Under the pieces are notes generated by a model. It made no database searches. It saw nothing but the letters and a program-made list of their open reading frames with translations, and was not told where the DNA came from. From assembly GCA_041746255.1 (NCBI GenBank), contig JBGTHM010000067.1:1-64000 (forward strand): a stretch of 64,000 bases of DNA, read 5' to 3'. A program made the position numbers and the translations under genes. The stretch comes from Fibrobacteria bacterium (GTDB taxonomy: Bacteria; Fibrobacterota; Fibrobacteria; UBA11236). Numbering within the stretch: position 1 is the stretch's first letter; each line of letters starts with the position of its first letter. Of this stretch, positions 1 through 64,000 are shown one piece after another.

Positions 1-162
1 AGGCCAGCTTGTTCCGGTGCTCTTGTTCACTGCATGCTGCGGGCGTATCCTACGGTGGGACAATGCCCCCCGTAGGCTTCGCCCTCGCATATCAGCCCAA
101 ACTCGAAAAACCGCTTCACCCTCCGCCAACGATATGCGCTAAACCATGCCCGGGATTTGGAA

Positions 163-399
163 TTACTTCTTTTTCTTTTTTGCCGGCAAAGCTCGAGACC
201 AATCCACGACTTTTCCGTTGATCTCGATTCTTTTTAAATCTACCGCTTTTTTAGCATGTTCGATTTCTAGGGCGCTGAGTTCATTCTTATCGGTATAAAA
301 GGCAACTACACGGCTATTCAGGTTTTCACCCTCAACTTCCTTATCTTTTCTGAATTGGATATACAGCGTGTCTGTCTCGGGTGTGTATTCAAAAATCAT
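163..399 (-). CDS. DUF2283 domain protein (antitoxin-like)
   Basis: 78 aa; N-terminal Y-x-x-x-x-D-T-L-Y-I-x-F and later ALEI motif typical of DUF2283. Confidence 0.75.
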   Translation of the reverse strand: MIFEYTPETDTLYIQFRKDKEVEGENLNSRVVAFYTDKNELSALEIEHAKKAVDLKRIEINGKVVDWSRALPAKKKKK

Positions 400-563
400 T
401 TTAACCGTCCCAGTCGTTTTCTATATCCTCTATCGAGGAATGCAATTGCGGATACCTGATCAACATGCCCTGGCTTTTCTCTTGATTTGGCAAAATAGGG
501 GCTGAACCCGAAGAGCTTTTCCCTCTTAGCTCTCAGCTTTGCCGGCCAATTTTCTTCGCCCAT
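396..563 (-). pseudogene. Small 55-aa ORF, possible degenerate toxin partner of the DUF2283 gene
   Basis: Hand-translated MGEENW...AIAFLDRGYRKRLGRLK*; stop overlaps the DUF2283 start (ATGA); the C-terminal AFLDRG resembles the (H)NAF(F/P)DR end of small proteins I recall preceding DUF2283 genes. Confidence 0.3.
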
Positions 564-760
564 TTCTTGAATTTATTCATTTTTAGGCATTGTGTCCTCG
601 CGGTGCCGCCACCTATCCCAAAATTCCATTTTTAACCTTGTTTCTTGGTAACCATTCCACCAATCTACCTTGCAAACCAGTATTTGCTGATAGAGGGATT
701 TTTTTCGTCTTGAATTCTTTGACAGAAGACTTGCGGAATCAGCACATCCAATCGCTGGAT

Positions 761-882
761 GGAGTCGTCGGCTATCCGGGACAGGGATTGACTGGCAAAA
801 GAGTAAGCGCCTGCGCGAAGCTTAGAGCGAACTTCCGCGCACCCTGACATCAGATTTTCAACTGTGAATTTCCGACGACTCC
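761..882. repeat. ~122-bp element bounded by a perfect 11-bp inverted repeat (MITE-like or structured RNA)
   Basis: GGAGTCGTCGG (761-771) and CCGACGACTCC (872-882); nested internal stems CAGGG/CCCTG and GCGCGAAG/CTTCCGCGC. Confidence 0.45.
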
Positions 883-1151
883 TAGCGCCCGAAGCGTTTC
901 CGGGATTCCTCCCAGGCTTTAACCCTTTCCACTTCCCGGTCGCGGGCCGGCGCGCTGGTCACCAGGGAATTGACCAGGCTTCTGGCGGCGACGGTTACTT
1001 CCGCAACCGCCCGATTGAAAGCCTCTTCATTTGCCTGGGAAGGTTTATTGAATCCGCTGAGCTTGCGTACGAATTGCAAAGCCGAAGCCTGGATTTCCTC
1101 CTCAGTTGCGGGTGGTTCGAAATTGAAAAGCGTTTTGATGTTACGGCACAT
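882..1151 (-). CDS. DUF2277 domain protein
   Basis: MCRNIKTLFNFEPPAT-EEI-A-ALQFVRKLSG signature. Confidence 0.9.
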   Translation of the reverse strand: MCRNIKTLFNFEPPATEEEIQASALQFVRKLSGFNKPSQANEEAFNRAVAEVTVAARSLVNSLVTSAPARDREVERVKAWEESRKRFGR

Positions 1152-1249
1152 TTTTGATCCACTTATCCGTTAGTATTGCCGGGCGGGTATTTCTACTTAG
1201 GCAGCGACTCGTTCTGGTCCGCGCTGAACAACGGCTTCCCTTAATCAGA

Positions 1250-2620
1250 CTAACTCAGGCCGACTTCCATGGACGCCTTTTCCCAAACAGATGAAATCGG
1301 CACCCACTGTGCCGACACCGCCATTGCCCGATTTTCGGAACCGGAAAATCCAGTCCAGGAATCGATTTCGTTCCTTGCTTTGGCTTCGGCTGCGAATTCA
1401 TTCTCGGATACCCGAACGCTCGCTTCCGCCGATACTTTTTGCGCCTCGCGGATGATGGACAACAATTGCTCCGCGCGTTGAGCCCAGGAATAATTCTTGC
1501 GCACCAGGTCTTGCCCCTGGCGGGCTCCGGTTTCCCGACGGTCCGGGCGGTCAAGAAGATTTTTTATCGTGGCGAAAAAAGTTTCGGGATCGCGTTCACA
1601 GACAAAAACGCAATTTTTAGCCGCCGGGTCCAGTCCCTCCGCGGTTACGGGGGTTGTCAGCACCGGGGCCCCGGCGGCCATGCCTTCGAGAACCTTGTTC
1701 TGAATGCCGCGCGCCACGTCCAGGGGAATCACCACCAGAGCCGCCCGCTCCAGATAGGGCCGCACGTCAACGACATAATCGGTCACCTCCACGCCCGGCC
1801 TGCGTGCCAATTCAAGCACTTCGGCTACGGGCTTGCCGCCTACGATGGAAAAGCGCGCATCGGGATAACGTTCCCGAATGAGGGGCCATATCCGTTCCAC
1901 GAAGTAAATCACCGCTTCGACATTGGGCGGATAATTCATAACGCCGATGAAAACAAAATAATTCGCCTCCGGTTGTCTTTTGACCCGGCTGAAGAATTCG
2001 AAATCGACGCCGTTTTGCAAAACCTGGGGCGTCGCGCCGGGAATCAAACGGGAGAAAAGATCCACTTCGCGCTGGGTGACCAGGCAGGAGGCGGAAAATT
2101 CCGCCGCGATACGCTTTTCATACGCCAACAGCAGCGCCGCTTCACGAGCATAAACGAAACGTTTCAACGCCGAGGGACTTTTTTCCGCCAGGTCTTTCCA
2201 CTTTTGGGAGTCGACGTCACAAAAATGGATGACGCGCGTTTGCCCACCCTGATTTTCCACATATTGGGCCATGGAGGAGGAAAACACGACGATGGCATCG
2301 ATGGGAACCTCAATGAGAAAATCCCGAACCTTGTGCATGAGACTCCGGCGCCGGAAATAGCCCAAAGTCAAAGGTTCGCCGGTGAGAAAAGACAGGGCCA
2401 TACCCCAAAGCGAAGTCAGCCGAGTGCGACGGGCCACCAGCGCGGTGGCTCCCATGCGTCTCACGGTTTGCACGAAACGCCGCTCCAACGCCGATTCGGT
2501 CAGGGTCGCAACATAGACGTCGTGGTGGCGCGACAGGTATTTGATATGGTGATAAGTGGGTATCTTGTCCCCCCGATCGGGAGGAAAAGGAAAGCGTTGG
2601 CATAAGTACAGGATTCGCAC
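1250..2620 (-). CDS. GT4 glycosyltransferase (TIGR03087-like, PEP-CTERM/XrtA-associated type)
   Basis: RFPFPPDRGDKI N-terminus, DVDSQKW, ARGIQNKVLEGMA; GTG start. Confidence 0.9.
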   Translation of the reverse strand: MRILYLCQRFPFPPDRGDKIPTYHHIKYLSRHHDVYVATLTESALERRFVQTVRRMGATALVARRTRLTSLWGMALSFLTGEPLTLGYFRRRSLMHKVRDFLIEVPIDAIVVFSSSMAQYVENQGGQTRVIHFCDVDSQKWKDLAEKSPSALKRFVYAREAALLLAYEKRIAAEFSASCLVTQREVDLFSRLIPGATPQVLQNGVDFEFFSRVKRQPEANYFVFIGVMNYPPNVEAVIYFVERIWPLIRERYPDARFSIVGGKPVAEVLELARRPGVEVTDYVVDVRPYLERAALVVIPLDVARGIQNKVLEGMAAGAPVLTTPVTAEGLDPAAKNCVFVCERDPETFFATIKNLLDRPDRRETGARQGQDLVRKNYSWAQRAEQLLSIIREAQKVSAEASVRVSENEFAAEAKARNEIDSWTGFSGSENRAMAVSAQWVPISSVWEKASMEVGLS

Positions 2621-2707
2621 TCAATAACTTCCTTGTTCCATAAGACACTACCCCGACTCGCAAGCCAACCCTGGAGGAATCGCGGGAAGGAGCGTATAAT
2701 TTAGCCA

Positions 2708-3874
2708 ATGTCGACCATGCCAGGGGCAAAATCGCCGAATATTCCCGTACGAATCGCCCACCTGGTGCTCGGGCTTCCCGTAGGCGGAACCGAAACCCTG
2801 GTCTATCAAATGCTTAAAAATCCCCCCGAAGGTTTCCTCGCCTCCGCAATATGCCTGGACCAGAAAGGCGTCCTCGGCGAGCGGGCCGAAAACGAAGGGA
2901 TTTCCGTTGCTTGCCTGAATCGCCGCCCGGGTCTCGATTGGCGGCTTCCCTGGCGCATCGCGCGCTATTGCCGGAGCCGGGAGGTCGACATCCTCCATTG
3001 CCACCATTATACCCCCTGGTTTTACGGAATTCTAGCGCGAATGCTGCGCCCGAAAACGCGGGTGGTTTTCACCGAACATGGACGCCTCCATCCCGATCCC
3101 CCTTCGCCTAAACGACGCCTATTCAATCGGGTCATGGAACGATATACCCACCGTATCACTGCGGTTTCCCCGGCCACCGCCGAGGCTCTGGTCGAGGTCG
3201 AAGCCTTTGATAAGAACCGGGTAGAGGTAGTGTATAACGGCGTAGACGGTGGAGTATATGACCGCGATGGCGACAGGGACAGTAACCGTACTGCCTTGCG
3301 CGCCCGTTTCGGTTTAAGGCCCGACTTCGTTTATTTCGCCTTGTGCTGCCGTTTCGACTCCATCAAATGGCTCGACGGTCTCGTCCAGGCTGTGGCCGAG
3401 GTCAAAAACGCCCACCCTGAAACGGGACTGCTGCTGCTGGGCGACGGCGACATGCGGCCCAAGTTGGAGGCGATGGTTAAAACACTCGGGTTGGAAGAGA
3501 ATGTGGTCATGCCGGGATTTCGATCGGATGTGGCGGATTGGCTCCACGCCGCCGATGTTTTCGTACTTTCCAGCCATAGCGAGGGCACCAGCGTCAGTTT
3601 GATAGAATCGATGGCCGCGGGACTGCCCGCGGTAGTCACCCGGGTGGGAGGAAATGTGCATATTGTCACGGAAGGTGAAAATGGGCTGCTGGTGCCTCCC
3701 GCCGACGTGCATGCCTTGGCCGCCGCCATGTTGATATTCGCCCGCGACCCGAAAAAGCGCCGGCTCATGGGAGCGGCCGCCCGCCGCCGTTTCCGGGAAA
3801 ATTTTCGCCTGGAAAAAATGTTCGCAAAATACGCCACCCTGTATCATGCGGTGCTGAACGGAAGGAACGCATGA
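2708..3874 (+). CDS. GT4 glycosyltransferase (TIGR03088-like)
   Basis: GGTE, FTEHG, SHSEGTSVSLIESMAAGLP (EX7E motif). Confidence 0.9.
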   Translation: MSTMPGAKSPNIPVRIAHLVLGLPVGGTETLVYQMLKNPPEGFLASAICLDQKGVLGERAENEGISVACLNRRPGLDWRLPWRIARYCRSREVDILHCHHYTPWFYGILARMLRPKTRVVFTEHGRLHPDPPSPKRRLFNRVMERYTHRITAVSPATAEALVEVEAFDKNRVEVVYNGVDGGVYDRDGDRDSNRTALRARFGLRPDFVYFALCCRFDSIKWLDGLVQAVAEVKNAHPETGLLLLGDGDMRPKLEAMVKTLGLEENVVMPGFRSDVADWLHAADVFVLSSHSEGTSVSLIESMAAGLPAVVTRVGGNVHIVTEGENGLLVPPADVHALAAAMLIFARDPKKRRLMGAAARRRFRENFRLEKMFAKYATLYHAVLNGRNA

Positions 3875-4536
3875 AACGACTGGCCAAACGTACCGCCTAC
3901 GCCCTGTTCACCCTCTTGGCCATCCCCGTCTGGATGCTTTACCGCTTGCAAAGCCTGGTGCTGGATAAAAACATCTCCTTCTACGATTACTCCCAATTGA
4001 TGAGCCTGTTTCCGGGAACGTTGGGGAATTACCTGCGCTACGGTTTCTACCGTCTCACGCTCAAACGATTAGGCGAAGACGCATGCATTTGTTTCGGGGC
4101 CACGCTCGCCCATCCCGAAATCGAAATCGATAAGGGCGCTTATATCGGACCTTTTTGCAATCTCGGGTTGTGTTCCATCGGCGAAGCGGCCTTGCTGGGC
4201 ACCGGCGTGCATGTTCTCAGCGGTTTGCATCAGCATGGCAGCGACGATTTGGAAACGCCCATGCGCGACCAACCGGGTCGGCTCGAAAGGATAAAAGTGG
4301 GTAAGTATTCCTGGGTGGGCAATAAGGCCGTCATCGCCGCCGATGTGGGAGAGAAATCGATAGTGGGAGCCGGTAGCTTGGTCTTGCGTGAAATTCCCGC
4401 GTATGCCGTCGCCGCGGGGAATCCCGCTAAGGTTTTTCGCGACCGGCGGGAGCGAAGCAACCAGGGTCATTCCGGGGCGGAAGATACCCCCTCGTCCCCG
4501 GCCTCGAATCCGGAACCCGGCAACGAAATTCCATGA
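3871..4536 (+). CDS. Hexapeptide-repeat (LbH) O-acyltransferase
   Basis: Repeats such as IDKGAYIG, IGEAALLG, VGKYSWVG and AAGNPAK; ATGA-coupled to the upstream GT. Confidence 0.85.
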   Translation: MKRLAKRTAYALFTLLAIPVWMLYRLQSLVLDKNISFYDYSQLMSLFPGTLGNYLRYGFYRLTLKRLGEDACICFGATLAHPEIEIDKGAYIGPFCNLGLCSIGEAALLGTGVHVLSGLHQHGSDDLETPMRDQPGRLERIKVGKYSWVGNKAVIAADVGEKSIVGAGSLVLREIPAYAVAAGNPAKVFRDRRERSNQGHSGAEDTPSSPASNPEPGNEIP

Positions 4537-7175
4537 ATGCCTTTCCCGTAGCGGTATTGCGCCTCAAGGCGCCGTCCGGCGCCAAATCCGGGGTGCATCC
4601 CGTGCAAGCGGGGATGCCCTTGCCCGCGGGGTTCGCGCGTGCACGCAAAGACCTGCGGCTGGTCACCCACGAAGGGCGCACCATACCTTGCGATATCGAT
4701 CCGCTACTGTCATGGCCCGACGGCAGTTTCAAATGGGTGCGTTTACGGTTCTTGGTGCGTTGGGAGGGTGATGAAAGCGAACGCGAGTTCCGCCTGGCCT
4801 CCACCGAAGGACTTGCCTCACCGCTACCCCCGACTCCTTTCATGGTGGAGCAAAAGGAAAACCAAATCCAGGTGCATACGGGCACAGCCCTTTTCACCCT
4901 GGACAGACGCGAACTCTTCCCCTTCCGCCAGGTTAACGTGGCGCGTCAGGATCTATTGCGCGAAAGCGTCCAGGCGCCCGTATTGCTGCGCGACGCGCGC
5001 GGCCGATCCTACCGGTTGCAGCTCGAGGATTTGCATAGCGAATACGACGGCCGCCTGTGGCATGTGCTGGAATGGCGGGGACATTTACGCGATGCCTGGG
5101 GCCGACGCTTCTGCCGTGCTTTCGGCAGCATCTCTTTTTTCGCGGGTACGGCTTTAAGCCGCATCGAAATTACCCTTTGGAATTCCGAGGCCGCGCGACA
5201 CCCGAATGGGCTGTGGGACTTGGGCGACCCCGGGTCGCGTTGCTTCCGCTCCTTTACCATGCCATTCCCGCTTTCGGAAATCCAGCCCTGGCGATCCACG
5301 CTCTCCCTTAATCCCGATGCGGAATCGCTTACCTGCCCGGACGCGGGCTGCGTACATCAAAGCGGTTCCGGCCATGATAATTGGGAAAGCCTGGCGCATG
5401 TCGACCGCCTGAACAGGGTAACGCCCCAGTTTCGGGGATTCCGATACAGCACCGGTAAATCGCCGGAAACGAAAACCGGCGAGGGAGACCGGGCGAATCC
5501 GGCCCTATGGATGGACAGCGGCGAGTTTCAAGCGGCCTTCGCCTTGGAGGATTTCTGGCAGCGTTTTCCCAGCCGTCTTTCGGTAAGCGGCGCGGACGTC
5601 GGCGTGGAGCCGTTTCCAGAAGCCGATGGACAGGAATTCGAATTGCAAGGAGGAGAACGCGCGCGTTTTGTCATCTGGGCGGACTTCGCGCCCGAAGCGC
5701 GCCATGCTTCGGGGGCCCTGCCCGCCGCGCGCCAACCCCTGCTGGCCGTACCTGATGCCCATTGGGTCGCCGCCTCCCAGGCCATTCCCCACCTCCGTCC
5801 CTGCCAACAGGCGAAGGACCCCTTGACGGCTTCGCTGCTGGAAGCGGCCTTGGAAGAAAGCAGCGGACTTTTTTCTTTGCGGGAGAAATTTCAGGAATTC
5901 GGTTGGCGGAATTTCGGCGAGGTTCCCGCCGACCATGAAAAACAGCATTATAACGGCAAGCGCGAATTCATCTCACACTATAACAACCAATACGACCTTG
6001 TCTTGTCTTTTTTGCACCGGTTCCTCCAAGGCGGCGATACCCGTTGGCTACAACTTGGGCGCGACTTGGCGCTTCATGTAGAAAATCACGATATTTATCA
6101 CACCAAAAAGGATAAATCCGCCTATAACGGAGGCTACTTCTGGCACACGGCGCATTATATGCATGCGGGCACTGCCACGCACCGCACTTTCTCCCGCCGC
6201 GCGGTGGAAACAGGTTCGTTACCTCCAGGGTTCGGAGGCGGTCCTTCGAATGAACACAATTACACTTCGGGCTTGGCGCTTTATCATTTGCTGTCGGGCG
6301 ATTCGAACCTGAAAAACACCGTCCTCGACCTAGCCGCCTGGGTGGAGAACATGCAAAACGGCGACTTGACGCCTTTTCGCTTTCTCGCGCGCGGAAAAAC
6401 CGGCCTAGCCACCTGCACCCGCCATCTGGAGTTTCAAGGGCCGGGACGGGGAGCCGGTTACTCCATCAACGCCTGTCTGGACGCTTATATCCTGGGCGAG
6501 GACAGGCGCTGGCTGGTTTTGGCCGAGGAATTCATCGCCACCTGCATCCATCCCCACGACAACCCCGAAGCCATGGGCCTTTTGCATCGCGAGGACCGAT
6601 GGTCCTACGTGGTCTTTTTACAAATACTGGGCCGGTATTTGGAAGAGAAGCGATCGCTACGGGAATTCGACGCGCCCTTTTGGTATGCCCGCGAATCGCT
6701 GCTGGCCTATGCACGTTGGATGGCCCGCCGCGAATACCCTTATTTGGATAAGCCCGAAGAGCTGGAGTTTCCCACCTCCGCGTGGGCGGCGCAGGAGTTC
6801 CGCAAGCCCGCCGTTTTCGCACTGGCGGCGCGATTCGGCCCCGCCGAAGACGCACCGGGCTTTTCGGAGCGCGCGGCGTTTTTTCTGAGGCGGGCGCGGG
6901 AGGATCTGCAAAAGTTTGAGGACCGCGCTTCGGTGCGCAATCTGGCCATTGTGCTTTACTGCCTGCCGGTTTTGGAAGCCTGGGAAAGCGACGACCGCTG
7001 GAACCTGGGATTGGTGCCCCCACGCAGATCGACTTTCACCTCCCGGCGCGAATTACTACCACAAAAAATAGTGGCTAGGCATCGCGCCAAACGCATTTTA
7101 AGTACGGGGGGTTTGGCGGGGCTGGTTTATCTGGCGGGATATATCCGCAAGCGGATGGATGAGGCGGAGGGGTAA
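4533..7175 (+). CDS. PcRGLX/YetA-like protein (exo-rhamnogalacturonan lyase-like fold), function unknown
   Basis: N-terminal GMPLP...WPDGSFKW RIFT-barrel-like motif; FGWRNFGE-x-x-x-DHE and YNNQYD in an alpha/alpha toroid-like region; ATGA-coupled. Confidence 0.65.
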   Translation: MNAFPVAVLRLKAPSGAKSGVHPVQAGMPLPAGFARARKDLRLVTHEGRTIPCDIDPLLSWPDGSFKWVRLRFLVRWEGDESEREFRLASTEGLASPLPPTPFMVEQKENQIQVHTGTALFTLDRRELFPFRQVNVARQDLLRESVQAPVLLRDARGRSYRLQLEDLHSEYDGRLWHVLEWRGHLRDAWGRRFCRAFGSISFFAGTALSRIEITLWNSEAARHPNGLWDLGDPGSRCFRSFTMPFPLSEIQPWRSTLSLNPDAESLTCPDAGCVHQSGSGHDNWESLAHVDRLNRVTPQFRGFRYSTGKSPETKTGEGDRANPALWMDSGEFQAAFALEDFWQRFPSRLSVSGADVGVEPFPEADGQEFELQGGERARFVIWADFAPEARHASGALPAARQPLLAVPDAHWVAASQAIPHLRPCQQAKDPLTASLLEAALEESSGLFSLREKFQEFGWRNFGEVPADHEKQHYNGKREFISHYNNQYDLVLSFLHRFLQGGDTRWLQLGRDLALHVENHDIYHTKKDKSAYNGGYFWHTAHYMHAGTATHRTFSRRAVETGSLPPGFGGGPSNEHNYTSGLALYHLLSGDSNLKNTVLDLAAWVENMQNGDLTPFRFLARGKTGLATCTRHLEFQGPGRGAGYSINACLDAYILGEDRRWLVLAEEFIATCIHPHDNPEAMGLLHREDRWSYVVFLQILGRYLEEKRSLREFDAPFWYARESLLAYARWMARREYPYLDKPEELEFPTSAWAAQEFRKPAVFALAARFGPAEDAPGFSERAAFFLRRAREDLQKFEDRASVRNLAIVLYCLPVLEAWESDDRWNLGLVPPRRSTFTSRRELLPQKIVARHRAKRILSTGGLAGLVYLAGYIRKRMDEAEG

Positions 7176-7211
7176 GTTATTGGGAAGTAGGAAACCGCTG
7201 CAAATACGGGT

Positions 7212-9872
7212 CTAACGCAAGACGATGGGCAACACAGTCCGTGCCTTCCCCGGTGAATCGATTTGCAACAGATACAGTCCCGGAGCGGCTGTGCTCCCCT
7301 GTCGGTCTCCGCCCTTCCAGGTCCAATAACCTTCTCGTGCTCTCCCCGAAGCGTAGAAAACCGCCATCAATTTTCCCTGCACGTCGAACAATCGGGCATG
7401 GATTGCGGATGGGCTCCCGGCGGTGTCGGAGAACCGGTAATGGATACGTACATGCCGTCCGAAAATTTCGACGGACAGTTCCGGGCCGGCTCCTAAGGCC
7501 CTCCTCTCAGGCTGTTTCCGAATGGGGGCGTTTCCCTGGTCGTCCAGATCATCGATCTGCTTCAGGTAGGCGATTAGTTCCTCCATCTCGGTCCGGGTCA
7601 AATGCGAGGTCTTGCCATGTCTGTCTTGCGGATTGGCGTCTTCAAGAACATGCATCAGGGAAGGCGCAGAACCGTCATGCAAAAAGGGCCCTCCCGTCCA
7701 TACTCCTTTGAGTGTCGGCGTATCCATACCGAAAAGCGTGTCATTCATACGAAGTCCGGAGGAGGGTTTCTGGGTTCCCACGTCGTGTAGTAGAAACCCT
7801 TCGGCGGTACGGCGGCTGGCGGCGCCTTTGAATATGGATACGGACCCGGATAACGGAGGTGCATCGGCATCCGGCAGACGTGAATCGGTGAAATGCGGGG
7901 GAGTGTGACATTTAAAACAACCCACGTCTTCCCTGTTGAAAATCCCTCTGCCCCTCCTGCCGGCTTCCGTGAGGGAACCATCGCCGTTACGATAGGGACT
8001 GGACGGCACTCGAATAAGCGAGGATACGTAGGCCGCCAGTGCATCGAGCTCCGGCGAAAGCCCCGCTTTTTTGTCGCCCAGTGACTGGTTGCGGGTTCCG
8101 CTAAGCCATAGACCCTCTTCCAGAAATCCCTTTCCTGCAAAAGGACCACGAATATCTTGTTCGAAATCCTGGATTTCATCGAAGTTCGCGCTCCAGTGCA
8201 CCGGTCCATGTCCCATGCCGGCGCGGCCCCGGAGATCGGTCGTTCTTCTCAGGCCTTCGCCCCTGTCGGTGAAATCCCACACCCGGCCATCGGTTCCGCC
8301 GTCGATATGGCATACGACGCAGCTGATATAGCCGTCCTTGGACATACGGATGTCAGAGCTATTGTAAAAGATTTGCTTGCCTAAGAAGATTTCCGGCGTC
8401 AAAATCTCCTTGCCGACAGTCTTGACCCGCGCAACGGCGCCAGGTGTTTCCCAGCCCAGCCGGGAGACGTCGTAAACGCCCACTTCGCGCGAGAGGAAAT
8501 AATGGATAAAAAGCAAACTATCACCGACCGCTAGGACGCTGCCGATGGGAGCCAATTCCCTGCCTTCGCCGCGCGCGAGAAGATCCGGCGGATTATCCGG
8601 AGAAGACACCGAAGAAAAGTCTCCCAGAGAATGGGTCAGCAAAATGGGTGTCTGGTTGGTTCCTTGAGTGGTGAGAAACGCATAGCGTCCATATTTATCG
8701 AAGGCCACCGAAGATCCGATGGATCGATTGTCGACATCCTTGCGAAAAGCCATATCCTCGCGGTTTTCCCGCAAATCGATCCGGGCGATTAGGGTACGCA
8801 CCGTGGTCTGAAAATCAGGAATCCGGCCGTCCAGGGCTTGGCCCCTTTGAGTATTGGCTTTGGTGGCTGGGACCATGGCATAGCGGCCATCGGGTGTGAT
8901 GGAAATGGAGGTCAGGCCATTGGGAATACCCCGCCCGCTGGTGGCGCCGTCCTGCGACGTATCCGCTTCCAGGCGGAAAGTGCGCACGCGAGTGAAAGTG
9001 CTGCCGTCGACTTCCCAGACCTCCGCATGATCCGCCGCGCCGGGCGCGGTCATGGGTGAAATATGCCGGGTAACCAGCACGCGCATTCCATCGTGGCTAA
9101 CGGCTATGCCGCGTGGAGTGGGGCCCAGGTCCAGGAAGCCGGCTACCGATCGCGAGGCGGGTATGAGCTTGACCAGCTTGCCCGTCGCCTCCAGGGATGC
9201 ATAGGCCGTCTTGGTGTCCGGAGAGAAGGTTATGCCGTAAGGGCGGCTCGCAAAGGGAAGCCTCACGATATCCAGATGGCGTCCATCCTCGCCGGAAACC
9301 ACATGGAGGGTGGCATCATCCTGACACGCCACCCAGAGATTTCCATCGCCGTCCAAGGCGATAGTACGCGGATGTTTTCCCACGGGGACCTCGAACAGCA
9401 AGCGCGGATTGCGTGCGTCAATGGCGGAAATCGAATTGTGATCGGGATTGACCGCATAGACGCGTTGGCGGCGCGCATCATAAACAATGGTGGAAGAGCG
9501 GGTGGGACCCGGATCAGTGGGAGAGTACACCACTATCCGTGATGTGCTCAAGGGAATTTCCTCCCCTTCAATTCGGACGAATATGGTATAGGATCCGGGC
9601 TCCTTATACACATGCTGGGTCTCCTGACCCGAACCGTATGCCGTCCTCGGCGTACCGTCCCCAAACTCCCAAGCGATTCGAGGGTTGACGCCTGCGGGAC
9701 ATGTGATGGCGAAATGGGTGGGTGTGCCGACCAGAGCCGGTTTATCCACGCTGTCCAGTGAGCAAAGTTGGCCCAAAGCAACGCCGCACAAAGCCATCAG
9801 GAGCAATAGGCCTCGGGCTGCTGAGCATAGGAGCGGAGACCCTGACGGAGTCCCCGGGCGGCATCGGTTCAA
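7212..9872 (-). CDS. Secreted PKD + YVTN-type beta-propeller + diheme cytochrome c (bCcP/MauG-like) protein with FlgD-like C-terminal domain
   Basis: Signal-like hydrophobic stretch; WEFGDG (PKD); propeller repeats (VGKHP, LGPTPRGIA); two CxxCH motifs (CVVCH, CFKCH); DTPTLKGVW-x-x-GPFLHDGSA. Confidence 0.85.
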   Translation of the reverse strand: MNRCRPGTPSGSPLLCSAARGLLLLMALCGVALGQLCSLDSVDKPALVGTPTHFAITCPAGVNPRIAWEFGDGTPRTAYGSGQETQHVYKEPGSYTIFVRIEGEEIPLSTSRIVVYSPTDPGPTRSSTIVYDARRQRVYAVNPDHNSISAIDARNPRLLFEVPVGKHPRTIALDGDGNLWVACQDDATLHVVSGEDGRHLDIVRLPFASRPYGITFSPDTKTAYASLEATGKLVKLIPASRSVAGFLDLGPTPRGIAVSHDGMRVLVTRHISPMTAPGAADHAEVWEVDGSTFTRVRTFRLEADTSQDGATSGRGIPNGLTSISITPDGRYAMVPATKANTQRGQALDGRIPDFQTTVRTLIARIDLRENREDMAFRKDVDNRSIGSSVAFDKYGRYAFLTTQGTNQTPILLTHSLGDFSSVSSPDNPPDLLARGEGRELAPIGSVLAVGDSLLFIHYFLSREVGVYDVSRLGWETPGAVARVKTVGKEILTPEIFLGKQIFYNSSDIRMSKDGYISCVVCHIDGGTDGRVWDFTDRGEGLRRTTDLRGRAGMGHGPVHWSANFDEIQDFEQDIRGPFAGKGFLEEGLWLSGTRNQSLGDKKAGLSPELDALAAYVSSLIRVPSSPYRNGDGSLTEAGRRGRGIFNREDVGCFKCHTPPHFTDSRLPDADAPPLSGSVSIFKGAASRRTAEGFLLHDVGTQKPSSGLRMNDTLFGMDTPTLKGVWTGGPFLHDGSAPSLMHVLEDANPQDRHGKTSHLTRTEMEELIAYLKQIDDLDDQGNAPIRKQPERRALGAGPELSVEIFGRHVRIHYRFSDTAGSPSAIHARLFDVQGKLMAVFYASGRAREGYWTWKGGDRQGSTAAPGLYLLQIDSPGKARTVLPIVLR

Positions 9873-11641
9873 GGCAGGACTAGGCTCCGGCTGAAACTAG
9901 TGGAGCCGGTGCGTAAGGTAGCCACCACAATTCCAGGTTTTATTTTTTCGCCCCTGTCATTCGTTCCGTTCCAATGGAGGGTTTGACCGCGGGCATCGCC
10001 CACATTCAGAGTCCGCAAATGACCTCCTTGAAGCGTCGCGAGAACCAGGGTGGCAGGGCCTTCCATCCCGGAGGCAATCTGGAAGGAAAATCCGGCAGCC
10101 TCCGCTCTAGCATGGAAGGCCGGGAGGCCCGCGGCCCCAGGGCTTTTCGCATCGATAGCTACGACGGACCCACCTGTGGAAAAGCGGCTGAGGAAAGTTT
10201 CGTCCGTGGCATTGCCGGCATAGTCCTTTATGCCTCCTTTGGGAATCACCACTTCATAGGTGGTATTGGCTTTCAAGGGATCCTTGGGGGAGAAATTCAC
10301 GATATTGGTTTGGGAACTGTACCAACCGGTAAGGGCCTGGCCTCCGACGGGACGGACGATGAAAGTGGCCGGCCCCACGGATTGCAAGTCGATTTGATCG
10401 GTGAAGGTAACGCCGATACGGCTGCTCGGTTTCCGGTTAACCGATCCGTTGGTGGGATTGACCATGTTGACCACGGGCGGATTATGGTCCGGACCGGCCT
10501 GGTGGGCGATGAGACTGCTCCCTACGCTGTGGTCATCGGTTACCAGAACCAGGTTGCCCAGCACATTGGCGAAGCCTTCCTGAGCATCAATACCGGTGGG
10601 CCCGACCTCCAGTTGATAGGAATTATTGACAATGGAAAAATCGGAAAGTCTGAACTTAGCGTAGCGGTCTTCCAAGCCCATATGCGCAAAACCATCCTGC
10701 ACGGAAACGTATTCGCCCCGATTGCCGGCTTTGATGGATTCCCCCACCTTTTTGATGGCGGTAGGATCACTCATATCATGCACCACGAGTTTGCCCGCAA
10801 ACCGAGTAACGCCCGCGCAGTAAAGCCGGTTGCCGTTGAAAAAAGTGCTGTAACATTCGGTGGAATTGTCCGTACCCAGCAGTACGGGGCGGTTGGGTAC
10901 GGAGATGTCCAGCGTGCTGTACCCGGGATTGCGACCCGTGCCCATATTGGAGGCCACCAGAAGATTCCCCACCACGAAAAGCGGTCCCAATTTGAATCCC
11001 CCCGTCTTGGTGATGGGGAAAGCCGCCTTAGGTTGGCCGTCCACCATGATGTCCATCAGTTTGGGGTTGGCCAGGTCGGTAGCATCAACGACGCTGAAAC
11101 CATCCAGCCCACGTCCCACGAATAGATAAGGGGCTTGCCAATGAACCCACCAGGATCCATGGTCATAATCGCTGTCAAAGACGCCAGAAATGCGGAAATC
11201 CTTGACAAGGAAGGGCTTCAACACGTTTGTGATATTCCAGATGTGTACTCCGTGAATGGATTGCATGGCGACATAGTCCTCCCCTCCCTGGGAATGAAAA
11301 CCGAACCCGTGGGCCTCCCGTAAATCCGGAACATCTATCGCGTGAACGAGTTTTATGGAGCGTGGGTTGGAGATGTCGTAGAAGGCTATTCCTCCTCCCG
11401 GCTTTCCGGAATCCTCCCCGTAAACGACGAATAGATACCCCTTGTGCATAGCCGCGGAATTCAAGCCCTTCGCGGCGGAAGGGTTTTTTACCGAAAACTG
11501 CCTGATGGTGGACAGTGTCTTGAAGAGCTCGGATTGTTTATAGGTAAGATTGGGAAGGCCCGGCCCTATCTGAGCGGAAACTAAAACCGGGAATAGGAGC
11601 AGGGCGAGAGCGGGGGCAAGGAAAAATTTCCCATATTTCAT
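9869..11641 (-). CDS. Secreted LVIVD-like beta-propeller + Big_5 (SbsA Ig-like) protein with FlgD-like C-terminal domain
   Basis: ATG at 11641 preceded by GGAGA; signal peptide MKYGKFFLAPALALLL; D(I/V)SxP repeats; PPVV-x-x-VNP-NG...F-P-x-x-PL-x-ANTTY...IKDYAGN; stop overlaps the next gene's start (TTGA). Confidence 0.8.
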   Translation of the reverse strand: MKYGKFFLAPALALLLFPVLVSAQIGPGLPNLTYKQSELFKTLSTIRQFSVKNPSAAKGLNSAAMHKGYLFVVYGEDSGKPGGGIAFYDISNPRSIKLVHAIDVPDLREAHGFGFHSQGGEDYVAMQSIHGVHIWNITNVLKPFLVKDFRISGVFDSDYDHGSWWVHWQAPYLFVGRGLDGFSVVDATDLANPKLMDIMVDGQPKAAFPITKTGGFKLGPLFVVGNLLVASNMGTGRNPGYSTLDISVPNRPVLLGTDNSTECYSTFFNGNRLYCAGVTRFAGKLVVHDMSDPTAIKKVGESIKAGNRGEYVSVQDGFAHMGLEDRYAKFRLSDFSIVNNSYQLEVGPTGIDAQEGFANVLGNLVLVTDDHSVGSSLIAHQAGPDHNPPVVNMVNPTNGSVNRKPSSRIGVTFTDQIDLQSVGPATFIVRPVGGQALTGWYSSQTNIVNFSPKDPLKANTTYEVVIPKGGIKDYAGNATDETFLSRFSTGGSVVAIDAKSPGAAGLPAFHARAEAAGFSFQIASGMEGPATLVLATLQGGHLRTLNVGDARGQTLHWNGTNDRGEKIKPGIVVATLRTGSTSFSRSLVLP

Positions 11642-11920
11642 TATCTTCTCCAGAATCCGTTGGGCGGCAGGCAAATACGATGATCAGAGGATTAATATAA
11701 GCTTTTTCCCCGGTAATCGCTTGTCAATAAAAAGCTGCGGCGCATCCCAACTTTAGGACGCCTAAATATTAAAACAAGCCTATGTTACTATTAGAGATTC
11801 AAATTTACACTTCGATTTCCTAAAGCCAACGTTCGTGAGGTTGACCAAATGGACCTGCATAAACATTCGTTGCAATTTCGGGATTTACTATACGCTCCTC
11901 TAGAAAAAGAGACGGGAATT

Positions 11921-13240
11921 ATGCTGCTCCATCGATGCTTCCCGGTAATAGGCCTTCCCGTCCTGATCACATCCTTTGTCTCCTTAGTATCTCTGCTCCT
12001 CCTTCCGGTTCGGATTCAAGCCCAACCCGGTCCCGACCTCCTTCCAATCGCAGGAAAACCCCTCTTCGCAAACGGCATCAACGCCGCCTGGAATCATTTC
12101 GGCACCGATGTCGGGCGCCATGCTTCGTGGGGCGTACTTTACGACTCTGCGTTTTTCGACGATATGTTCCGCGAAGTGGCGAAGGCCGGCGGCAACTCCG
12201 TGCGTTGGTGGCTGCATTGCGATGGACGCTCAACACCGGAATTCGACTCCCATGGCATCGTTACCGGACTGGACGTCGAATTTTTCGATCATTTCGATGC
12301 GATTTTACGCGCGGCCGTCCGGCATACCGTCAAAGTCATGCCCGTGCTCTGGTCTTTCGACATGGCCAATGATGTAACGGCCAACGCCGGGCCCTATGGA
12401 GGCAAGCATATCAAACTCATTACCGATACGTCCGCCACCCAAGCGTATATCCACCATGTATTGACTCCCCTGATTCGTCGCTATAAAGGGCATGCGGGAA
12501 TTCTCGCTTGGGAAATCTGCAATGAACCGGAATGGATGTTGGAAGGCGACGGCAGCACCCTGCAACGTGCCAGCGCGCTGGAACTACAACGGTGGCACGG
12601 ACTCTTGGCCGGCGCCATTCATCGCGAAGACCCTACGGCGCTGGTCACAACCGGATCAGCTTCCTTCAAATGGAATTGGGATAATCCCACAGGAAGCGAG
12701 CGGAATCTGTGGTCGGATTCGGCTTTGATCGCGGCCTCGGGCGATCCGAAAGGTTTTCTGGATTTTTACCAAGTGCATTATTACTCCTGGATGCGCGGTA
12801 ACACTTGGACTTACAGTCCTTTCGACAAACCCGCCTCCTTTTGGAAGTTGGACAAACCCGTAATGGTCGGAGAGTTTCCTGCGCTGGGAGAAACCGGATA
12901 TAAAACCTCGGTGGAAATGCACCGGTGGTTGGCCGACCAGGGTTATACCGGTTCTTTTTCGTGGACCTATAAAGGCAATGACGAATACGGCAAATGGTCC
13001 GATGCCAAGCCAGGTGTGGAGTCGATAGCTATCGCCTATCCCCAAGCGGTGCGACCGGAAGGGACTTCGCTGCGCTGGCCGATGCCCCTAGTCCGACAGA
13101 CTCCCCATTGGCAAGCAATCTGGCTGCCGCAGCAAAACGGCATGCTGGTAATAAGGGAAGCGGGCGAGGGAAGGAGATTCATCCTCACCGGCAGAAAGGT
13201 GGATAAGGTTTTCCCCTCACGCTATAATCCGGGGGAATAA
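11921..13240 (+). CDS. Secreted GH5 glycoside hydrolase (endo-beta-mannanase-like, GH5_10-like)
   Basis: NGINAAW, VRWWLHCDG, AWEICNEPE (acid/base), LDFYQVHYY, KPVMVGEF (nucleophile); start may be 11849 or 11921. Confidence 0.85.
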   Translation: MLLHRCFPVIGLPVLITSFVSLVSLLLLPVRIQAQPGPDLLPIAGKPLFANGINAAWNHFGTDVGRHASWGVLYDSAFFDDMFREVAKAGGNSVRWWLHCDGRSTPEFDSHGIVTGLDVEFFDHFDAILRAAVRHTVKVMPVLWSFDMANDVTANAGPYGGKHIKLITDTSATQAYIHHVLTPLIRRYKGHAGILAWEICNEPEWMLEGDGSTLQRASALELQRWHGLLAGAIHREDPTALVTTGSASFKWNWDNPTGSERNLWSDSALIAASGDPKGFLDFYQVHYYSWMRGNTWTYSPFDKPASFWKLDKPVMVGEFPALGETGYKTSVEMHRWLADQGYTGSFSWTYKGNDEYGKWSDAKPGVESIAIAYPQAVRPEGTSLRWPMPLVRQTPHWQAIWLPQQNGMLVIREAGEGRRFILTGRKVDKVFPSRYNPGE

Positions 13241-13266
13241 ACCCCCTGTAGCTTCGCATGAAACTC
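13222..13266. repeat. Direct repeat copy 1: diverged duplicate of the asnB 3' end
   Basis: 13228-13266 matches 14619-14657 at 34/39 nt; the minus strand reads EFHAKLQGVYSPGL*. Confidence 0.85.
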
Positions 13267-13289
13267 TTCCTAGCCGCGATTCCCGTGGC

Positions 13290-14489
13290 TTAACGGATAA
13301 TTTTCCCGGCCCACAGGCGGCCTAAAAATTCTTTCCAGGGCAACACATCCACTTCCCCCGATCTTCGCGGCTCCGGCTCATTACATACCATAATACTCAT
13401 GCGGGGACTCGCATCCTGGCGAAAATCTTCCAGGCCTTTGAAATCACTTCGGTCCAGACGCGAACTTCCCTTTACTTCCACGGCGACTTCGCCTTCTCCT
13501 AAAATGAAATCGACTTCAAGGCCGGTTTTGGTGCGCCAATAGCGGATAGAAAACTCTCCCTCGGTATAGGACCTATAGGCCAGCAGCTCCATGAATATCC
13601 AATGTTCAAAGGCGCGTCCGAACTCCGGCCCCTTGGCCTCCTCAATCCGGCGCTTGCAGAGCACTCCCGCAACTCCGACATCGAACAAATAAAATTTGGG
13701 CGCTTTAGACAAAACGTCACGGCGATGTGTATGCGTATACGGGCGGACGAAATGTCCTAAAAGGGTATCTTCCAATATGTGAAAATATTCTTGGATGGTC
13801 TTCGACGACACGCCCGAGTCACGGGCAATATTGGAATAGTTCACCATTTCGCCATGGCTGAAAGCTACCACGTCCAAAAACTTGGAAAAGGCAGGAACAT
13901 TGCGTGCCAACCCTTCCGCCAGTATTTCTTCCTTCAAGTAATCATAGACATAAGCCTGTACTGATTTCCGGTACGCATCTTCCAGATAATGGGAGGGTAC
14001 CAATCCATGATTTAACACCCGCAGTAGATCAATTTCATGGCCGGATGCTTGCAGCTCTTCGCTGGTAAGCGGGTGCAGATGATACTTCCATGCGCGGCCA
14101 CCTAACAGGTTCGCTTGCCCTTTTTTCAGTTTGCGGGCACTCGACCCGCAGAGAATGAAACTGAGGCCATGGTTTTCGATTAGATAATGTACCTCGTCCA
14201 GCACCTGCGGAATTTTCTGCACTTCGTCCAAAATAATGGGGTGGCGCAACAAATCCGTGTGTTGTGCCAAAAGGCGCTCGCGTAAAAGCGCGGGACGTTT
14301 GGAAATTTCGAAGAATAAATCGGTTTGCAAAAAATCGTAGCGAAGGCTTTGTGGAAAATGTTCCCGCAAATAAGTTGATTTACCGGATTTGCGGGGACCC
14401 CATAAAAAGGCGCTTTTCCCTGGGGGAAGGTGCATCTGGAGCTGCCGGGAAATTCTAACTAATTTGGAGTACACTCCATAATAGTACAA
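13290..14489 (-). CDS. AAA+ ATPase (AAA_14 + DUF4143)
   Basis: Walker A GPRKSGKST, Walker B ILDEVQ, GSSARKL, PKFYLFDVG, C-terminal EVDF...EVK; exact start uncertain. Confidence 0.9.
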   Translation of the reverse strand: MYYYGVYSKLVRISRQLQMHLPPGKSAFLWGPRKSGKSTYLREHFPQSLRYDFLQTDLFFEISKRPALLRERLLAQHTDLLRHPIILDEVQKIPQVLDEVHYLIENHGLSFILCGSSARKLKKGQANLLGGRAWKYHLHPLTSEELQASGHEIDLLRVLNHGLVPSHYLEDAYRKSVQAYVYDYLKEEILAEGLARNVPAFSKFLDVVAFSHGEMVNYSNIARDSGVSSKTIQEYFHILEDTLLGHFVRPYTHTHRRDVLSKAPKFYLFDVGVAGVLCKRRIEEAKGPEFGRAFEHWIFMELLAYRSYTEGEFSIRYWRTKTGLEVDFILGEGEVAVEVKGSSRLDRSDFKGLEDFRQDASPRMSIMVCNEPEPRRSGEVDVLPWKEFLGRLWAGKIIR

Positions 14490-14522
14490 CTATTTTAACC
14501 TAAGGGTCAAAATAGTTGTACT
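14483..14522. promoter_or_regulatory. 40-bp near-perfect palindrome at the 5' end of the ATPase gene (possible operator or hairpin)
   Basis: AGTACAACTATTTT (14483-14496) and AAAATAGTTGTACT (14509-14522) are perfect 14-bp arms. Confidence 0.5.
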
Positions 14523-14612
14523 TACCCCCCTATTTCCGCTAAAATCGACCCATTTTGCGATTTACCCCTAACCGACTTTTTTAACCCAAATAATAATCAG
14601 GCGGCAGGAACA

Positions 14613-14657
14613 CTAGGGTCCAGGGGAATAAACCCCCTGTGGTTTTGCATGAAATTC
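14613..14657. repeat. Direct repeat copy 2: the actual asnB 3' end
   Basis: Minus strand EFHAKPQGVYSPGP*; matches 13222-13266. Confidence 0.85.
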
Positions 14658-16571
14658 CTGTATCCAGACGGAGAGCACATAGGCCGACCATAAGAAGGCG
14701 GCATGCTTCGTATCGCCCGCCAAAAACCCTCTCCAAATTTCGCGAAGCCTATCCATGTCGAGATAGGCTTCCAGCGGGGAAGATCGTGAGGATGTATTCG
14801 AGGAAGTGTTTGCGCCGAACAATTGCGCTGTGACCCGGGCGCGCCACTTATCACGCATATAGGCATCCACGGGGATGGCGAAGCCGGTTTTGGGTTGGGT
14901 CAGCAGCGACGGCTCCACCTTTTTTTCCGCCAAGCGACGCAGCAGGTATTTGCATTCGCCGCGGCTAATCTTGAGCGCCGCCGGCAAAGTGAAGGCATAG
15001 GAAACCAAATCCTGATCGAGCAAGGGGCTGCGCAATTCCAAGGAGTTGGCCATGCTCATGCGATCGGCCTTGACCAACACGTTTTCGCACATGTAAAGCC
15101 GTGTATCCACGTATAGCGCGCGATTGAGTTCATCCCAGCCTTGGGTACGTTGGTAAAGAGCGCGCATGATATCCAGAGCCGGGTCCGCGCCCATGCGGAG
15201 GGCAGGGTTTAGCGCCGCTTCGCCGCAGCGCAGGGGCGACTGGTCTAGGTAGAAAGCCTTTATGGAGTCGGAGGCGAGATTACGCAGCACGGTTTTAAGC
15301 CGCAAGGGACGCGGCAGCGATTGCGAGTCGGGCCAGAGCGCATGCAATCCCGAGGCCATGGGGGAAAGGAGAGCTTCGGGAAGCAGTCGGCGCAGACGCT
15401 GCTCCATCAAATAGGGGAGGTAACGCGCAGAATACCCCCCGAAAGGCTCGTCACCTCCGTCTCCGGTCAAGGCTACCGTGACCTCGCGGCGAGCCGCGCG
15501 GCAGATGAGATAGGTAGGCAGGATGGAGGAGTCGGCCAGAGGTTCTCCCAAGGGATGCATCAGTCTCGGCAGGAGATCGTCTTCGGCCTCGTCCAGGTCG
15601 AGCACTTGATGTTGCGCGCCATAATAGGCCGCCGCCTTAATCGCCGCCTGGCGCTCGTCGCCGATACCGGACATTCTCCCCTGCGATTTGAAGCCCACGG
15701 TAAAGGCGCGCACCGGGTCTTGCGAGACGCGCGCCATCGATGCCACCACCAGATTGCTGTCTATGCCTCCGGATAGGAATGCCCCCAAGGGCACTTCGCT
15801 GATAAGCCGACGCGCCACTCCCTGATCGAGCAGGCCGGACAGCTTTTCCAGCGCCTCGTTTTCGCTCACCGCCACGCTTCCGGGCGCCGCCTCGGGTTGT
15901 ATGTCCCAGAATTGCCAATGGCGTATTCCCTCTACCGAAATGCGCAGAGCATGGCCGGCTTCCAGTTTGCGCACGCCGGCATAAATGCAATGGGGCGCGG
16001 GAACGTAACCCAGGGAGAAGTACAGTCGCAAGGCTTCCGGCGAGAGCTTATCCGGCATAAGACCGCAAGCGCGCAAGGCGTTCACGTCGCTGGCGAAATG
16101 GAAGGTACCGGAATTTTCGAAATAGTAAAAGGGCTTTTTACCGATGGGATCGCGCGCGGCGAAAAGGGTGCGCTTATCGGCATCGTAAAGCGCGAAGGCG
16201 AACATGCCCCGCAGGCGCTCCAACAACCCTTCGCCCCAAGCGCGATAGCCATGCAATAAGACTTCGGTGTCGCTGCGGGTTTTAAAGCGATGGCCTAAGG
16301 CTTCCAGTTCTTTACGCAAGGGGCCGAAGTTGTAGATTTCCCCGTTGAACACCACCGCGAGTCGGTTGTCGACGGTGCGCATGGGCTGGTCGCCTCCAGC
16401 CCGGTCGATAATGCTGAGGCGCCGGTGACCCAGTACCACCCCCTGGTTTTCATACACTCCGTCATCGTCCGGGCCGCGGTAGGCCATGGCCAGGTTCATG
16501 CTTTGCGCGCGCGCGCGGGCTTCCGAGGGGAGGTTCGAGTTGGGGGAGAAAAGGCCGCTGATACCGCACAT
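14613..16571 (-). CDS. asnB: Asparagine synthase (glutamine-hydrolysing)-like amidotransferase, polysaccharide-locus type
   Basis: MCGI N-terminal Cys, RGPD, HRRLSIID, FNGEIYN, LSGGIDS, TGDGGDE, KADRMSMANSLELRSP. Confidence 0.93.
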   Translation of the reverse strand: MCGISGLFSPNSNLPSEARARAQSMNLAMAYRGPDDDGVYENQGVVLGHRRLSIIDRAGGDQPMRTVDNRLAVVFNGEIYNFGPLRKELEALGHRFKTRSDTEVLLHGYRAWGEGLLERLRGMFAFALYDADKRTLFAARDPIGKKPFYYFENSGTFHFASDVNALRACGLMPDKLSPEALRLYFSLGYVPAPHCIYAGVRKLEAGHALRISVEGIRHWQFWDIQPEAAPGSVAVSENEALEKLSGLLDQGVARRLISEVPLGAFLSGGIDSNLVVASMARVSQDPVRAFTVGFKSQGRMSGIGDERQAAIKAAAYYGAQHQVLDLDEAEDDLLPRLMHPLGEPLADSSILPTYLICRAARREVTVALTGDGGDEPFGGYSARYLPYLMEQRLRRLLPEALLSPMASGLHALWPDSQSLPRPLRLKTVLRNLASDSIKAFYLDQSPLRCGEAALNPALRMGADPALDIMRALYQRTQGWDELNRALYVDTRLYMCENVLVKADRMSMANSLELRSPLLDQDLVSYAFTLPAALKISRGECKYLLRRLAEKKVEPSLLTQPKTGFAIPVDAYMRDKWRARVTAQLFGANTSSNTSSRSSPLEAYLDMDRLREIWRGFLAGDTKHAAFLWSAYVLSVWIQEFHAKPQGVYSPGP

Positions 16572-16651
16572 AATCCGGAAAAGGTAACCCCTTTTTCATA
16601 GGAAATAAGGGCGACGCCGCACGCATGGCTGCCGGACCTTTTCGCTATCCG

Positions 16652-19408
16652 TCAAAAATCGGTGGCGACCTGAATATCCCGGTTGACTTCGGTAAGAAAA
16701 TTCTTCCAATGGAATTTGCCGATGCCGGGATGGATCAAGGGAAATTCCTGATAATGATCCACCACGGGCAATAAATTTTCCCAATGGGTCTTGGCTTTTT
16801 TTATCGCTGTAATCGCACTGGTTTTGTCTCCGGCCGATTTTTTAACCCGATAGGTTTCCAGAAAAACCGCCGCCCTCAGTTTATCCGCGAAGTAGAGTGA
16901 GAGATGGCTCCAAGCCTTCACATCCATGACTTCGCATTCCAATTGCGGCGATCCGCCGGACACGGCTGATATCAGGCTAAGCGCATTTTCACCGGTGCGC
17001 TGCAATTCGTCCGCCAATCCAAGGGGAGTTATTTTTCCGGCCGGGAGAGTTCCGGCCTGAGCGCGGCTGACATATTCTTTCACCGATAAATATTTGGGGT
17101 CATAAACCGGGTGGTCCATCAATTCGCGCAAGGAAATGAAACGCGATTTTCCATCATCGAATCCCGATTTGATGAGGGGAGCCAGAAAGCCCTCGGCATG
17201 CAGGGTATAGTCCGACCCATACAGGAAATACGAAGCCAACCTCAAGGGCATTTTGGAAGCGTCGGCATATGCCTTAACCAGGGATGCCCCGGCCTGCGTA
17301 TTGAATTTTTCCTTAAAGGCATTTTCAAATACGGCATCCGGGGTGGCGGGATTATATAACAATCGGCCCCATTGCATATAAAACAACCACTGCCGTTCGT
17401 ACGAGTAGGTCCAGTTTTTATGGGTGTGGGGAGTCTTGTGAATGTAAGCTTTGGCCGGAATATAGGTTTCGGATCCGATGTTATATCCGGAAATATACTC
17501 CTGGGTGTTCTTACTGATATGCTCGCGAATCCAACCGGGTTCGCCCCAGCGCAAGGCGAAAAAATCTTCGTTGCGGATGGTCCACACCACGGAATAATTT
17601 TTGGGGGGAGGATTCCAATAGGTATCGGTAAGCTCGCCTCCGTGAACATAGACAAGATCGGTGGCCGAATGTCCGTGGGACCAATTGTATTTGAAGGAAA
17701 CCAGGACCGGGCCTTCAATATTGGATGCTTCCAGGTTGAGGCCTTCAAGATAGTTTCGGGTGAGGACCTCGGTTTCGACGCTGGTGGAGCCGTTAGGAAG
17801 CGTATCGCTGGACAAGGGAGCCCGATGCCAGAATTTGGCTTTGCGATTAGCCGCCTTCATGCCGTCGACAAAGGTCCGGGAAATCCAATCCTTGCGCTCG
17901 GCGGGCGTCATTCCCCCCATGCCTTCGCCCAAAGTGATTCCCAGACCGGTTAAATCGGGGTATTCATTGATTACTTGGGTAATGGATTCCCGGTGGTAGG
18001 TTTCGATGACTTTGCTTTTGCCTCCGTCTCCATGCGAGGATGAAAAGTCGTCGAGCACATTTTTATCATAATTGTTTTTAAAACCTTGGGTAACGAAAAT
18101 ATTCCAGTTGATGAGATAGGTTTCAATCCCCCGGCTTTTGGCCAATGCGAAAAGCGATTTCCAGAAATCCTGTTTGGCTTTGAGTTCGGCATCGTTGAAA
18201 GGAGAAGCCTTCGGGAAATTTTTGGGCCGAATCAGGTAGGGAAAGGGATGCAGCGACCACAAGGAAAGGGTATTGAACCGGTTTTCGGCCATCATGTCGA
18301 TAAAGCCTTTCCAATATTCGATATCCCAAAAAGTATCGGTGTGCAGTTGCAGGGATTCGTGACGACGGTAGGATGAAAACGGGGTATTGAATTTGATGCT
18401 GCGCACCGAGTATTGGGGATTCACCGTTTTCGCCTGAACATTGGCCAAGCCTTGCATGGAGAGCATTTCCGCCACTTCCAAACCGCCATACATCAATCCC
18501 GATTCATCCAATGCTTCCACCATGATTTGTGCGCCCGTTTTCCGGATGGCAAAACCCTCTTTTTGCAGGGAGGGGTTGGCCTGGGCGGCGATCAGGCTGA
18601 AGGAAATACCCTCCGCCCCGGCTAGGGGTGTTGCGGTGAGCGCCGGTTTTCGGTTGAGGCGCCTTAACTTTTCCGAGATTTTTCCCGCTGCGAACAATTG
18701 GTGCGAGGATTGCAAATTAAGGCTGATTGGGAAGGGCGCACCCACCACCTCGGGCATTAGGACGACGTCCCCCAAGTCGACCGTTCCCAAAGTAACGGTT
18801 ACGATCCGGGGCTGATAGGAAGCATGACTGAAATGAATGGAATCCAAAACCCCGGCATTTAGGTTGGTTTTAGCCAGGCTCATCGGCGGAGCCTGCTTAA
18901 TCGAAAGGGATGCATCATGGGGTGATGCCCGGCCCATCATCGGAGTAAAGCGGAAGGTGCGGGCAAAATCAGGTGACTTTACCTGCACAAAAAAAATGCC
19001 GGTCTGGGCCGGAGCGATAAGGCGATCCAGATTCCAATGATATTGGCCGGGTTCGAGGGTTTCGGTGAACTTGTGGATACGTTGCCCTCCCAAGGATGAC
19101 ACCGTTACTTCAATAGGGTTACTGGCGGCGAGAGTGAATTGCAACCGGTTGGCATTCACTTGCAAGGTGTTGCGGAAAAGGACGTCGCCGGAAAGGCCGA
19201 TTCCCACCGCATTGCCCGAAAAGGAAAACTTCCCCAGGGCATCGGTCGTTTGTTTCTGCCCGTATTTCGGAAACGCTACCGTTACTCCGGGTAGAACTTG
19301 TTTTTTATCATCGATGGCTCTTCCGGTTATGTTCAGAGAAACGGTTTGCGATTGGGTGACTGAAAGCGTCCCGCATAAAACCAGAAGAATCGTTCCTATC
19401 ATTTTCAT
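16652..19408 (-). CDS. Secreted uncharacterised glycoside-hydrolase-like protein (GH20/GH67-like zincin N-domain + TIM-barrel-like), paralogue 1
   Basis: Likely start MKMIGTILLVLCG at 19408 (signal peptide); GLMYGGLEVAE, KFN, SLWSLHPFP, YPDLTG, RNEDFF, WGRLLYNP shared with two neighbouring genes. Confidence 0.75.
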   Translation of the reverse strand: MKMIGTILLVLCGTLSVTQSQTVSLNITGRAIDDKKQVLPGVTVAFPKYGQKQTTDALGKFSFSGNAVGIGLSGDVLFRNTLQVNANRLQFTLAASNPIEVTVSSLGGQRIHKFTETLEPGQYHWNLDRLIAPAQTGIFFVQVKSPDFARTFRFTPMMGRASPHDASLSIKQAPPMSLAKTNLNAGVLDSIHFSHASYQPRIVTVTLGTVDLGDVVLMPEVVGAPFPISLNLQSSHQLFAAGKISEKLRRLNRKPALTATPLAGAEGISFSLIAAQANPSLQKEGFAIRKTGAQIMVEALDESGLMYGGLEVAEMLSMQGLANVQAKTVNPQYSVRSIKFNTPFSSYRRHESLQLHTDTFWDIEYWKGFIDMMAENRFNTLSLWSLHPFPYLIRPKNFPKASPFNDAELKAKQDFWKSLFALAKSRGIETYLINWNIFVTQGFKNNYDKNVLDDFSSSHGDGGKSKVIETYHRESITQVINEYPDLTGLGITLGEGMGGMTPAERKDWISRTFVDGMKAANRKAKFWHRAPLSSDTLPNGSTSVETEVLTRNYLEGLNLEASNIEGPVLVSFKYNWSHGHSATDLVYVHGGELTDTYWNPPPKNYSVVWTIRNEDFFALRWGEPGWIREHISKNTQEYISGYNIGSETYIPAKAYIHKTPHTHKNWTYSYERQWLFYMQWGRLLYNPATPDAVFENAFKEKFNTQAGASLVKAYADASKMPLRLASYFLYGSDYTLHAEGFLAPLIKSGFDDGKSRFISLRELMDHPVYDPKYLSVKEYVSRAQAGTLPAGKITPLGLADELQRTGENALSLISAVSGGSPQLECEVMDVKAWSHLSLYFADKLRAAVFLETYRVKKSAGDKTSAITAIKKAKTHWENLLPVVDHYQEFPLIHPGIGKFHWKNFLTEVNRDIQVATDF

Positions 19409-19422
19409 ACGATGGTACCTGC

Positions 19423-21150
19423 CTAATCTCGAATGATTACCCGTAACACTCCGCCCTCCGTAAAAGACGGTAAAGCGAGGACTTGGGGTTGATCCGATTT
19501 CGTAACCGGGGCGCTCCACACCTTGCGTCCGCCCAGATTCCAAAGCTCCACCGAACCCGCTCCTGCCGGTAGGGTCAGGGCTTTGGCGCCGGGGTATACC
19601 ATATCAGTTGAAAATGGAAGCTTGTTTCGGTTCATTTTCGCGAGTGAGACCGCGCTACCCACACAGGGAATGGGCCTTTCCGCCTTACTATCATAATCCG
19701 AAAATCCGGGATCCGTGCATCCCGAACGGCGAGGCAGCATCCCTGGGTGCTCTATGCGGTAGATTTCGTGGAAACTGGCACCCTTATACCAGGAAACGAA
19801 TACCCCGTATAAATACCCATACGAGTCCATTCCCAGATTGACTATTCCATCATGTCCGTCACTATTACCCATGACTTCATCGCCGATTTTTTCGGCGGAT
19901 TGTCCCAGATATTTCGGCCCCACGCCTTCGATGGTTAGATTGGGTCCGTTCCATTTGTATGTCGCGCGGTTTTTCGTGGAAGCGATGGCGTACATCTTGT
20001 TCCAGCGGGTGTCGGCGAAAATATACTGTCCGTAAAGCGGCGATTCCTTGCTGCCCAGGAAAGTACGCCCTCCCATTACGCAGCTCATGGATATGTAATT
20101 TGAATTGTCGTTGATGGTTCCCGTATGTACCGCGACTCCCCCTTTCGGATCGGTGATTCGCGACCCGCGGGGAAAGGCCCAGAAGGGATCTTCGAATTGG
20201 TCGCAGTTTTTGGTGTTGCCGGGATGGCAGGGACCGCTGAAGCCCTGTCCATAATGGTTTCTGCCGCCGCCTGGATTGGTTATTCCGTTACCGCCGTCGG
20301 CCCATCCGCCATTGGTGGCTTTCTTTATCAGGTTGATCTCCTCCCATTGCTCTTGGCCTATCTCAGCCGTGAGAATTTCGCCGGTGATGGCGTGGGAATG
20401 GATCCCCCAGACGTTGCGGATGCCGTACGACCAAATTTCCGGGTGGGTTCCGTCGGTGCGGCCGACGAAGGGGTTATCGGATGGAACGGCGTATTCTTTA
20501 CCGGGGTCCTTGCGGTCCACGTCTATCCTGAGCACTTTCCGTCCCATGGTTTTCAAATCATGTCCATCGACACCATAATCCGAATTGGCGATGTAAAGGA
20601 ACCCGTCGTCTTTTCCGAATGTCATCGACGCGACCCCATATGCCAATTTGTGATTGTACGTCCATATGGTTCGGGTCTTCTTGAGTATCTCGTTTTTATC
20701 CCCGCTGGCAACCCATTCTTCCACCGTGGTCAAGGCCTTGTCGGATCGGTTTCCCCAGGGTCCGCCGTTAGGATCGATGAAAATGATGTAAAACTTTTTG
20801 TTCTCCAGAAATTTGGGATGGAAGGATATACCCCATGCGCCCCACTCGGCGCTGATGGCCTGGGAACACCTCGCGCTGAAATCGGCGATTTTTTCCGAAG
20901 TATAGGGATTGATGGCCTTGGGATCCGTAACCGGTTTTTCCGGATACAGGGAGTAAATGAAACCCGATTGATCCAATACCCAAAAATGCTGCGGCATCCC
21001 CGGCACTTCATCCATCCAAATCGTCTTGGCTTTCATAGCCCGGAAGCTGACCTTTTTGAAATCGTAAAATTGCTTGAATTGCAACCCTTGTCCGAAACCC
21101 AAGCCGGCAAAGACTAGAACTGAAAGAATACCGCCTTTAAAAAACCGCAT
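19423..21150 (-). CDS. Secreted PQQ-dependent sugar dehydrogenase (GSDH/HHIP-like beta-propeller)
   Basis: GISFHPKF, KVLRIDVD...YAVPSDNPF, PEIWSYGIRNVW, EIGQEQWEEINLI, YGQYIFAD; AGGAG favours ATG at 21150 (21156 alternative). Confidence 0.85.
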   Translation of the reverse strand: MRFFKGGILSVLVFAGLGFGQGLQFKQFYDFKKVSFRAMKAKTIWMDEVPGMPQHFWVLDQSGFIYSLYPEKPVTDPKAINPYTSEKIADFSARCSQAISAEWGAWGISFHPKFLENKKFYIIFIDPNGGPWGNRSDKALTTVEEWVASGDKNEILKKTRTIWTYNHKLAYGVASMTFGKDDGFLYIANSDYGVDGHDLKTMGRKVLRIDVDRKDPGKEYAVPSDNPFVGRTDGTHPEIWSYGIRNVWGIHSHAITGEILTAEIGQEQWEEINLIKKATNGGWADGGNGITNPGGGRNHYGQGFSGPCHPGNTKNCDQFEDPFWAFPRGSRITDPKGGVAVHTGTINDNSNYISMSCVMGGRTFLGSKESPLYGQYIFADTRWNKMYAIASTKNRATYKWNGPNLTIEGVGPKYLGQSAEKIGDEVMGNSDGHDGIVNLGMDSYGYLYGVFVSWYKGASFHEIYRIEHPGMLPRRSGCTDPGFSDYDSKAERPIPCVGSAVSLAKMNRNKLPFSTDMVYPGAKALTLPAGAGSVELWNLGGRKVWSAPVTKSDQPQVLALPSFTEGGVLRVIIRD

Positions 21151-21483
21151 AAGCATCTCCTGAAGTTGGCTTATTAATCGTCACGTTGTTCCGTTTTATT
21201 TATGTCACGGTTGGAAGATAATTTGCCAGGCATAATCAGGTCTAGACTCATTTCCGTGGGAAATCGTAAACTTCCGATAACTTTAATTCGCCTCCAAAAG
21301 AATACATCCACACCTGTTTACTGAGGGGGAGTCGTTCAGCCCACGCGTTTCCAGCGGGAAACAATTCCCAGGGTAGGAGGGTGGAATAGTCAGCCTCTCA
21401 AGATTCGGACTACTAAATTGCACATTTATCATTATACTGATTCCGGTATGGGGTGCACTGCGTGAACGGCAACATAGGGTGTT

Positions 21484-24417
21484 ATGAAGATTAAATCAGC
21501 AAATTTCCACGGCATAGGGTGGCTTTTGTGCTTCGGGTTATGGGCGGCTCCTGGTTTTGGGGCAACAGTAAATTTGATGCTGGACTCGGGTAATCCCTCG
21601 CTTCAATTTGCCGCTGACGAAATAAAAAAATCCCTCAAAGCAAGCGGTCATGAGCCGGTCGAGCGAACCTATCAGGACATCCAATTAGAAGATGAGGGAA
21701 CCGGCCCCATTATCCAAATCGTTCTCGGGTTGCTGTCCAACCAACAACTCGTGAGTGCTATGCAGGGATCGGGAGGGGGGAGTGGGCCCCTAGGCCTGAA
21801 AGCGGAGGGGTTTGCCATCAGCATCACATCTACCGACGGAATTCTCACCTATTGGATCTTGGGTCAAGACTACGCCGGCGCCATGTATGGCGGCTTGGAA
21901 GCGGCGGAAATTATCCTGACTTCCGGCCTCTCAAGTATCCAGGACGATGAGCAAAACCCGTATTTCAGCAAACGGGGAGTCAAATTCAATATTCCTCTCG
22001 ACTTGCGCACGCCCAGTTATTCGGATATGTCGGATGCGGCCCAAAATAATATCAAGGAAATGTGGAACCTGGATTTCTGGACCGAATACATAGACCTGAT
22101 GGCCCGCTTCCGCTACAACCATATTTCCTTGTGGAATATGCACCCCTTTCCCTCTTTGGTGAAAGTGCCGGGCTATGAAAATGTCGCGCTCAACGATGTC
22201 TGGCGATCCACCGGCAAATTCGACGAAAATTACAGCGTTCAGGGCATGGGCATTGTAACCGACGAAATGTTGAACAATAAAGTGGTGGAATTACAAATGA
22301 CCATCGACGAAAAAATCGCCTTCTGGCGCAAGGTGATGAAATATGGCCGGGAACGCAATGTGGAATTCTGGTTTATCACCTGGAACATCTTCACCTATGG
22401 GGCCACGGGTAAATACGGCATCAATGACGACGGCAAAAACACCACCACCATTGACTATTTCCGAAAAAGCGTCAAAGCGCTGATTACCACCTATCCCGAT
22501 TTGGGCGGAATAGGACTTACCACCGGCGAAAACATGGGGGTTTTGAAAACCTCCCAGGAAAAAGAGGATTGGGCCTTTAAAACCTATGGTCTAGGAGCTC
22601 TGGATGCGGTCAAGGAAATTCCTGTCGACAGGAAGCTGATGTTCGTACACCGCCAGCACCAGACCGGTGCTACAGACATTAAAAACACTTTTACGCAAGT
22701 TATCAATAACCAAAATATCGAATTCATCCTCAGTTTCAAATACGCCCAAGCCCATGTGATGGCCGCCACCAAATGGGATTACCACACGGAATTCGTGAAA
22801 GATATTCAAGGGGAGGGGCTTAAAACCACGTGGACGTTGCGCAACGACGACAACTATTATTTCCGATGGGGGGCTCCCGATTTCGTGCGGGAATTCATCA
22901 AGAACATTCCCTACGATGTTACCCGCGGGTTTTATTATGGTTCCGATCAATACATCTGGGGTCGGGAATTTCTGGATAAAGAACCGGAATCGCCCCGGCA
23001 ACTCGAAGTGGACAAACACTGGTATCATTGGATGATGTGGGGCCGGCTCAGTTACAATCCCGCCCTGCCCAACGAACGCTTTGAAAAAATCCTTTCGAAT
23101 CGCTTTCCCGGAACCAACGCCTCGGATCTGTTTACAGCCTGGCAAGAAGCCTCCATGATTTACCCGAAAACCACCAGTGTCCATTGGGGGCAATTGGACG
23201 TGAACTGGTATATCGAATGTTGCCGGGATCGGCAGGGCTTTCACGGCCTGGACGGTTGGTTGAACCCCAAGGTGGATCCCAGACCCGCATTCGGCACGCA
23301 GTCGGTAAGGGCTTATGGCGAAAATCCCGCCATGACGGGCCGCACTCCCATCGTCGTCTCGAACGAAATCCATGCCCATGCCGACAAGGCCCTGCAAATG
23401 GTGGCGAACATGCCGCACGGGGGGAATAAGGAGCTACGCAAGACCTTGCTGGATATTCGCACCATGGCGACCCTGGGAAAATATTACGGCCATAAAATGG
23501 CGGGCGCATCCTATTATGCCGCTCGGGCGAAAGGGGGAGCATACCCAAGTAAAGCGGTGGATGAATTGCAACAAGCCGCCCGTTACTGGAGGCAATACAC
23601 CGCCTTGGCCACCAGTCAATACACGAACCCTCTCTGGCTCAACCGGGTTGGGATTTGCGATTGGCGCAAGCAAATGCAGGGCGTGTTGGCCGATATCAAA
23701 CAAGCGGGTGGAAGCGAGGTCATGCCATCGGTTCCTCCCACTCTTGGCGGCACTCTTCTTGAAGCGGAAACCGCGTCCCTGCAAGGTGTGTCTGTCGCCA
23801 CGGCGAATACGGGTTTTACCGGGGCCGGTTATGCGGATTTCAACGCTTCCGCGGGCAAAGGGTCGTTGGAGTGGACTTTTACAGCGCCCGAGGAGGCCCA
23901 ATACACCTTGGAATTCCGCTATGCCCTGGACGAAGGCGAGAAGGATGCATTGATTGAAGTAAATGGCAATAAAGCCGGTAACCTCAAACTTTGGACCACC
24001 GTGGATGTGAAAACCTGGGCCTTTGACCAGATAACCGTTCCCTTAAAACAGGGGAGCAATACCATTAAAATGACACCCGGGATTCAAGCGAACATTGATC
24101 ACCTCAATATTTTACACGCAGGAAGTTCGGTATCCATTGCTCAAGCGGGTTTGCTGGGAAAGCTGAAAGCGCCGCTGGCCGGAACGCTTTTCAGCAACGG
24201 CTTGATGGTTCATGTGCGATCTTCGGTCCCCGTTACGGTGGAAATTTTCAATGTCAGGGGCGAGGTTCTTAAGGCACGGAAAACCGGGATTTTGTCCTCC
24301 GGCTTACAATTCGTGGAATTTACCGGTAATCCCCTGTCTCATGGCGTTTACTATGTCCGGCTATCCTCGGAAAAGTATTCCAAGACCGAAAAAAGGATGG
24401 CGCTGGGTAGACATTAA
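21484..24417 (+). CDS. Secreted uncharacterised glycoside-hydrolase-like protein with CBM35/CBM6-like module and T9SS-like C-terminal domain, paralogue 2
   Basis: Signal peptide; GAMYGGLEAAE, RGVKFNIPLD, SLWNMHPFP, YPDLGG, RNDD, WGRLSYNP; LEAETA...GFTGAGYADF CBM motif; terminal IFNVRGE...GVYYVRL. Confidence 0.8.
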   Translation: MKIKSANFHGIGWLLCFGLWAAPGFGATVNLMLDSGNPSLQFAADEIKKSLKASGHEPVERTYQDIQLEDEGTGPIIQIVLGLLSNQQLVSAMQGSGGGSGPLGLKAEGFAISITSTDGILTYWILGQDYAGAMYGGLEAAEIILTSGLSSIQDDEQNPYFSKRGVKFNIPLDLRTPSYSDMSDAAQNNIKEMWNLDFWTEYIDLMARFRYNHISLWNMHPFPSLVKVPGYENVALNDVWRSTGKFDENYSVQGMGIVTDEMLNNKVVELQMTIDEKIAFWRKVMKYGRERNVEFWFITWNIFTYGATGKYGINDDGKNTTTIDYFRKSVKALITTYPDLGGIGLTTGENMGVLKTSQEKEDWAFKTYGLGALDAVKEIPVDRKLMFVHRQHQTGATDIKNTFTQVINNQNIEFILSFKYAQAHVMAATKWDYHTEFVKDIQGEGLKTTWTLRNDDNYYFRWGAPDFVREFIKNIPYDVTRGFYYGSDQYIWGREFLDKEPESPRQLEVDKHWYHWMMWGRLSYNPALPNERFEKILSNRFPGTNASDLFTAWQEASMIYPKTTSVHWGQLDVNWYIECCRDRQGFHGLDGWLNPKVDPRPAFGTQSVRAYGENPAMTGRTPIVVSNEIHAHADKALQMVANMPHGGNKELRKTLLDIRTMATLGKYYGHKMAGASYYAARAKGGAYPSKAVDELQQAARYWRQYTALATSQYTNPLWLNRVGICDWRKQMQGVLADIKQAGGSEVMPSVPPTLGGTLLEAETASLQGVSVATANTGFTGAGYADFNASAGKGSLEWTFTAPEEAQYTLEFRYALDEGEKDALIEVNGNKAGNLKLWTTVDVKTWAFDQITVPLKQGSNTIKMTPGIQANIDHLNILHAGSSVSIAQAGLLGKLKAPLAGTLFSNGLMVHVRSSVPVTVEIFNVRGEVLKARKTGILSSGLQFVEFTGNPLSHGVYYVRLSSEKYSKTEKRMALGRH

Positions 24418-24450
24418 TCCGCGATGCCCCGGTTGCTCAGGCCGCCCCGG

Positions 24451-27315
24451 TCACTTCTTAGCCGTGGCGATATCCGCCGCCACCTCTTTGCGATAATCCT
24501 CCCAATGGAATTTCGCTCCGCGCAAATGCATCATGGGAGTGGGGGCCAGATGGGGTTTGGTCACCGCTATGAGGTCTTCCCAATTCGCCTGAGCTTTTTC
24601 AAGAAAATCGACGGCCTGGTTTTTATCGGCAATTTGTTTTTGCAAGCGATACACTTGCAGCGAAACCGCTCCCCGCAATTTATTGGCGAAATACAAGCCC
24701 AAATGGCCCCAGGCTTTCACATCCTCCACCTCGCACGCCAGGGTCGGATGGCCCGAAGTGTTGATGCCGGAGGCTATTTGCAAAGCCTTTTGGCTTTCCT
24801 GTTCCAGGCTGTCGGCGACCACTAAGGGTGAGGTCTTGCCTCCTACAATGGCTTTATTATTGACGAGCGCGGCAGCCGCTTCTTTTACCGTGGCATAACT
24901 GGAGCTCAAGGTATTGGAATTGATGATATCTTCCAGGGTAATGAATTCGGCGCCCGAGAGCAGGCTCGCGGAATGCAGAGACATATCCCCCTTGGAGTAA
25001 TAGAAGGAGGCGATTCGCAAGGGCGTGTTGCTGGCGAATTCCATGGCTTCTTTGATTTGCTTTCCCGCGGGGCTGCCATACCTTTGGCTATAGCTGTTTA
25101 CGAAAACGTCGTCAGGCAGGTTGGGATTGTAAAGCAGCCGTCCCCATTGCTCCCAATAAGCCCATTGGCGTTGAAACTCATATTGCCAGGTGACGTGGGG
25201 TGAACCTTTGACATGGATATACTCGCGGGCCGGAATAAAGGTTTCGGCGCCGACGATATAGCCACGGGCGAAACTGGTGCCGTTGAGCGCGATATGTTCA
25301 CGGATAAACCCGGGCTTGCCCCAGCGCAGCATGAAAAAATCCTCGTTGCGCACCGTCCAGACGATGGAGTAATTTTTCGGCGCCGGCTTCCAGTAAGAGT
25401 CGGTGATAATCCCACCGTGGGTTTGCTCCAAAACCGGCGTGCTGTGGCCGTGAGACCAATTGAATTTGACTTCCACCCAGATGGTGCCTTCCACTCCGGT
25501 GATGCTTTCAATGGCTTCGCGTGTCATCTTCTCGGTGGCGGTATTGGTGGATCCCGAAGAACCCGTACCGGCGGACAAGGGCACCCGGTGAATCAATTTG
25601 GCGGGACGGTTGGCCTCTTTAATCCCCGCGATAATGGTGCGATTGGCCCAGCTTTGCCGCTGCTGGGGCGTCATCCCTCCCATGACTTCACCCAAGGTCA
25701 GGCCTATGCCGGTGAGGTCGGGGTATTCATTCAAAACCTGGGTGACGGATTGCTTGGTATAGGCATCGATAGTGGGGCTGGGGGAACCGTTTTCATTCAC
25801 CGCCGTATCCAGATTTACGGAGGCGTCATAATTGTCACGAAAGCCTCGGGATGCGACGATATTCCAATGCACGAGATAGGTTTCGATGCCGCGCTCTTTC
25901 GCGAGCCGGAACAAAGCGGTCCAGAAAGTCCGCCACTCCGCGAGTTCGGCGTCTGAAAAGGAAGTGGCCTTGGGATAGTTTTTCGCCCGGATGAGAAAAG
26001 GATAAGGGTGCATATTCCATAAGGTCAGCGCATTAAAACGGTTTTCCGCCATGTTATCCAAAAATTTGACCCAAAAGTTGATGTCCCGGACGGTATCGAA
26101 ATGTTGGTCGATATACGCGCCGGTACGGTAACTGGACCAGGGTAGATTGAATTTGACCGCCCTGAATTCGGTCTTCGGATTGACTTGCCGGGCGGATAAT
26201 CCCGCGAGTCCTTTGTTCATCTGGATCATTTCCGCGAATTCAAGCAGGCCGTACATGGCTCCGGAGGTGTCCCGTGCCTGAAGCAGCCATTTCAAACTTC
26301 CCCCGGTTAAGAGCTGGCGTAAATGAAACCCTTCCTTTTGCAGGGCACCCGCCAACTCGGGTATTTCCGGAAAGGCCGTGGACAAATGCTGATTGAGGCC
26401 GATTTGAACTATTAAGTCGGAGGAGGCGTCTTGAAGGGCGATGTCCCTGTGCGTAACCGAGGTACCGATTGCTTTCAAGGCTTGATCCAATTTTCCCGCG
26501 CCAAGCTGCAATGCGGAAGACCCAAGGTCATACGAGAGGGTGAAATTGGCATTGGGCTCTGCGGACTCGAGTTGGATGACGCCTAAATCTCCTTGCTGCA
26601 CAACCAGGGGAATGGCTTTGGTGGTAAACCCCGCTGCCGAAACATAGAGCGAGTCCGTTTTCTGCACCCTGGCTGAAGGGGCTTCAGCGCCTTTTATTAA
26701 TGGCATCGGTTGGGGCGCGGATGGCCCCGAGTAATTCCGCCACTGGTCTGGGGAAAGAGGGAAAGTTTTCACCAGTTGCTTGTCGAGGTATAGCAATAGG
26801 TACAAACGGGTGAAACCGGGTCTTTTTTTAACAATACGGTCTACGGGTAGCTGAAAGACTCCTTCGCCCAAATCATTCGAAAAAAATTCACCGACGGAAT
26901 TTCCCATGGCATCGATGATTTTGACCCTGGCCTCGGCATAGCCCCGTGAGGCGAAGGAAAGTGTTCCTCCGGAAATACCGGGCCGAAAGAAACCGTCGCC
27001 GATACGGGGCAAGTTGGATAAAACACCAGGATTTATAGTAAAGATCCCATCCGGCCCGGAAATGGCCAGCCGACCCAATCGGGGGGCGCTTACCCAGGCT
27101 CCCGCAACCGGAGTGGCCGCGTCGGAGGCGACTACTCTCCCCGTCAAAGGCAGCGCTTGAGCATGGGGTTTTTTAAGTGACAGCAAACCCAGCAATAGAA
27201 TCGGTAAAAATCTTGGGGTCAACTTTAAGGCCGGGGCTATGACTTTATGAAGTTGGGGACATTGTTCACTGGGATTGAACCGGAGAAGCGGGTCGAAAAG
27301 GCCGGGAAGCTGCAT
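24451..27315 (-). CDS. Secreted uncharacterised glycoside-hydrolase-like protein, paralogue 3
   Basis: GGAGG before TTG(27318)/ATG(27315); GAMYGLLEFAE, RAVKFNLP, LWNMHPYP, YPDLTG, RNEDFF, WGRLLYNP. Confidence 0.75.
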   Translation of the reverse strand: MQLPGLFDPLLRFNPSEQCPQLHKVIAPALKLTPRFLPILLLGLLSLKKPHAQALPLTGRVVASDAATPVAGAWVSAPRLGRLAISGPDGIFTINPGVLSNLPRIGDGFFRPGISGGTLSFASRGYAEARVKIIDAMGNSVGEFFSNDLGEGVFQLPVDRIVKKRPGFTRLYLLLYLDKQLVKTFPLSPDQWRNYSGPSAPQPMPLIKGAEAPSARVQKTDSLYVSAAGFTTKAIPLVVQQGDLGVIQLESAEPNANFTLSYDLGSSALQLGAGKLDQALKAIGTSVTHRDIALQDASSDLIVQIGLNQHLSTAFPEIPELAGALQKEGFHLRQLLTGGSLKWLLQARDTSGAMYGLLEFAEMIQMNKGLAGLSARQVNPKTEFRAVKFNLPWSSYRTGAYIDQHFDTVRDINFWVKFLDNMAENRFNALTLWNMHPYPFLIRAKNYPKATSFSDAELAEWRTFWTALFRLAKERGIETYLVHWNIVASRGFRDNYDASVNLDTAVNENGSPSPTIDAYTKQSVTQVLNEYPDLTGIGLTLGEVMGGMTPQQRQSWANRTIIAGIKEANRPAKLIHRVPLSAGTGSSGSTNTATEKMTREAIESITGVEGTIWVEVKFNWSHGHSTPVLEQTHGGIITDSYWKPAPKNYSIVWTVRNEDFFMLRWGKPGFIREHIALNGTSFARGYIVGAETFIPAREYIHVKGSPHVTWQYEFQRQWAYWEQWGRLLYNPNLPDDVFVNSYSQRYGSPAGKQIKEAMEFASNTPLRIASFYYSKGDMSLHSASLLSGAEFITLEDIINSNTLSSSYATVKEAAAALVNNKAIVGGKTSPLVVADSLEQESQKALQIASGINTSGHPTLACEVEDVKAWGHLGLYFANKLRGAVSLQVYRLQKQIADKNQAVDFLEKAQANWEDLIAVTKPHLAPTPMMHLRGAKFHWEDYRKEVAADIATAKK

Positions 27316-27517
27316 CAATCTGTCCTCCGTCCTGAAATATAGTCACGCAAATATGTGAAAGCCGGGTGAAGGAATGGCTGCATTCCCGCCCTCTGGCCAT
27401 GGCGACTTGCGAATGACTTTATCCATTAAATGAGTTTCGAGGAATTGGGCAAGAGTCGCCGAATTTGGCTACTTTTACACTTTTGAACCCGCCCTCTGTA
27501 TAATGGGACTCACTTCC

Positions 27518-28753
27518 ATGAAGCCGCCGCTCCTCTTTATCAGCCAACAATTGCCCTATCCGTTAACGGATGGCGGAAATGTCCGTACTTTCAAAATTCT
27601 GGAAGCGCTGGCATCGCGCTATGCCGTTACCCTGGTGGCCTGCCTGCGCAAGGATGCGAATAGGCAAAAGGACAAACAAAAAGCCCTGGATGCGATAAGC
27701 CCGCTCCTGCGGGAAATCATCTGCGTTGAGGACGTAAAATCCCAAAACCCGTTTTTTCTCTTGAGGGTAATTGCGCGCGCGCTGCTTAAGGGCTTGCCTT
27801 TTTCCATATCCTACAACTTCAATCCGCATATCGCCCGCGCCGTAAGCGGGCAATTACGCACCGGAAAGTTTCGTTTCGTTCATTGCAATCACCTCGATGC
27901 CGTGCAGCATTTAACCCCGGGCCTATCCGGTTTCCGTAAAACCCTGGACACGCATAATCTGCTTTACGAGCTGTATGAAAAAGCCGCGCACTTTGAAAAT
28001 TCCGGATTCAAGCGATGGTTGAAAAGGTTCGAAGCCGTGCGTCTGCGCACCTATGAGAAAAAAACCTTCTCGAAAATGGATAGCCTTCTCGTTTGCTCCC
28101 GCCGTGAAGCCGAATTGGCCGGGGGCTGGGGCTACGCCAAGCGCCTGCAAGTCATTCCCAATGGCGTGGACTGCGACTTTTTCGTCCCCCCTCCGAAAAA
28201 CTACACGGACAATCCGCCCGTGCTGGTGTTCACCGGCGCCATGGGCTATGGCCCCAATGCCGACGCCGCGCTGCATTTTATCCGCGACACCATGCCGCTG
28301 TTACGGCCCAGGGTTCCGGGCGTCCGCTTTTTGGTAGTGGGGAAAAATCCCACCGCCGAACTTCTGATCTCAGCCAAGGATAACTCCGATGTTACGGTAA
28401 CCGGGATGGTGGAGGATGTGCGCGAATACGTGTACGGGGCGCGGATATTCGTCGTTCCCATCCGTATGGGCGCGGGCACCCGCCTCAAGGTGCTGGAGGC
28501 TTTCGCCCTGGGCATTCCCGCCGTGTCCACCCCGGTCGGTGCGGAAGGCATCGCCTACGAAGACGAACGCCATTTGTTGATTGCCGAAAGCGCGCAAGAC
28601 ATGGCCGATGCCGTGTGCCGGCTCCTAAATCAAACCGACCTTTATCTCAACATGGCGACTGAGGCGCGTGCCTTGGCCGTAGCGCGCTACGATTGGAAAG
28701 CCGTTGGCGCTACGCTATTGGAAGCCTACGAAGCCAAGGAGGCCCAACCTTGA
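27518..28753 (+). CDS. GT4 glycosyltransferase
   Basis: LPYPLTDGG, IPNGVD, FTGAMGYGPN, GAGTRLKVLEAFA; start 27503 or 27518. Confidence 0.9.
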   Translation: MKPPLLFISQQLPYPLTDGGNVRTFKILEALASRYAVTLVACLRKDANRQKDKQKALDAISPLLREIICVEDVKSQNPFFLLRVIARALLKGLPFSISYNFNPHIARAVSGQLRTGKFRFVHCNHLDAVQHLTPGLSGFRKTLDTHNLLYELYEKAAHFENSGFKRWLKRFEAVRLRTYEKKTFSKMDSLLVCSRREAELAGGWGYAKRLQVIPNGVDCDFFVPPPKNYTDNPPVLVFTGAMGYGPNADAALHFIRDTMPLLRPRVPGVRFLVVGKNPTAELLISAKDNSDVTVTGMVEDVREYVYGARIFVVPIRMGAGTRLKVLEAFALGIPAVSTPVGAEGIAYEDERHLLIAESAQDMADAVCRLLNQTDLYLNMATEARALAVARYDWKAVGATLLEAYEAKEAQP

Positions 28754-28779
28754 CCTCCGCTCCGCAACCCGATAAACCG

Positions 28780-29997
28780 ATGCAGGTGCTTTCCATTACC
28801 ACCATGTTTCCCAATCCCCGCATGCCGGTGCATGCGCAATTCGTCAAACAAAGACTCGACGCGTTAAGCCGTCACGTTAACCTCACCGTGGTAAGCCCCA
28901 TACCCTGGTTTCCCTTCGAAAAACTTATTCCCCGCTATCGCAACCGAAGCGCGGTTCCCTATACCCTAATCGACAACCCCTATCCGGTTTTCTACCCCAA
29001 GTTCCTGTCCGTACCGGTTATACTAAAACCCCTGGACGGTTTTTTTCTGGCCCTGTCGGTTCTGCTCTTTCTGCGAAAGCACGCACTCACCCAAAGGTTT
29101 CATCTTCTCGATTGCCACCTGGCTTTCCCGGAAGGTTTCGCCGGATCGCTTTTGAGCCGATTCTGTAAAATTCCCTACGTGGTCACTTTACGCGGCCATG
29201 ACATCAACGATTTACACCGTTTTCCCGTGCGGAAAAGGCAGGTTGTCTACGCGTTACGCCATTGCCAACGTTATTTCGGAGTAGCCCAAGCCCTGGTCGA
29301 CGGCGCGGTAAAAATGGGGGCTCCCGCAGAGAAGGGTTTTCGTTCGGCCAATGGAGTCAACTCGCAGCGCTTTCGACCCGATGACCGCCGCGAAGCCCGC
29401 CGTAAACTGGGCCTTTCCATAACCGGGCGCTATTTCCTATCCGTTTCCCATCTGGTACCGCGCAAAGGTTTGCCCTTGTTGATAGAAGCCCTGGCGCACT
29501 TGCGACCTTCCTATCCGGACCTACGGTATATCATCGTGGGCAAAGGCGGTGAAGAGGGGGATAGCGAACCCGGACTGCGACGCCTAGCCGAGTCGCTGGG
29601 AGTGGCTGACGCCCTTGTATGGGCGGGCGCCGTGCTCAACGAAAACCTGCATACCTATTATTCGGCGGCCGACCTGTTCTGCCTGGCCAGCGAAAAAGAA
29701 GGGTGGCCCAATGTGGTTTTGGAGGCGCTGGCCTGCGGAACCCCGGTTGTCGCCGCGGCCACCTGGGGGGTGCCGGAAATCCTGACCTCTCCCGACCTCG
29801 GTTTGCTCGTTAAAGATCGGACTCCCGAGGCCTACTCGACAGCTATCGGGCGCGCCCTGGAAAACCGCTGGGACCGGGAAAGTATTCGTGAGTATGCCGC
29901 CTCGCGTAGCTGGGAAAAAGTAGCGGACGATTTAGCGGTGCAATTCCGTGAGGTATTGGCGACATCCAAAAATGCGTCCGGTAAACGCGTACCGTGA
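28780..29997 (+). CDS. GT4 glycosyltransferase (TuaC/AmsK-like)
   Basis: TMFPNP, TLRGHDI, SEKEGWPNVVLEALACGTP; start TTG 28750 or ATG 28780. Confidence 0.9.
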   Translation: MQVLSITTMFPNPRMPVHAQFVKQRLDALSRHVNLTVVSPIPWFPFEKLIPRYRNRSAVPYTLIDNPYPVFYPKFLSVPVILKPLDGFFLALSVLLFLRKHALTQRFHLLDCHLAFPEGFAGSLLSRFCKIPYVVTLRGHDINDLHRFPVRKRQVVYALRHCQRYFGVAQALVDGAVKMGAPAEKGFRSANGVNSQRFRPDDRREARRKLGLSITGRYFLSVSHLVPRKGLPLLIEALAHLRPSYPDLRYIIVGKGGEEGDSEPGLRRLAESLGVADALVWAGAVLNENLHTYYSAADLFCLASEKEGWPNVVLEALACGTPVVAAATWGVPEILTSPDLGLLVKDRTPEAYSTAIGRALENRWDRESIREYAASRSWEKVADDLAVQFREVLATSKNASGKRVP

Positions 29998-30001
29998 TCG
30001 A

Positions 30002-31105
30002 TTAGCGCTCCCAATCGGGAACCGGTTTTTCATAGAAGACCAGGTATTTTCGTCCAAAAAAATTGAGCAGCAATCCCATGGCCGAGGCCGCCATTTTAGC
30101 GGAGGGTTCACTCCAACCCGAAGTAATGAGGTAATCGGTGGAACCGAGGTCGAAGAGGGCCACGGCGCATATCAAACCCAGGTATACGGATATCTCAAGC
30201 GGCTTTTTCCACAACGCGCCGCTACGAAAAAGCAGCCGCGTCGAAAGCCAATAATTCACCGCCGCGGCCGCAAAAAAGGCCGTCAAGGTGGCAGGCCATA
30301 AGGCAACTTCCACCCCCCGCAATCCAACGAAGAAAACCAGATTGGCCAGCGCAGCGATTCCGCCGATTAGCACATACAGGGCGAATTGCACCGGCAGGGG
30401 AGCCTTAGGCATATTGTATTTGAAAATGCAATAAAGCGCACGAAACCCGTCTTGCATACCGATTTTTTTGCCTTGCGCAAAGGTGCGCCCGTCGTAACGG
30501 ATTCCCATTTCATAAATCCGCAGCCGCATCGCCGCCACTTTCGCCGTTATCTCCGGCTCGAAGCCGAAGCGGTTCTCTTCGATGGGGATATTGCGAATGA
30601 TGTCTCCGCGAAAGACCTTGTAACAGGTTTCCATGTCGGTCAAATTCAAGTCGGTCAACATATTGCTCAGCAGGGTGAGCAGGCGATTTCCCAGGGAGTG
30701 CCAGAAATACAGAACGCGATGCGCTTCCATCGCCATGAATCGCGAACCGAATACCACATCGGCTTTTCCGTCGCGCAGGGGCTGCAATAAGCGGAGCAAA
30801 TCCGCGGGATCATATTCCAAATCGGCATCCTGCACGGCCACGAAATCACCCGTGGTGTGGGAGATCCCCGTACGTAGGGCAGCGCCCTTACCTTGATTGG
30901 AGGGGTGCTGGAAAAGACGCACCTCAGGATACCGCTGCACCAATTCTTCCGAGACCTTTACGCTGGAGTCTTGGGAACCGTCGTCTACGATTACCACCTC
31001 GAGTTCCAGCTCATTACTCTGAAGCGCAAGGACCCTATCGACGCAAACCCGGAGGGTATTTTCTTCGTTATAACAAGGGATAACCAGACTAAGCTTCAAA
31101 TTCAT
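30002..31105 (-). CDS. GT2 polyprenyl-phosphate glycosyltransferase fused to a GtrA-like flippase domain
   Basis: LSLVIPCYNE, VDDGS, QDADLEYDP, TDMETCYK; four C-terminal TM helices with GtrA pattern (NY...LF, NFFGRKYLVF); GGAG before ATG 31105. Confidence 0.88.
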   Translation of the reverse strand: MNLKLSLVIPCYNEENTLRVCVDRVLALQSNELELEVVIVDDGSQDSSVKVSEELVQRYPEVRLFQHPSNQGKGAALRTGISHTTGDFVAVQDADLEYDPADLLRLLQPLRDGKADVVFGSRFMAMEAHRVLYFWHSLGNRLLTLLSNMLTDLNLTDMETCYKVFRGDIIRNIPIEENRFGFEPEITAKVAAMRLRIYEMGIRYDGRTFAQGKKIGMQDGFRALYCIFKYNMPKAPLPVQFALYVLIGGIAALANLVFFVGLRGVEVALWPATLTAFFAAAAVNYWLSTRLLFRSGALWKKPLEISVYLGLICAVALFDLGSTDYLITSGWSEPSAKMAASAMGLLLNFFGRKYLVFYEKPVPDWER

Positions 31106-31310
31106 GACTCCAAGGGAAAGGCCACCCCCGTCCCATACAGAGTATAGACTCCATATCGGACCCGGTTCCAGACCCAGGTTACCATAATTGCCAGTCCGGT
31201 CGCCAAACCAATCCCGGAATTGGTGAAGGTCGCAATCCGGATTTAATTTTAAAGGGGGGGAATTGCGCGGCGACATTTGGAGAGTTAGTTTTTACTTCCT
31301 CAGCAAAACT

Positions 31311-32768
31311 ATGATTTCAACAACCACTTCCGCCCGCATCGCATCAACTAAGTCATCCCATCAGACATATGGTATTATCCTCATCCTATTTCTGGTCCTG
31401 GCCGTCGTCACCCGTTTTTTCGGACTCTGGCAATGGGCATATGAACTAGATGAAATTTTCACATTACAAGACTCCCTTAGCGGTGGGTATTCGGGAAGCA
31501 CCCACCCGGCCATGTATTTCTTGGTCGACATCAGCCTTGCCATTTTCGGTGCTACGGAATTTGCGGCGCGACTTCCGGCAGCGCTGTTTGGAGTGGCTGG
31601 CATTATCGGCTTTTTCCTGCTGAGCCGATCCTTACTGGGCCATTGGGCGGCAGTAACCGGTACGCTATTTCTGGTATTAAACGCCTGGCATTTGGAACAA
31701 TCCCAATTCGCCCGTTTTTATTCGGCGTTGTTTTTTTTCGCCACTTGCGCCTATTTTTTGCATTTCAGGGCCTTGAAGCAGGGTAGCCTGAAACTTCTTT
31801 TCGTTACGCTGGCCGTTTGCGCAGTGGGGCTCTCATTTCACACCACTTTTCTGATTGTTCCCTTTACCTTGTTCGTCTTTTCAGTCTTGGCATTTTTTAT
31901 ACCGGAATTTCGGCCTTCGGAACGATCCCAAGCAGTCGCCAAAGTGCACATGTTCATCGGCTTGGGCGGCGCTATTCTTATCGGATTGCCGCTGGCATAT
32001 ATCGTGTTAAGCAATTGGGTTTCCCATTCACAAGGCGAAATCGGAGGGTGGGGCGAAGGACCATTCCACCAAGTACTGGCGCTTAGTAAAAATGTCGGTT
32101 TTTCGCTTTTCATCGCAGCCATTGCCGGCATGGTCCTCTTGTTCCGAAGCTATAAAGTCTTGGGTTATTACTTCGCCATTAACTTCGGAATTGCCCTGGT
32201 ATTTCTGACCGTGGGCTCGCTCTTCATGGATATGCGGCCCGGTTATATTTTTTTCAGCCTGCCTTTAATCATGGCTGCGGCCGGGTTTCTGGGAAGTGAA
32301 TTTATCCGGGGCCTATCCTCCCCCCGATTGGTGGGATTTCTCCCCAGCCTAATAATCGCCGCTTCGCTGCTACCCGAATTCACCTCATTTTATACTTCGA
32401 AAATGACCTTGGACATACGCGACTCTGTCCGCTTTTTACAGGAAAATTACCAGCCCGGCGACCGTATTTTGGCTTTCAATCCAGAAGTGCATCATTACCT
32501 GAAACAAAACGAGAGAGACTACGCTACCGTACCCTGGATGGGCGGAGACTTCACCGAAAATTGGGACGAAAAGCTGGCGCCCTATGCCGACGGAAATGAG
32601 CGCCTGTGGATCGTTATCCTCCAACATCGCAGCCGGCCTTCCGAAAGTTTGCAAACATGGCTTTTTAACAATTCCGCTCTGGTTTTCGAGAAACAATCCC
32701 GACGTTTCGATTACGGTGTGGACCAAATCCGTATTTTCCGCCAACTCGCCCCAGCCTTTACCCCATAA
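31311..32768 (+). CDS. Multi-pass GT-C glycosyltransferase (PMT_2/ArnT-like)
   Basis: RFFGL...LDEIFT, HPAMYF, EFAARLPAALFG, SQFARFYS; about 12 hydrophobic helices. Confidence 0.8.
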   Translation: MISTTTSARIASTKSSHQTYGIILILFLVLAVVTRFFGLWQWAYELDEIFTLQDSLSGGYSGSTHPAMYFLVDISLAIFGATEFAARLPAALFGVAGIIGFFLLSRSLLGHWAAVTGTLFLVLNAWHLEQSQFARFYSALFFFATCAYFLHFRALKQGSLKLLFVTLAVCAVGLSFHTTFLIVPFTLFVFSVLAFFIPEFRPSERSQAVAKVHMFIGLGGAILIGLPLAYIVLSNWVSHSQGEIGGWGEGPFHQVLALSKNVGFSLFIAAIAGMVLLFRSYKVLGYYFAINFGIALVFLTVGSLFMDMRPGYIFFSLPLIMAAAGFLGSEFIRGLSSPRLVGFLPSLIIAASLLPEFTSFYTSKMTLDIRDSVRFLQENYQPGDRILAFNPEVHHYLKQNERDYATVPWMGGDFTENWDEKLAPYADGNERLWIVILQHRSRPSESLQTWLFNNSALVFEKQSRRFDYGVDQIRIFRQLAPAFTP

Positions 32769-32921
32769 GGCCTGACGGCCATTAGGCTCCACCTTGGCCA
32801 TAAAACAGGTCAAGGAACACATATATTCCCCAATATCCACAAACACATGGCAATTTGCGCCGTCTTCCCCTAGAATCAAGGGGTGAAACCACCCCCAAAC
32901 CGGAAGCAAGAGGGCTTTTCC

Positions 32922-35315
32922 ATGAAAAATCCGTTTGGATCCGGTTGGAGCATCTGTGCCGTACTTTTAGCGGTAGGGTTCGCTTCGGCGGAACGACTCC
33001 AGCCTTCGGACCTGGAATATCTCGGCGCCTTTCGCGTTCCCAGTCAATCCGGGTGGGATTTCGGTGGAGAAGCTTTCACCTATTATCCGCACGGCGATTC
33101 CAAAGGACCTGACGATGGTTTTCCGGGATCGCTATACGCGTCGGGACGGGACGGTATCATTACCGAATTCACCATTCCCGCTCCAGTCAAATCGCCGGGT
33201 AAAAATCTCGACGCCTTGCCGCGCGCGCAAACCCTGCAAGGCTTTCAGAACCTGCGGCCCTTCGAGCTGCCCTACGGAGATCCACGGCTCGATCTCGAAT
33301 ACTTGCCCAAGCAAGGCTCGCAAACCACCGACAAGCTCTATTATTGCTGGGGTAGCCACTATTCTTTCGGATCCGAATCGGGTCCGTCCATGGCTTGGTC
33401 CGAACTCAACCTCTCCACCCCGAAAATAGCGGGGGGATGGTATTTACACAATGGCGGTGAAACCCAACTGACCACTTTTCATATTTCCGACTATTTGTTT
33501 AGTTCTCCCGAAGCTTGGGCACAGCAAAATACTCCCGGCAAGTTGCTCATCTCGGGGCGCTTTCGCGATGGTGGGGTAGCGGGAAAGGGGCCTACCATGT
33601 ATGCCTTCGGCCCCTGGAACGATGGCAATCCACCTGCATCGGGCGCTAAATTGAAATACACGCCCCTGCTGCATTATACGGATTCCCACCCATTTGTGGG
33701 TTACTCGGATGATGACGCTTGGAAGGGCGGCGCTTTTCTGACTACCGGTGAAAAGTCGGCGATCGTACTGGTCGGCACCAAGTCCATCGGAAAAACCTGG
33801 TATGGCGAAAACCCTGTATGCGGTGGAAGCAAAGGTTTTTGGTCGGATAAAACCCAGGGGCAGATCATTTTTTACGACACCGACGAAATCGGCCAAGTCG
33901 CCAAGGGACAGAAAAAGCCCCATGAACCTCAGCCCTATGCGACATTGAATATCGATCCCTTTCTTTGGAAAGAATATTGCACCAACGAGCATAATCACAC
34001 GGATGCAATGGCATATGACCGTAAAAGCGGACATATTTTCATTTTCGAGCCGGTGGTCGAGCCCAACTTCAATCCCATCGTGCATGTTTTCCGTCTCCAA
34101 ACCGATAATACGCCTCCCTCGAAGGTGATGGGGCTCAAGACCACCATTGAAGAAACCTCTGTGACTTTAAGCTGGAATGCGGCTACGGACGCCGAGTCCG
34201 GAATCTCGGGCTATGAAATTTTCCGGGGCGATTCGCCTTCCGCGATGCCATCGCTGGCACGGGTATTCAACACGCAAAGCTATGTGGATAAAACGGGATT
34301 GGAGGACGCCCGCCTCTATTATGCCGTCAAAGCGATAAACGGTGCGGGACTGACCAGCGCCCAACCCAGCGAGACGGTGAGTGTGGTTACCGGCGGCGAC
34401 GTGAATCCTCCCACGGTGGAGTCGGTGCAGTCGGCGGGAAACCAGAACACGCTCATGGTCTTTTTTTCCGAAAAAGTGGACCCTGCTTCGGCTACGATTC
34501 CCCTCAACTATGCCATCGACAATGGCGTTACCGTTCACAGTGCCAAGTTACAAGAAGATGGACGTACCGTGCTTTTATCCACCTCGGAGCATAAGGAAAA
34601 TAGCCAATACCATCTCACGGTTAAAAATGTTGCCGATTTGTCGAAACGCCGAAACGCCATCGCACAAAAACCCATCGCTTATAGGGTAACGAACAAACTG
34701 GATCTGCAAATCGTGCGACCCACGGGTTATCAGGCGGCCCTCGGCAAATTGAATACCGGGGAGCCGGTTTACGGCGATCGGGATTTTAAATTGGCAAAAA
34801 CCTTCGACGGTTATCAACCGGAAAACTTCCACTCGGTAAAAACTTTCAATGACGATAAAGGAGTCTCGACGCCCGAATTTTTGGTGATGGAATCGAATCT
34901 CAACGTCGAGGTTTTGGTGGGGGTCGCCAACGCGCAGAAGAAACTTTCGGGCGAAAGCCCCCTGCAATGGATGAAAGGTTGGATAAACACCGGCCATGAA
35001 GCCGTGCGTGAGCCTATCAATTTCGGCAGCTTCGTCGAGGAAATCCGTTATACCTTCTATTCGAAATCCTATCCCAAGGGTAAGGTCGTACTGGGAGGCA
35101 ATTACGGCCAAGCCGATAATATGTATGTGGTTCTGGTACAACCCTATCAAGGTTTGGTGGGGATCGACAAGGAAAGCGCTCCCCAACGCAACTCCGGAAA
35201 TCAAGGCGCCAAACCTACGATTTCCGGAAACAAATTTCGTCTGGAAGTAAAGTTCGACGGGGCCTTAAATCCGACCATGCGCGTTTACGACGTCAACGGC
35301 GCCTTGGTGAAATAG
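32922..35315 (+). CDS. Secreted multidomain protein: unknown N-terminal domain + FN3 + Big_5-like + unnamed module + short sorting-like tail
   Basis: Signal peptide; LSWNAATDAESGISGYEIFR (FN3); V-F-S-E-x-V-D...NY (Ig-like); terminal VYDVNGALVK. Confidence 0.75.
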   Translation: MKNPFGSGWSICAVLLAVGFASAERLQPSDLEYLGAFRVPSQSGWDFGGEAFTYYPHGDSKGPDDGFPGSLYASGRDGIITEFTIPAPVKSPGKNLDALPRAQTLQGFQNLRPFELPYGDPRLDLEYLPKQGSQTTDKLYYCWGSHYSFGSESGPSMAWSELNLSTPKIAGGWYLHNGGETQLTTFHISDYLFSSPEAWAQQNTPGKLLISGRFRDGGVAGKGPTMYAFGPWNDGNPPASGAKLKYTPLLHYTDSHPFVGYSDDDAWKGGAFLTTGEKSAIVLVGTKSIGKTWYGENPVCGGSKGFWSDKTQGQIIFYDTDEIGQVAKGQKKPHEPQPYATLNIDPFLWKEYCTNEHNHTDAMAYDRKSGHIFIFEPVVEPNFNPIVHVFRLQTDNTPPSKVMGLKTTIEETSVTLSWNAATDAESGISGYEIFRGDSPSAMPSLARVFNTQSYVDKTGLEDARLYYAVKAINGAGLTSAQPSETVSVVTGGDVNPPTVESVQSAGNQNTLMVFFSEKVDPASATIPLNYAIDNGVTVHSAKLQEDGRTVLLSTSEHKENSQYHLTVKNVADLSKRRNAIAQKPIAYRVTNKLDLQIVRPTGYQAALGKLNTGEPVYGDRDFKLAKTFDGYQPENFHSVKTFNDDKGVSTPEFLVMESNLNVEVLVGVANAQKKLSGESPLQWMKGWINTGHEAVREPINFGSFVEEIRYTFYSKSYPKGKVVLGGNYGQADNMYVVLVQPYQGLVGIDKESAPQRNSGNQGAKPTISGNKFRLEVKFDGALNPTMRVYDVNGALVK

Positions 35316-35365
35316 TCCCGTCCGAATCCCCGCGTCTTGCTACGGCTACCCAATCATCGCCGTGC

Positions 35366-35393
35366 TTGCCCTGTAGTCTCAAAGCGGTATAAT
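35366..35393 (+). promoter_or_regulatory. Candidate sigma70 promoter for the flippase-GT2 operon
   Basis: TTGCCC-N16-TATAAT. Confidence 0.45.
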
Positions 35394-35469
35394 CTACCTT
35401 AATCGCCCGGGGCCCCGCTGAATTCCTTCATCGGAGGCCTAGCGAACCAACCCATGGAGCATCGGCCCT

Positions 35470-36990
35470 TTGCGTGGCAGCCATAAAGTCCTTTTGCTGA
35501 GTCTTCTCGGTCTTTTTTCCCAGGCAACTTCCATTCTGCTGGGTATTGTTCTTGTGCGCCTATATCTGCCGGCGGAATACGGAACCTTTCGTCAGGCATT
35601 TTTTCTCGTTGAAACCGTGGCCTATATTTGCACCATAGCCCTGCCGGCCAGTCTCCTGTATTTTTTGCCGGGCATGAGCCCCGAGCGCCAAAAGGGTATG
35701 GTGCTGCAAACCATGCTGTCGCTGGCGGCCTTGGGTTTGGTGGGTTCAGTGGTATTGCGGCTGTTTTCGGCGCAATTTTCCGAATTGTTCAACAACCCCG
35801 AATTGGCGGAAATCCTGCCTTACTTCAGCTTCTATCCCTTTCTCCATGCCACCGTGCAACATGTAGGGGCGATGTACATGGGGCTCGATAGGTATAAAAC
35901 CGCCTCGTTAGTCCAGGCCCTTGTCAACCTCACCAAATTCCTGGTCATCATCGCCGGATCCCTCTATGGACTGAGCGTACCCGATCTCATGCGACTGGTA
36001 TTGATTTACATGGCCGCACAATTGGGGGTGGTCATCGTGATTTCCCTGCGTCCCTATCAACGCATCAAGGCTTTTTACAGCTACGAATTGCTGATTAGCC
36101 AGCTTCAATATGCCATCCCCCTGGGAATTTCCGGCATCGTCTGGTTTTTGGGCAAAGAAATCGACAAATATTTCGTGGCGGCTTTCGTACCTCCCGCCCT
36201 CTATGCAATTTACGCCGTGGGCGCGCTCGAAATTCCCGTATTCCATGAAATCAGTATCGCCATCAGTTCGGTATTGGTTCCTAAAATCGCCGAAAGCCAT
36301 AAACGCCGCGACCCTTTCGCCATTGCCCGCTTGTGGAGCGAGGTCATCCGCAAGTCCGCGCTGATTTTCGTGCCTTCTTTCGGCTTGCTTTTTTTACTGG
36401 CCGAGCCCCTTATCGCGATTTTATACACTTCGAAATACCTTCCGGCCGTGCTGGTTTTCCAAGCCTACTTGGGGCTCATATTGCTGCGCATATTCAACCC
36501 CAATATGATTTTGCAGGGAATCGGAAAAACCCAGACCGTGCTGGTCAGCTCCGTCCTTTTCATCTCGGTGAATGCGGGGCTCAATTATCTGGCCTTGAAA
36601 GTGCTGGATATGGGCATCATCGGTCCCGCTCTGGCGACGTTGGCCGCGTTCGCTTTTATGAACCTTTGGTCCACCCTGGCCGCCGCCCGACATTTGGGAG
36701 TGCGCCCTTCCGAATTCCTGCCTTTCGGTTATCTCTTCCGTATCTCAGCAGTTACTCTCGCCGCTTATGGCTTGCCCGCCTTCGCCTTCTTCCGCCTCGA
36801 GAGCTACTGGCTGCAAGGTATTTTTACCGGCCTTTCCTTCGCGGCGATTTTCGCCTTGGGTGCCAAAGGCGGCAAGCTTTACACGCAAGACGATTTGCAA
36901 CTTATATTGGGAAGGTTTCGTAAACCGACATCCGCTCCCAAATCGGAGGAAACTGATGCCGACGGTATCCGTAATCATCCCGGCTTATAA
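35470..36990 (+). CDS. wzx: Oligosaccharide flippase (Wzx/MATE-like)
   Basis: About 12-14 TM helices; LVR-x-x-x-x-x-EYG, YAIPLGIS...IDKYFVAAF...YAIYAVG pattern. Confidence 0.85.
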   Translation: MRGSHKVLLLSLLGLFSQATSILLGIVLVRLYLPAEYGTFRQAFFLVETVAYICTIALPASLLYFLPGMSPERQKGMVLQTMLSLAALGLVGSVVLRLFSAQFSELFNNPELAEILPYFSFYPFLHATVQHVGAMYMGLDRYKTASLVQALVNLTKFLVIIAGSLYGLSVPDLMRLVLIYMAAQLGVVIVISLRPYQRIKAFYSYELLISQLQYAIPLGISGIVWFLGKEIDKYFVAAFVPPALYAIYAVGALEIPVFHEISIAISSVLVPKIAESHKRRDPFAIARLWSEVIRKSALIFVPSFGLLFLLAEPLIAILYTSKYLPAVLVFQAYLGLILLRIFNPNMILQGIGKTQTVLVSSVLFISVNAGLNYLALKVLDMGIIGPALATLAAFAFMNLWSTLAAARHLGVRPSEFLPFGYLFRISAVTLAAYGLPAFAFFRLESYWLQGIFTGLSFAAIFALGAKGGKLYTQDDLQLILGRFRKPTSAPKSEETDADGIRNHPGL

Positions 36991-37924
36991 TGCGGAGCGC
37001 TTTTTGGCCGCCACGGTCGCAAGCGTACTGGCCCAAACATTCGACGATTTCGAGTTAATTATCGTCAACGATGGCTCCAGCGACGGCACCGGCGCTTTGG
37101 CCGATGCGCTGGCCGCCGCCCACCCGGAAAAAATCCGCTGCCTGCACCAGGAAAACCGGGGCGTGGGCGTAGCCCGTAACGTCGGCGCCCAAGCCGCTTC
37201 GGGAATGTTCCTGGGCTTCCTCGACGCCGACGATTTATGGTTACCGGACAAGTTGGCGGTGCAAACCGCTTATTTGCGGGATCATGCCGAATGCGGTTTG
37301 GTCTTCGCCGATGTACTCACCCTGGATGAAACCGGACGCGCCGGTACGAATCTGATGCGCCACAAAAACCCTCGATCGGGTGACATCTTTCCCTATCTTC
37401 TCCAAGAGAACTTCGTCTCCATTCCCTCGACTCTGCTGCGACGCGAGTGCTTCCAATCCGCGGGCGGGTTTTTGGAAGACCGTGATTTCATGGCGGTGGA
37501 GGATTATCATTTCTGGCTGAAAGTAACCCGCCATCATCGCGGTGCCTTTCTTAATCTTCCGCTGGCTCGCTATCGCATTCACGCCACCAGCCTGAGTAGT
37601 TCCAAGGTAGCCATGTGGGAAAAGACTTTGCGCATGCTCGATTTGTTGGCGGCCGAAGATCCCGGCATCCTAAGCGAACACCGTTCCGCCTTTCGTAAGG
37701 GCAAAGCCAACAACTGGTATGAGATGGGCTTCCATTTTTATCGCGAGGGCGACATTGCCCAGGCCGGGCGGGCTTATTTACGGGGGTTGGAGCTGGATAA
37801 AAGTCAGACTCGCATCTGGAAGGGGTTGTTGATCTGCGCTTTGGTTCCCGACGCTTGGTTACAGAGTCGGAACAACGCTATTCCCAAGGATGAAATCGGG
37901 ATTTTCCCCACTCGCCAAAACTAG
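36956..37924 (+). CDS. GT2 glycosyltransferase
   Basis: VSVIIPAYN, VNDGSSD, ARNVG, FLDADD, EDYHFW; GGAGGA before ATG 36956. Confidence 0.92.
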   Translation: MPTVSVIIPAYNAERFLAATVASVLAQTFDDFELIIVNDGSSDGTGALADALAAAHPEKIRCLHQENRGVGVARNVGAQAASGMFLGFLDADDLWLPDKLAVQTAYLRDHAECGLVFADVLTLDETGRAGTNLMRHKNPRSGDIFPYLLQENFVSIPSTLLRRECFQSAGGFLEDRDFMAVEDYHFWLKVTRHHRGAFLNLPLARYRIHATSLSSSKVAMWEKTLRMLDLLAAEDPGILSEHRSAFRKGKANNWYEMGFHFYREGDIAQAGRAYLRGLELDKSQTRIWKGLLICALVPDAWLQSRNNAIPKDEIGIFPTRQN

Positions 37925-39114
37925 CGGGACGATTCCAATACTTCCCGGTATATAGCCGCATGCTTCCGGGCAGCCTCGTCCCAGGAAAAACCGGCGGCTC
38001 TTTCCCAGCCCAATTTCCGTTTCCGGCTCCAAAGCTCATTGTCGGTTAATAAACTTTCGATATTTTCCGCAGCGGTGGCGATGTCGCCAGGGTGGCAGCC
38101 CATACCCGCATCAGCGGCCAATTCACCCAACGAAGATGCCGTGGAATGCACCACGGGCGTTCCCGCGGCCATGGCTTGCAGCATCGGAAATCCGAAGCCT
38201 TCGTAATGGGAAAGGAAAAGGAAAACCGCCGCGTCGCGAAACCATTTCACCAGAGTGTCACGATCGACCCACTTTTCCACCTGCACTTCGTCTTCCAAGC
38301 CATGACGGCGAAGCGCTTCCAGTAGCGGCGACTCCTTTACCCCCGAAAAACCGGCCACCCGCAAAGGAAAACGGCGGCGCAATTCTTCAGGCACCCTGGC
38401 CCAAGCCGCAAGCGCGCCCTCGGCGTTTTTCTGAAAGCCGTCGCCCCCTAACATTAAGCTGAAAGTACGTGCTTCGCGCGGCAAGGAGGCCTCGAGATCG
38501 AAAGTGTAAAAATCCGGATCGAGGCCGTGGTAGACAACGACGATTTTCTTTTCCGGAACAGGCATATAGCGGGCGATGTCCTGCGCCGAATAATTCGATA
38601 CAGTGATTATACGTTGGGCGCGGGGAAGCCCGAAGCGATACTGTCCTTTTAAATAAGCCCTTTGCCGGTGGAAATAAAATCGCAACTTTGGTCCTGCATG
38701 CGCGGGGATGGGAACCAGCTCTTCCAGAAAAAGCTTTTCCATCATGTCATGAACGGTAGCCACCACGGGCCTGCCCGGAAAAAAAGGAATGCGATTGCCT
38801 GGAAAATGCAACAGGTGGATGCCATGGGCCGAGGCCATGCGCGGCAGAAGGACTTGTTCCCAGTAAATTTCGGCAGGGTGGTTTTTATTGATCCATTCCA
38901 CGTTGGGCTTTCCCCCCAGACTTTTCAGCCTGGGAAGATAGCGGGCTTCCGGCTCATTATGCTCGAAACCGCGATTGATGAAAAAATAAAACCGGCAATC
39001 AGGCATCAAATCCGGCAGGCGTTCGCATAAGCGTAGCACATAAAGAGGCATGCCCCGCAAGGGTCGTAGCAAAAAGCGGGCGTCGATTCCGATTTTGGTG
39101 GTTTCAGCTTTCAA
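37921..39114 (-). CDS. GT4 glycosyltransferase (MtfB-like)
   Basis: KIGIDARF, TVHDM, SHYEGFGFPMLQAMAAGTP; likely TTG start at 39114 with GGAG. Confidence 0.88.
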   Translation of the reverse strand: MKAETTKIGIDARFLLRPLRGMPLYVLRLCERLPDLMPDCRFYFFINRGFEHNEPEARYLPRLKSLGGKPNVEWINKNHPAEIYWEQVLLPRMASAHGIHLLHFPGNRIPFFPGRPVVATVHDMMEKLFLEELVPIPAHAGPKLRFYFHRQRAYLKGQYRFGLPRAQRIITVSNYSAQDIARYMPVPEKKIVVVYHGLDPDFYTFDLEASLPREARTFSLMLGGDGFQKNAEGALAAWARVPEELRRRFPLRVAGFSGVKESPLLEALRRHGLEDEVQVEKWVDRDTLVKWFRDAAVFLFLSHYEGFGFPMLQAMAAGTPVVHSTASSLGELAADAGMGCHPGDIATAAENIESLLTDNELWSRKRKLGWERAAGFSWDEAARKHAAIYREVLESSR

Positions 39115-40501
39115 TCTTATCTCCAAACGGAAAGGCGGGTCCCATATATGCCGGAGCGGGGGCCTGCTTTGCTTCCACCTCAACCACTTCCTCTTCCATG
39201 CTTTCCGGTAAAACCGCAAGGTCACCCTGCGGGACTTTCTTACGGTGGGCTTTACTTATTTCCCGACGGATCATCGGGGGCATTAAACTGACCAGCCAGA
39301 CAAAAACCCAAGGCAATTCGAATAAAAGCATGTTCACGAACAGGGATGCGAAATTATAACCGATAAGTCCCACCCGTCCCCAAAACGCAAAGGGAATCAC
39401 CCAAAGCAAATCGGGTACCCACTCCCGATTATTCCGCACCAGAGTGGAAGCCCGGGTCAAGGCCAGGAAGGCCATCACCATGATGAGGCCATATAGGAAA
39501 AGGCCCGGAAATCCGGTCGAAGTCAGAATTTGGAAGGGCGTGCTATGCTCCACCTGCGCACCGTCTTGAAAACGCGCCGGAAAATGAACTTGGCAATACT
39601 CCATGAAATTGTATAACCCAATGCCGGTAATGGGGTGCTCCAGCCCGATTTTCCATGCATACTCCCAATAGTCCAACCGATTGGCGGCGGAGGATTCCTC
39701 AGTCGGAGCCTTCAAGGTATCCATCCGATCGAAAAGGTCGTTGGGCAGAAAGTAGAGGCCCACCGCCACCAGTGCAACCATCGCGAAGGTATTGCGCACG
39801 GGCTTGGTGGAGGTGGTAGAACCTACCAGAAAAAGGAGCCCCAAGCTCAGGAAGGCGCCGCGCGACTTGGTATAAAGTATGCAGAGTACGATGAAAAGGA
39901 GATACAAGTTGTATCCGAATCGCATCCAAAGTTTGGGCATGACACCCTTGAACCCGATTAACGCCCCTAAGGCGAGTATAACGGCGGCGGCAAACGTATT
40001 GTTATCGCCCGCGAAGCCGTTGATACGATCGACAATATGCCCTCCGCCCTGCAAGGATAAAGAGAATCCGGACTTGGAAGCGACCAGACCCAAGCTGAAA
40101 ACCATGGTGAACAACACCCATTTCAGCTCGCGCATATCACGGATGCTCCACAGTAGCACCAGTGCCACCGGAGCCGCCGTCACCCAAAAGTGCCGGTAAT
40201 AGAGAAGGGAAACTTCGGTATTGGTACCCATATGGCAGCAAAGGTAGAGCCACGCTGAGAACGCCAGGTACAAGAGAATGATGGGTGTCGGTGCGTTCCG
40301 GGCGCGTCCATGGATGACGATGGAAACGATTAATACCCCGAGGGCAATGATGAAAACCGGCTGATAATTCCAAAAACCCCAGCCGAAATCGTAGGGCTTG
40401 AGAAACCAAATGAACATGAGGTTAAGCGTGGCGAAAAACGGCGAATACAAAGCGGCAATTAATCCGGCGGAGATGGCTAAAGTGATGGCTATGTCGCGCA
40501 T
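39104..40501 (-). CDS. O-antigen ligase/Wzy_C family protein (exosortase-A-associated ligase-like)
   Basis: MRDI N-terminus, GDNNTFA, TKSRGAFL, SAANRL-x-x-W...HPITGIG, EHS; multi-pass membrane protein. Confidence 0.82.
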   Translation of the reverse strand: MRDIAITLAISAGLIAALYSPFFATLNLMFIWFLKPYDFGWGFWNYQPVFIIALGVLIVSIVIHGRARNAPTPIILLYLAFSAWLYLCCHMGTNTEVSLLYYRHFWVTAAPVALVLLWSIRDMRELKWVLFTMVFSLGLVASKSGFSLSLQGGGHIVDRINGFAGDNNTFAAAVILALGALIGFKGVMPKLWMRFGYNLYLLFIVLCILYTKSRGAFLSLGLLFLVGSTTSTKPVRNTFAMVALVAVGLYFLPNDLFDRMDTLKAPTEESSAANRLDYWEYAWKIGLEHPITGIGLYNFMEYCQVHFPARFQDGAQVEHSTPFQILTSTGFPGLFLYGLIMVMAFLALTRASTLVRNNREWVPDLLWVIPFAFWGRVGLIGYNFASLFVNMLLFELPWVFVWLVSLMPPMIRREISKAHRKKVPQGDLAVLPESMEEEVVEVEAKQAPAPAYMGPAFPFGDKIES

Positions 40502-40512
40502 GATTTCCCAGA

Positions 40513-40541
40513 TTGGAAAGACACTGAAATTGAAGTAAAAT
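40513..40541 (+). promoter_or_regulatory. Candidate sigma70 promoter, copy 1 of a duplicated motif
   Basis: TTGGAA-N17-TAAAAT within ATTGGAAAG-N10-TGAAGTAAAATTAAC, also present at 49038-49071. Confidence 0.6.
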
Positions 40542-40579
40542 TAACTCGGTTTTCGCCCTCGGACCGGAAAACACCTCCC

Positions 40580-41608
40580 ATGGTCACATTTGCACCCTCT
40601 GCATGGCCTCCTGCACCCAGTTCCTTGGAAGCTGCGGAGCCGCGTTTCGATATTTCCATCGTGGTTCCCATGTACAATGAGGAAGAATCCATAGAACCCA
40701 TGTATCGGGCGATTACCGGCACCCTCGCCAGTATAAACCTAAAGGCCGAAATCATTTTCGTAGATGACGGAAGCAAAGACAACACTTTTAAGCGGGCCAA
40801 AGAATTGGCTGCCCAAGACGACCGGCTCCGGGTCATCAAATTCCGCAAGAATTACGGCCAAACCCCCGCCATGGCCGCCGGAATTGATCATGCCCGAGGC
40901 GAGGTTCTCATCACCATGGACGGCGACCTGCAGAACGACCCCCGCGATATCCAGGCCTTTTTGGAACAAATCGCTCTAGGCTACGATATCGTATGCGGCA
41001 TCCGGCAAAAACGCCAGGACAAACTGATATCCCGGAAAATCCCTTCCAAAATCGCCAACTGGTTAATCGGAAAAGTAACCGGCGTCCCTATCAAGGATAA
41101 TGGATGCTCGCTTAAGGCCTACCGAGCCGTGCTGATTAAAAAGGTGCCGCTGTATTCGGAAATGCATCGGTTCATACCCGCCATGGCTTCGTTGGCGGGC
41201 GCCCAAGTCACGCAAATTCCGGTCCGCCACCATGCCCGGCAATTCGGACAATCCAAATACGGTTTGTCCCGCACTTATCGGGTCTTGCTCGATTTATTGA
41301 CCATCAAAACCATTGTTGCTTATGTTGCCCGGCCCTTATACTGGTTTTCGCTTATGTCCTTGCTGGCTTTCGGACTCTCCGCCCTGGCCTTTTTCGCGGG
41401 TGTCGTGGAACTGTGGCAGGATCCATCTCATCCCAAAGTGGTAATGTTGGGACTCAGCCAGATTTTCGCCATGCTGGGGATTTCCCTGGTTTTTTCCGGC
41501 GTACTATGCGAAATGATTTATAAATTCGGCGATCTGAAAATAGAGGCATTGTCCAAGATCCGAGCGCAGCGGTTCGGCTTCGACAAGGAGGTAAAACATG
41601 GCGGATAG
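40580..41608 (+). CDS. GT2 polyprenyl-phosphate glycosyltransferase (ArnC/DPM1-like)
   Basis: SIVVPMYNEE, VDDGS, MDGDLQNDP, EMHRFIP, two C-terminal TM helices. Confidence 0.9.
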   Translation: MVTFAPSAWPPAPSSLEAAEPRFDISIVVPMYNEEESIEPMYRAITGTLASINLKAEIIFVDDGSKDNTFKRAKELAAQDDRLRVIKFRKNYGQTPAMAAGIDHARGEVLITMDGDLQNDPRDIQAFLEQIALGYDIVCGIRQKRQDKLISRKIPSKIANWLIGKVTGVPIKDNGCSLKAYRAVLIKKVPLYSEMHRFIPAMASLAGAQVTQIPVRHHARQFGQSKYGLSRTYRVLLDLLTIKTIVAYVARPLYWFSLMSLLAFGLSALAFFAGVVELWQDPSHPKVVMLGLSQIFAMLGISLVFSGVLCEMIYKFGDLKIEALSKIRAQRFGFDKEVKHGG

Positions 41609-42542
41609 GCCTTTCATTTCCGCGGTGATTCCCATCACGGATGGGCGGTACGATGGCATCGAAGAGGTCTATTATGCCTACAAAAAGGCGCTGAACGATC
41701 AGAGCCTCGACAGCGAATTCATCTATGTACTCGACGGAGCCTATCCCGAAATTTTCGCGCAGCTCAAAGCCTTGCGTGAAAACGGTGAAGACGTGAAAAT
41801 CATCAAGTTTGCCCAATGGTTCGGGGAGTCCGCGGCACTCTCCATGGGATTCGAAAATGCTTCCGGAGAGATTCTGCTTTCCCTTCCCGCCTATTATCAG
41901 GTCGAACCCGAAGAACTCGTGAAAGTGATTGAAGCCCTGGACGAGAACAGCGACATGATCATCGGCCGCCGCAATCCCCGCTCCGATTCAATAGTGAAAA
42001 GGGCGCAAACCTGGACCTTTCATTTTCTCCTAAGGCTCTTAACCCAATTCCCTTTCCGTGACCTGGGATGTAGCGTGCGCGCCATCAAGAAAAAGGTGAT
42101 GGAAGAGGTGCAGATATACGGCGACTTGCACCGCTTTCTGCCCGTATTAGCCTACCGGCAGGGTTTCCGGGTCAAGGAAATCGAACTGAAACAATCCCGA
42201 AAGAACAGCTCTCCCGTAATCTATGCGCCGGGCATCTACCTGCGGCGTCTGCTGGATATTCTCACTGTACTATTCGTGGTCAAGTTCACCAAAAAACCGC
42301 TGCGCTTCTTCGGACTTCTGGGTACTACGCTTTTCGGAATTGGAGCTCTAACGGGATTGGCATTACTCGTGCAAAGGGTGTTCTTCCACATGGCCCTGGC
42401 CGATAGGCCCATCATTCTGGTGCCCGCCCTGCTTTTGACCCTGGGTGTGCAATTTTTTGCCATCGGACTGATCGGAGAAATCCTGATATTTACCCATGCC
42501 AACCAAATGAAAGAATACACGGTCGAAGAAATCGTTAACTGA
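41598..42542 (+). CDS. GT2 ArnC-like glycosyltransferase (divergent; canonical DxD not evident)
   Basis: FGESAAL, DLGCS, YGDLHRFLP, KKPLRFFG, C-terminal TM helices; GGAGG RBS. Confidence 0.82.
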   Translation: MADRPFISAVIPITDGRYDGIEEVYYAYKKALNDQSLDSEFIYVLDGAYPEIFAQLKALRENGEDVKIIKFAQWFGESAALSMGFENASGEILLSLPAYYQVEPEELVKVIEALDENSDMIIGRRNPRSDSIVKRAQTWTFHFLLRLLTQFPFRDLGCSVRAIKKKVMEEVQIYGDLHRFLPVLAYRQGFRVKEIELKQSRKNSSPVIYAPGIYLRRLLDILTVLFVVKFTKKPLRFFGLLGTTLFGIGALTGLALLVQRVFFHMALADRPIILVPALLLTLGVQFFAIGLIGEILIFTHANQMKEYTVEEIVN

Positions 42543-42566
42543 ACGCACGCCAGGTCGAGACTCGCA

Positions 42567-44183
42567 TTGCCATACGAATTCACCATCCATCCGGAAATGA
42601 TAGCCCAGTTCGCCGCCTTTACCGGCGATTTCAACTCCATGCACTTGGACGAGGAAATCGCACGGAAGTCACGCTTTCGCGCACGAGTGGCGCATGGAAT
42701 GCTTTCCTTTTCCTTCCTCAGTTGCATTCAGCAGGATTTTCCGGAAAGTAAAGTCCGCTTTAAATCGTTGGAGGCGCGATTTTTAAAACCGGTTTTTCCC
42801 GGTGACCGCCTGAGCCTTCACTTCGATTACCCCGAGCCCGAAGCCGACACCCGAAAATTCACGGCGGTATGGTCCGCAATGCCCGGTGGGGACGTCCGTA
42901 TCAAAGCTTCCGGTACCTTCGCATTGACTGCACCCGCCAAGCAAGCCATCCCTGGACATGACGCCCCCAAATTGTTTCTCAAGGATCAGCCGGAAGAAGC
43001 GGCATTGACACTGAGCGACCTTGAAGGCCGGGAAGCCACGCTCGATTTCAAACTGGACTCTGCCTCCCTTTCAACCTTCTCTCACATACTGTCGGATCAA
43101 GCGGAGCCCTTTGCCCGATCCACTCCCTTATGTCCCAATCTGGCCGCTACCCTCTTGCTCTCTACCTTGGTCGGAATGCGTTTGCCGGGTCGCTTCGCCA
43201 CGTTCACGTCCTTCAAAATCGTCTTCGACCCTAATATCGAAGCCGACATACCCTATCGCCTTCACGGAGCCGTAAAGAAAGTCTTGCCGGCCAGTGAATC
43301 ATTGGAATTATCCATAGCCATTCATTCTGAAACGGGTGTGGCCTTCGCCGGCGGCAACGTAAAGAGCCTGATAAGCCCTCCTCCCCGCACCATGCCGGGA
43401 TGCGCCGATATCCTGGCCAATTACACCCATTTGGGACTGCGCGACAAGGTGGTGCTGATCACCGGCGCCAGCCGAGGCATAGGCGAAACTACCGGAAAAT
43501 TATTCGCCATGCATGGCGCTAAAGTGGTGGTGCATTATTTCAAAGGCAAAAAAGATGCCGAAGCCATTGTTAAGGATATTCGCGATAACGGTGGAAAGGC
43601 CATTTCTCTGGCTTGCGATATACGCAATGAAACGGATGTCGCATCCTTGGTTGCGGCTGTTTTGGAAAATTTCGGCTCCATCGATGTGCTGGTCAATAAT
43701 GCCGTCCGCGAGTTCCAACCCAAGAACCTGCTGGATCTCGAATGGAGCGATTATCTGGGAGAATTGGAAGTCTCGCTGAAAGGCATGCACAATTGCTGCC
43801 GTGAAATAATTCCCCATTTCAAAAAGCAAAAGTCCGGAAAAATCATCAACCTTTCCAGCCTGGTAGTGGACCATCCGGTTACGGGTCAGAACCAATACAT
43901 CACGGCGAAAAGCGCGGTGGTCGGTTATACACGCAGCCTCGCCACCGAATTGCTCAAGCATAACATTCAAGTCAACCTGGTAGCCCCCAACATGGCGGAA
44001 ACCGATTTGCTGTCATCCATCCCGGCCGAATTCGTCAAGCGCATTGGGCAGGAAAGAGCCTATGGACGTAATTTATCCCCTATGGAAGTGGCGTTGAGCA
44101 TTCTTTATTTGGCGTCGCCCTGGACGGACGGCATCACCGGGCAGAAAATTGTTCTGAATCTCGGAGAGCCGCCTTTTGCCTAA
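42567..44183 (+). CDS. MaoC-like (hot-dog) dehydratase fused to an SDR ketoreductase
   Basis: FAAFTGDFNSMH...RVAHGML, FLKPVFPGD (MaoC); TGASRGIG, LVNNA, YITAK (SDR). Confidence 0.88.
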   Translation: MPYEFTIHPEMIAQFAAFTGDFNSMHLDEEIARKSRFRARVAHGMLSFSFLSCIQQDFPESKVRFKSLEARFLKPVFPGDRLSLHFDYPEPEADTRKFTAVWSAMPGGDVRIKASGTFALTAPAKQAIPGHDAPKLFLKDQPEEAALTLSDLEGREATLDFKLDSASLSTFSHILSDQAEPFARSTPLCPNLAATLLLSTLVGMRLPGRFATFTSFKIVFDPNIEADIPYRLHGAVKKVLPASESLELSIAIHSETGVAFAGGNVKSLISPPPRTMPGCADILANYTHLGLRDKVVLITGASRGIGETTGKLFAMHGAKVVVHYFKGKKDAEAIVKDIRDNGGKAISLACDIRNETDVASLVAAVLENFGSIDVLVNNAVREFQPKNLLDLEWSDYLGELEVSLKGMHNCCREIIPHFKKQKSGKIINLSSLVVDHPVTGQNQYITAKSAVVGYTRSLATELLKHNIQVNLVAPNMAETDLLSSIPAEFVKRIGQERAYGRNLSPMEVALSILYLASPWTDGITGQKIVLNLGEPPFA

Positions 44184-44195
44184 AGCCACAAATCC

Positions 44196-45179
44196 ATGAC
44201 AATACCTCGATCCGCTGCGCTTGCGCTGAAACTCACCTTCAGCCTGGGTCTTTTGGTTGTCCTACTTTTACTCGTCGATATTGAGGAAGTTCGCCAGACT
44301 CTCAGCGAAGTTATTCCAATTTACATGGTTGGCGCTGTTTTCTTGGTCATGTGCGATAGACTTTTAGCTGCACTGCGAACCTTTCAATTGCTTAGATCGA
44401 CGGGTGTCAGCATTCGCTTCCGCGAAATGCTTCGACTAACCTGGATGTGCGATTTTCTAAGCATTTTTCTTCCGGGCAGCCTCGCCGGTGATGCGATGCG
44501 TATCTACGGAATCTCCAGGGGTTATACCTCCCTTGCACCCGCTATTTCCGTCATTGCTTTGGAGAGGTTATTCGGCATATTTACCTTGCTAAGCACCGCC
44601 GCCATTGGAGCGCTTCTGGGCTATATAACTGGGTTATTGAGCTTGGACCAATTTATCTCGATTTCCTTGATTTTTGGCGGTAGTACTGCACTTTTGGCGG
44701 TTGCCGCATTAATGGGTCCACGCATTCTGACCAGCCGTTTTTTCGAATTACATGCACTGCTTTTGAAATTCCGTTCTTTGCTCAATACCTTATTCGAATT
44801 CAGGTCGAAAAAAAGGACACTCACATACACTATTTTGATTTCTTTCGGAATGCAGGCTACACGCGCCCTTCTGGTAATGGTAATCGCCATTGGCGTCGGT
44901 ATCCATGTCGATGCGATATACTTCCTGATCATGGTTCCGATTGGCACCCTGATTACCATGGTTCCCATATCCGTAGGCGGCTGGGGTGTTCAGGAAGGAG
45001 CCTATGTCTTTCTTATGAAAACCGTAGGCGTACCCGGATCCCGGGCCTTCGTACTATCCGTGTTGACCACGTTCGCTGGAATCTTGGTCGCCTTGCCGGG
45101 CGCACTGATCTATTTAAAATTCGGTTTGAAGAAAAAGCTGCCTGAATTGGAAGGTGCGGACTGGGAAAAGCTTTCGTAG
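44196..45179 (+). CDS. Lysylphosphatidylglycerol synthase TM-domain (YbhN/UPF0104) flippase-like membrane protein
   Basis: FLPGSLAGDAMR, ERLFG, PISVGGWGVQEG. Confidence 0.85.
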   Translation: MTIPRSAALALKLTFSLGLLVVLLLLVDIEEVRQTLSEVIPIYMVGAVFLVMCDRLLAALRTFQLLRSTGVSIRFREMLRLTWMCDFLSIFLPGSLAGDAMRIYGISRGYTSLAPAISVIALERLFGIFTLLSTAAIGALLGYITGLLSLDQFISISLIFGGSTALLAVAALMGPRILTSRFFELHALLLKFRSLLNTLFEFRSKKRTLTYTILISFGMQATRALLVMVIAIGVGIHVDAIYFLIMVPIGTLITMVPISVGGWGVQEGAYVFLMKTVGVPGSRAFVLSVLTTFAGILVALPGALIYLKFGLKKKLPELEGADWEKLS

Positions 45180-45246
45180 CAAGTATGATTAGAAGCGCCC
45201 ATTTTACGAGTGGAACCGAGTAAAAAGCAGGCAAAAGTGGGAATAA

Positions 45247-45429
45247 TTCCTTCTGCTGACTCTTTCCCCTTGCCTTTACATCATTTATGACGTATTCGTA
45301 TTATCGTACGCCTTTACAAAAACTAGCGCTCGGGTTCCGGAAGACCAAATAAAAAAAGCCCTGAAATGCCGGGAAGATGTAATACGGCGGTTTAAAAAAG
45401 GAGAGGATTTGTATGATTCATTTCACTGA
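45247..45429 (+). pseudogene. 5'-truncated RelE/Gp49-type toxin remnant
   Basis: Open frame with no ATG: ...VFVLSYAFTKTSARVPEDQIKKALKCREDVIRRF...*, matching the C-terminus pattern of Gp49/HigB-like toxins (HAFxKKTxKxPxxEIxxA); overlaps the antitoxin start. Confidence 0.6.
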
Positions 45430-45841
45430 GCATCTTAAGGTGAAGCTCAAAGAGAAAAAATTCTCGGCGGCTTATGAAAAGGAACTCCATATAGTCCGGT
45501 TAGCTGTGGAAGTGGCACAGGCTAGGGAGCGGCAGGGATTGTCACAATCGGTATTAGCGGCCCGCGCTGAAATTACGCAGCAACAACTTTCAAAAGTGGA
45601 GAATGCCAAAGCCTGCAATGTGGAAACCCTATTGAAAATTGTCGACGCATTGGGAATGGAATTGACCTTGCGTCCCAGTAAGGCTGCTCGATCACATAAA
45701 CTTCTAAGGAAGCCGGGAAAGAGGCTGGGAGGACGAACACGCGGCAGTGATACCGCGAATGCAATTAGAAAGAATTCGCGAAAGAAGCCAACAGGTGTTT
45801 CAAAAAAGTCGGGGCATGGTCGGAGCGCGGTCGCGAAGTAA
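45413..45841 (+). CDS. XRE-family HTH protein (HigA-like antitoxin)
   Basis: ARERQGLSQSVLAARAEITQQQLSKVEN...TLLKIVDALG; AGGAGAGG RBS; basic low-complexity tail. Confidence 0.85.
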   Translation: MIHFTEHLKVKLKEKKFSAAYEKELHIVRLAVEVAQARERQGLSQSVLAARAEITQQQLSKVENAKACNVETLLKIVDALGMELTLRPSKAARSHKLLRKPGKRLGGRTRGSDTANAIRKNSRKKPTGVSKKSGHGRSAVAK

Positions 45842-45856
45842 TAAATACCCGTAGAA

Positions 45857-46567
45857 TTATTTTTTCACGGCCTTAATCCCCATAATCACGGGATAATACC
45901 CATCGTAACCGTCCAAGCAGGATTTGTCCTTTAAATCTTCCTGGCTCGCTCCCATAAGAAAAGCAACCGCCGCGGATAAATTACCGTAGCATTCAAAATA
46001 CTCCGGCTTCCCGAAAACCCCTTCAATCACCTTTTCCGCCGAACGTGGGGTGAAACGCCAGAAATCGCCCCATGCCTTGTCGTCATTAGGACTTATTTGG
46101 GATATACCTGCAACGGTGATGAGAGCGGTCCCTCCCGGCTTTAAAAGTTTATGAATCCCCTCTACGGCAGCCTTTAAATCGTAAATGAAATTCAAAGTCT
46201 GGGTACAGATAAAACAATCCGCGATTCCGGCTTGGGAGTCGGGAACTTGAGTTAAGTCGACAATGAGATTTGCGCCTTTAACCTCGGTTGTGGGTGCCAG
46301 AATGTATGTCTTATTAATCCTATCGCCCCCGAACCTGCGGATATAGGTATCTTCGGCAATTTCAATGGCGTCGCCCTTTACGGAAGCGCTTTGGGACTGT
46401 AGAAAGGATTCGATGTAATAGCGATCTATCGGGGTTCCCCTTTCCCGTCCGAATCTTCGGCTTATGGGTGTAATCGTCTCCAATCCCGTCAATGTCCATG
46501 GTTTGAACCGGCGGTAATATCTCCCCCTGGCTTTCCGAGCCCAATTTATCGCCCATTTGGTTAACAT
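45857..46567 (-). CDS. Class I SAM-dependent methyltransferase (polysaccharide-locus type)
   Basis: PISRRFGRERGTPIDRYYIE, DCFICTQTL, LKPGG, DFWRFT. Confidence 0.8.
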   Translation of the reverse strand: MLTKWAINWARKARGRYYRRFKPWTLTGLETITPISRRFGRERGTPIDRYYIESFLQSQSASVKGDAIEIAEDTYIRRFGGDRINKTYILAPTTEVKGANLIVDLTQVPDSQAGIADCFICTQTLNFIYDLKAAVEGIHKLLKPGGTALITVAGISQISPNDDKAWGDFWRFTPRSAEKVIEGVFGKPEYFECYGNLSAAVAFLMGASQEDLKDKSCLDGYDGYYPVIMGIKAVKK

Positions 46568-46594
46568 GTGAACCTCATTTTTCTTTCTGCGTAA

Positions 46595-47716
46595 CTAGAG
46601 CTGGTCATAAATTTGCGTGTAAGCCCGTGCGGTAGTTTTGATATCATAGGTTTTGCTGAGCTTGCGGGATTTTTCCGCCAAACCTGAGCGCAGATCAGCG
46701 TCTTCCAGCAAGCGGCCCCATTTTTCCGCTAAGTCGCCTGAATCTTGGGAGCGGAAAAAGAGCGCCGCAGATCCAGGGTCGAGCATGGCCTTCAGCCCTT
46801 CGCAATCGGAAGCCAGAATGGCTTTACCCGAAGCCATCGCCTCGCCTGCCGCAATCGACATTCCCTCGGAAAGCGAAGCCATGATAAAAACATCCAGCAC
46901 TTGCAATAAGCGGGGTACGTCGGTACGATGTCCAAGAAAACGAACTTGTCTCTCAATTCCAAGACTTAAAACCGAATCCTTCAACTCACCCAATAAGGGT
47001 CCGTCTCCAATGATGAGCAGCACGGAATCGGGAAAGCGATCCCGAATAGATGGCATGGCCTCCAGAATAAAACGATGCCCCTTTATCGGATCGAGTCTGC
47101 CAATGGCGCCTGATATTAAACTGGATTCGGATATACCCAGCTCCGCCTTCAGTGCAGTTAGGGCTGCGGGATCCAGCGTGGGAAAGTTTCCTAACGGAAC
47201 TCCATTGGGAATTACCTGGAGGTTTTCCGGCAACACGCTGCGACGAGCTACCATGAACCGTCGTACATTTTCCGATACTGCAATCGCTTGGCCATTGAGT
47301 GGGCTGAGCATGCTATCAGCCACCTTTTGATAAAGGGGAGAGGCATCCATAGCCATGTGTTCTTGCAAAACCACCGGAGTCCCGGTCAAGAAGCCTGCCA
47401 AGCGGCCGAAATTCCAGGATGCATAACCATGTAAATGCAGAATCCGAGGTTTTTCACGGCGAACTATCCGGATTAAACTGAATACCGTAAAAACGTTAAA
47501 TTTTCCGAGATTGAGACTGACAATGGAAATGTGTTTGGCGGACTCAGGAGGAGTCACTGGTAAATCACGCCGTAGCCCCACGATTTTAAATGCATAGCTT
47601 TCGCGGTCAATTTCGGGAAGGAGATAGAAAAGAATTTGTAAGGCTCCATGGATGGATGAGCCTCCCACACTAAACTTATCCATAATATGGATAATCAATT
47701 TTTTTTCTTGCCGCAT
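46595..47716 (-). CDS. GT4 glycosyltransferase
   Basis: HLHG, IPNGV, GRLDPIKGH, SLSEGMSIAAGEAMASG. Confidence 0.9.
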   Translation of the reverse strand: MRQEKKLIIHIMDKFSVGGSSIHGALQILFYLLPEIDRESYAFKIVGLRRDLPVTPPESAKHISIVSLNLGKFNVFTVFSLIRIVRREKPRILHLHGYASWNFGRLAGFLTGTPVVLQEHMAMDASPLYQKVADSMLSPLNGQAIAVSENVRRFMVARRSVLPENLQVIPNGVPLGNFPTLDPAALTALKAELGISESSLISGAIGRLDPIKGHRFILEAMPSIRDRFPDSVLLIIGDGPLLGELKDSVLSLGIERQVRFLGHRTDVPRLLQVLDVFIMASLSEGMSIAAGEAMASGKAILASDCEGLKAMLDPGSAALFFRSQDSGDLAEKWGRLLEDADLRSGLAEKSRKLSKTYDIKTTARAYTQIYDQL

Positions 47717-47744
47717 AAATTCAATTGCTTCTATTGCTTAAGCG

Positions 47745-48977
47745 TTATGGGGTTTCTGCAATTCTTATCTGGTATTTTTCGATTTCTTTATTTTTATTCC
47801 CGTACTCGCGAGAAGAAGAGAATTTCCGTTTCAATGTATGGGCAAAACCCTTACGATTTTTACCGGGTAACATGGTGAGGTACTCTTCCTGAGAACGAAG
47901 CATGAACTTGGGATAGTCTTTATCGGGGTGACAGGCAAACCCGCGCGTAGCGCCCAGGTGTAAAACCGCATAGCCAAGGGCTTTTGCCCGTACAGCCATG
48001 CGCTCCGAACCTATAAACCAGGGGTTACAGAAGTGTCGAACTACTTTTCCGGGCAAGCGGCTTTCAATACGGACTTTGGATTCGCGTAATTCGAAATCAA
48101 GAGCCGCGTCTCTCTGAGCAGGAGTTTCGTAACTATCCTGTAATTTATTTTTCCGGCTAAAATCGGTGCAAATTTGAAAGAGTCCTTTTTTCCAATCAGG
48201 CCTGGAGAAATAGTCAACTCCTCCATTTTCCGATACCCACTTCTCACAAGCCGCTCGCACCCGTAAATCATCGAAATACCGGGCTCTACCCGCGTAGCGT
48301 GACGCGGAAGCATAAATCGGATGACCCGCAATGTTTTCACGGCGGTCTCCTTCTTCGGTACCATCGCCGTAAAAGGGTATTTGGGAGTTTCCGAAATAAT
48401 AGATGCCGGATTCAATGCCGACAAAATCAATTATGCGTGGCGAAACACTAACCAATGGATGATAAAGACCGTGGGATTGAAAATCAATCACGCCGCTGTC
48501 GTGCATGTATTTGATTTGCGCCCAGGAGCATAAAGCCACCGTGGTTTTCTCGGCAGGCAAAGCGGCTTGCTGACGCGAGAGGTCCTTTTCTGTTAATGGC
48601 TGCCCCTCCTCTATCAATCCCGGTAAAATGAATGAAATCGCTTTGTACTCATATTTTTTGAGCAAAGGAAATGCGACATGCCATAGCGATATCAAGCCAT
48701 CGTCGAAAGTCAGAACGATTTCTTTTCCGTTATTCCGGTAAGCCGGATCCTGTAAACGGCTTTCCAACTCCGTGGCATCCAGAGTGATATAACCGTTTGA
48801 TTTCAAGAACGCAAGTTGCGCCTCAAAGTGGTCCGGCTCGACCGCATGGAAACAAAAGTTCGGAATATCCTCGAACCGGTTTTTCCCATAGATGAATTGC
48901 GGCATTTTCCCGGTCGCGAAAGCCTGGATCTCCGGAAAATTTTTTTTGAGACTTCGGCCGAGCTTTTGGAGTAACAT
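47745..48977 (-). CDS. Polysaccharide deacetylase (NodB/CE4-like) with a large insertion
   Basis: VLTFDDG, DFQSHGLYH, HFCNPW; start 48977 or 48995. Confidence 0.8.
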   Translation of the reverse strand: MLLQKLGRSLKKNFPEIQAFATGKMPQFIYGKNRFEDIPNFCFHAVEPDHFEAQLAFLKSNGYITLDATELESRLQDPAYRNNGKEIVLTFDDGLISLWHVAFPLLKKYEYKAISFILPGLIEEGQPLTEKDLSRQQAALPAEKTTVALCSWAQIKYMHDSGVIDFQSHGLYHPLVSVSPRIIDFVGIESGIYYFGNSQIPFYGDGTEEGDRRENIAGHPIYASASRYAGRARYFDDLRVRAACEKWVSENGGVDYFSRPDWKKGLFQICTDFSRKNKLQDSYETPAQRDAALDFELRESKVRIESRLPGKVVRHFCNPWFIGSERMAVRAKALGYAVLHLGATRGFACHPDKDYPKFMLRSQEEYLTMLPGKNRKGFAHTLKRKFSSSREYGNKNKEIEKYQIRIAETP

Positions 48978-49038
48978 TAGCCGAAAATATACCAAACGAT
49001 TTGGATTTCCCCGATTTCATCCCCTGGCCAACCCCCAA

Positions 49039-49067
49039 TTGGAAAGGGCTTGGAGATGAAGTAAAAT
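49039..49067 (+). promoter_or_regulatory. Candidate sigma70 promoter, copy 2 of a duplicated motif
   Basis: TTGGAA-N17-TAAAAT with the same flanking motif as 40512-40545. Confidence 0.6.
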
Positions 49068-49100
49068 TAACGGCGGTCTCCCTTAAGTACTCAAACAAAT

Positions 49101-50978
49101 ATGGTCGAAAAACCCGGAACTATTTTACCCGATAAAACTCCATGGGAGACTTTAAAGGGCTGCGCCGATTTTATTGGATTGAAACAATTGCTCAACGATT
49201 ACGGTGTTGATAACCTCACCCTCCAGCAAATCCAGACCCTGGGGCGCAGAATCCAGAAAATGGGCGGTAAAGACGTTCTCCGCATTGCCTTCATGGGAAA
49301 CTTCACCTTGGATTTGTTGCCGGCGGGCGTTACGGTACGTGGCGCTACCGCCGGATTGCAGGCCAAGCATTACCTGGGCGGATTCAACCAGTATTATCAG
49401 GAGATGCTGGATTCCGAATCCGGATTGCGGACTTTCGCCGCCGACTATATCGTATTGGCGCTGAGCCTCAGGCTGTTAGAGCCCGACCTCCATTATAATT
49501 ATGCGGGTTTGGATGAGAAGACCCGTGAGGAAAGGAAGGAGCGTGCCCTCCACCATATCCTCGATTGGGTTAAACTTTCGCTGGAAAACACCTCGGCCAC
49601 CTTATTGATAGCGAATTTTGCTCTGCCTATTCATTTGGCGGCCGGAATCGGAGACAAAAAACTTCCCGGTGACGAGACCACCTTCTACCACGACTTGAAC
49701 AAAAAGTTGGCCGAGGCTTTGCTGAACGAAGACCGCTGCTTTATCCTGGATATCGACAACCTCGCCGCCAATTTCGGCAGGAAAAAAGTTTGCGATCCCA
49801 AGCTGTTTTTTATGGCCAAAATGGAGTGGAGCGAACCCTTTATGGGGGAAGTTTCCCGTACCGTATGGAAATTCATTCAATCCATTCAGGGGCTCGGTAA
49901 AAAGTGTCTGGTCCTTGATCTCGACAACACCCTGTGGGGCGGAGTAGTGGGGGAGGATGGCGTCCTTGGCGTTAAAGTGGGTCAGGGAGATCCCACCGCC
50001 GAAGCTTTTTTGGAATTTCAGCACTGCATCAAAGGCCTTAAGGCCCGTGGAATTCTTCTGGCCCTTTGCAGCAAGAATAACTTGGCGGACGTAGAGGAGA
50101 TTTTTTCCCTAAGAACGGAAATGCCCCTGAAATGGAGCGACTTCTCCGCTGTCGCCGTCAATTGGGAGCCCAAACACGAGAATATCCGTCGGATTGCTTC
50201 CGAGCTGAATATCGGCACAGATAGTATGGTTTTTCTGGACGATAACCCGGCCGAATGCTCCCTGGTTCGGCAAATGCTTCCTGAAGTATTGACGGTGCTC
50301 CTGCCGGAAGACCCTGCGGCCTATGTCGATGTCTTATCGGAACTGGACGGATTGGAGCGCGCCGCCATCCTCGCCGACGACCTGCGCAAATCGGAACAAT
50401 ACGGTTTGCAAAAACAAAGAACCGTGCATCGCGCTTCCGTGACCGATATGGATGCTTATCTGCGCAGCCTGGAAACGGAGGTCACCATTCGTAGCGCAGC
50501 CAAGGAGGATTTGGCGAGAGTCCACCAGCTGTTCAATAAAACCAATCAATTCAACCTGACCACCAAACGGTATTCGCTGGGCGAAGTGGAAAGCTTTTTC
50601 ACCAGCGAAAAGCATGTGCTGGGAACAGTATCCGCCGGAGACCGCTTCGGCGACCTGGGACTTATCGGCGTGTTTTTACTGGAGTGGCGGGAAAATGGCG
50701 GTGTTCTGGACAGCTTGCTGATGAGCTGCCGGGCCATGGGTCGGGGGATTGAAAGCGCCATGATGAATCATGTCAAATCCCTCATGGAAAAAAATCCGGG
50801 CATGCGGCAATTGGAGGCCGTATATCTGCCCACGCCTAAAAACCAACCCGTGGAAAATTTCCTTGAAGGGCAAGGGTTTAAGGTGACGGAGGCCCGGGAC
50901 GACGGATCGAAACATTATCTTTTGGCCTATACGGAGATTCAAGCAATCGACTGCGCCTGGATCCGGCTGAAAAATTAA
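49101..50978 (+). CDS. fkbH: FkbH-like HAD-IIIC glyceryl transferase/phosphatase
   Basis: VLDLDNTLWGG, SKNN, FLDDNPAE, KTNQFNLTT, DRFGDLG, MSCRAMGR. Confidence 0.93.
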   Translation: MVEKPGTILPDKTPWETLKGCADFIGLKQLLNDYGVDNLTLQQIQTLGRRIQKMGGKDVLRIAFMGNFTLDLLPAGVTVRGATAGLQAKHYLGGFNQYYQEMLDSESGLRTFAADYIVLALSLRLLEPDLHYNYAGLDEKTREERKERALHHILDWVKLSLENTSATLLIANFALPIHLAAGIGDKKLPGDETTFYHDLNKKLAEALLNEDRCFILDIDNLAANFGRKKVCDPKLFFMAKMEWSEPFMGEVSRTVWKFIQSIQGLGKKCLVLDLDNTLWGGVVGEDGVLGVKVGQGDPTAEAFLEFQHCIKGLKARGILLALCSKNNLADVEEIFSLRTEMPLKWSDFSAVAVNWEPKHENIRRIASELNIGTDSMVFLDDNPAECSLVRQMLPEVLTVLLPEDPAAYVDVLSELDGLERAAILADDLRKSEQYGLQKQRTVHRASVTDMDAYLRSLETEVTIRSAAKEDLARVHQLFNKTNQFNLTTKRYSLGEVESFFTSEKHVLGTVSAGDRFGDLGLIGVFLLEWRENGGVLDSLLMSCRAMGRGIESAMMNHVKSLMEKNPGMRQLEAVYLPTPKNQPVENFLEGQGFKVTEARDDGSKHYLLAYTEIQAIDCAWIRLKN

Positions 50979-50986
50979 GGAATAGC

Positions 50987-51214
50987 ATGGAAGACGATAT
51001 CAAAGAAATCATGGCGGAGATTCTGGATGTGGACTCGGCGGACATTAACGAAAATTTCGGTCCGGAAAATACCGATAATTGGGACTCCTTGAGCAACCTC
51101 CGCTTGATTTCGGCCTTGGAAGAAAGGTTCTCCATTAAACTGACCATGCAGGAAATCGGTACCATGACCGATTTCCATCAGATCAAAAAGGTTGTTTCGG
51201 GTAAGGCGAAATGA
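50987..51214 (+). CDS. Acyl carrier protein
   Basis: 75 aa, acidic, WDSL phosphopantetheine site; AAGGA RBS. Confidence 0.9.
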   Translation: MEDDIKEIMAEILDVDSADINENFGPENTDNWDSLSNLRLISALEERFSIKLTMQEIGTMTDFHQIKKVVSGKAK

Positions 51215-51738
51215 CTTTACGGAAAATCTTCGCCCGGTTTTTCATGCCGGGTTCTCTAATCAGCTTGTATTACCTCCGAAAATTCGGATGTCAAATCAGC
51301 CCGCGGGCCGAAGTGGAATTGAGCCCGCTATTGACTATCGGCAAAAAAACCGCGATAAGCTCCTTCACCAAAATCAAAGCGACGGACGGACCCTTGAAAA
51401 TCGGCGCGCGCGTCCATATCGCCACCAGCTGTTTTATCGCCAGCCACTTCGGCGGCCTGCAAATCGGCGACGATTGCATGATCAGCCCCAACGTTTCCAT
51501 TATCGGCAACAACTATCGCTATGATGAATTGGAAACGCCGTTCATGCAGCAAGGGGTTACTTCCAAAGGCATTGTAATCGGCCGCAATGTCTGGATTGGC
51601 AGCGGAGCCTGCATTTTAGATGGAGCCCGTATCGGCAACAATGTGATTATCACCCCCAACTCCGTCGTCTCCGCCAAAGTGCCGGACAATACCATTCTCC
51701 AAGGCAATCCCGCGAAGGTGATCTTCACTCGGAGATAA
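51211..51738 (+). CDS. Hexapeptide-repeat (LbH) acyltransferase
   Basis: IGKKTAIS, IGARVHIA, IGDDCMIS, IGRNVWIG, GNPAK; ATGA-coupled to the ACP. Confidence 0.88.
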   Translation: MTLRKIFARFFMPGSLISLYYLRKFGCQISPRAEVELSPLLTIGKKTAISSFTKIKATDGPLKIGARVHIATSCFIASHFGGLQIGDDCMISPNVSIIGNNYRYDELETPFMQQGVTSKGIVIGRNVWIGSGACILDGARIGNNVIITPNSVVSAKVPDNTILQGNPAKVIFTRR

Positions 51739-51744
51739 GGCCTA

Positions 51745-52314
51745 ATGCCGTTGCCTATCGCCCATGCGGCCATTGCCGTTTGCCTGACCCGCATCATTCC
51801 GATGGGAAGCCAGATGGGATCCCCTTCCAGGCGACGCCTTTCAGTCTTGGCTTTGGGGTTTATCGCCGCGGTTTCCCCCGATTTCGATTTTATTCCCGGG
51901 CTTTTATCGGGCGAGACCAACCGGTTCCACCAAGGCCCCACGCATAGCCTCTTCGGAGCGGCCCTGTGCGGACTGCTCGTTTACCTTTTCTTTCTTCCCT
52001 TTCTAAAAGGTTTGCCGAAAATTGCCTTAATAATTTATGCCATGCTCGCAGCACTTTTCCATCCAGTGCTCGACCTTTTTTCCCGGGATACCCGGCCGCC
52101 TATTGGCGTTCCCCTTTTTTGGCCTTTTGCCGAGGGGCATGTCATCTCACCCTTTCCACTTTTCCGTTCGGTACATCGTTCGAGCGAAGCCGGAGAATTT
52201 TTCGCATCCTTGTTCTCCCTGCATAATTTCATGGCTGCGGGCCAGGAACTGATATTCGGCCTAATCCTAATCACCGCGACTTGGGCCTTCACAAAAAAGA
52301 GGAAGTCATCATGA
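51745..52314 (+). CDS. Membrane-bound metal-dependent hydrolase (YdjM-like)
   Basis: PIAH, PDFD, H-x-G-x-THS, HPVLD, GVPLFWP. Confidence 0.85.
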   Translation: MPLPIAHAAIAVCLTRIIPMGSQMGSPSRRRLSVLALGFIAAVSPDFDFIPGLLSGETNRFHQGPTHSLFGAALCGLLVYLFFLPFLKGLPKIALIIYAMLAALFHPVLDLFSRDTRPPIGVPLFWPFAEGHVISPFPLFRSVHRSSEAGEFFASLFSLHNFMAAGQELIFGLILITATWAFTKKRKSS

Positions 52315-53294
52315 AAGTGCTTGTTACCGGAGCCACGGGATTTACCGGAACAGCTCTGCTAAAACGACTGGTTTCGCAAGGTGCGACCGTACGCGCCATC
52401 GCCCGCTCCAGTTCCAACCTGAAACCCTTCGAAGGCATGCCTATCGAATGGATACGCGGAGACGTTTACGATCCGATTACGGTGACCCAGGCGATGGTCG
52501 GCATTGAATACGTATTTCATATCGCCGCGGCCTATCGAGAAGCCAAAATCTCCGACGACATTTATGCCAAGGTGCATGTGGAAAGCACCAAATTACTGGT
52601 CCGTGAGGCGATAAGGCAGCCCGCCTTCCAGAGATTCGTCCATGTCTCTACCATGGGAGTACATGGGCATGTGGAAAACCCTCCCGGAAATGAAAACTCT
52701 CCCTATAGCCCCGGCGATTTGTATCAAGAAACCAAGTTGGAAGCGGAGCTCTGGATTCGAAAATTTTCCGAAACCAACGGGCTTCCCCTGTCGGTGATAC
52801 GGCCTTGCGCCATTTATGGACCGGGCGATAAGCGGTTGCTGAAATTATTCAAAATGGCCAAGCGCCCCCTGGTCCCAATTCTTGGCTATACCAAGGGCCT
52901 GTACCATCTCATTCATGTCGAAGATTTGGTCGAATACATGCTGGAGGCCGCCATTTCTCCCAAAGCCCTGGGCGAAGTCTTTCTCTGCGGCAACCCGGAG
53001 CCCATGCGGCTGGTGGACTTAATCACCACCATCGGCAACGAATTGGGAAAAAGCCCTAAATTCGTACGCATCCCAGCCGCCCCATTTTTCGCCTTGGGGT
53101 ATTTATGCGAAAAAACCTTTCCTCTGTTCAATTTAGAGCCACCGATTTATCGGCGCAGAGTAGCCTTTTTTACCAAAGATCGTAGTTTCGACACCTCAAA
53201 ATTGATTAATACGCTCGGGTCCAAGTTCAAATACTCCAATCAGTCCGGTTTAGCCGCCACCGCCCGCTGGTACTTGGATAAGGGTTGGCTATAA
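52311..53294 (+). CDS. NAD-dependent epimerase/dehydratase (extended SDR)
   Basis: VTGATGFTG, HVST, YQETK, IYGPGD; ATGA-coupled. Confidence 0.9.
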   Translation: MKVLVTGATGFTGTALLKRLVSQGATVRAIARSSSNLKPFEGMPIEWIRGDVYDPITVTQAMVGIEYVFHIAAAYREAKISDDIYAKVHVESTKLLVREAIRQPAFQRFVHVSTMGVHGHVENPPGNENSPYSPGDLYQETKLEAELWIRKFSETNGLPLSVIRPCAIYGPGDKRLLKLFKMAKRPLVPILGYTKGLYHLIHVEDLVEYMLEAAISPKALGEVFLCGNPEPMRLVDLITTIGNELGKSPKFVRIPAAPFFALGYLCEKTFPLFNLEPPIYRRRVAFFTKDRSFDTSKLINTLGSKFKYSNQSGLAATARWYLDKGWL

Positions 53295-53333
53295 AGCTGA
53301 GACCATTTTTAGGGCGCAATTTGCGGTCAGACT

Positions 53334-53342
53334 TGATATAAT
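53334..53342 (+). promoter_or_regulatory. Candidate extended -10 promoter
   Basis: TGATATAAT about 60 nt upstream of ATG 53402. Confidence 0.4.
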
Positions 53343-53401
53343 GGATATTCGACGCTCTTGAATCGGACCAAGGGAAAAGGCCGCCCAAGCAGCAGGATTT
53401 T

Positions 53402-56221
53402 ATGCAGCAAGCTTCAAGAACTCATACCCAACTCCGGGTTTCACTTCCGCTGGTTGGGCTTTTGCTCCTTTCCCACCTGCAAGCGCAATCCCTCCATCAA
53501 CTCGTGGAAGAGCAAATGACTTGGCCCAACCACGGCCTTTCCAATCCCTTTTTACAGACTGAACTCGAATTGCAAATCCAAGCTCCTACGGGCCGCTCTC
53601 CCAATACTTTCCGGTTTTTCGGATTTCATGATGGCGACGGCAAGGGCGGGCAATCGGGAGACGTTTGGAAATTCCGGATTATGTTCGATGCCCCCGGTGA
53701 TTGGTCGATTACCGCTCGCTTCGTAAACCCCGCGACCGGCCAACCCATGACGGGCTCTCCCGCGGCCAAGCAATTCCAATATACCGTAAGCGCCACTCCC
53801 GCCGCCTCCAACCACGGTCATATTCGTATCGATCCCGATAATAATTCCCGATTTCGTCATAAGGATGGTACGCCTTTTGTACCCTTTCCCATCCATGCCT
53901 CCATGTTGCTGGAGCGTAGCCTCAGTATTTCCCAACAATGGATAGATGCCCACGCCGCATTGGGCGTTAATGCCTTGACGGTGCGGTTCCATAGCGAGGC
54001 CGGCCCCGCGTTGAGTGAAAACGGGTTTTACCATTTTCTAGGCAAGAACGGCTCGCGGATATTGAGATGGCCCGGATCCATAAATGATTTTGACTATACC
54101 CGCTACGATATTGCGGCCTGGACTCACAATGAAAAAGTCATTCAAATGGCCGAAGACAAAGGCATCAAGCTTTCCATTTGGTTCGGTATCAGCGGCATTA
54201 ACGAACAGTATTGGAGTTATGGTCCCAAGGATTTCACGGATAACGTTAAAGTCGGGCCACAACAAAAACAATTCATCCGCTACCTGCTGGCGCGATGGGC
54301 CGCCATGCCGACCTGGTGGCATTGGACGGTGGACAGTGAATATGAAGAAACCGGCGGTCAGGCGCTGGCTCGGAATCAAAATTACGCCGCGGCCCTTAAA
54401 GCCGAAAACCCCTGGTCCACTTTAGTCACCACCCATGTGCTATTGGATTGGACACCGAAGAACGCCCCCGAATTCGACTTCGTCACTCTGCAGCGCATGG
54501 TGCCCGATCAAAACAATTTGGTGGGAGCGGTGAAAAGCCTGGTCGAATTCAATTCGGGTTACGGAAAACCGGTTTATAATGCCGAAGGAGTTTGGTATTT
54601 GGCGAATGCCGATCGCACCCGCATCGCCTTGATGGCCCATATCATGGCCGGTGGATACGCGCATGTAGCCCATGGCCAATCCGAACACAAGGTTTCTTCC
54701 TGGGGTTCCGATTGGAATTTCGTGCAGGCCAGACACAAGGAAGACGCGAAAGTGGTGGGGAATCTGGCCCAGGCCTTCAATAAAATTCCGGCGCTGGAAA
54801 TCGGTTCGGCGCGCCCCTCCCATTCCCTGGTTTCGGAAGCTTCCGGTTTAGAGGCCTTCTGCCTGGCCGCCCCCTCGCAAACCTACCTGGTCTGGCTGCC
54901 CTCCGGCGGCCAAGCCTCTTTGGACTTGAAAGGCGTTAGCGGAGAATTTCAAGTTACCCGTTACCTGGGCAAGGATTTTCAGGATCAGAAAAATCTGGGA
55001 ACCGTCAATGCCGGGAGTATTATCCAATTGGAAGCCGCGCCCAAAATGGGTTTCGGAAACGACTACCTCTTCGTAATCCGTAATAAAGGCGCCCTGCAAT
55101 TGGGAATTTCTACGCCTCCGAAATTGACCGCTTATATAGGCAAGCCCTTTGTAGAAGTCTTGCAAGCCGCAGGAGGAATTGCTGCCCTGCAATGGAAATT
55201 GGAATCGGGCAACCTGCCGAACGGAATTTTGCTGGTCAACAATACCCTGACGGGGACCCCGCTTACACAAGGAGAAAGTACATTCGAACTGTCCGTAACT
55301 GACGGAAACAGCACGGCGAAAAGAAGCTTTACCCTCACCGTCGCCGCAGCTCCCGAGACCGACCCTCCGGTAATCAGCAATTTCACGGTGCAGAATATCT
55401 CCCTGTCCGGAGCCACCGTCGCTTGGACCACCAACGAACCCGCCTCCAGCCGGGTGCAATGGGGTAACGCCAAAGGTTCGTATACCGGCGAAAGCGGAGT
55501 CGTCGCCACCCGCCAAACCGCGCATGCCGTTCCCATAACCGGACCCTTTACCGCCGACCAACAAGTGTTCGTACTGATAATCACCTCCGATACCGTGGGA
55601 AATACCAGCACCTTCGAAGGCGATTTCCAGGTAAAAATCTCGGACCCCGGCCTTATCGTGAAAGCCTATCATGGCGGGGCGACCCCGCCTCAAATCGTCA
55701 AGGGCGGATTGACCGAGGGTGCGAACAGCGCCATGGACAGACAAGACACCTGGAAGAACGTCCCCAACGAATTGAAAAATCTTCCCTATTTAATGACATC
55801 GCGCGATGACAAGGCTCATGCTTTGGACGCCGACGGCATTATGTATGAAATCGAATCCGGCCTTCCCACGATTGTATTGGCACTGGTAGACGGCTCACCC
55901 GCGTGGTTGGAAAAAGACGGGTGGGAGGGGGTTGATTTACCGGGACCGAATACCCATGATACCGACTATAAAGTCTACCGGAAACAATTCGCAGCCGGGG
56001 TCATTCCCCTAAAACGGTGGAAAGCCGGCGAATCCCAGGGGACAAGTTATTTATTCCAATCCCTCGGAGGAGTCGGGTCCCTGAATGCTTCAAAATTCGA
56101 GCAATCGAAAGCCTTTTTTTTTCATGGCCTATCGAACGGTGCGTTCCTTTTCCGTCCCGCTCATCGGGATGGGGATGTTATTGACGCTGCTGGCCGGGTT
56201 CGGCGTATACCGCTTCGTTAA
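53402..56221 (+). CDS. Secreted DUF5060/DUF4038 (GH140 apiosidase-like) protein with collagen-binding-like, He_PIG Ig, FN3-like and unnamed modules
   Basis: Signal peptide; NPF...GFHDGDG...WKFR (DUF5060); F-x-x-x-DGTPF, YLLARW, EY, KPVYNAEG; SGNLPNG...LTGTP (Ig); WTTNEPASSRV. Confidence 0.72.
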   Translation: MQQASRTHTQLRVSLPLVGLLLLSHLQAQSLHQLVEEQMTWPNHGLSNPFLQTELELQIQAPTGRSPNTFRFFGFHDGDGKGGQSGDVWKFRIMFDAPGDWSITARFVNPATGQPMTGSPAAKQFQYTVSATPAASNHGHIRIDPDNNSRFRHKDGTPFVPFPIHASMLLERSLSISQQWIDAHAALGVNALTVRFHSEAGPALSENGFYHFLGKNGSRILRWPGSINDFDYTRYDIAAWTHNEKVIQMAEDKGIKLSIWFGISGINEQYWSYGPKDFTDNVKVGPQQKQFIRYLLARWAAMPTWWHWTVDSEYEETGGQALARNQNYAAALKAENPWSTLVTTHVLLDWTPKNAPEFDFVTLQRMVPDQNNLVGAVKSLVEFNSGYGKPVYNAEGVWYLANADRTRIALMAHIMAGGYAHVAHGQSEHKVSSWGSDWNFVQARHKEDAKVVGNLAQAFNKIPALEIGSARPSHSLVSEASGLEAFCLAAPSQTYLVWLPSGGQASLDLKGVSGEFQVTRYLGKDFQDQKNLGTVNAGSIIQLEAAPKMGFGNDYLFVIRNKGALQLGISTPPKLTAYIGKPFVEVLQAAGGIAALQWKLESGNLPNGILLVNNTLTGTPLTQGESTFELSVTDGNSTAKRSFTLTVAAAPETDPPVISNFTVQNISLSGATVAWTTNEPASSRVQWGNAKGSYTGESGVVATRQTAHAVPITGPFTADQQVFVLIITSDTVGNTSTFEGDFQVKISDPGLIVKAYHGGATPPQIVKGGLTEGANSAMDRQDTWKNVPNELKNLPYLMTSRDDKAHALDADGIMYEIESGLPTIVLALVDGSPAWLEKDGWEGVDLPGPNTHDTDYKVYRKQFAAGVIPLKRWKAGESQGTSYLFQSLGGVGSLNASKFEQSKAFFFHGLSNGAFLFRPAHRDGDVIDAAGRVRRIPLR

Positions 56222-57720
56222 GCGGAGAGAACCTCGCCCTTGAGAGTCTGCCTTACCCTTTGCATTTCTAATTGAAGGCGTTGCGGGTCCCAGGCAAACC
56301 TCTCGCCTACGGCCTCGATAATCGGTAAAACGCGAGCCGGATTATCTCCCAAGCTACAGCGCCTCAACAATAAATCATCCAGATGAAGAACCGATTCTTC
56401 CAAGCGAATCTGGTCCAGCGAATCCAGTACCTCGGACGGCGCCAGACTGCCTTCCCAATCGAGAGGAAATATGCCTCTCTTCCAATCGGGACTCCAGCAA
56501 GCATGAAATTCCGAATCCGACATTCTTGGGTGCCCGGGAAAGACCGAAGACAGTGCCTTATCCGCCACGGCACGTGCGGTGGTGAACTTGACTCCCGATA
56601 GGCTATACAGACCCTCCGGCCCACCGTGCCGGGAATGCTTGTAGAGAATATCTTCCTTACGTAATTCTCCCTTGGCGTTCCCAGGCACAACGCCGGCGAA
56701 TACCCGGAGGATGTCGGTTTTCTTCAGCTTTAATTCCGGCATTAATCCGTTGATATCCTGTATAAAATCACTCAACACGGCTGCTCCAGGCATTTTCACT
56801 CCCTGCCGCTCCGTCCAAGGCATCTGGCCCGTGCCAATCAGCATTTTGTCTTTCCAAGGATGAAGAAAGTAAGCGCCACCCGCCTTGGATTTCGAAAACA
56901 AGGCCAGGGCATGGCGGCTCGGCGGAAGTCTATCCACCAGAAGATTCCACATCAAAACCCCATCGGATGCAATTGCCTTGGATGCAGCATCGAACCTACG
57001 CGCTACCTCCCGGCACCACGGGCCCGCCGCGTTGATGATATGGCGGCCCTGAAAGGTATGAATCTCATCCTTTTCCACATCTCGCGCCCTTACCCGTAAC
57101 CCACCGGTATCGGAAAGGGACAACGACTCCGCCCGAACATAGTTCAAAGCGTTTCCACCCTGCGCGCATCCCCATCGCAGAGTCTCCATGAGAATGCGCT
57201 GATTTTCCAAGATGGAACCATCGTACCAAATAGCGCCGCCCTTTAATCCTGTACCTGAAATCCCCGGCGCCAAGCGCTGGGTTTCTTCCGCGGATACAAG
57301 CTTTCCATCCGGCAGCATCTGTCCGGCATCCAAACCCCGGTTACGGCCGGATGAGAGCAGGTTATTGAGCCCCAGCGCAACTTGGAATATCACCGGGCGC
57401 TTTAAACCTTCGCCATACAAAGGCATGAGACAGGGAAGCGGAGTGGTAAAGTTGGGATAAGTTTTTAGAAACCACTTTCTTTCCTGAACGGATTGCCGGA
57501 ATCGACCCAAATCAAGGCTTTGCAAATACCGCAAGCCGCCGTGCAAAATGCGATGGTGGTGGTAACTCGTTTCACCTCCAAAATCACCCTGTTCCAACAA
57601 AAGCCATCGCAGGTTCCGTCGCGAGGCCTCCATGCCCAGCATAATGCCGAATACTCCGCCCCCGACGATGACCAAGTCATGGCTTATGCGCGCTAGTTCT
57701 TGGGGATCCCGTCTGATCAT
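56218..57720 (-). CDS. FAD-dependent glycerol-3-phosphate dehydrogenase/oxidase-like protein
   Basis: IVGGGVFG, EQGDFGGETS, HGGLRYL, INAAGPW, GVKFTTAR, HLDDLLLRR; start 57720 ATGA-coupled. Confidence 0.85.
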   Translation of the reverse strand: MIRRDPQELARISHDLVIVGGGVFGIMLGMEASRRNLRWLLLEQGDFGGETSYHHHRILHGGLRYLQSLDLGRFRQSVQERKWFLKTYPNFTTPLPCLMPLYGEGLKRPVIFQVALGLNNLLSSGRNRGLDAGQMLPDGKLVSAEETQRLAPGISGTGLKGGAIWYDGSILENQRILMETLRWGCAQGGNALNYVRAESLSLSDTGGLRVRARDVEKDEIHTFQGRHIINAAGPWCREVARRFDAASKAIASDGVLMWNLLVDRLPPSRHALALFSKSKAGGAYFLHPWKDKMLIGTGQMPWTERQGVKMPGAAVLSDFIQDINGLMPELKLKKTDILRVFAGVVPGNAKGELRKEDILYKHSRHGGPEGLYSLSGVKFTTARAVADKALSSVFPGHPRMSDSEFHACWSPDWKRGIFPLDWEGSLAPSEVLDSLDQIRLEESVLHLDDLLLRRCSLGDNPARVLPIIEAVGERFAWDPQRLQLEMQRVRQTLKGEVLSA

Positions 57721-58559
57721 TGGGAAAGTTTTCCTGCACCTGAAAGGCTCCGGCGGTTTTGCCATTGGATGGCGAATTGATTTCGGAGGAAAGACAGAAG
57801 CCTTTCTCTTTTTCCAAAGGGCTTTAACTCGCTGCGAGCATCACGGATAGCCGTCAATAACGATTCCGTCGGTCGTTTTTCATCCAATTCCCAGTGTAAA
57901 TGGAATCCGTTCCGCGCCGCCATGCCCACCTCAGAAGGCAGCGGCAACGGATCGCTTCCAGGCAATACCTTAAGGCCGGGGTTGCGGGAAAAGTGACGTG
58001 GCGTCCCCCAGAAACCCGGCCGACCGCTATTATCTCCCAGAAACAAATGCGGGAAGGTGGCTTTTTCAATGAGGGCGGTAACCAAAGCGCCGCGACGACC
58101 CAGCCATTTACCGACGCCCCAGGGCAGAACGGGAATGGCGCCGCTTTCACGAATACTCGCCAGAGTTGCTTCCGCCGATAATCCATCCGGAATAGCCTGG
58201 GCGGTCCCCAAAGCCAATACTTCCAGCTTCTCAGCCGTATTGATTTGCAAACCGGGCAGCAAAAAAATTTTCCCTTTGCCGGGAGATACCGCCCTGAAGG
58301 AATCGGCTTCTTCCGTCCGATCAAATTTCCAGCGCTTCTGCGCAGCATTTTCCTCACATTCAGAACGTACCCGGTGTATGCCTTTGTCTTTGGCGGATTG
58401 GGTCAGGAACAGAACATAAGTGCCGGCTCCCTGGTCCGTAAGCTGCCTTGCGGCGTCCTGGAAATTTTGCAGCGCATGGTCCAGAAAAAGCTCAAGGTCG
58501 AACAAGTCGTACAGATGGATATGGCTGTCCACAAATACGGTGTTAAGGGAATGAGTCAT
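57717..58559 (-). CDS. PHP/amidohydrolase-like hypothetical protein
   Basis: DSHIH metal-binding-like motif, LEVLALG, PWGVGKW, GSDPLP. Confidence 0.6.
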   Translation of the reverse strand: MTHSLNTVFVDSHIHLYDLFDLELFLDHALQNFQDAARQLTDQGAGTYVLFLTQSAKDKGIHRVRSECEENAAQKRWKFDRTEEADSFRAVSPGKGKIFLLPGLQINTAEKLEVLALGTAQAIPDGLSAEATLASIRESGAIPVLPWGVGKWLGRRGALVTALIEKATFPHLFLGDNSGRPGFWGTPRHFSRNPGLKVLPGSDPLPLPSEVGMAARNGFHLHWELDEKRPTESLLTAIRDARSELKPFGKRERLLSFLRNQFAIQWQNRRSLSGAGKLSQ

Positions 58560-58630
58560 TTTTTCTACCTTACCGGTCGGTCTTATCCTACAATATGCAA
58601 AACCCGCAAAGGATATAAATCTACCTACCC

Positions 58631-59800
58631 ATGCGCATTTTGGTATTAGCTCCCCATCCGTTTTTCCAGGACCGCGGCACTCCCATCGATATGCAATTGG
58701 TTTTGCGCGGACTTTCGGAACGCGGTGAGCAGGTCGACCTCGTGACCTTCAATGAAGGTAGCGACGTGGTTTTGCCGGGCTTAAGCATACACAGAACACC
58801 TAATCTTAAATGGCTGCGGGGAATCCGTCCCGGGTTTTCGGGTAAAAAACTGGTTTGCGATTTTTTCCTCTTCTTTATCGCGCTCCGATTGATTCTGAGG
58901 AAAAAGCCGGGGTGCATCCATGCTTGCGAAGAATCCGTTTTTTTCGCCCTATGTTTCAAATGGATTTTCGGGATTCCCTATATTTACGACCTGGACTCCT
59001 CCATCGCCCAGCAAATGGTCGAACAAAAACCCCGGCTTAAACCTTTGGCCCCCCTTTTCAACTTTATCGAAGGCTTCGCCATTCGCCGGGCACTTATCAA
59101 TCTCCCCGTATGCAATGCTTTGGGCGACATTTGCGCGAACAACCAATCCCCCTTCACCATCGTACTCCACGACATTTCCCAATTGGAAAATCCCGACGCC
59201 GAAACTTCGGATTATGTGAAAAAAGAACTTGGGATTGAAGGAATTGTTTTTCTCTATGTCGGCAATCTGGAGCCTTACCAAGGTGTCGACCTATTGTTGG
59301 AAGGGTTTGCCAAGGCTTATGCGTCGGTTCCCAAGTCCCATGTGGTGATTGTCGGGGGTATACCGGCACATATCCAGGCGGCGCGAGAAAAATGCCTTAC
59401 CCTGGGAATTGCGGAACGTGTTCACTTCCTGGGCCCTCGCCCCTTCTCCGACCTGGAAAAGGTTTTAGGCGGCGGGGACATCCTGGTTTGCCCCCGGATT
59501 CGGGGATTGAATACCCCGATGAAACTTTTCTCTTACTTGCATACGGGAAAGCCCGTGCTGGCGAGCAAGCTCCCCACCCATACGCAAATATTAAAGGGGG
59601 ACGAGGCCTATCTCGCCGATCCCACCCCCGAAGAATTCGGTGCGGCGATTATCGCATTGGCTACCCAACCGGAAGTCCGCTCCCGCATCGGCGCCAAAGG
59701 CCGTGAAATGGTGGAGAAGAATCACGTTTATCACGCGTATAAAACCCGGCTTGATTCGGCTTACGATTATCTTGCCCGCACCTTAGCCGAGAAGGTCTGA
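58631..59800 (+). CDS. GT4 glycosyltransferase
   Basis: APHPFFQDRGTP, YVGNLEPYQGVD, NTPMKLFSY. Confidence 0.9.
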   Translation: MRILVLAPHPFFQDRGTPIDMQLVLRGLSERGEQVDLVTFNEGSDVVLPGLSIHRTPNLKWLRGIRPGFSGKKLVCDFFLFFIALRLILRKKPGCIHACEESVFFALCFKWIFGIPYIYDLDSSIAQQMVEQKPRLKPLAPLFNFIEGFAIRRALINLPVCNALGDICANNQSPFTIVLHDISQLENPDAETSDYVKKELGIEGIVFLYVGNLEPYQGVDLLLEGFAKAYASVPKSHVVIVGGIPAHIQAAREKCLTLGIAERVHFLGPRPFSDLEKVLGGGDILVCPRIRGLNTPMKLFSYLHTGKPVLASKLPTHTQILKGDEAYLADPTPEEFGAAIIALATQPEVRSRIGAKGREMVEKNHVYHAYKTRLDSAYDYLARTLAEKV

Positions 59801-59803
59801 AAG

Positions 59804-60787
59804 ATGGAATCCATCGTTTTAATCGGCGGCGCGGGCTATATTGGCTCGCATACCGCCAAATACCTTTATGGCCAAGGCTACCAGCCCGTGGTCATCGACA
59901 ATTTGTCTTTAGGCCATAAAGAAGCCGTGCAATGGGGACCGCTCGAAATCGGCGATATGACGGATTCCGAATTCCTGCGCCGGGTTTTCCAAACCTATTC
60001 CCCTACCGCCGTAATCCACTTTGCCGCTTTCGCCTATGTGGGTGAATCGGTTACCGACCCCGCCAAATATTACCGCAACAACGTAGCCGGAACCCTGGTT
60101 TTGTTAGACGCCATGCGGGAGGCGGGTATCGATCGGCTCATTTTCTCCTCCACCTGCGCAACCTATGGAGTGCCGCAGCGCATCCCCATCGACGAATCAA
60201 ACCCGCAAAGGCCCATCAACCCCTATGGCAAAACCAAATTGATGGTGGAACAAATCCTGGAAGATTACGATTCCGCTTATGGACTCAAATCGGTGGCGCT
60301 ACGCTATTTCAACGCCGCGGGCGCGGATACTGAAGCCGAAATCGGTGAGGATCACGACCCCGAAACCCACTTGATACCCCTGGTGCTGGAAGCCGCGGCC
60401 GGAAAGCGCGAACATATTTCTGTTTTTGGAACCGACTATTCCACTCGCGACGGAACCTGCGTCCGCGACTATATCCACGTCACCGATTTGGCTCAGGCCC
60501 ACTTTTTGGCTTTGGAATATCTCAAAGAGGGCGGCGCCAGCGATCGTTTCAATTTGGGAAACGGTCTCGGGTTTACCGTTAAAGAAGTCATCGAAACCGC
60601 CGCCCGCATTACCGGGAAATCCATACAGGTCGATTACGCCCCGAGGCGACCCGGCGACCCCCCCGAACTGGTAGGCAGCTCAGACAAGGCTCGCAGCGTG
60701 CTGGGATGGAACCCGCAATTCCCGTCCCTGGAAGTCATATTGGAATCGGCATGGCGGTGGTATGTGAAAAAAAATAGTTCCGCTTGA
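59804..60787 (+). CDS. galE: UDP-glucose 4-epimerase
   Basis: GGAGYIGSH, HFAA-x-x-x-VGES, FSSTCATYG, NPYGKTK, LRYFNAAG, DGTCVRDYIHV. Confidence 0.95.
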   Translation: MESIVLIGGAGYIGSHTAKYLYGQGYQPVVIDNLSLGHKEAVQWGPLEIGDMTDSEFLRRVFQTYSPTAVIHFAAFAYVGESVTDPAKYYRNNVAGTLVLLDAMREAGIDRLIFSSTCATYGVPQRIPIDESNPQRPINPYGKTKLMVEQILEDYDSAYGLKSVALRYFNAAGADTEAEIGEDHDPETHLIPLVLEAAAGKREHISVFGTDYSTRDGTCVRDYIHVTDLAQAHFLALEYLKEGGASDRFNLGNGLGFTVKEVIETAARITGKSIQVDYAPRRPGDPPELVGSSDKARSVLGWNPQFPSLEVILESAWRWYVKKNSSA

Positions 60788-60800
60788 AAGACCATTGATT

Positions 60801-61958
60801 TCAAGTTGTTTTCACTTTTGTCAGGTAATAACCCAGAAACAATAAAATCGCGCAACCCGTAAGGCTGGCCACTTCTTGAAACCAATCGGGCGGCTGTAAG
60901 GCAAAGGTGGTGAAGTTGATCAAATAATCGCCGGCAATACCCAGGCAGAAAATTTGCAGTGACTTGCTGCCGGAACCTACGATAGGCTTTATCCACAATC
61001 GGGGGCGCTCGAATAGCCGACGCGGTAGAAAATAATGGGCGGCGCCGAGCAAGGCCACGAAATTTAGGGCCACCAAAGGGGAGAAGTAATCTTTGTTGCA
61101 AAGCACCTTTATCAAAGGGATGTCGAACCAATACCAACCCCAAGGCTTCAACAGGAAGTCGTGCCATTTGAACAGGAATATCGCCACGAGAATACCCACG
61201 GCTACCCAGGCTTCCCGTTTTCCGATTTTAATCTGGAACTTTCCGCTGCGTAGGCCATGCGCCACCAACACACCGCCGAAAAAAACCGCTTGCCACGCTA
61301 ACGGGTGAAAAGGCCACGAACCCTCGAAGAATCCGAATGCTTGCGGAAATAGGGGGAAACCGGATATTTGCAGAATCTGGGCGGTAAGGTAGCCGAGAGC
61401 AACGACTGCCGCCGGTTTTCTCCAATCCCTGTCAACCCATACCATAAATCGCGGAAGCAACAGTAAAAAAAAGATATACATGGGAAGAATGAAAAAGAAC
61501 TCCGGTAGATAGCTGAATACCGCGAAGCGCACCATGGCCTGCATGGGGTCCTGTAGGAGCAATGCGAACTGGTGGCTTCCGGGAGGCATGGCAAACCGAT
61601 CGAGAAAGGCGGCGAGCGCCAACCCGCAAAACAGAAAAGTCACCCAGTTATAAACGTACAGGGTGATGCATCTTCTCACTATTTTTCTTTGCATGGACTT
61701 AAGTCCATGCTTCTGATAATCCCGTCCATATACCATACAAGCGACGTAGCCTGACAGAAAGAAAAACATCGGCGCCGCGTCCGTGAACCAGAAGAAACCG
61801 AGCGTGACATGTTTCATCCAATTGTAATCGATATGGTCGATGAAAATAATCAACAGCGCCAAACCCCGGAAAAAATCGATCCGGAAGTCGCGTCGGCTGA
61901 GAAGTTCCGGTATGGAATTGGGCGCCGTTTTTGGGTACATATTTAAAGGGGTTCCCAC
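60801..61958 (-). CDS. opgC: OpgC-domain membrane protein (putative glucan succinyl/acyl transferase)
   Basis: RDFRIDFFRGLAL-x-x-IFIDH, DAA-x-x-F-x-FLSG, ILPMY, FHPLAWQ, G-x-x-SL-x-IFC; start may be 61940. Confidence 0.82.
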   Translation of the reverse strand: MGTPLNMYPKTAPNSIPELLSRRDFRIDFFRGLALLIIFIDHIDYNWMKHVTLGFFWFTDAAPMFFFLSGYVACMVYGRDYQKHGLKSMQRKIVRRCITLYVYNWVTFLFCGLALAAFLDRFAMPPGSHQFALLLQDPMQAMVRFAVFSYLPEFFFILPMYIFFLLLLPRFMVWVDRDWRKPAAVVALGYLTAQILQISGFPLFPQAFGFFEGSWPFHPLAWQAVFFGGVLVAHGLRSGKFQIKIGKREAWVAVGILVAIFLFKWHDFLLKPWGWYWFDIPLIKVLCNKDYFSPLVALNFVALLGAAHYFLPRRLFERPRLWIKPIVGSGSKSLQIFCLGIAGDYLINFTTFALQPPDWFQEVASLTGCAILLFLGYYLTKVKTT

Positions 61959-62156
61959 CCTAACTAGACGAGGTTAAAGACCTGGGTCGAATTATACATT
62001 ACCGGCGGAATTTCTTGCGCCGCCTTTTCCCAAACCCTTATTTATTTAAGTCCGGGTTCACCAGTTACAACCCGGCCATGTGAATCCGCATAACCTGCAT
62101 AGGCCGCCTTGCGCATCTTCAGGATTGGGATATGCGGGCCGGCCGGAGGTTCTTTT

Positions 62157-63326
62157 ATGCCCCAAGACAATTGCGCGCTTTGCGGCTCCGGCGACCTTTT
62201 CACCTTTTTCCGGGTGGAAAACCTACCGGTACATTGCGCCATACTCTGGCGCACGCCCGCAGCGGCCCTGGGCTGCCCCAAGGGCAACCTCGCCCTCTAT
62301 CTTTGCCGCCAATGCGGCCTTATCGGCAACGGTGATTTCCGGCCCGAGCTTTTGGAATACTCCGAAGAGTATGACAATTCCCTGCATCATTCGCCTTTAT
62401 ACCAGGACTATGCACGCCAGGAAGGCCAAAGACTTATCGATAAATACCGCCTGCGGGGGAAAACCCTGGTGGAAGTCGGTTGCGGCAAGGGCGACTTTCT
62501 CGCGCTGCTTTGTGAATTGGGAGGCGGTACCGGTATCGGTTTCGACCCCAGTTATGCCGGGAAGTTCAGTGACCGGGAAAAAACCGGGGAACTCACCTTC
62601 ATTCGAGATTTTTTTTCACCCCGATATCGGGAGCCGCAAGGCGATTTCGTCTATTCGCGGCATGTGCTGGAGCATATTCCGCAACCCGTCCCTTTCCTGG
62701 CCCGCTTGCGGGGCGCCATCCGTGAAGGCGGCAGCCTCTACATCGAGGTTCCCAATTCCGCGCCTATGCTCGAGAACCGCGCCGTTTGGGAAATGCTTTA
62801 CGAGCATTGCTCGTATTTCACCGAGCTTTCCCTTTCCAATTGCCTGAGGGCGGCGGGATTCGCACCGCAAAGAATGGAAACCACTTTTGGTGGCATCAAC
62901 CTGACGGCTGAAGCCCTTCCGGTTGAACGCCCGTTGGAATTGTATCCAGAAGACCCCCGACTGCAATCCCTGGAAAATTCGGCTCGCGAACTGGAAGCCG
63001 TTTTCGCGGACAAGGCCGACGGACTCAAAATGAAACTGGATCGTTTCACGCGTGAGGGGAAAAAAGTGGCTGCCTGGGGGGGCGGAGCCCGGGCCACCAC
63101 CCTTATCAATGTGCTGGGATTACGCCAAGAGCTTTATTGCGTAGTCGATCTCAATCCACAGAAACAACGGCGTTTCCTGGGAGGCGGAGGACAGCCCATC
63201 GTGGCGCCTGCGTTTCTCAGGGAGTCGCCTCCCGATGCCGTTCTTATCGTGAATTCCGTTTATGGCGAGGAGATTGTCGGCTTATTGAACGAAATGGATT
63301 TGCATCCGGAGGTGATATACAGCTGA
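62157..63326 (+). CDS. NDP-sugar C-methyltransferase-like class I SAM methyltransferase
   Basis: N-terminal CALC...CRQC zinc motif, VEVGCGKG, RHVLEH, YEHCSYF, WGGGA...VDLNP-x-KQ C-domain; GGAGG RBS. Confidence 0.85.
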   Translation: MPQDNCALCGSGDLFTFFRVENLPVHCAILWRTPAAALGCPKGNLALYLCRQCGLIGNGDFRPELLEYSEEYDNSLHHSPLYQDYARQEGQRLIDKYRLRGKTLVEVGCGKGDFLALLCELGGGTGIGFDPSYAGKFSDREKTGELTFIRDFFSPRYREPQGDFVYSRHVLEHIPQPVPFLARLRGAIREGGSLYIEVPNSAPMLENRAVWEMLYEHCSYFTELSLSNCLRAAGFAPQRMETTFGGINLTAEALPVERPLELYPEDPRLQSLENSARELEAVFADKADGLKMKLDRFTREGKKVAAWGGGARATTLINVLGLRQELYCVVDLNPQKQRRFLGGGGQPIVAPAFLRESPPDAVLIVNSVYGEEIVGLLNEMDLHPEVIYS

Positions 63327-63375
63327 AGTGCCGCTTTTTGGCGTATAAACGATTTCATTTTTACGGGGGTTGGTT

Positions 63376-64000
63376 ATGAAAGTTGTCATTTTCTGCGGCG
63401 GAAGGGGCATGCGCATTCGCGATTATTCCGAATCCGTTCCCAAACCCATGGTTCCCATCGGCTACCGTCCCATTCTCTGGCATGTGATGAAATACTACGC
63501 GCATTTCGGGCATAACGAATTCATTCTTTGCCTGGGATATAAGGCGGATTCCATCAAGAATTATTTCCTTTCCTATAACGAATGCCTCTCCAACGACTTC
63601 GTATTGCAAAACGGAGGCCGCGACTTACAGCTGCTCAACACCGACATCCAGGATTGGAAAATCACCTTCGTGGATACCGGATTGAATGCCAACATCGGGC
63701 AGCGACTGAAAGCGGTGGAGCCGTATGTCAAAGACGATGAGATGTTTTTCGCCAACTATGCGGACGGACTGACCAATTGTCCCCTGCCTACCTTGGTGGA
63801 TCATTTCCGTGAACATGATGCGGTGGCCTCCTTCATGGCCGTCAAGCCCACCCAAAGCTTTCACGTGGTTTCGATGGGTGAGGGATCGTCGGTCGCCGAT
63901 ATCTACCATATCGGCCTCAGCAGCTTCCGTATCAATGGAGGCTATTTCGTTTTGAGTCCCAAGATATTCGACTATATGCGAGCGGGCGAAGAATTGGTGG
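63376..64000 (+). CDS. rfbF: Glucose-1-phosphate cytidylyltransferase (runs off the window end; absent from the ORF track)
   Basis: Hand translation MKVVIFCGGRGMRIRDYSESVPKPMVPIGYRPILWHVMKYYAHFG...VDTG...NYADGL...INGGYF. Confidence 0.92.
   Translation, partial: MKVVIFCGGRGMRIRDYSESVPKPMVPIGYRPILWHVMKYYAHFGHNEFILCLGYKADSIKNYFLSYNECLSNDFVLQNGGRDLQLLNTDIQDWKITFVDTGLNANIGQRLKAVEPYVKDDEMFFANYADGLTNCPLPTLVDHFREHDAVASFMAVKPTQSFHVVSMGEGSSVADIYHIGLSSFRINGGYFVLSPKIFDYMRAGEELV

Follow-up and report, generated by a model that had tools for sequence, protein, structure and literature searches.

The DH-KR-FkbH-ACP loading modules of the trans-AT polyketide synthases (PKSs) for bryostatin (BryA) and FR901464 reportedly supply a lactate starter by converting glyceryl-ACP to lactyl-ACP; a search of the open-access literature for lactyl-ACP formation with FkbH returned none. 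In the Dlt pathway, it is a carrier protein that feeds the D-alanylation of teichoic acids. FkbH homologues studied in polyketide pathways use 1,3-bisphosphoglycerate, as described in PMC7489565, and ACP-dependent sugar acylation is predicted, in PMC6519341, for the O-polysaccharide locus of Flavobacterium psychrophilum, which encodes the ACP WfpD and the PglD-like, left-handed β-helix (LbH) protein WfpG. A Psychrobacter capsule is described as containing N-(R)-lactoyl pseudaminic acid in PMC7281560, which also refers to N-(2-hydroxypropionyl)perosamine of Vibrio cholerae O144; N-glyceroyl pseudaminic acid is described in Tannerella, its genetic basis being deemed a major challenge by the authors (PMC5378307).

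We analyzed a 64,000-nucleotide stretch of DNA (the window) from the genome of a Fibrobacteria bacterium, an assembly of 4.59 Mb. On balance, we lean toward the reading that the window holds a PKS-independent cassette that forms a C3 acyl group on an ACP, converts it to a lactyl group, and delivers it to a sugar; we infer the chemistry and the acceptor from the predicted proteins. The four components are a MaoC (double hotdog) domain fused to a FabG-like short-chain dehydrogenase/reductase, or SDR (positions 42567..44183, plus strand, 538 aa), an FkbH-family loader (49101..50978, plus, 625 aa), a dedicated ACP (50987..51214, plus, 75 aa), and an LbH (hexapeptide) acyltransferase (51211..51738, plus, 175 aa). 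The first-pass annotation had described FkbH, the ACP, and LbH as intact-looking; all four genes, and every other gene that it named in the window, were found intact at the stated coordinates.

The loader scores 302.8 bits against TIGR01686 (cut-off 146.65), with an FkbH_N match at E 2.3e-13, and is built of an N-terminal domain, a HAD-IIIC phosphatase domain, and, at the C terminus, a domain in which one cysteine is invariant. Its DxDxT, SKN, DD, NQFN, and SCR motifs are common to nine other FkbH proteins, among them a domain that forms part of a trans-AT PKS in a related genome; of solved proteins, the nearest is 3slr, an uncharacterized Bacteroides fragilis protein. FkbH occurs once in the genome, and none of 14 control genomes yielded a match. 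The ACP carries a PP-binding domain (E 1.4e-5) with the serine motif W-D-S-L in its translation, and the genome encodes one AcpS-type phosphopantetheinyl transferase. The LbH gene is translationally coupled to that of the ACP, the start of the former sharing 4 nt with the stop of the latter, and the same operon continues with a YdjM-family membrane protein (51745..52314, plus) and an extended, HpnA-like SDR of the nucleotide-sugar epimerase/dehydratase family (52311..53294, plus); the listed reading frame of the latter begins at a TTG at 52281, but the ATG at 52311 agrees with its homologues.

The N-terminal part of the fusion matches MaoC_dehydratas (Pfam, E 1.4e-21, residues 4-85), making the dehydratase one of MaoC type and not of PKS DH type, and the C-terminal part is a classical SDR (adh_short_C2, E 1.5e-53, residues 300-533). 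All 18 homologues compared have D21 and H26 in the MaoC half and S430, Y444, and K448 in the SDR half. The nearest structures to the SDR half are FabG enzymes, which use ACP-bound substrates; it scores under every FabG equivalog cut-off, and the FabG-like family normally reduces 3-oxo, not 2-oxo, groups. We propose that the two halves act as dehydratase and ketoreductase on glyceryl-ACP.

In this genome the cassette is split between two operons 4.9 kb apart. The fusion is preceded by GT2a, an ArnC/PgfS-like polyprenyl-phosphate glycosyltransferase (40580..41608, plus; NF007986, E 7.1e-53, below cut-off), and GT2b, a diverged ArnC-like paralogue (41598..42542, plus), and is followed by a flippase-like membrane protein (44196..45179, plus; LPG_synthase_TM, TIGR00374); we regard all three as associated, non-core genes. 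A 39-nt direct repeat (40507-40545 and 49033-49071, 77% identity) has identical -35-like and -10-like hexamers, a 17-nt spacer, and conserved flanks, resembling a sigma-70 promoter. A pattern search allowing up to three mismatches found exactly two copies of its 33-nt motif in the genome, at 40513..40545 (plus), about 35 nt upstream of GT2a, and at 49039..49071 (plus), about 30 nt upstream of FkbH. The duplicated promoter motif to which attention had been drawn earlier is thus real, but it fronts the operon that starts with GT2a, and not the MaoC-SDR gene itself.

Comparative genomics strongly supports the view that the fusion belongs functionally with FkbH, ACP, and LbH. From many phyla, 58 loci were fetched, and the 46 whose match covered 50% or more of the fusion were kept. 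The co-occurrence check that the first-pass annotation had suggested placed FkbH within the fetched flanks of 33 of these 46, and of 20 of the 23 having at least 8 kb on both sides. The two genes lie within 2.5 kb of each other in 31 of the 33 linked loci, against which the 4.9-kb gap of the window is atypical, and one relative (G003) has the unfused order FkbH-ACP-MaoC-SDR. Where a fusion locus lacked FkbH, the genome held exactly one copy elsewhere (five of five tested). In an order of 107 genomes, which are related and hence non-independent, 13 had both genes, none had the fusion only, eight had FkbH only, and 86 had neither; the line for fusion orthologues (E at most 5.1e-41, versus at least 2.1e-13 for generic MaoC proteins) was set after a two-peaked distribution was seen, and in one of the 13 (G395) FkbH consists of two fragments that fall below the curated cut-off. 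The partnership is therefore supported by adjacency across phyla, by co-occurrence across genomes, and by the promoter motif common to both operons.

Among the fusion loci, 24 of 46 contain an LbH homologue (48-62% identity in 23 of these), and orthologues of at least 53% identity are found in 17 of the 107 genomes, all 17 of them FkbH-positive. By gene neighborhood, then, the conserved transferase partner is the putative LbH acyltransferase, and not the GT2 pair and flippase-like gene. Of the two delivery routes suggested earlier, that through LbH gains support, while that through the GT2 pair and a YbhN-like flippase does not, these genes accompanying the fusion in three and eight of 46 loci, respectively. 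The nearest solved relatives of LbH are sugar O-acetyltransferases, which use acetyl-CoA and not acyl-ACP; we propose that LbH is an acyl-ACP:sugar O-acyltransferase, its putative donor being the neighboring ACP. Elsewhere the core adjoins an MBOAT protein instead (L054, which adds a GDSL-like protein, and L062) or a GNAT protein next to a DegT aminotransferase (L058), and such an exchange of transferases is the pattern expected of a core that makes a donor.

In the reaction sequence that we favor, FkbH would load glycerate from a glycolytic acyl-phosphate onto the ACP, giving glyceryl-S-ACP; the MaoC half would strip the 3-hydroxyl to leave enol-pyruvoyl-ACP, which would tautomerize to pyruvoyl-ACP; the SDR half would reduce the 2-keto group to yield lactyl-S-ACP; and LbH would acylate a sugar. 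Most likely the sugar would be nucleotide- or lipid-linked, would be acylated at a hydroxyl, and would be one in which the adjacent extended SDR plays a part. We infer what FkbH takes as substrate, in which order the MaoC and SDR halves act and with which products, that LbH draws on the acyl-ACP, and what it acylates. The earlier statement that no characterized surface-glycan pathway has this form agrees with our literature search, which covered chiefly open-access papers. Of the original interpretation as a whole, the partnership of fusion and FkbH, the LbH route, and the independence from a PKS are supported, and the GT2/flippase route is not.

The neighborhoods also indicate that the cassette travels with a larger module comprising two GT4 glycosyltransferases (46595..47716, minus; 58631..59800, plus), a GlpD-like FAD oxidoreductase (56218..57765, minus), a 280-aa protein with a PHP-like phosphoesterase fold (57717..58559, minus), and the extended SDR. 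The last is the commonest neighbor of FkbH and has a homologue in 17 of the 46 fusion loci; within 10 kb of the fusion, homologues of the GT4 at 58631 are found in 17 loci, of the GlpD-like protein in 16, of the PHP-like protein in 15, and of the GT4 at 46595 in 12. A polysaccharide deacetylase-family protein (47745..48995, minus) and YdjM also recur (five and four of 46, respectively). A recurrent order is PHP-like, GT4, GlpD-like, SDR, FkbH, ACP, LbH, fusion, and in L023 and L040 the GlpD-like protein has both DAO and DAO_C domains. The proposed scheme does not account for the GlpD-like enzyme, the PHP-like phosphoesterase, and YdjM, which travel with the cassette, and this counts against it.

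This module raises the possibility, which we take seriously while doubting it, that the acyl group does not decorate the strain-variable Wzx/Wzy polysaccharide but forms part of a separate, conserved glycoconjugate, either a glycolipid or a small glycoside. The two GT4s, GlpD-like, PHP-like, extended SDR, flippase-like, and deacetylase genes, moving between phyla as a unit, would be its makers; five of these (the SDR, both GT4s, and the GlpD-like and PHP-like genes) recur in 12-17 of 46 loci and all lie in the window, at 40.5-59.8 kb. The PHP-like gene is present in 25 of the 107 genomes, ten of them FkbH-negative, a spread exceeding that of FkbH and suggestive of a core pathway with the acyl cassette as an addition, and the hotdog part of the fusion occurs in one of 296 genomes sampled from its own phylum, namely this one. 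Two-step pathways exist in which a phosphorylated acceptor is glycosylated and then dephosphorylated, and the pairing of GT4 with phosphoesterase recalls them; however, the 280-aa protein matches no family and its fold match is modest (TM about 0.5-0.6, E 1.8e-6), no product can be named, and Wzx- or Wzy-type genes are present in the window as well as in L023 and L049. Rather unlikely, in our estimation, is a C3 acyl group that is delivered with an end group other than lactyl, i.e., glyceryl, pyruvoyl, or another oxidation or dehydration product. There is the parts list alone to go on; methyltransferases recur close to the cassette; and glyceryl-ACP has other fates, such as oxidation to hydroxymalonyl-ACP (PMC7489565). 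Further, four of four FkbH-ACP-LbH triads examined had no MaoC or SDR neighbor, and five of the 107 genomes lack the fusion while having both FkbH and LbH; LbH is thus evidently able to handle the untrimmed group, which suggests that glyceryl as well as lactyl variants exist. Set against this, the intact hydratase-2-type dehydratase (Asp/His) and the ketoreductase-type SDR (triad) fused to it are the exact pair needed to deoxygenate a 2,3-dihydroxyacyl thioester at C3, and nothing homologous to the FkbK/FkbI-type dehydrogenases that act in the hydroxymalonyl route was seen in the window.

We give very little credence to the joint claim that (i) the fusion is unrelated to FkbH and works with the two GT2 proteins and the flippase encoded alongside it, e.g., on a lipid or lipid-linked sugar, and (ii) FkbH, ACP, and LbH by themselves transfer glycerate. 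The fusion's co-transcription with both GT2 genes and the flippase-like gene, all of which overlap or lie no more than 24 nt apart, and its distance to FkbH speak for it, but the operon partners rarely accompany the fusion elsewhere, FkbH is missing from none of the 13 fusion genomes and is kept in all five unlinked ones, and the promoter motif common to the two operons is unique to them in the genome. Scarcely credible is the reading that FkbH and ACP provide starter or extender units for polyketide or tetronate synthesis encoded at another site in the genome, even though this is the sole characterized role of FkbH-type enzymes (PMC7489565) and a related genome (G007) has FkbH within a trans-AT PKS. 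As the first-pass annotation had noted, the window has no ketosynthase or NRPS domain, none being found by Pfam among 42 proteins (the ACP and 41 of 45 ORFs of at least 80 aa, the other four, of 82-97 aa, being at the window ends). In the genome, rated 100% complete, there is no NRPS condensation domain and no polyketide ketosynthase, the three KS-family matches being a thiolase and two FabF proteins that exceed the equivalog cut-off, and the single FkbH lies in a glycan locus; service to a PKS elsewhere was accordingly rejected.

The putative lactyl cassette can be set beside four described systems. With the FkbH/OzmB-type loaders of methoxymalonyl-ACP and tetronate pathways, as described in PMC7489565, it has in common TIGR01686 membership, the HAD and C-terminal motifs, and an adjoining stand-alone ACP; it differs in its glycan-locus context, where the window has neither an FkbK/FkbI/FkbG-type oxidation and methylation set nor a FabH-like tetronate synthase. 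F. psychrophilum offers the likeness of a locus-specific ACP paired with a hexapeptide acyltransferase in a polysaccharide locus, but its acyl group, per PMC6519341, is 3,5-dihydroxyhexanoyl, built by ketosynthases and a reductase, whereas that of the window would come from glycolysis through FkbH with no ketosynthase, and WfpG is a PglD-type N-acyltransferase, whereas the window LbH is nearest to sugar O-acetyltransferases.

The Dlt pathway likewise relies on a small carrier protein to supply the acyl groups of a surface polymer, and MBOAT genes lie beside variants of the core from other phyla (L054 and L062). The window, in contrast, has no MBOAT or DltD-like gene, and its transferase is the soluble LbH, so that acyl transfer would probably be cytoplasmic. 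The bryostatin and FR901464 modules combine the same four activities (FkbH loader, carrier, dehydratase, ketoreductase) in the same logical order, and the proposed overall conversion of glyceryl to lactyl is likewise the same. Their parts are PKS domains, whereas those of the window are free-standing proteins; their dehydratase is a PS-DH, whereas the window pairs a MaoC-type double hotdog with a FabG-like reductase; and their acyl group goes to a ketosynthase, whereas that of the window, in a genome without a polyketide ketosynthase, would go to LbH. If our reading is true, a carrier-protein lactyl route known from antibiotic synthesis would extend to bacterial surface sugars.

Pfam and NCBIfam scans confirmed that the genes named in the first-pass annotation are intact and correctly placed. 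The MaoC-SDR fusion (42567-44183, +; 538 aa), with an N-terminal MaoC domain (E 1.4e-21) and a C-terminal classical SDR domain (E 1.5e-53), lies 3' of two ArnC-like GT2 genes (GT2a and GT2b) and 5' of an LPG_synthase_TM flippase-like gene. A separate, tight operon encodes an FkbH-family protein (49101-50978, +; 625 aa), an ACP (50987-51214, +; 75 aa) with the D-S-L serine of the phosphopantetheine site, and an LbH hexapeptide transferase (51211-51738, +; 175 aa) whose start overlaps the ACP stop, followed by genes for a membrane protein of the YdjM family and an extended SDR resembling HpnA. The interval separating the two operons contains an HTH gene, with a weakly matching methyltransferase, a GT4 and a polysaccharide deacetylase on the opposite strand, and the surroundings of both form a Wzx/Wzy-type polysaccharide region. 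A second GT2 of the polyprenyl-phosphate type, carrying a fused GtrA-like membrane domain, lies at 30002-32768, where it is divergent from and overlaps a PMT_2 (GT-C) gene.

The duplicated promoter motif reported earlier was recovered as a 39-nt direct repeat (77% identity) at 40507-40545 and 49033-49071, whose two copies share their -35-like and -10-like hexamers, separated by 17 nt, and do not differ in the flanks of these. A 33-nt promoter-like pattern, allowing up to three mismatches, had exactly two matches in the 4.59-Mb genome, one at each of these sites, and the reversed pattern gave no match in the same genome. The motif had been described as governing both gene sets; one copy does lie 5' of the FkbH-ACP-LbH-YdjM-SDR operon, and the other fronts the whole GT2a-GT2b-fusion-flippase operon rather than the fusion itself. 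The shared motif is a plausible device for co-expressing a split cassette.

The FkbH-family protein scored 302.8 bits against TIGR01686, the curated model for glyceryl-ACP loaders (cut-off, 146.65), and is encoded by the only such gene in the genome. When it was aligned with nine other sequences, one of them an FkbH domain embedded in a trans-AT PKS of a related genome, the DxDxT, SKN, DD, NQFN and SCR motifs were invariant in all 10; the HAD-type phosphatase motifs and the C-terminal cysteine motif are presumably catalytic. Judged by score and motifs, the protein is a member of the family. Among solved structures, the closest is that of an uncharacterised Bacteroides fragilis protein (3slr, E 6e-55). 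A dedicated ACP adjoins FkbH, and the genome encodes one AcpS-type PPTase.

The MaoC half of the fusion scored 76.8 bits against PF01575 (cut-off, 27), and among 18 aligned sequences (the fusion and 17 homologues, 39-51% identity) the hydratase Asp and His (D21, H26) were invariant, as were the SDR cofactor glycines and serine (G300, S302, G304, G306) together with S430, Y444 and K448. A search with the hotdog half returned 149 cluster representatives at E 1e-10 or better; among its best 150 matches, 124 contained the pattern G-D-x-[NS]-x-x-H and 92 were 480-620 aa long. The family comprises more than 100 full-length relatives (39-54% identity) from metagenomes, cyanobacteria and proteobacteria. 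In the AlphaFold model (pLDDT 87.3), two helix-plus-sheet units (residues 1-121 and 150-269), which may form a double hotdog, precede the Rossmann domain. Foldseek with the whole model gave SDR matches only, the SDR half dominating the search, and the hotdog half drew no match of its own. In both sequence and fold, the SDR half comes closest to FabG, which provided its best structural matches (TM up to 0.93 on the target). FabG enzymes act on ACP-bound substrates. The SDR half did not reach the FabG equivalog cut-off (TIGR01830, 170.8 bits vs 297.75), and on these scores it is FabG-like, not FabG.

From these parts, we infer each step of a short pathway. FkbH is predicted to convert 1,3-bisphosphoglycerate to glyceryl-S-ACP. 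A hydratase-2-type enzyme would then remove the 2-proton and 3-hydroxyl of the 2,3-dihydroxyacyl thioester, giving the enol of pyruvoyl-ACP, which the keto-reductase would reduce to lactyl-ACP. Finally, the LbH enzyme would pass the acyl group on, probably to a sugar hydroxyl, the target of its relatives. The same glyceryl-to-lactyl sequence is assigned to the DH-KR-FkbH-ACP loading modules of some trans-AT PKSs. Our search of the open literature returned no paper with "lactyl-ACP" and none joining "FkbH" and "lactyl".

The central claim of the first-pass annotation, that the fusion pairs with FkbH, was strongly supported by both loci and genomes. We compared the window proteins with 58 loci fetched from named genomes; in 46 of them, at least half the length of the fusion is encoded. 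Three of the carriers, those of L031, L035 and L024, are cultured isolates. FkbH was present in the fetched flanks of 33 of these 46 loci, and in 31 of those it lay no more than 2.5 kb from the fusion; of the 23 fusion loci having at least 8 kb on both sides, 20 had it. A short flank was seen in 10 of the 13 fusion loci without FkbH. We checked five genomes with an FkbH-less locus: in three the flanks reached at least 8 kb on both sides, in a fourth they measured about 7 kb each, and the fifth had a short flank. All five carried exactly one FkbH elsewhere, so the split arrangement in the window has precedents.

Because the hotdog part of the fusion was found in only one of the 296 genomes in the sample of the window's phylum, the window's own, the two-by-two test was taken to 107 genomes of the order around another fetched locus, L037 (including G388, a negative). 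The hotdog-half search of these genomes was two-peaked, with 14 full-length matches (E 5.1e-41 or better) in 13 genomes and a second peak of generic single-hotdog matches (E 2.1e-13 or worse); the line for orthologues, set after the distribution was seen, falls between the peaks. FkbH was found in 21 genomes, in 20 of them above the cut-off. Thirteen genomes had both genes, eight had FkbH only and 86 had neither; none had the fusion only. In one of the 13, G395, FkbH is present as fragments only. As these genomes are kin, the counts overstate independence, but the nesting of the fusion within FkbH is still clean.

Closer to the window, FkbH exceeded the cut-off in 7 of 41 genomes of its relatives, a count that includes the window's genome and G021. 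Five of the contexts were examined. One relative, G003, has FkbH, ACP, MaoC and SDR, in that order, as four separate genes. In a second context an LbH-ACP-short fusion-FkbH set stands beside NeuB; a third has an MBOAT with FkbH, ACP and a pair of methyltransferases and lacks both MaoC and SDR; a fourth is cut off by a contig end; and the fifth is a PKS. A protein search in 40 relatives gave matches to the SDR part only and missed a diverged 393-aa fusion in G012 and the unfused G003 genes, all of which Pfam detected, so that a lack of matches in it does not equal absence. At 4101-12169 of locus L088 (G031:C170), FkbH-ACP occurs with an MBOAT, a B12-radical SAM enzyme and two methyltransferases and with no MaoC or SDR, which suggests yet another tailoring of a carrier-bound C3 unit. 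Locus L091 (G007:C34; 5571-16331), from a related genome, encodes a 3586-aa trans-AT PKS in whose loading region an FkbM-type methyltransferase domain is followed by an FkbH domain.

Two other proposals were weighed. The first-pass annotation recognised that these genes might serve a PKS elsewhere in the genome, and also stated that the window lacks ketosynthases (KS) and NRPSs. The latter was upheld, since no KS or NRPS domain was detected in the 42 window proteins scanned (41 of the 45 ORFs of at least 80 aa, plus the ACP). In the genome as a whole, rated 100% complete, there are three KS-family matches, namely two FabF proteins (above the equivalog cut-off) and one thiolase, and no condensation domain. 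With no PKS-type KS and no condensation domain genome-wide, we reject a role in PKS supply. The second concerns delivery of the acyl group, for which two routes had been proposed: the LbH enzyme, or the GT2 pair with the YbhN-like flippase. The latter fails as a general route, the GT2 pair and the flippase-like gene occurring near the fusion in only 3 and 8 of the 46 loci, respectively; the former is supported, with an LbH homologue in 24 of the 46.

The LbH enzyme is also the best conserved protein of the set (48-62% identical in 23 of the 24 loci), and its orthologues (at least 53% identity) occur in 17 of the 107 genomes, every one of them FkbH-positive. It matches Hexapep (E 2.3e-14), and in the PDB it is matched best by maltose, galactoside and polysialic-acid O-acetyltransferases (the Maa / LacA / WbbJ group); it did not reach the WbbJ equivalog cut-off (82.3 bits vs 243). 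The overlap with the ACP gene and the restriction to FkbH-positive genomes favour an acyl-ACP as the donor. More distant fusions (29-39% identity) lie beside MBOAT genes in loci L054 and L062, the former also with a GDSL-like protein, and the fusion of locus L058 adjoins a GNAT, with a DegT aminotransferase nearby. The simplest reading of these gene neighbourhoods would be a constant donor-making core with exchangeable transferases. FkbH and LbH occur without the fusion in five of the 107 genomes, and in all four such genomes examined FkbH, ACP and LbH formed a group that had no MaoC or SDR match in its vicinity. Such loci are consistent with a modular scheme in which the FkbH-ACP-LbH triad alone would move a glyceryl group and the triad plus fusion a lactyl group. 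As for the adjacent ArnC-like GT2 genes, of which the second is much diverged, they are conserved as a pair with the flippase-like gene in the window (40580-42542, +) and in a gammaproteobacterial counterpart locus (L025:15415-17343), where they adjoin a PMT_2 (GT-C) gene; they may constitute, with the flippase-like gene, a system of their own for decoration by way of polyprenyl-phosphate sugars, distinct from the acyl cassette.

The cassette recurs with a larger set of genes, one repeated order being 280-aa protein, GT4, GlpD-like, SDR, FkbH, ACP, LbH, fusion. Homologues of the extended SDR (52311-53294) and of one GT4 (58631-59800) were each found within 10 kb of the fusion in 17 of the 46 loci, those of the GlpD-like FAD oxidoreductase (56218-57765, -) in 16, those of the 280-aa protein (57717-58559, -) in 15 and those of the other GT4 (46595-47716) in 12. 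The 280-aa protein had no family match in Pfam (up to E 5) or NCBIfam; it carries an invariant D-x-H-x-H motif and other acidic residues, the best matches to its model (pLDDT 85.5) are metal phosphoesterases of the PHP family (E 1.8e-6, TM about 0.5-0.6), and the atlas lead was likewise PHP. It is almost always beside a GT4 and a GlpD-like flavoenzyme and was found in 25 of the 107 genomes, 10 of which lack FkbH. The PHP-like/GT4/GlpD-like trio appears to form a core, with the acyl cassette an addition to it. The GlpD-like enzyme (DAO, with DAO_C too in other loci) recurs in glycan loci, as at L023:2808-4481 and L040:15404-17044. The gene at 53402-56221 (+) encodes a 939-aa protein that combines DUF5060 with an apiosidase-like domain, and L025:11117-12808 encodes a DUF5060 plus GH5 protein; both may be glycan-processing hydrolases. 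Just outside the larger module lies an OpgC-family membrane acyltransferase (60801-61958, -), flanked by GalE (59804-60787) and a C-methyltransferase-like gene (62109-63326).

Lateral acquisition of the module is probable, given both the restriction of the hotdog half to a single genome of the phylum sample and a dip in G+C content (0.475-0.489 at 44-50 kb vs 0.51-0.60 in the rest of the window). We put forward only tentatively, and consider rather improbable as a whole, the wider proposal that the triad is the genetic basis of glyceroyl substituents, with the fusion an optional upgrade to lactoyl, and that the cassette sits here in a laterally acquired, 13-gene module of about 19 kb building a lactylated glycoconjugate or glycolipid conserved from cyanobacteria to proteobacteria and distinct from the variable Wzx/Wzy polymer. 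That module would contain the PHP-like phosphoesterase, the two GT4s, the GlpD-like flavoenzyme, the extended SDR, the flippase-like protein and the deacetylase.

Lactoyl and glyceroyl groups shape the antigenicity of bacterial surface sugars. If the cassette is their source, genome sequences could be used to predict such decorations; a clean genetic switch would separate glyceroyl (triad alone) from lactoyl (triad plus fusion); a route from glycolysis to a carrier protein, at present known from polyketide synthesis alone, would reach into cell-surface biology; and glycoengineers would have small, portable parts to work with. Four purified proteins suffice for a direct test of the pathway. In agreement with the first-pass annotation, the open literature (subscription journals lying largely outside the search) yielded no characterised pathway of this form for surface glycans, and no paper tying FkbH, glyceryl-ACP or lactyl-ACP to polysaccharides.

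The products themselves have precedents. The gellan of Sphingomonas bears a glyceryl ester, and N-2-hydroxypropionyl perosamine occurs in Vibrio cholerae O76 as well as O144. Lactoyl sugars are described from a Psychrobacter capsule (N-lactoyl Pse; P. marincola KMM 277) and from Vibrio cholerae O144 (PMC7281560), and a glyceroyl group (N-glyceroyl Pse; T. forsythia ATCC 43037) from the Tannerella S-layer glycan; its genetic basis is termed a "major challenge" by the authors (PMC5378307). For Flavobacterium psychrophilum, it has already been proposed that an LbH transferase in a polysaccharide locus is fed by an ACP specific to that locus; in that case the acyl chain is made by ketosynthases (PMC6519341). 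In its parts and proposed chemistry, the cassette resembles the lactate-starter loading module of PKSs, of which it is a functional analogue only. That module combines a PS-DH and a KR in one polypeptide with FkbH and ACP, and a downstream KS takes the starter, whereas here the dehydratase is of the MaoC type, the proteins are separate and the genome's only KS-family proteins are the two FabF and the thiolase. Because it uses another dehydratase family, consists of free-standing proteins and is followed by no KS, the cassette is not a member of the lactate-starter module family.
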